Below, piece after piece: positions 1 to 23,584 of a DNA stretch of 23,584 bases. How positions within the stretch are numbered: position 1 is the stretch's first letter; each line of letters begins with the position of its first letter. The notes beneath the pieces were generated by a model that saw nothing but the letters and a program-made list of their open reading frames with translations, was not told the origin of the DNA and did not search any database. Location: NCBI GenBank assembly GCA_051530055.1, contig JBMGUZ010000042.1:1-23584 (forward strand). The letters are read 5' to 3'. Position numbers and translations under genes: made by a program. This DNA comes from Neoechinorhynchus agilis (Eukaryota; Animalia; Acanthocephala).

Positions 1-3000
1 GATCGCATTTCATCATAGCAAATTAAAGGATAAAATAGCACAAAAAAGAGAATTCGCCCGACATTTCAATCGCTAAGAATTCAAGTACAAATTAAGATGA
101 GAAATCTCGATATCATCATTCGTTCAGTAGAACGAAAGTTAGATTTTTGAGAAATTCATCATCTCACCTAAAGAATTCTAAAGAATGCTCAGAAGAAAAA
201 CTTTCGTCAATAAATCCGAAGACCATCGCGAAGATCGCATTTCATCATACCAGATTAAAGGATAAAATAGCACAAAAGTTAGAAGTCGCCCGAAACTTCA
301 ATCGCTAACAACTCTATTAAAAATTAAGATCAGAAATCTCGATATCATCATTCGTTCAGTAGAACGAAAGTTAGATCTTTGAGAAATTCATCATATCATC
401 TAAAGAATTCTAAAGAATGCTCAGAAGCAAAACTTTCGTCAATAAATCCGAAGACCATCGCGAAGATCGCATTTCATCATAGCAAATTGAAGGATAAAAT
501 AGCAAAAAAAGAGAATTCGCCCGAGATTTCAACCGCTAAGAATTCCAGTACAAATTAAGATTAGAAATCTCGACATCATCATTCGTTCAGTGGAACGGAA
601 GTTAGATTTTTGAGAAATTCATCATCTCATGTAAAGAATTTCAAGGAATGTACAGAAGCAAAACTTTGGCCAATAAATCCGAAGACCATCGCGAAGATCG
701 AATTTAATCACAGCAAATTAAAGGATAAAATATCACAAAATAGAGAATTTGCCCGAGATTGCAATCGCTAAGAATTCAAGTACAAATGAAGATCAGAAAT
801 CTCGATATAATCATACGTTCAGTAGAACGAAAGTAAGATTTTTAAGAAATTCATCATCTCATCTCAAAGAATTCTAAAGAATGCTCACAAGAAAAACTTT
901 CGTCGATAAATCCGAAGACCATCGCGAAGATCGCATTCCATCATAGCAAATTAAAGGATAAAAAAGCACAAAAAGGAGAATTCGCACGACATTTCAATCG
1001 CCAAGAATTCAAGTACAAATTAAGATCATAAATCTCGATATTATCAATCGTTCACTAGATCGAAAGTTAGATTTTTGAGAAATTCATCATCTCATCCCAA
1101 ACAATTCTAAAGAATGCTCACAAGAAAAACTTTCGTCGATAAATCCGAAGACCATCGCGAAGATCGCATTTCATCATAGCATATTAAAGGATAAAAAGGC
1201 ACAAAAAGGAGAATTCGCACGACATTTCAATCGCCAAGAATTCAAGTACAAATTAAGATCAGAAATCTCGATATTATCAATCGTTCACTAGAACGAAAGT
1301 TAGATTTTTGAGAAATTACTCATCTCATCTCCAAGAATTCTAAAGAATGCTCAGAAGCAAAACTTTCGTCAATAAATCCGAAGACCATCGCGAAGATCGC
1401 ATTTCACCACTGCAAATTAAAGGATAAAATATCACAAAAGGGAGAATTAACCCGAGAATTTAATCGCTAACAACTCTACTAAAAATTAAGATCAGAAATC
1501 TCGATATCTTCATTCGTTCTGTAGAATGAAAGTTTGATTTTTGAGAAATTCATCATCTCATCTAAAGAATTCTCACAAGAAAATCGTTCGTCAATTAATC
1601 CGAAGACCATCGCGAAGATCGCATTTCATCACTGCAAATTAAAGTATAAAATATCACAAAATAGAGAATTTGCCCGAGATTTCAATCGCTAAGAATTCAA
1701 GTACAAATGAAGATCAGAAATCTCGATATAATCATTCGTTCAGTTGAACGAAAGTACGATTTTTGAGAAATTCATCATCTCAAAGAATTCTAAAGAATGA
1801 TCACAAGAAAAACTTTCGTCAATAAATCCGAAGACCATCGCGAAGATCGCATTTCATCATAGCAAATTAAAGGATAAAAAAACACAAAAAGGAGAATTCG
1901 CCCGACATTTCAATCGCAAAAAATTCAAGTACAAATTAAGGTCAGAAATCTCGATATCATCATTCGTTCAGTAGAACGAAAGTAAGATTTTTGAGAAATT
2001 ACTCATCTCATCTCCAAGAATTCTAAAGAATGCTCACAAGAAAAACTTTCGTCAATAAATCCGAAGACCATCGCGAAGATCGCATTTCATCACTGCAAAT
2101 TAAAGGATAAAATATCACAAAAATGAGAATTAACCCGAGAATTTAATCGCTAAGAATTCAAGTACGAATTAACATCAGAAATCTCGATATCATCATTCGT
2201 TCAGTAGAACGAAAGTTAGATTTTTGAAAAATTCATCATCTTATCTCAAAGAATTCTAAAGAATGCTAACAAGAAAAACTTTCGTCAATAAATCCGAAGA
2301 CCATCGCGAAGATAGCATTTCATCATAGAAAATTAAAGGATAAAAAAGCACAAAAAGAAGAATTCGCACGACATTTCAATCGCCAAGAATTCAAGTACAA
2401 ATTAAGATCATAAATCTCGATATCATCATTCGTTCACTAGAACGAAAGTTAGATTTTTGAGAAATTACTCATCTCATCTCCAAGAATTCTAAAGAATGCT
2501 CAGAAGCAAAACTTTCGTCAATAAATCCGAAGACCATCGCGAAGATCGCATTTCATCATAGCAAATTAAAGGATAAAATAGCACAAAAAAGAGAATTCGC
2601 TAGAGATTTCAATCGCTAAGAATTCAAGTACAAATTAACATCATAAATCTCGATATCATCATTCGTTCAGTAGAACGAAAGTAAGATTTTTGAGAAATTC
2701 ATCATCTCATCTCAAAGAATTCTAAAGAATGCTCACAAGAAAAACTTTCGTCAATAAATCCGAAGACCATCGCGAAGATCGCATTTCATCATAGCAAATT
2801 AAAGGATAAAAAAGCACAAAAAGAAGAATTCGCACGACATTTCAATCGCCAAGAATTCAAGTACAAATTAAGATCATAAATCTCGATATCATCATTCGTT
2901 CAGTAGAACGAAAGTTAGATTTTTGAGAAATTCATCATCTCATCTAAAAAATTCTAAAGAATGCTCAGAAGCAAAACTTTCGTCAATAAATCCGAAGACC

Positions 3001-6000
3001 ATCGCGAAGATCGCATTTCATCATAGCAAATTAAAGGATAAAATATCACAAAAAAGAGAATTTGCCCGAGATTTCAATCGCTAAGAATTCAAGTACAAAT
3101 TAAGATCAGAAATCTCGATATCATCATACGTTCAGTAGAACGAAAGTAAGATTTTTGAGAAATTCATCATCTCATCTCAAAGAATTCTAAAGAATGCTCA
3201 CAAGAAAAACTTTCGTCAATAAATCCGAAGACCATCGCGAAGATCGCATTTCATCATAGAAAATTAAAGGATAAAAAAGCACAAAAAGAAGAATTCGCAC
3301 GACATTTCAATCGCCAAGAATTCAAGTACAAATTAAGATCATAAATCTCGATATCATCATTCGTTCACTAGAACGAAAGTTAGATTTTTGAGAAATTACT
3401 CATCTCATCTCCAAGAATTCTAAAGAATGCTCAGAAGCAAAACTTTCGTCAATAAATCCGAAGACCATCGCGAAGATCGCATTTCATCACTGCAAATTAA
3501 AGGATAAAATATCACAAAAAGGAGAATTAACCCGAGAATTTAATCGCTAAGAATTCAAGTACGAATTAACATCAGAAATCTCGATATTATCATTCGTTCA
3601 GTAGAACGAAAGTTAGATTTTTGAGAAATTCATCATCTCATCCCAAAGAATTCGAAAGAATGCTCACAAGAAAAACTTTCGTCAATAAATCCGAAGACCA
3701 TCGCGAAGATCGCATTTCATCATAGCAAATTAAAGGATAAAAAAACACAAAAAGGAGAATTCGCCCGACATTTCAATCGCCAAGAATTCAAATACAAATT
3801 AAGGTCAGAAATCTCGATATCATCATTCGTTCAGTAGAACGAAAGTAAGATTTTTGAGAAATTAATCATCTCATCTCAAAGAATTCAAAAGAATGCTAAC
3901 AAGAAAAACTTTCGTCAATAAATCCGAAGACCATCGTGAAGATAGCATTTCATCATAGCAAATTAAAGGATAAAATAGCACAAAAAGAAGAATTCGCACG
4001 ACATTTCAATCGCCAAGAATTCAAGTACAAATTAAGATCAGAAATCTCGATATCATCATTCGTTCAGTAGAACGAAAGTTAGATTTTTGAGAAATTCATC
4101 ATCTCATCTAAAAAATTCTAAAGAATGCTCAGAAGCAAAACTTTCGTCAGTAAATCCGAAGACCATCGCGAAGATCGCATTTCATCATAGCAAATTAAAG
4201 GATAAAATAGCACAAAAAGAGAATTCGCTAGAGATTTCAATCGCTAAGAATTCCAGTACAAATTACCATCATAAATCTCGACATCATCATTCGTTCAGTA
4301 GAACGAAAGTAAGATTTTTGAGAAATTCATCATCTCATCTCAAAGAATTCTAAAGAATGCTCATAAGAAAAACTTTCGTCAATAAATCCGAAGACCATCG
4401 CGAAGATGGCATTTCATCCTAGGAAATTAAAGGATAAAAAAGAACAAAAAAGAGAATTCGCCCGACATTTCAATCGCCAAGAATTCAAGTACAAATTAAG
4501 ATGAGAAATCTCGATATCATCATTCGTTCAGTAGAACGGAAGTTAGATTTTTGAGAAATTCATCATCTCATGTAAAGAATTCCAAAGAATGCTCAGAAGC
4601 AAAACTTTGGTCAATAAATCCGAAGACCATCGCGAAGATCGCATTTCATCATAGCAAATTAAAGGATAAAATAGCAAAAAAAGAGAATTCGCCTGAGATT
4701 TCAATCGCTAAGAATTCCAGTACAAATTAATATCAGAAATCTCGATATCATCATTCGTTCAGTAGAACGGAAGTTAGATTTTTGAGAAATTCATCATCTC
4801 ATCAAAAGAATTCCAAAGAATGCTCAGAAGCAAAACTTTGGTCAATAAATCCGAAGACCATCGCGAAGATCGCATTTAATCATAGCAAATTAAAGGATAA
4901 AATATCACAAAATAGAGAATTCGCCCGACATTTCAATCGCCAAGAATTCAAGTACAAATTAAGATCAGAAATCTCGATATCATCATTCGTTCAGTAGAAC
5001 GAAAGTAAGATTTTTGAGAAATTAATCATCTCATCTCAAAGAATTCTAAAGAATGCTCAGAAGCAAGACTTTCTTCAGTAAATCCGAAGACCATCGCGAA
5101 GATCGCATTTCATCATAGCAAATTAAAGGATAAAATAGCAAAAAAAAGAGAATTCGCTAGAGATTTCAATCGCTAAGAATTCCAGTACAAATTACCATCA
5201 TAAATCTCGATATAATCATACGTTCAGTAGAACGAAAATAAGATTTTTGAGAAATTCATCATCTCATCTAAAGAATTCTAAAGAATGCTCAGAAGCAAAA
5301 CTTTCGTCAATAAATCCGAAGACCATCGCGAAGATCGCAACTCATCATTGCAAATTAAAGGATAAAATTGCACAAAAGGGAGAATTCGCCCGAAATTTGA
5401 ATCGCTAACAATTCAATTAAAAATTAAGATCAGAAAACTCGATATCATCATTCGTTCAGTAGAACGAAAGTCAGATTTTTGAGAAATTCATCATCTCATG
5501 TAAAGAATTCTATAGAATGCTCACAAGAAAATTGTTCGTCAATTAATCCGAAGACCATCGCGAAGATCGCATTTCATCATATAAAATTAAAGATAAAATA
5601 TCACAAAAGGGAGAATTCGTCCGAGATTTCAGTCGCCAATAATTCAATTACAAAATAAGATAAGAAATCTCGACATCATCATTCGTTCACTGGAGCGAAA
5701 GTAAGATTTTTGAGATATTCATCATCTCATGTAAAGAATTCTATAGAATGCTCACAAGAAAATTGTTCGTCAATTAATCCGAAGACCATCGCGAAGATCG
5801 CATTTCATCATATAAAATTAAAGATAAAATATCACAAAAGGGAGAATTCGTCCGAGATTTCAGTCGCCAATAATTCAATTACAAAATAAGATAAGAAATC
5901 TCGACATCATCATTCGTTCACTGGAGCGAAAGTAAGATTTTTGAGATATTCATCATCTCACCTCTAAGAATTCTAAAGAATGCTCACAAAAAATCGTTCG

Positions 6001-6030
6001 TCAATAATTGCGAACATTATCGCATTTCAT
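1..6030. repeat. Tandem satellite array, ~26 copies of a ~232-bp monomer (open at the window's 5' edge)
   Basis: The anchor motif GAAGACCATCGCGAA|GATCGCATTTCATC recurs with GATCGC starting at 1, 233, 465, 696, 929, 1162, 1395, 1617, 1845, 2078, 2311, 2544, 2777, 3009, 3242, 3475, 3708, 3941, 4173, 4405, 4637, 4868, 5101, 5333, 5565 and 5796. Spacing is mostly 231-233 bp, with one 222-bp and one 228-bp unit from slippage deletions. The array degenerates at about 6000-6030. Confidence 0.98.
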
Positions 6031-6256
6031 GGCAAATTCAAAGATCTCATGGAGCGAATCGTTCTTCCGGTGTTACTATGAAATTCACCATCTTAATTTT
6101 TGAAGGTTTCCCTTACCGTTAAATTGTTTTCCATTGTTTTTATCTACTTTGTGGTGATGAGTTTTTTTACAGTAATTTTTTTAAATGTATTACGATGTTG
6201 TCGTTTTCCCCATAGTATTTTAATTCTTTTTCTTGTCGATACTTTTTCACTTGCGG

Positions 6257-6556
6257 ATGAAAAAGCAAGCAAATGCTGCGCCTGTGGGTGCATTTAAATC
6301 TCCTCTGAGGAGAGTTGATGACAAATGTTTAACTTCTGATTTGCGAAAAGAAATTGAAGACTTGGAGAAGGAGTTACTTGAACTCGGGAGTGCAAATGAT
6401 GTCGAATGCGATGAAAGTCGTCGTTATCGCGATCTTCTTCATGAATACAACGATATTAAAGACGTGGCTCAAATCCTGTTAGGTCAAATCGCATCAATTG
6501 ATCAATGTTCGATTAAGCAGGTGTCTGAACGGTTTGGCATCGGCGATAATGATTGA
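6257..6556 (+). CDS. SWI5: DNA repair protein SWI5 homolog (Swi5-Sfr1 Rad51/Dmc1 mediator), single exon, 99 aa
   Basis: The ATG at 6257 lies within ORF 6233..6556. Motifs GAFKSP, LHEYNDIKDVAQILLG and C-terminal FGIGDND match the recalled Swi5/Sae3 family (human GAFRSP, LHEYNDIKDVGQMLMG, FGLDMND). Confidence 0.93.
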   Translation: MKKQANAAPVGAFKSPLRRVDDKCLTSDLRKEIEDLEKELLELGSANDVECDESRRYRDLLHEYNDIKDVAQILLGQIASIDQCSIKQVSERFGIGDND

Positions 6557-6624
6557 GAATAGATTGTTTTTTATGTTACTTATGTTTTTCTTTTATTTAT
6601 TCTAGATCTCGATGCAATTCTGAT

Positions 6625-7686
6625 ATGCGATGTCTACAGGCGCCCATACTTTTAATAGTCGTATTCTGTAAGTTAATGTTTTTGAAAGTGTGTTTAAAAT
6701 ATGTTTGTTTTAGTACGAACGGCAGTTCTTCTTGAATGTTATGTGTGCCGAAATCAAGAGGAAGCTTATGGAAAATGTGCGAAGACTATAAGACAATGCA
6801 CACCAAATCAAACAACTTGTATGACTCTAGTACATCACACAGGTTCATCGTATTCGTTTTCTACTTTATCTACGACTTTATAATAGTCAATCTTGAATGG
6901 ACTGAAGGAATGCAAAGACGACATTATGTGAACAAATACTGTTCTACAGAGCTCGAATGCCAAAAATGCAAGTAATCATTTTTTAGCAGTTGCGAGATAT
7001 TTTCGAATAGGATCGTTTTTAGGTCCCGGTGTATCGTTTTTCTTTAACCAATTGATTTCATTACGTTGCGAAAAAATGTATTCTTAAAATGCGAATTTAA
7101 AGTTTTCATGCTTTATAAAACTCGATCGCTCTATGTGAGTGTGTAAGCTAAAATTGTATTTTATAAAGTTAAAATCATTAAAGGAATTCAGAGGCGCGAA
7201 TTTCGAAGTGACGATAAACGTTTGGTACTCGAATTTCGCAAGTTTTGCCAGTTCGAAAATTGAGCTCTCTCGTATTTACTGAAGGCGGGCATCTCCGCAC
7301 CCAATCAAAAAGTGCATCGATATTTGTAGTTATTTCAAACGGACAGAGTACATTTGTTTGAAAAATTGTTGCTTGTTTATTATAATATCTATGAAGCAAA
7401 GGTCTTTTCTTGAAAGACTCGCGTAAGTCATCCCACGAATAATATCCCCAATTTAGATCTTTTGGCCTTCTCTAATGTTTGTAACGGCCGTGACGGCCAA
7501 CGTGACTGGGCTTGTATAGACTGCTGTCTAGGCGACAGGTGCAACTATTATGTTACGGTAAAGTTTTTTTCTTCGATTATCCATTATTTTTGTCTTCATG
7601 TTTAGTTGTCCAGAAGCTGTCAATTGAGAATGATGAGTGTGACTAAGATTTTAGCCACTCTCCTTCCGTTTGTATGTTGTAATTGA
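6625..7686 (+). CDS. bou: Boudin-like Ly6/uPAR (three-finger) GPI-anchored protein, 5 exons
   Basis: Manually spliced exons are 6625-6667, 6714-6842, 6887-6967, 7457-7557 and 7606-7686. They give a signal peptide MRCLQAPILLIVVFLRTAVLL, then ECYVCRNQEEAYGKCAKTIRQC...TTC...KYCSTELECQKYLLAFSNVC...DWACIDCCLGDRCNYYVT, then a hydrophobic tail. The 12-Cys pattern and DRCNYY end match recalled arthropod boudin. Intron 3 needs a GC donor. Confidence 0.85.
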
Positions 7687-7972
7687 CGCTACCTTTTTAC
7701 TGAAGAGTGAGCCGCAAACGTTGAAATTTTGCTCCGGCATATCACTAAGACATTGTACGACTAAAAAATTAGAAAGTTGCCATGTTTCACTTTCATTTGA
7801 TAGTCGTGGAATATCGAGAAGAGTTTTACGTTGAATTCTCGAAGACAATTCTTGATTATTTCTAAAAGGGAAACGACACGCGCTGCAAATTTTCTTATTC
7901 ACTCTGAAGTTTTGACTCACCATCGTCGTCTATTCGTTTTCCCTTTGCTCTTCAAGATCTACGTAGCTGTAA

Positions 7973-8500
7973 ATGTCATCTTTAAGCCCTGAACAACTTG
8001 ATACGATCAGTGAAGTATTCGCGACCTTCGACGATAAAGGAGACAACCGTATTAGTGTAACGTACTTGGGAGATGTAGTGCGCGCTCTTGGATTAAATCC
8101 GTCAAACGCTAAGATTGCTCACGTAAGTAAAGACTTTCAAAAAGATGGTCAACAGGGACCAGTTCGAATCACTCTTGAACAATTCCTTCCAATTTACGAG
8201 AATCTGTCAAAGCATGCTCAAGCTGAATTTCCCAGCAAAGATGAGTTTATAGACGGCCTTAGATCGAGTCTCTTAGTTAAATAAGCTCTTTTATAAAGAC
8301 AAAGAGATTTCGGACGTAGAGTTTTCGATCGAGAGATGAATGGCCTTATTTCAGCTGCTGAACTACGACACCTTTTGACCACCATCGGAGATAAACTCAG
8401 TGAAGAGGAATGCGAGTTACTCCTTCACGGATTCGAGGACAAGAACGGAAACGTTCATTATGAAGATTGGATTAGCGCATTGATGAATCCTTCGACCTAA
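7973..8500 (+). CDS. Myosin essential (alkali) light chain, EF-hand protein (MYL6/Mlc-c-like), 2 exons, ~156 aa
   Basis: Exon 1 (7973-~8262) encodes [14 protein letters not shown]...[13 protein letters not shown]...EQFLPIY...DEFIDGLR. Exon 2 (~8320-8500) encodes [30 protein letters not shown]...GNVHYEDWI. An AATAAA signal is at 8529-8534. The exact junction is non-canonical (see findings). Confidence 0.92.
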
Positions 8501-8900
8501 TCCTTGCGGAAGCATAATATTTTTCTTTAATAAAAATGAACTTTAGTGATATTCACGTTTATTTGAAGCTTATCAGGTTCTTTTGATTCTTTAAAGATAT
8601 GCTCAAGTCAGCGATCTTGTTTAATAAAAAGATTCATCCAACTTTAAGTTTGAAACATATGGTAAGTTCTCGTATGTAAAAAATTGAAATCGGGTATGGG
8701 AAGCCGTTTACTTTTTAAGTGTATTTGAAGTGATTATCTCTTACACGATTGAAGATTATTTTCATTGGGCACGCAGCCCACCGCTCTGAGTGAGGGAAGT
8801 GATTAAATCACTGAAACCCTGAACCACACAGTTAGAAGTTTGTAGATCCCCCACGGATCCTCAGATAACTCCCAAGGAGGCGGAATTCACAACTGAATTT

Positions 8901-9028
8901 GGAATTATTGCTTAGGTCTACACTCGGTAAATGATTATTTATTGAAGACGTTTCGAACCTCGTCGTTCCCCGGTGTAGACCTAAACAATAATTCCAATCA
9001 CATTCCTCAGTACCCCACATATCGACAT
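8901..9028. mobile_element. Partial copy of the palindromic MITE found in full at 22049-22303
   Basis: It shares TACAC(T/C)CGGTAAAT...TTTCGAACCTC and CCGG..TGTAG.CCTAAACAATAATTCCAATCACATTCC...CACATATCGACAT with 22106-22270. Most of the inner right hairpin arm is deleted. Confidence 0.85.
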
Positions 9029-9343
9029 TTTTATATAAGTGAATTTTCTTCAGCAGTATTTCGTCTCCCTTGCTTACAAGTCATCGGCGATAATGGATTT
9101 TGAACTCTTTGACACTGAAACAGGAAATGGGGCTAAAGTTCCCTAGACCACGTCCACACAACTACGTAATGTACCGATTATGCCGGTTTTATATCTTAGC
9201 ACAAGTGATCAATTTTTTATCTTGTCTCGATAGCCGTTTAGATTTTTTCCAAGTGTTGAAGTGAATATTCCCTACACGTCTGATTATTTTAATTGGACAC
9301 ACAGTCCACCGATATGAGCCTGGGAAGCCATTGAATCACTTAA

Positions 9344-9616
9344 AACGCTTACAAACTCATAACCTTATGGATCAAGGAATCTGCTCCTTCGTACTCGTTG
9401 AGATTTGTGTGAGGAACTGAAGGATGGAAAATGTTGGGGCGACGCGAGTGTTGTAAGTGTGAGCAAAAGGAGAAATTTGTGGTAGAAATTGAAGAAGAGG
9501 AAGAGAATGAAGGCGCTTTGAGTGTTTGTGAAAGATTAGAGAGAGGTGTTTTTCTAAGGGAACGAGTTCGAAGGAGCAGATTCCTTGATCCATAAGGTTA
9601 TGAGTTTGTAAGCGTT
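9344..9616. mobile_element. Foldback/MITE-like element with 56-bp terminal inverted repeats
   Basis: 9344-9399 (AACGCTTACAAACTCATAACCTTATGGATCAAGGAATCTGCTCCTTCGTACTCGTT) is the reverse complement of 9561-9616 with 1 mismatch. The 161-bp core is purine-rich. Confidence 0.8.
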
Positions 9617-9739
9617 GATTTATTTATTTAATAATTTTTGGCACTGCAAGCTCCTACAACTTGAGCGCTGTTAAAAATTGAAATCGGATGTGGAAAAATC
9701 TCTAATTCATTATAAACTATTATTTCTATTCGTTTAAAG

Positions 9740-10176
9740 ATGGATAAAACAACCGAGGGGGAAAAGAAGTTGAAATTCAATAGACCGCAACTTGGTCCTG
9801 GTAGATCGCTCGTTGACTGGGTCAGGCTATGTTCATCGATGCAGATCAAATCCAATATTCAAAGATCAATAACAACCTCTGAATTAGCTGAGCACAATAA
9901 ATCAGACAATGCCTGGACTTGTCTGTGCGGTGAGGTTTACAACATCAGTGAGTATTTGGAGTATCATCCAGGAGGCAAAGAAGAACTTATGAAAGCTGCA
10001 GGAATCGACGCCACCAATTTGTTTAATCAGGTGCGTTTTATTGCAGTTTTGAACCATCTACGTTGGCTCTTATCTAGACTCATCGGTGGGTAAATTTCAG
10101 AAAAATACTAGCTCCTTTTCGAATTGGATATCTTCAAAGGAACGTATTCTTGGAAAGGAAATCCCAATCCCAATAG
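9740..10176 (+). CDS. Cytochrome b5 heme-binding domain protein, homologous to the N-terminus of CYB5R4/NCB5OR
   Basis: Exon 1 is 9740-10030, followed by a GT-AG intron (10031-10077) and exon 2 (10078-10176). The protein contains LGPGRSLVDWVRL, the heme motif EYHPGGKEELM, and the second axial His in THRWVNF. The stop is at 10174-10176. No reductase domain was recognised downstream. Confidence 0.85.
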
Positions 10177-10765
10177 TCAACCTCAGTCAATTTATGAGTG
10201 CGATTCTACAACACTAATGGTGTGCTCATTTTCAGAATTTTTCGTGTGTGACGAATACTCATTGACTGTAACTAAAACTTTTCGCTACGCTCTGTCCTTT
10301 AAATATTTTAAAAAACTAGCATAATCGTTAAATTACAACAGCGTAGTGTTTTAAAAACAGAATGTCTATTTTGGAACATTCGGTATAGCAGTTAGAAATC
10401 CTACTAAGCACAAATTGTACTACGCTTTCAAATTCTATTTTAAGTTCAAAACTTTCAATACTAAATTTCTATGGATTGTGCAACAAAAGATGATTTCGAG
10501 ATAGCATTTTCTTTAAAAATAATCTTTGCATTTACTTCAAAAATAATCTTAGTAAAGAATAGATTTCACGTCCAATCTCTGATGCGGTGCAATAAAATTC
10601 GATTTGTGTTAATCACAATTATTTTTAATTTTATTTTTCTAGACATGGACACTCCGACTGTTAAATGAAAAGTCCAGGCGAAGGGAGAAATCTTTTCGAC
10701 ATATGGCAAGTTCAAGAAAGGGCATGAGGGTTCGTTGGCAAGGAATACGCATCCCATTAAAAGTG

Positions 10766-13070
10766 TTATTATTTGGAAAAAAACTAATTATACAAAAAGT
10801 ATTTACAAACTTTCACGCCAGCGCTTTGGATCACTCAGCTGCCGTCCTGGTCTGCACAGCCAGACTTATGTTTTTGTGGAGGAATGCTCTTGATCTCGGA
10901 TCGCCAGTGATTCGTCTCAATTTCTTAGACAATTGTTTGACCAGGTCCTGCGTCGGGATACCAAAAGGTCTTAGCATCTCGACGCCAAAGGGAACAAAAT
11001 AATGATTTCGACTCAGGTCCCGGTATTTAGTCTTTTTGCTTTCCTCAGCGGCGGTTGCTGCTCCTCTGATTTTAATCGTGGCGAATTTTATGTTGCTGGC
11101 TGCGAGCGTGTCCACGAACGTGGCGTCCCAGAGAATTCATTTTCCTTCTCGTCACGGGAATGCTGTGACACCGTCCGGTCTACGGCCATCGAGTCGGCAA
11201 AGATTACAAGGCTCTAGGATGTTGGGCGCATTCACAGTATTCTTGGCACGACTATGAATTTCGTTCACTGAAGCGTGTCGTGGGTACCTTCCGCTTGATT
11301 GTCGACAGACAAAACCATGGCGTCCCGATGGTTCCACGGTCGCTCCGCAGCAGCAGCGATGGGATGTGCACATCGGTACCCCAAGTCTCAGGGACACTGC
11401 GATCCTTACTGTTTCGCCGGAGAGAAGGGTACCCGCAGGAGGGATTGGGAGAGCGTTGAGCCAAGCACCCGATTCTCTAGTCGAGACTGCGGCCAATCGA
11501 GTTCGGTTCACCAAGTCACGAGAATCTGGAACTAAAGAGTTATGAATTCTCCTTACAAGGGGTGCGGGTGCCTGCTCGCTACCGGAATCTTCACACCAAA
11601 GATTAATAGCCTCCACGAAGTCTTCATCCAACCTGTAATTCTCGTCAAGAAAGCACTGAACAATGACAGGCCTTCCCCGTCTCGTCTAATTTTGCCAGTT
11701 TATCCTTATGTCTAAAAAAAGGCGCTATGCGCAACTTGCAGAGCAATTTCATAATGAAGAGGGTATTCTTGATCAGGAATGGAGCCTCATGTGAGGATAA
11801 TTCATTAACTCGTTTGCACAACACTGAAAGTTGCAACTGAAGATTAGCAGTCTGTGCTTCCACGTTAGAATTAAAGATAATGCTTCCTAGAAGGGGCCAA
11901 GGCTCAGTTCTCCACGTTCATCACCAGTCTCGCATTTCCCAGGTTTAAGTTCAATGCCAATTATCGTCTTCTTCACGCGTGTCTCCAAATCGTGCTGTAC
12001 TACAGAGGGGTTCCCTCCGAGAGTGGCATCATCCAAAAACCAACCGTTAAAGATGAATTCGAGAGAGTAAGCGACGGGATTGACTGCGAGTGAGAAACTA
12101 TTTTGCAAAAAGGATCCCTTGTTGAATTCCTCTTTCTGACCACAAAACGTGGTTGTTCAACAACAAAGGAGTTAAAGTCCCATAGGCATTAAATAAATAG
12201 TGAAATGTTTTGAGTTTCCGGTGATTAACGTACGGAGTGAATTATCAACTGCCTCTATACCGCAGGGGTATACAGCAGCCCAACTAATTCTTGCAAAGCT
12301 GCATGTCTACTTTTTCTGCGATCTTTTTATTCAACATTTTTGCTGTTATACATCGCATAATTGCTCCAATTGCAGTGGAACGAATCCCACCTGCCCTTTT
12401 CCCGCGAGAGCACAGTGATGCACCCAAAAATAGCTCAATTGCTTTCGAAATCAACTCTTCCCCTGCAAATTGGTCGACCAAGCGCGTTTGTGCATCTCGA
12501 AGGGACAGAGCAGCGTCACCTACTGAAAAGGAAATCATATCCTTTAGGTGTTGGGATCCGAGCCCGTGAAGCCCGTGAGCTGATCCGTTCGCAAATGAGG
12601 AGATCGCCATCTTCACTTTTGATTTGAATGGTGAAAAATTTATTATCGTATGGAAGGACGAGGATTCCTTGAAATGCTACTGACCGCAGTTACTGGGATG
12701 TTTGGAACGAAGCGTTCGCAAAGTTTCTTCGTCATCTTTGGCGAGACTGTCCATTGATGATAAAAGGTGAACCGCTTCTCTGACATCTCCGTCTGCGAGC
12801 TTCGAAAAAACGCGCCCAACAAGTGACCGATTTGGGTTTCGGCTGTGGTCAGCCTTCTGGGCACGCTCCTTGCGTAGCGCGCATGCTGTTGAAAGGCATT
12901 GAGTAAATTTTATGTCAAATGAACTTGCTTGCTCTTTTAGTTTTGTGGTCAGAGACCCCAGAAACATCACTGAGTTAGTCTCGATGCAGTCTGCCAATAG
13001 AGTGAATCACTTTGCGGTTTGATATCGCGCGCCACTTGCGATTCTTTTCAGAACGTTCCTGGGCAGAACG
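10766..13070 (-). mobile_element. Decayed CRE-clade non-LTR retrotransposon (RT plus restriction-like endonuclease), 5'-truncated; ends approximate
   Basis: Collinear - strand fragments, broken by stops and frameshifts: VLKRIASGAR (~13060), GDVREAVHLLSS...L.SKHP, FANGSAHGLHGLGSQHLKD, GASLC...GGIR, the RT core WFLDDATLGG, ESGAWLNALP, the Zn knuckle HRCCCG...H...C, the REL RPDGVT.FP*..GK*ILWDATFVDTLA, and the C-terminal ISLAVQ. No APE domain was seen. Confidence 0.9.
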
Positions 13071-13169
13071 GTACAATATTCCCTACAGGTGGAATTTCAT
13101 TTTGTATTGGTGATGTTGTGGGAGAAAGTTGAAATGATCCATTGAATCCGATATATCGGCACATTCATG

Positions 13170-13399
13170 TGTTTCAATTTCACCTAGCGATATTCACTCA
13201 GAAAATTGATTTATATTGAAATTTTTCGGTTTTTTCGTTGGCCTTCTTCAGTCAGATCTAGAATGTTTCGCAAGTTTGACGCTGAAGTGACAAACTTGCG
13301 AAACATTCTAGATCTGACTGAAGAAGGCCAACGAAAAGGCCGAAAAATTTCAATATAAATCAATTTTCTGAGTGAATATCGCTAGGTGAAATTGAAACA
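13170..13399. repeat. 230-bp near-perfect palindrome (109-bp arms, 12-nt loop)
   Basis: 13170-13278 is the reverse complement of 13291-13399 with 2 mismatches (TT opposite GG). The loop is ACGCTGAAGTGA. Confidence 0.95.
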
Positions 13400-13564
13400 A
13401 TAATGATTAATTTCTTTACAACATTCATGTGTCTTTATCAAGGAAACTTCCAACCGAAATATCGAATTCAATAAATTATTTCAATTTTCTGCCATAATTG
13501 AACAATGATGATGGACTGATTTTTGTATGCATGATTTTATAAACAAACACAGTCGGAATTATGA

Positions 13565-13578
13565 GTTGCCATGGAAAC
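13565..13578. promoter_or_regulatory. RFX X-box motif upstream of the CD225 gene
   Basis: GTTGCCATGGAAAC closely matches the palindromic X-box consensus GTNRCC(N0-3)RGYAAC, with one mismatch (A at the Y position). It ends 34 nt before the ATG at 13613. Confidence 0.6.
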
Positions 13579-13612
13579 ATAGAGCGGTACGTCTATAGAA
13601 GAGAACGAAAAT

Positions 13613-13924
13613 ATGGATCCACCATCTGTAAAACCATATATGGCATTTTCTTTACTGGCGATTTTAACATGCCCTCCACTCGGTTCACTTGCTCTGATCA
13701 GAGCCATTCAATCGTACAAACTATCGGACCCTGCTAATGATATTTATTGGCCGGCAATGGCCATTGAATACGGTCGACAGTCCTTCCGCTTATCGATTAT
13801 CAGTATTATTATTGGTCTAATCTTCACTATTGGTATCCTGATTTGGAAGCTAAACACTATAGAGGGCCGGAGCAGTCAAGGTGGACGCTATGATTTTACG
13901 TATCAGGACATCAAGTTGATCTAA
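13613..13924 (+). CDS. CD225/dispanin-family membrane protein (IFITM/PRRT/TMEM233-like), 103 aa
   Basis: PYMAFSLLAILTCPPLGSLALIRAIQS resembles the CD225 C-x-PLG-xxA motif. A second hydrophobic helix follows (LSIISIIIGLIFTIGILIW). Confidence 0.75.
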   Translation: MDPPSVKPYMAFSLLAILTCPPLGSLALIRAIQSYKLSDPANDIYWPAMAIEYGRQSFRLSIISIIIGLIFTIGILIWKLNTIEGRSSQGGRYDFTYQDIKLI

Positions 13925-14430
13925 TAAAACAAACTTTAATGTAAAACTTGATTTTGGGTGTACGCGCAAATTTTGAAATGAAATAATTATCTGTAAGGGT
14001 TAGCTGGACTTTTAATTTGAGTAAACACGAAGAATTTAGCGGCTTTCGTTTCGCTGAGAAGACCGTGACTTTGAATATAAAGAAAATCGCAAGAAAAAAC
14101 GTCGCACTTTTGTTTGCGAATTCGGCCCCACTTGTTTTACCTTTCGTTATGTTCAATTCAAAATTAGGCGAATTAACACCAAATTTGAATTGAGGTGTGC
14201 TAATATCGGTGAAACTGTAGTAAAATCATATAACTTTCACCCTGCAAAAAGAGAGTGTATTTGGTGCGTGATTATGAAATGCAGAATTTCTCCTACAAAA
14301 CATAAGTCTGCCCCTGCAATCGGGGGAACGCTGCATCCGTCCTTTCGACCGTTACACCAGGACGGCAGATGAGTGATCCAGAGCGGTGGCGTGAATGTTT
14401 TTCGAACTACTTTTATCGAACCAATATTAT

Positions 14431-15357
14431 ATTGCCAAGCCTATCATCATCCCGAATGATTTTTTGTCGCTCATTGAGTCGAGATGTCTTGAATTATTGT
14501 CTTCGACGGGGCGAGAGTATACTTTCCTTTGGTAGTTATACCATCGCTCGGAATCAAAAATTCACCGAGGGTATATTTCCCCGATATTTCACGTCGGAGA
14601 TAATTCCAACATTTTCCTGAAGGTTTTTGTCATTGTTTCGCAAGTTTGTTAGATCGAAAATTAGCACCTTCATTTCAATTTAAAAGCGGAATTGATTCTT
14701 ATTAAATTATGTCATTAGCGTTAGAAAATGTTGACGGTATTTTAGAAAAAATGTCGGATGCAATCCGAGATTGGAAGCCAAATATTTAATTTAACCAGTG
14801 TGGGCGATTTCAAAAATGAACTTTCACTTGCGAAAAACAGCTTTACAACTTTCTCCTTTATTTCGAAACTCTTAAACAATGACAAACCTTGAGGAAATGA
14901 AGGAATTATCCAAGAGGCGAAATATCGGGGAAATAAATTAGTGATCTTATGAACCCTGGGTGGCGAAACTAAGAAAAAGAAAGTATCTAATAATCCAAGA
15001 CATCTCGAATTCGTTGAGAGACAAAAAATCCCTCGCGATGATGATAGACTTGGAGATGTGTGGCGACCGAATGAAGTATATTTTGAATTGAGATATTTCG
15101 AAAGAGAATGCTTCATTAGTCATCCAGAAGGGTTTGTTCTTTGTTTTTCTTAATTATACCATCACTCGGATTCAAAAAAATCACCGATGATTTATGTCCC
15201 CGATATTTCACCTCTCGGATAATTTCGACATTTTCCTAAAGCTTTTTGTCATTGTAAATAAATATAATCGACTATAATTTAAAACTGAGCGATGGTATAA
15301 CTAACAAGAGAAGAAAGTATCTTCCCCCGCCTCCCCCCGAAGGCAATAATCCAAGAC
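14431..15357. pseudogene. Four degenerate, alternately oriented fragments of one unknown coding sequence
   Basis: Copies are A 14431-14636 (coding -), B 14876-15057 (+), C 15153-15255 (-) and D 15287-15357 (+). Shared blocks include ACAATGACAAA, GAAATATCGGGGA, GAGCGATGGTATAA, AATAAT(C/T)CAAGACA and GATGATGATAG. All copies contain stops or frameshifts. Confidence 0.7.
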
Positions 15358-15952
15358 AAAGATGGTTTTGTATGGTTCGTATAGGCATTATCGCCATTGG
15401 TGGGTTTCGTCTTTCGAAATATCTGAATATTCGACATTTCGTTCCTACTATTAAAAAAATTTTCTTCATTAATGAAAATTTATTTGAAATTATTTATCAA
15501 AATCTTGGAGGAAAACTTTATATGACAAAAAATGCCTAGCCGTCCTCGTCCTCAATTGTCGATTAAATTAACCTACTTTAAAATCTCCCTCGCGTTTGCG
15601 TAAACAACAGCAACTGAACACACAACGCGATCAACAAGCTAATCAATCGTGACGAATTGCATTATTTTACGCGGATTAAAGCGACGCACTAGAGTTCAAG
15701 TAATACGCACACCTCTAATGCACGCTCACGAAAACGTGCTCGTCACAATGACGACATCCTTTCCGCACTCGCATTTCATCAAGTGTGCAACATACGCTCA
15801 AACGGAAGAATCAAGAACTCGAGTAGTTTCAACAAACCATTTCTCGTGAAAGCGTGAACATCGACAGGTTTAAGTTGTAGAGCTAGCGTTAAAGCACATT
15901 CTTTGCTTATGATGCTATAAAACGTTTTCACTTAAGCCATATCTGTCCTCGT

Positions 15953-15966
15953 GTTACCATGGCAAC
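15953..15966. promoter_or_regulatory. RFX X-box motif
   Basis: GTTACCATGGCAAC is a perfect X-box consensus match. Confidence 0.55.
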
Positions 15967-16703
15967 GGAGTGTGTGAACTTTAATTCTGAAGGATGCTCA
16001 TCGTATTCTTCAATCTAGTTAAAAAATCCCTTTGTTTCACACACACACATATTCTTTAATCTTATCGAGAGAAAATCCATATCGGGGTGGTAAATTTTGA
16101 CCCGGTTAAAAATCATTTTATTGTTCGCGAAATATTTAGGTTTTTAAAGCAATGATTGATAAGTCGAGATTTCCTCTCTTTCGAAATACTTCGGGAACAA
16201 TAGAATGATTTTTGATCGGGTGTTAAAAGGCATATTCTTTAGTTAGTTAAAAGTTTACTACAAATTTCTTGTGAGTACTATTGCTCGTAATGGTGAATGT
16301 CAAGACATTTTAAGATGATTTCGGGGCTCTATCATCTCTTGGCCTGTTAAAAATGGTCACTCTCGCCCGATCATTCTTTTTTAAAAGAGCTATGTTGAAC
16401 TCAAAAACGTTTTCTCCCTTTTTTCGAAGACTGTCGTCGCGCAAAACTCCCCAAAGACGGTAGAAACGACAATTGTTGAACTTGGAGACTTTGAATTGAG
16501 TGTTCGTCGCGTGGCATCATAATGATAGCTTTGTTCGTTGCTCTCTTATCATCGCAAATCGTTGAGATTCATTCGCGTCTTATAACTCTCACACTATTTC
16601 AGTTTTGTATCTTTCCTTCTTCTTGTGGTGGTGGTGGTGCTGGTTGTTTTATTCGAATCCATACGTTTTAGTGTTTGTTGCGGATTTCAACTCCATTTAT
16701 TAG

Positions 16704-19700
16704 ATGGTAGAGCAAGTCTCGTTGGCTTATCGCGACCAAGATGCTGACGTTCTGCCACTTAAAAGCATTTCTCAGTCGTGCGCACCGTCCGCATTCCCAA
16801 AGACGACATTCGGAATTCTCCACAGGCAGTTCACTCAATGGATAATGAAACAAAACTACCCTCTGTCATCGTCCATAAAACCAGCGAATTCAGACGAACA
16901 TAACAATAGTGAAACTAAATTCGATCCCACGAATGCTACAGATCCAACGAAGATGGGAGCTAACTATCTTGAGCATGAAATGTCTGCATTGTCGATGATT
17001 GTTCATCGCGTAAAAAACAACTTGTTCGTCGACAAATTTAACACCGCTGGATACAGTGGCAACGGCAACGGCGGCGGTGGTGGTGGCGGTGTAGACCTTA
17101 AGTGGTTAGCTGGGTTCAATCGGGCTCTGGGCGAGAGTTGGCAGGAGATTGATGATCCGAAACTCGTCGAACACATTGAACGCCTTCGTGATTTGTTTAT
17201 ACATTTTCTTATCGACAGTGTGGATTTGGAAGCGATCGAAAGAAATGAGGCGACGGACGAAAGATTAAAACACTCAACCACAAAATCGCTCAAATGTGAG
17301 GAAACACCGGCGGATCAACCTGTGATCGATATAACATTCGTACGGAACATGAGCAGATCTTTTCTGTGGACCTTTGACGGCATCCGAATGCTCGTAGAAT
17401 CAAGTCTTCCCATGTTTGGAACTGCGAAACATCCCCTCATCAACCTTCAATTGAACGATGTTCACGAACCGGTGACCGTATTAACCGGTCTTAATTGTCT
17501 CCTTGATGATCTCCTTGGCGATGTTCCTGAACTTGCAATGTGCTACCATATTGACAATGATGTACAACGCTATGACTTCGTCCGAACCGATAACATCGCA
17601 CCCAAACCGGACGCTTCTACCGCGGAAATGGTTCAAGCCTATGCCCCAAGCATTCTAGCCTTCCTAAAAGAAAAAGCCAATCGTCAAGGCCATACTTATT
17701 GGCTATTTAAAAGCATTTCTGACGATAATGTTCGTTTGTATGACCTGACAAGCATTTGTCGATCATATGATGTTTATAATCCTTACATTTACCCGATCAT
17801 TGAGCTTATGTACAGGACTGCTTTTAAAATGTGCAAATCTAAAAATGCGAGACAAAATTACCAGGGAACTATTAGGAGTCTCCTCACACAATGTCTCAGT
17901 TTCTCAAGGCAACGAAAATTCCACGATCTGTATTGCTATGCAAGTTATCTTCTCAGTGACCTCTTTGTCAGTGAAGATATTAAATGCTCGGTTGGTGGAG
18001 GTAAGCTCTGTGGTATGTTTTGTATCTATAATTTATATTTCAAATTTATGACTTAATTATGACCGTTTTAAGTACACATCTTCATTCATTAGCACTTAGA
18101 ATTCAGTCTCATTTGCTGAGTAAAATCAATATTGATTTACAAATTATTTCCATTGACATTTTGTACGACGCACCGGATGTTTTACATTGTTAAAGATAGG
18201 AAATTGGCAAAAAACTTACTAGTGATCACCCTACAAACCAGATTCCATTTTAAAGTTAATATTTTAATATCAACCGATATCCTTTTATAACTAAATCTCA
18301 CGACCCTTAACTTTTAGACCACGACTATGCGACAATTGCTGACGATTTGGACATTGACTGTATTACTTACAGTCTCCAAGCACTGTCGCTCCACTGTCCA
18401 GAGAGCATTAAAGCAGCTTTAGAATGCGCCCCTCCAGCTGTAAAAACTTCAACTTCCAAGAAGCAAAAACGTTCCCCAGAGTACGCTCAGACGCTCCATG
18501 ACCGTGCCACTCGCGCAATTGAAAAGCTCGCGGAGGCCTTAGCCATACACGAGCATAACCGTATTCCTCTTCCATTAGTGAGAGAAGCGCTAGAAAATGG
18601 AATCGAAGACCGTGATCTAGTTTCAAGCCTCTATTTGAACAACCAATTTGGATTTCAGCGTACGAATCGCGTAATCACCATTCCAACGCTTCTTTTGCAA
18701 AAGGCGTTTTCAAGCTATGTTTGTCTTGCAAACTCTAGTTTCCTGTCCAAAAAGTACGGCCGATGTCTAAAATGTCTTAAAATTGCTCTAGATTGCATCG
18801 ACTCTTTGTATCATTTGGCAAAAGTAAACGATGTTCCACTGGAGATATGCAAATTGTTGGTTATTGCAGGTGATTGCTATATGGCGATTTCTCAAGAAAA
18901 GGTTGCAATGTCCCTTGTACTCGACCAATACAAACAACTAAACGATAATGATAAGGCTGTCGAGGAAGCTGCCGATGCCTTATATGGAGATGATCTTCAT
19001 GAAGGGGAAGTGAGTTGGATTGACGATCTCGGATGGATCACAATGATAACGTCCAATTACAAACACTTGTTGACCACGGCGGATCGTGCATTCTATGTCG
19101 CGATTGAACTTGCAACTGATCGAGATAAGGCTTTTAAAGACGATTGCATGCGGCGTTTAGTGGGATGTCGTAATGCGTACGGCACGGAATTGATCCAATA
19201 CGTTAATGACGTTCTTACTGACATGGGTCTAAAGATCTGGAAAGAAGGAGAAGAGGATCAAGTCAAATTGGTGGTGGAACAAAAGATCAACGAAGCTCTT
19301 TCTGTTCTCGAATCGGGTTTAAATGAACTTGACAATCTGCCTGACGACAAAGAAAGTCGCGTTCTTCTTTTGATGAACACAGGCAAAGTTCACAAAACTT
19401 CTCTAAGTGCATATAGAAGATTTAATAGTGTCGATGACAGTGAAGGTAGTGCAAAATCAAGGAAAACCGAGATTGACCTAATGACTAATATAATCGATTC
19501 TTATCAAAAAGCAGAGGACATTCTTCGCTCAAGCAAGACTCAGCATCATCTTTTTGAAGAAGTCGTATGGGAGCGAACTACGAATTATTTATCACGCGCC
19601 TTTGCTCTTCATGAACAGTGTAGTGATCAACTTTCGATCGACAGTCAATACGTTGATAGTCTTACTCACGTTCTCGCCGATTTTAAGTCCCTTAATCCAA

Positions 19701-20668
19701 CTTGCCATCAAAGACAAGTAAAACTCACATATCTATCGGGATACATTTATCATCAGATCGCTACTCTCTATGCGGGTGCCATTCGTTCAACGGACATGAG
19801 CTCTCGGAGGCTCAAACAGTACAGAGGGATTTGCAAAAATTATTATGAGAATGCGATGACTCTCTATCACAAGGTCTTTGGTACAAGCAAGAATTTACCC
19901 ATTATGGCTCTAACGGAACTTGTGGCAAGAAAAGCCGATTGCGCTACGAATCTCATGAGGATTGGAATTGAACTCTTTGCACAGGCCAGACTGCAATGGG
20001 ATTCGAAACCAAAGGGCGGCAGTGAGCGGACTATCACTGTGGCAAAACAGCAAATACAGCAAAGAATATCTACTCGATCTTGGGTCAAAGTGCTTTTTCG
20101 GGTTTAATATTCAAGCAAAATATATTTGATAATTTTCAATATTCCGTACTGGAACCAAAAAGACGTTTTAATCTTTTTGTAGAACGCTGCTGAAATTATT
20201 GAATTTCATCTAATTTATGGTAATATCATTTTTTGCCAAATTATCTTAGATTTGCATATGTTGCTATTTTTAGTCTCTCCGAATCAATACTCCGCTTAAT
20301 CCCCAAGAACTGAGAAGTTAAGCACAATTGAAGCTTTGATTGGCAGTCTCCAAACGGATTTTTTGCCTGCAGTCAAGGCGGCTCACGCGGAGCAGTCCTA
20401 CAACGAGTTTATGCACCTTTTTACACAATGGATGCAGAACATAGAGGAAGGCATGCTTTCGGTGTTGGAAGTACTTGACCTTTCGTCAAACCCAAAGACG
20501 AAGGAACTAGTTGCCGTTGTTGGTGAACAGCTAAAAGTGATCGTAAATACGTACGGATCGAAATGCGAGAGTGGACAGGTAAAAGAAGAAGACATCGAGA
20601 TTACAAAGAAAGTATTCGAAGGGCTTATAAATGAACTAATGTCAACGTCATACACTTATAAGCAGTGA
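16704..20668 (+). CDS. EDRF1: Erythroid differentiation-related factor 1 (EDRF1) homolog
   Basis: Exon 1 is 16704-18000 (GTAAGC donor). Exon 2 starts at 18318 (phase 1, in frame) and runs to ~20090. A probable last exon is ~20308-20668. Motifs FVRN...LWTFDGIRMLV.SSLPMFG, VPEL.MC.H, GHTYWLFK...DNVRLYDLT, LLLMNTG, V.WE.TT.Y and IYHQIATLY match recalled human EDRF1. The 3' exon junctions are unresolved. Confidence 0.88.
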
Positions 20669-20792
20669 TCTGGAACAATTGAATGTTATGTGATGCGTGA
20701 AGCGCACTTGTATTTGCCATATCTGCACACCAAAATGTATAAGTTCGAATAACGATTAAAGAATATCTTAAGTACGTTCACGCAGATAATTT

Positions 20793-21008
20793 CTATCTGT
20801 CTTTAAAGTCCGGCTGTTGGTCACTGTAATCTAGTTGGCTAAGTGAACAATTGGCGCGGTATATCATGTCCAAGATTCCTTCGACACTGTCGGTATCAAC
20901 TTGTATTGATTCCATAACTTGTTCCGTCTTCCGAGAATCCCCCACTCGCTTCATTCGACGAATAATGTTATCCAGTCCTTTAAGATCCGAAGAATCTGAG
21001 TCAGTCAT
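20793..21008 (-). CDS. Orphan 71-aa protein or terminal exon, no recognisable family
   Basis: The ORF starts at ATG and is preceded in frame by the acceptor TTCTCTCTAG (12 nt upstream) and an X-box-like site. It is convergent with EDRF1. Confidence 0.4.
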   Translation of the reverse strand: MTDSDSSDLKGLDNIIRRMKRVGDSRKTEQVMESIQVDTDSVEGILDMIYRANCSLSQLDYSDQQPDFKDR

Positions 21009-21046
21009 TGTTTTTCCGTTCTAGAGAGAAGCAGATTTGAATCACG

Positions 21047-21060
21047 GTAGCCATGTCAAC
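21047..21060. promoter_or_regulatory. X-box-like motif upstream of the - strand orphan ORF
   Basis: GTAGCCATGTCAAC has one mismatch to consensus and lies 38 nt upstream of the ATG at 21008. Confidence 0.4.
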
Positions 21061-21746
21061 GGACAATCGTTTTTACATTTAATTTCTAATTGATTTTACT
21101 ACACGTAAAGCCCGAATTATAAGGAGATCGCGCCCTGTAAGTAGCTTTCCCAACAAATATTGCACAATGAAGATTTTAGCTGAACGGTGTCCTGAATGTT
21201 TTCTGAAAACTTTAAACATGTCGCTATGTTTCGATGAATTCAAGAATGCGATCGCGGGTATTCTAAGAGTGATCGGGAGATGCTCTTGTCGTTATCGATT
21301 TTTGTCAGCTTTTATCGACAGCTATACTCCTTAAAGCAGCTATAAAACGTTTAAATAATTTGACTGGGTAATAAGTGAAATTGTTTCTATGTATAAAGAC
21401 GACATCTTAGTTTCTGTCTTGCTTTTCTTATATCCTTTTCATATCAAGATGAAGTCTTGATTGACGGCTTCTTTTCGTAACGATGAAATCGTTCCTTATT
21501 TATCGACATTAGCGGCTACCATGAAGTGTAATTTTAATGAGTATCATTTTTTTTAATTACAAATTTCGAAAAGTGCACATGTGTTAAAAGATAATTTCTA
21601 GCTTTTTCATCTATCGGGAGCGATTTTGCCGTATAACCGATTTCAAGATTTGTTAGTTTATGTGTGTTTTTCCGTCCATCTAACGAACTTCCAACCATGG
21701 GACATTCATTATCTATTGCCTATAAGCTACTTTGCTTCAGATTAAA

Positions 21747-23351
21747 ATGTCAAGAAAGACTTGCCTTACCACTTCTTCGTGCTTGTCCGCATCATCATTC
21801 GTCCTTGCTCCAATGGTAGAATATGGCCAACTTCCATTTCGACTACTAGTCCGCCGATATGGAATCGGTTTATGTTTCACGCCTATGTGGCACCCGCGTT
21901 TGTTTTTGACCGATGAATCATACCGCAAAATTGCTTTGACAAGTTCAGATGAAGATTATCCTCTTGTATACCAAGTAAGCAAACACAACCTCGTCTATTT
22001 TGTTTTTGTTTATTAAAAATTAACAAAAATGATTTAATTTTCATTTAATATTTCGTCCTCTACGTGGGACTTCAGAATTGTTTGTATACAACTAAGCTGA
22101 AGAATGAATTATTGTTTAGATTTACACCCGGTAAATCATTATTTATTAAAGAAGTTTCGAACCTCCGACGTTCCGACGAGGTTCGAAACGTCTTTAATAA
22201 AAATCATTTACCGGGTGTAGGCCTAAACAATAATTCCAATCACATTCCCCGGTACCTCACATATCGACATGTTCTGAAGAAGTCCCACGTAGAGGACGAA
22301 ATACTAAATTAAAATTAAATCATTTTTCTCAATTTCGAATGACCAAAATCAATCTATGGATAACATCTGTACAACAACCTTATCTATACTGATGACTGTG
22401 ATTTTAGTTTTGTGCAAATGATCCTGATTTGTTTGTTGAATGTGTACGACTAGTAAAAAGCGATTGCGTGGGTGTCGATTTAAATCTCGGGTGTCCTCAA
22501 AATATTGCAAGGCGTGGACATTATGGAGCGTTTCTTCAAGATGAGTGGAACCTTATTTCGGAAATAGTAGGCCGGGCTGCTAACATGGATCAAGCATGTG
22601 AGATTAGTGCCAAGATTCGTGTTTTTGACGACGTACACAAAAGTGTTCAATATGCACAGATGATCGAAAAAGCCGGCTGCTCTGTGTTAAGCGTTCACGG
22701 ACGAACAATCGATCAAAAAGGTCAATTCACGGGACTTGCCGATTGGAATAAAATTAAGAAGATCAGGTGGGTTTCAGTAATCTACTAATCTTTCCTCACC
22801 TTCGTAGAGAATCAATCGAAATTCCGGTCATCGCAAACGGAAATATTCGGTGTCTTGAAGATGCCCAAACTTGCCTTGAGTTAACTGGATGTAATGCGGT
22901 TATGGTGGCTGAGGGTGCGCTTTACAACCCTGCAATAATGACGGGTAAACATTTACCAATATGGGACATTGCCAATGAATTTTTGAGCATTGTTGATCAA
23001 AATCCAGTTCGGCGTCTTTCCGTGAGAGGATATTTCCACAAACTATTCGCAAACGTCTTTGAGCGACATCCTCTTCTGAGAGAACAGCTCAATATCACTC
23101 AATCAAACAAAGAGTTGCGCTTTATCGTCGCTAATATCGAAAAGGAAGTAATGTCCATAAATCAGGTACCATCGTCTAATCAACTAACGCCATTTAAAAT
23201 TCCATATTGGTTTTGTCAATCCAAAGTTATAAAGGATAAATGTGACTTTGTCATAGGACAATTCAAATTGGGACAAATTTTTGGTTGCTTTTATGGCATA
23301 GTTTTAGTGCTTCTGGAGGTAAAAACGTTCAATCGGCCACGATTAATTTAG
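21747..23351 (+). CDS. DUS1L: tRNA-dihydrouridine(16/17) synthase DUS1L
   Basis: Exons are 21747-21974, 22408-22766 and 22808-(23351, or an earlier splice), with GT-AG introns. Motifs are LAPMV, CFTPM, YQ|FCANDP, DLNLGCPQNIARRGHYGAFLQDEW, KIRVF, VHGRT..QKG, and IPVIANGNI. The C-terminus is uncertain. Confidence 0.95.
22049..22303. mobile_element. MITE with 24-bp perfect TIRs, TA flanks and a 131-bp internal palindrome, in DUS1L intron 1
   Basis: ATTTCGTCCTCTACGTGGGACTTC (22050-22073) is the exact reverse complement of 22279-22302. TA occurs at both ends. The inner palindrome spans 22106-22236 with a 12-nt loop. A second partial copy is at 8901-9028. Confidence 0.88.
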
Positions 23352-23584
23352 ATATTAAATTTACGGTCTGAAAGTAGGTGCTTTCTTACAGTTTAAAATG
23401 TTAGAAATTTATAATTGTTAATTGAGTACGATTTTATGCTCCTTAGCATGACTTTGTGATCTAAAATCAAATTATATCTAGTCGTTCAATTGTATTCAAG
23501 CAAACTTCCTCATGAAAAATGAGACTATTGAAATCTCTTAACGACAAAAGTCATATTTCTCCTTTGATAGAAAAGTCAAAACGA

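Follow-up and report, generated by a model that had tools for sequence, protein, structure and literature searches.

Two pairs of unrelated genes on a contig of the acanthocephalan fish parasite Neoechinorhynchus agilis were found to lie on the same strand only 68 and 98 nt apart, separated by T-rich spacers that end in acceptor-like sites. The pairs are SWI5 with a Ly6/uPAR-like gene, and the myosin essential light chain gene (MLC) with the putative upstream start of a cytochrome-b5-domain gene (CYB5). Both are located on the unplaced contig JBMGUZ010000042.1, of which the 23,584 nucleotides analysed are called the window below (Table 1). It is plausible, though not demonstrated, that the SWI5-Ly6-like junction, and probably the MLC-CYB5 junction as well, is an operon-type junction resolved by spliced-leader (SL) trans-splicing, and this is the reading that we tentatively prefer. 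Under it, the two genes of a pair would share one precursor transcript; cleavage and polyadenylation within the short T-rich spacer would release the upstream mRNA, and the 5' end of the downstream mRNA would be made by SL trans-splicing at a pyrimidine-tract AG near the ATG (6605 in the first pair, 8596 or 9739 in the second). Genes that are transcribed independently would receive the SL at AG 7956, 16703 and 21740. What we infer is that the paired genes are co-transcribed, that N. agilis has an SL and that these AGs are used; gene order, spacing, base composition and the acceptor-like sites themselves, together with the same layout in bdelloid relatives, are described below.

The N. agilis genome is very compact, with 46.2 Mb, 13,655 predicted genes and 31.6% coding sequence (PMC12690905). 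The region is present in two haplotype copies, this contig and a chromosome copy, which are 99.9% identical; with only 12 substitutions in 17 kb, their comparison was uninformative on constraint and was dropped. The public gene models (BRAKER2 with RNA-seq hints) nevertheless differ between the copies (SWI5 of 99 aa versus a 184-aa fusion, CYB5 of 150 versus 111 aa), and they are therefore unreliable here. An exact look-up of SWI5 and searches of sequence collections with MLC and EDRF1 returned N. agilis matches that were genome-derived only, with no transcript contig among them. All seven recognised genes had been placed on the + strand, which is correct for the recognised protein genes; the snoRNA-like array and the retroelement remnant that also occupy the window are on the minus strand.

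Table 1. Genes, spacers and acceptor-like sites in the window
Feature	Position	Strand	Basis
snoRNA-like tandem array, 26 copies	1-6014	minus	
SWI5 coding sequence, single exon, 99 aa, stop TGA 6554-6556	6257-6556	+	Pfam Swi5, E = 1.3e-17
GT..AG interval, 74 nt, cis intron in public annotation	6532-6605	+	exact match to KAL7667510.1
SWI5-Ly6 spacer, 68 nt, A15 C7 G9 T37 (54% T)	6557-6624	+	base count
Acceptor-like site tcttttatttattctAG, 19 nt 5' of ATG 6625	6588-6605	+	sequence
Ly6/uPAR-like gene, 5 modelled exons, 135 aa	6625-7686	+	exon enumeration
Acceptor-like sites before MLC, tccctttgctcttcaAG (G 7956) and acgtAG (G 7966)	7940-7966	+	sequence
MLC, 157 aa, intron 8268-8321	7973-8500	+	
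AATAAA, 28 nt past MLC stop	8529-8534	+	sequence
Acceptor-like cttttgattctttaaAG (G 8596), ATG 8599 and putative 63-nt first coding exon of CYB5, ending ATG/GTAAGT	8580-8661	+	
Acceptor tttctattcgtttaaAG directly 5' of ATG 9740; cis use with donor 8662 in KAL7672595.1	9723-9739	+	
CYB5, main exons 9740-10030 and 10078-10176	9740-10176	+	Pfam Cyt-b5, E = 1.4e-22; exon enumeration
Retroelement remnant	about 10.7-13 kb	minus	
Acceptor-like tcaactccatttattAG adjoining EDRF1 ATG 16704	16687-16703	+	sequence
EDRF1, exons 16704-18000 and 18318-20107, 1028 aa	16704-20107	+	identical to ACOME3_007478
71-aa ORF, opposite strand to claimed orphan, no Pfam match	20793-21008	minus	
Acceptor-like aagctactttgcttcAG, 6 nt 5' of DUS1L ATG 21747	21724-21740	+	sequence
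DUS1L (tRNA-dihydrouridine synthase 1-like), 334-aa model, 4 exons	21747-23541	+	

Two closely spaced gene pairs

The SWI5 product matched the Swi5 profile (PF07061) at 64.1 bits (cut-off 22.1) and reached the profile end (80/80) at residue 98; the chromosome copy is annotated with an identical, plain 99-aa SWI5. A sequence-only reading of this DNA had described the gap between the SWI5 stop and the next ATG, at 6625, as 68 nt long, U-rich, devoid of AATAAA and provided with an acceptor, and each of these points was borne out, the acceptor as a candidate site. The T content of the spacer is in the top 0.3% of all 68-nt segments outside the tandem array, and the spacer contains TTATTCTAG, with the AG at 6604-6605 and pyrimidines at 13 of the 15 preceding positions. 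Neither AATAAA nor ATTAAA is present in it, and only a one-base variant, AATAGA, was seen at 6558-6563. The missing AATAAA is weak evidence, because several other genes in the window lack both hexamers after the stop: none was found behind the Ly6-like gene, CYB5 or the annotated end of EDRF1 in the stretch scanned (up to 400 nt past the stop, or until 60 nt beyond the ATG of the next gene). Two features of this junction argue against an operon, namely the lack of a canonical SWI5 poly(A) signal in the spacer and a 3-codon upstream ORF (ATG 6612) between the AG at 6605 and the Ly6-like ATG.

The downstream gene has no entry of its own in the public annotation. It was modelled with exons 6625-6667, 6714-6842, 6887-6940, 7457-7557 and 7606-7686, the third intron being uncertain (donor 6941 or 6972). 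A signal peptide, 10 Cys ending in CCxxxxCN and a hydrophobic tail in this model agree with its earlier naming as Ly6, while its Pfam scores are below the cut-offs (CD59, E = 1.3e-4, 22.1 bits versus 33.9; UPAR_LY6, E = 0.068, 14.1 bits versus 24.8). Within the proposed operon-like cluster of SWI5, Ly6 and MLC, the Ly6-like gene and MLC are 286 nt apart, so this is not a tight junction, and it falls outside a spacing of less than about 250 nt.

MLC is 81% identical to its closest relative, an entry found in UniParc only and linked to no contig (P0001), and 48-50% identical to bdelloid light chains. The tight junction on its downstream side had been overlooked: from the MLC stop at 8500 to an ATG at 8599 there are only 98 nt. 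The order of elements in this spacer is AATAAA at 8529, a T-rich stretch, TTCTTTAAAG with an AG ending at 8596, and the ATG. The putative first coding exon of CYB5 that begins there is used in the model of the chromosome copy, KAL7672595.1 (150 aa), which joins 8599-8661 to 9740 and is matched exactly; the model on JBMGUZ010000042.1, KAL7667512.1 (111 aa), does without it.

Same-strand distances of 68 and 98 nt are too short to accommodate 3'UTR, promoter and 5'UTR one after another, and both are below the limit of about 250 nt used for operons. The operons of C. elegans and Oikopleura, whose compact genomes are comparable in this respect to that of N. agilis, contain unrelated same-strand genes with spacers of about 100 nt or less, in which the poly(A) signal is followed by a U-rich stretch that leads up to the trans-splice acceptor. 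The MLC-CYB5 junction, with AATAAA, T-rich sequence, AG and ATG in succession, is the best fit to this pattern. The SWI5-Ly6 spacer differs from it in having no AAUAAA, and there is no sign of an SL2-type specialised leader.

Acceptor-like sites upstream of start codons

Acceptors had also been claimed before MLC, CYB5, EDRF1 and DUS1L, and the AGs of all four are present: AG 7955-7956 is 16 nt 5' of the MLC ATG and is followed by a second AG at 7965-7966, AG 9738-9739 and AG 16702-16703 directly adjoin the ATGs of CYB5 and EDRF1, and AG 21739-21740 is 6 nt from that of DUS1L. The "orphan at 21021" did not hold up as a gene: a TCTAG with its AG at 21023-21024 exists, but the next + strand ATG, 21053, opens a 9-codon ORF, and nothing is annotated there. 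By its length, an ORF at 20336-20668 might be the missing C-terminus of EDRF1, but no signal was obtained with tblastn or with a C-terminal HMM, and the candidate splice sites are weak.

When a site was defined as an AG no more than 35 nt upstream with at least 11 pyrimidines in the 15 preceding positions, a threshold picked after the data had been seen, such sites occurred near 6 of 9 candidate starts, versus 11-15% of random non-coding positions or ATGs on either strand. With this post hoc threshold, a binomial estimate of the excess is about 5e-4 for all nine starts and about 0.01 for the seven independent genes. Acceptors were scored by a simple pyrimidine count; a position-weight matrix was abandoned because only 10 cis introns were at hand. 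The cis acceptors of the window have 6-13 pyrimidines of 15, so that the 6605 site, with 13, equals the strongest. Nine of the ten cis acceptors are TAG, and the candidates at 7956 and 9739, as well as the one added here at 8596, are AAG.

The excess disappeared in shuffles of each gene's own 61-nt upstream stretch (per-gene p = 0.11-0.70, combined Fisher p = 0.17). Because it is lost when local composition is kept, the unusual feature is how pyrimidine-rich the sequence before the starts is (51-72% in 7 of 8), and the placement of the AGs does not go beyond it. That composition alone accounts for the AGs is what would be expected if no trans-splicing occurred and the genes formed separate, overlapping transcription units. 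The Ly6-like gene would then have its promoter and start site within SWI5 or at its end, transcripts of SWI5 would stop in or past the spacer, and the pyrimidine-rich stretches would reflect promoter or 5'UTR composition, with AGs arising by chance. We consider this explanation possible, without preferring it. It is favoured by the finding that under a looser criterion (at least 10 of 15 pyrimidines, AG within 35 nt) 20-26% of non-coding background positions already qualify, by the frequent lack of canonical poly(A) signals after genes of the window, and by the start of the CD225-like ORF at 13613, which has 34% pyrimidine upstream and no pyrimidine-AG site. Although several transcriptome studies exist, the literature searched also reports neither SL trans-splicing nor operons for Acanthocephala, and the monogonont rotifer Brachionus apparently has no SL. 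On the other hand, 68 and 98 nt are very short distances for independent same-strand animal genes, a promoter embedded in coding sequence would be required, two of the AGs (9739 and 16703) directly adjoin an ATG, and the same layout is found in bdelloids, where SL use is known.

Annotated introns at the junctions

Of the acceptors described as unpaired, two are used in cis by the public annotation, which joins 6605 to donor 6532 and 9739 to donor 8662, in models that differ between the haplotypes. All sites could be ordinary cis acceptors: 9739 would be used with the donor of the small upstream CYB5 exon, and 6605, 7956, 16703 and 21740 with upstream non-coding 5' exons, the donor for the Ly6-like gene perhaps lying in an exon common to it and SWI5, in which case a single promoter would serve two alternative mRNAs. 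Both annotated junctions come from BRAKER2 with RNA-seq hints, and reconstruction of 6531/6606 gave the deposited protein KAL7667510.1 (184 aa), which fuses SWI5 to the Ly6-like exons, as exactly as 8661/9740 gave KAL7672595.1. The donor at 8662 is perfect, and N. agilis donors are otherwise so degenerate (GTTCAT, GTCTCT, GTGCGT, GTACCA) that almost any GT might serve.

Against this stands, besides the disagreement between models of 99.9%-identical haplotypes, the nature of the fusion. Its donor is weak (CG/GTTTGG), and the splice would delete the conserved C-terminus of Swi5 and bury the signal peptide inside the protein. Since a full-length Swi5 domain requires the unspliced 99-aa product, the SWI5-Ly6 fusion looks like the work of a predictor coping with abutting genes; it could also stem from read-through coverage. 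At the other junction, a second AATAAA (8623) falls within the putative upstream CYB5 exon. A nested arrangement of the cholinergic-locus type, in which a shared promoter and cis alternative splicing yield two unrelated proteins from one unit, resembles the first junction in having an acceptor just before the second ORF. It needs a common upstream 5' exon, none of which was identified here, and SWI5 would sit in an intron of the Ly6-like mRNA. Five or six of 8 genes would need a 5'UTR intron whose 3' end is 0-20 nt from the ATG, which would be unusual. We regard cis splicing as an unlikely explanation.

Spliced leaders and operons in related animals

For operon-type junctions resolved by trans-splicing, as we prefer to read them, a leader would have to exist. 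When the window was scanned against Rfam at E<=1, miRNA and snoRNA families were the only matches, with no SL RNA family among them, and the bdelloid SL had no match in the window at up to 3 mismatches. With about 30 kb of the 46-Mb genome covered, a missing SL RNA match carries little weight. An SL RNA array was considered as the identity of the 233-bp tandem array and rejected: C and D boxes are present on its minus strand together with a guide complementary to 18S, to which the + strand GTAAG...ATTTTTGA is in turn complementary, and the GTAAG is not kept between units. No recognisable leader was seen at two 5' ends (L004, L006) of an MLC homologue from environmental samples (P0003; P0004 is likewise environmental), or at the 5' ends of two further sequences (P0010, P0011) from Logan assemblies of single sequencing runs.

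The closest lineage to N. agilis with proven SL trans-splicing is Bdelloidea, the sister group of Acanthocephala plus Seisonidea (PMC12256650). A 23-nt SL is stated in PMC1925144 to be carried by >50% of bdelloid mRNAs, and, as cited there, to derive from SL RNAs of ~105 nt (Pouchkina-Stantcheva & Tunnacliffe 2005). Operons are unreported in rotifers (PMC7986045). Brachionus is apparently without an SL, and the trait thus varies within Syndermata; an SL in Acanthocephala can therefore not be assumed. In loci from Adineta vaga, A. ricciae and two other bdelloid-like contigs, neighbouring same-strand genes are 49-184 nt apart; these gaps contain 32-51% T, and their closing ...TTCTAG, ...TTTTAG or ...TTTCAG is 0-40 nt from the ATG. 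The A. vaga gap after EDRF1 (L009, 8445-8549) and an A. ricciae FYVE-DUF924-MLC cluster are candidate operon loci. These loci are like the N. agilis junctions in their short, T-rich, same-strand gaps and in the acceptor-like end just 5' of the ATG. The difference is that the SL is documented in bdelloids, while none is reported for acanthocephalans. Four bdelloid contigs with a DUF924 gene before MLC (L012-L015) had the look of dicistronic transcripts; L012 and L013 retain an intron of the upstream gene and were therefore taken as genomic, and L014 and L015 may be either.

Chaetognaths, which like N. agilis belong to Gnathifera, trans-splice about half of their genes and have 18% of them in operons (Paraspadella gotoi and Spadella cephaloptera; PMC12460157; PMC2481426). 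Operons are defined there as same-strand genes <250 bp apart with SL evidence (PMC12460157), and by this rule the 68-nt and 98-nt junctions of N. agilis qualify as candidates, on spacing. Chaetognath SLs are not operon-specific, and the spacers are sometimes very short (PMC12460157; PMC2481426). The SLs are unrelated, and their origin is regarded as independent; leader and polycistrons are documented by ESTs and Iso-Seq in chaetognaths, whereas the case of N. agilis comes from the layout of the sequence.

That acanthocephalans in general, and by the look of their loci bdelloids, express some of their genes from SL-resolved polycistronic units is a wider and more doubtful proposition. The distribution of SL trans-splicing and operons among animals is patchy, and how they arose is under debate; for Seison and Acanthocephala there are no reports. 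The junctions also matter for annotation, as it is exactly here that BRAKER models fuse or split genes, and such errors carry over into analyses of expression and of drug targets. Should the prediction fail, animal genes 68 nt apart would be expressible without trans-splicing. If it is true, SL trans-splicing would be reported for Acanthocephala, and operons for any member of Syndermata, for the first time, and the rotifer SL would have arisen in the ancestor of Hemirotifera or earlier. A positive outcome would give a date for the trait, and the animals with operons would come to include a lineage that is parasitic and strongly reduced; it would also help to explain how a macroscopic parasite gets by with a 46-Mb genome after the loss of many transcription regulators.

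Gene content and haplotype context of the window

The product of the EDRF1-like ORFs 16704-18000 and 18318-20107 was 100% identical to ACOME3_007478 (hypothetical protein, Neoechinorhynchus agilis), which is encoded both on chromosome CM121342.1 (16.38 Mb) and on the unplaced 23,584-bp contig JBMGUZ010000042.1, i.e., the complete window. From position 6444 to its end, the window matches the chromosome copy (ca. 12.05-12.076 Mb) at 99.9% identity, the differences being 12 substitutions and one 248-bp insertion. We therefore conclude that the window is an uncollapsed haplotig. Gene models differ between the two copies (SWI5, 99 aa versus a 184-aa fusion; myosin essential light chain (MLC), 103 versus 157 aa; CYB5, 150 versus 111 aa; DUS1L, 334 versus 145 aa). 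N. agilis is an eoacanthocephalan and a parasite of mullet. Its assembly (46.2 Mb, with three major scaffolds) is 31.6% coding and carries 13,655 BRAKER2 genes (PMC12690905). In the EDRF1 search, the next-best matches after N. agilis came from bdelloid rotifers (25-28% identity), which fits the placement of Bdelloidea as sister group of Acanthocephala plus Seisonidea (PMC12256650).

Features of the window and their coordinates
Feature	Position	Strand
C/D snoRNA-like gene in 233-bp unit, x26	1-6014	-
SWI5	6257-6556	+
Ly6/uPAR-like gene, five exons in our own model; no separate gene annotated	6625-7686	+
MLC, one 54-nt intron	7973-8500	+
CYB5 (cytochrome-b5-domain gene), main part; possible additional first exon 8599-8661	9740-10176	+
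Putative retroelement remnant, GC-richer	about 10.7-13 kb	-
CD225-like ORF, unannotated	13613-13924	+
EDRF1	16704-20107	+
ORF, annotated within a separate 113-aa gene (gene range 20217-20668)	20336-20668	+
DUS1L	21747-23541	+

All recognised protein genes lie on the plus strand, as the sequence-only reading had it, but the minus strand is occupied as well, by the snoRNA-like array and the putative retroelement remnant. The approximately 26 array units, each with a C/D-box snoRNA-like gene, share ca. 90% identity and gave only sub-threshold Rfam matches (21 to snR54, scoring 32-40 bits where 50 are required, and one to SNORD59). Their guide (...AACUUUCGUUCUACUGA) varies from unit to unit (e.g., CUUACUUUCGCUCCAGUGA), and the array is present on the chromosome copy too. 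Among animals, it is unusual for independently placed snoRNA genes to form tandem arrays. The block at 10700-13000 has 44-49% GC, against about 36% in its surroundings, and several broken minus-strand ORFs; it was taken for a retroelement remnant from this composition and ORF pattern, and the one ORF tested from it (159 aa) had no Pfam match. Further LINE-like reverse-transcriptase ORFs lie just past the window end (fetched sequence L002, ca. 20.4-23.4 kb).

A 248-bp near-perfect, MITE-like palindrome (13173-13420) is present in this haplotype and missing from the chromosome copy, with about 12 bp common to both gap ends in the haplotype alignment. Rfam matches to MIR2630 and mir-1791 arise from this palindrome and were rejected as spurious. 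More long MITE-like inverted repeats (8880-9000, 9340-9600, and 22030-22320) lie within introns or spacers, including intron 1 of DUS1L and the putative first intron of CYB5; one of these repeats yields a weak Rfam MIR2599 match. The single-exon CD225-like ORF (103 aa; Pfam CD225, the interferon-induced transmembrane protein family, 27.4 bits against a cut-off of 27.1), whose stop is overlapped by AATAAA, has the sole start in the window with neither an acceptor-like site nor a pyrimidine-rich flank. At 1028 aa, the N. agilis model of EDRF1 falls ca. 100 aa short of its bdelloid orthologues (1121-1134 aa). The ORF downstream (within 20108-20668), whose annotated 113-aa gene has a 3-nt first exon, is in the same frame as EDRF1 and may be the missing C-terminus; homology searches gave no signal for this, and candidate splice sites are weak.

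Tight junctions and acceptor-like sites

The distance of 68 nt claimed between the SWI5 stop and the Ly6 ATG is exact, and the AGs listed before start codons (6604-6605, 7956 and 7966, 9739, 16703, and 21740) are all correctly placed. The gap is indeed T-rich: at 54% T, it ranks among the highest 0.3% of 68-nt windows when the tandem array is left out. It lacks AATAAA, as stated, and ATTAAA too, but this has little evidential weight, since the Ly6-like gene, CYB5, and the annotated EDRF1 end are also without a canonical signal in the stretch scanned 3' of the stop. The supposed orphan gene at 21021 is not supported, as the ORF there spans 9 codons and is unannotated; a 71-aa ORF without a family match lies on the opposite strand. 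A second tight junction, overlooked previously, follows MLC. After its stop (8500) come AATAAA (8529), T-rich sequence, and an AAG whose last base is 8596; an ATG at 8599 lies 98 nt from the stop. This ATG begins a 63-nt exon that terminates in a perfect donor (ATG/GTAAGT), and the junction is more classical than that between SWI5 and Ly6. Gaps of 68 and 98 nt are too short to accommodate 3'UTR, promoter, and 5'UTR one after another, which leaves overlapping units or a common precursor. Under the sequence-only reading, tightly spaced genes would lie on a shared precursor resolved by spliced-leader (SL) trans-splicing. The single SWI5-Ly6-MLC operon it envisaged is a weaker case than that for two separate tight pairs: Ly6 and MLC are 286 nt apart, and MLC is probably a muscle gene with strong expression.

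Of the ten cis acceptors in the window, nine end in TAG; the pyrimidine count over the 15 nt 5' of AG is 6-13 for these ten and 10-13 for the candidate sites. An AG with at least 11 pyrimidines in the preceding 15 nt, a threshold picked after the data were seen, was found no more than 35 nt from six of nine candidate starts, compared to 11-15% of random non-coding positions or ATGs on either strand (binomial estimates: ca. 5e-4 with all nine starts, ca. 0.01 with seven independent genes). This excess is lost on shuffling, gene by gene, of the 61 nt upstream (per-gene p 0.11-0.70; Fisher combined p 0.17). Thus, the unusual feature is the high pyrimidine content of the coding strand immediately 5' of starts (51-72% in seven of eight cases; 34% for the CD225-like ORF), which would be expected alike from a polypyrimidine tract or from a compositional promoter/5'UTR bias. 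No report of SL trans-splicing in Acanthocephala was found in the literature searched, and the two genome papers on N. agilis are silent on trans-splicing and operons alike. The composition control and the absence of any SL report both favour independent units that overlap and have a 5' flank rich in pyrimidines, a possible explanation that we rank second.

Predicted cis models

The acceptors had been described as unpaired; for two (6605 and 9739), the predicted models of the public annotation differ, joining them in cis. Two deposited proteins were rebuilt exactly from exons: KAL7667510.1 (184 aa, this contig) joins SWI5 position 6531 to 6606 and continues into the first Ly6-like exons, while in KAL7672595.1 (150 aa, chromosome copy) the exon 8599-8661 is connected to 9740. 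Cis splicing from upstream exons, for which these BRAKER models and a perfect donor at 8662 speak, is an explanation that we rank third and consider unlikely. The models are unstable between haplotype copies, the near-identical other copy bearing a plain 99-aa SWI5 and a 111-aa CYB5, respectively. The fusion is also biologically implausible, since it removes the final residues of the Swi5 domain, which when unspliced matches the Pfam profile right to its end, and puts a signal peptide mid-protein. Gene predictors typically fuse abutting genes under continuous coverage; we therefore read the fusion not as proof of cis splicing but as a weak, indirect pointer to read-through. N. agilis gene models are BRAKER2 predictions with RNA-seq hints (PMC12690905). 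The donor of the first Ly6-like intron (position 6672) is GTAAGT in the window versus GTAAAT on the chromosome copy, which may explain the lack of modelled Ly6-like exons there.

Comparison with bdelloid rotifers

In bdelloid rotifers, a 23-nt SL is present on over half of the mRNAs, and none was seen in the monogonont Brachionus plicatilis (PMC1925144); rotifer operons have not been reported (PMC7986045). The window had no match to any SL RNA in Rfam, nor does it contain the bdelloid SL; with about 30 kb of the genome visible, this negative has little evidential weight. An exact look-up of the single-exon SWI5 protein matched genome records only, and N. agilis matches in MLC and EDRF1 searches were all genome-derived proteins. 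The sole match taken as coming from another acanthocephalan, probably a related species, was an 81% identical MLC (P0001, a protein entry without DNA). Bdelloid loci were reached via EDRF1 and MLC homologues, and gaps between the called coding regions of same-strand neighbours were measured.

Intergenic gaps at bdelloid loci (L numbers denote fetched contigs)
Gap	Length	Acceptor-like end
Adineta vaga L009, after EDRF1	105 nt, 51% T	...catattctag, 24 nt before ATG
A. ricciae L010, RUN/FYVE to DUF924	160 nt	...attttctag, directly adjoining ATG
A. ricciae L010, DUF924 to MLC	184 nt	...gattttag, 31 nt before ATG
Bdelloid-like L012, FYVE-type to DUF924	about 128 nt (upstream stop estimated)	...gtttttctag, directly adjoining ATG
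Bdelloid-like L012, DUF924 to MLC	95 nt	...ttttttctag, 40 nt before ATG
Bdelloid-like L013, DUF924 to MLC	49 nt	...ttattttcag, 16 nt before ATG

By eye, the N. agilis SWI5-Ly6 spacer (...ttatttattctag, 19 nt before ATG) is indistinguishable from these gaps. Since bdelloids are known SL users, the common layout is the strongest indirect argument for SL processing. The order FYVE-type gene-DUF924-MLC recurs, with all genes on the same strand and 49-184 nt apart, in A. ricciae (L010, 2089-3000), L012, and L013, and its DUF924-MLC part also in L014 and L015, making the cluster a candidate conserved bdelloid operon. The comparison suggests that bdelloid operons were perhaps simply never looked for.

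Given a trans-splicing sister clade and a gene density like that of known operon-bearing animals, we tentatively favour an SL-resolved dicistron as the single most likely mechanism. The SL trans-splicing and operon reading is a plausible hypothesis rather than a finding. If confirmed, it would provide the first example of SL trans-splicing from Acanthocephala and of operons from Syndermata, that is, a new lineage for a known mechanism and not a new type of system.
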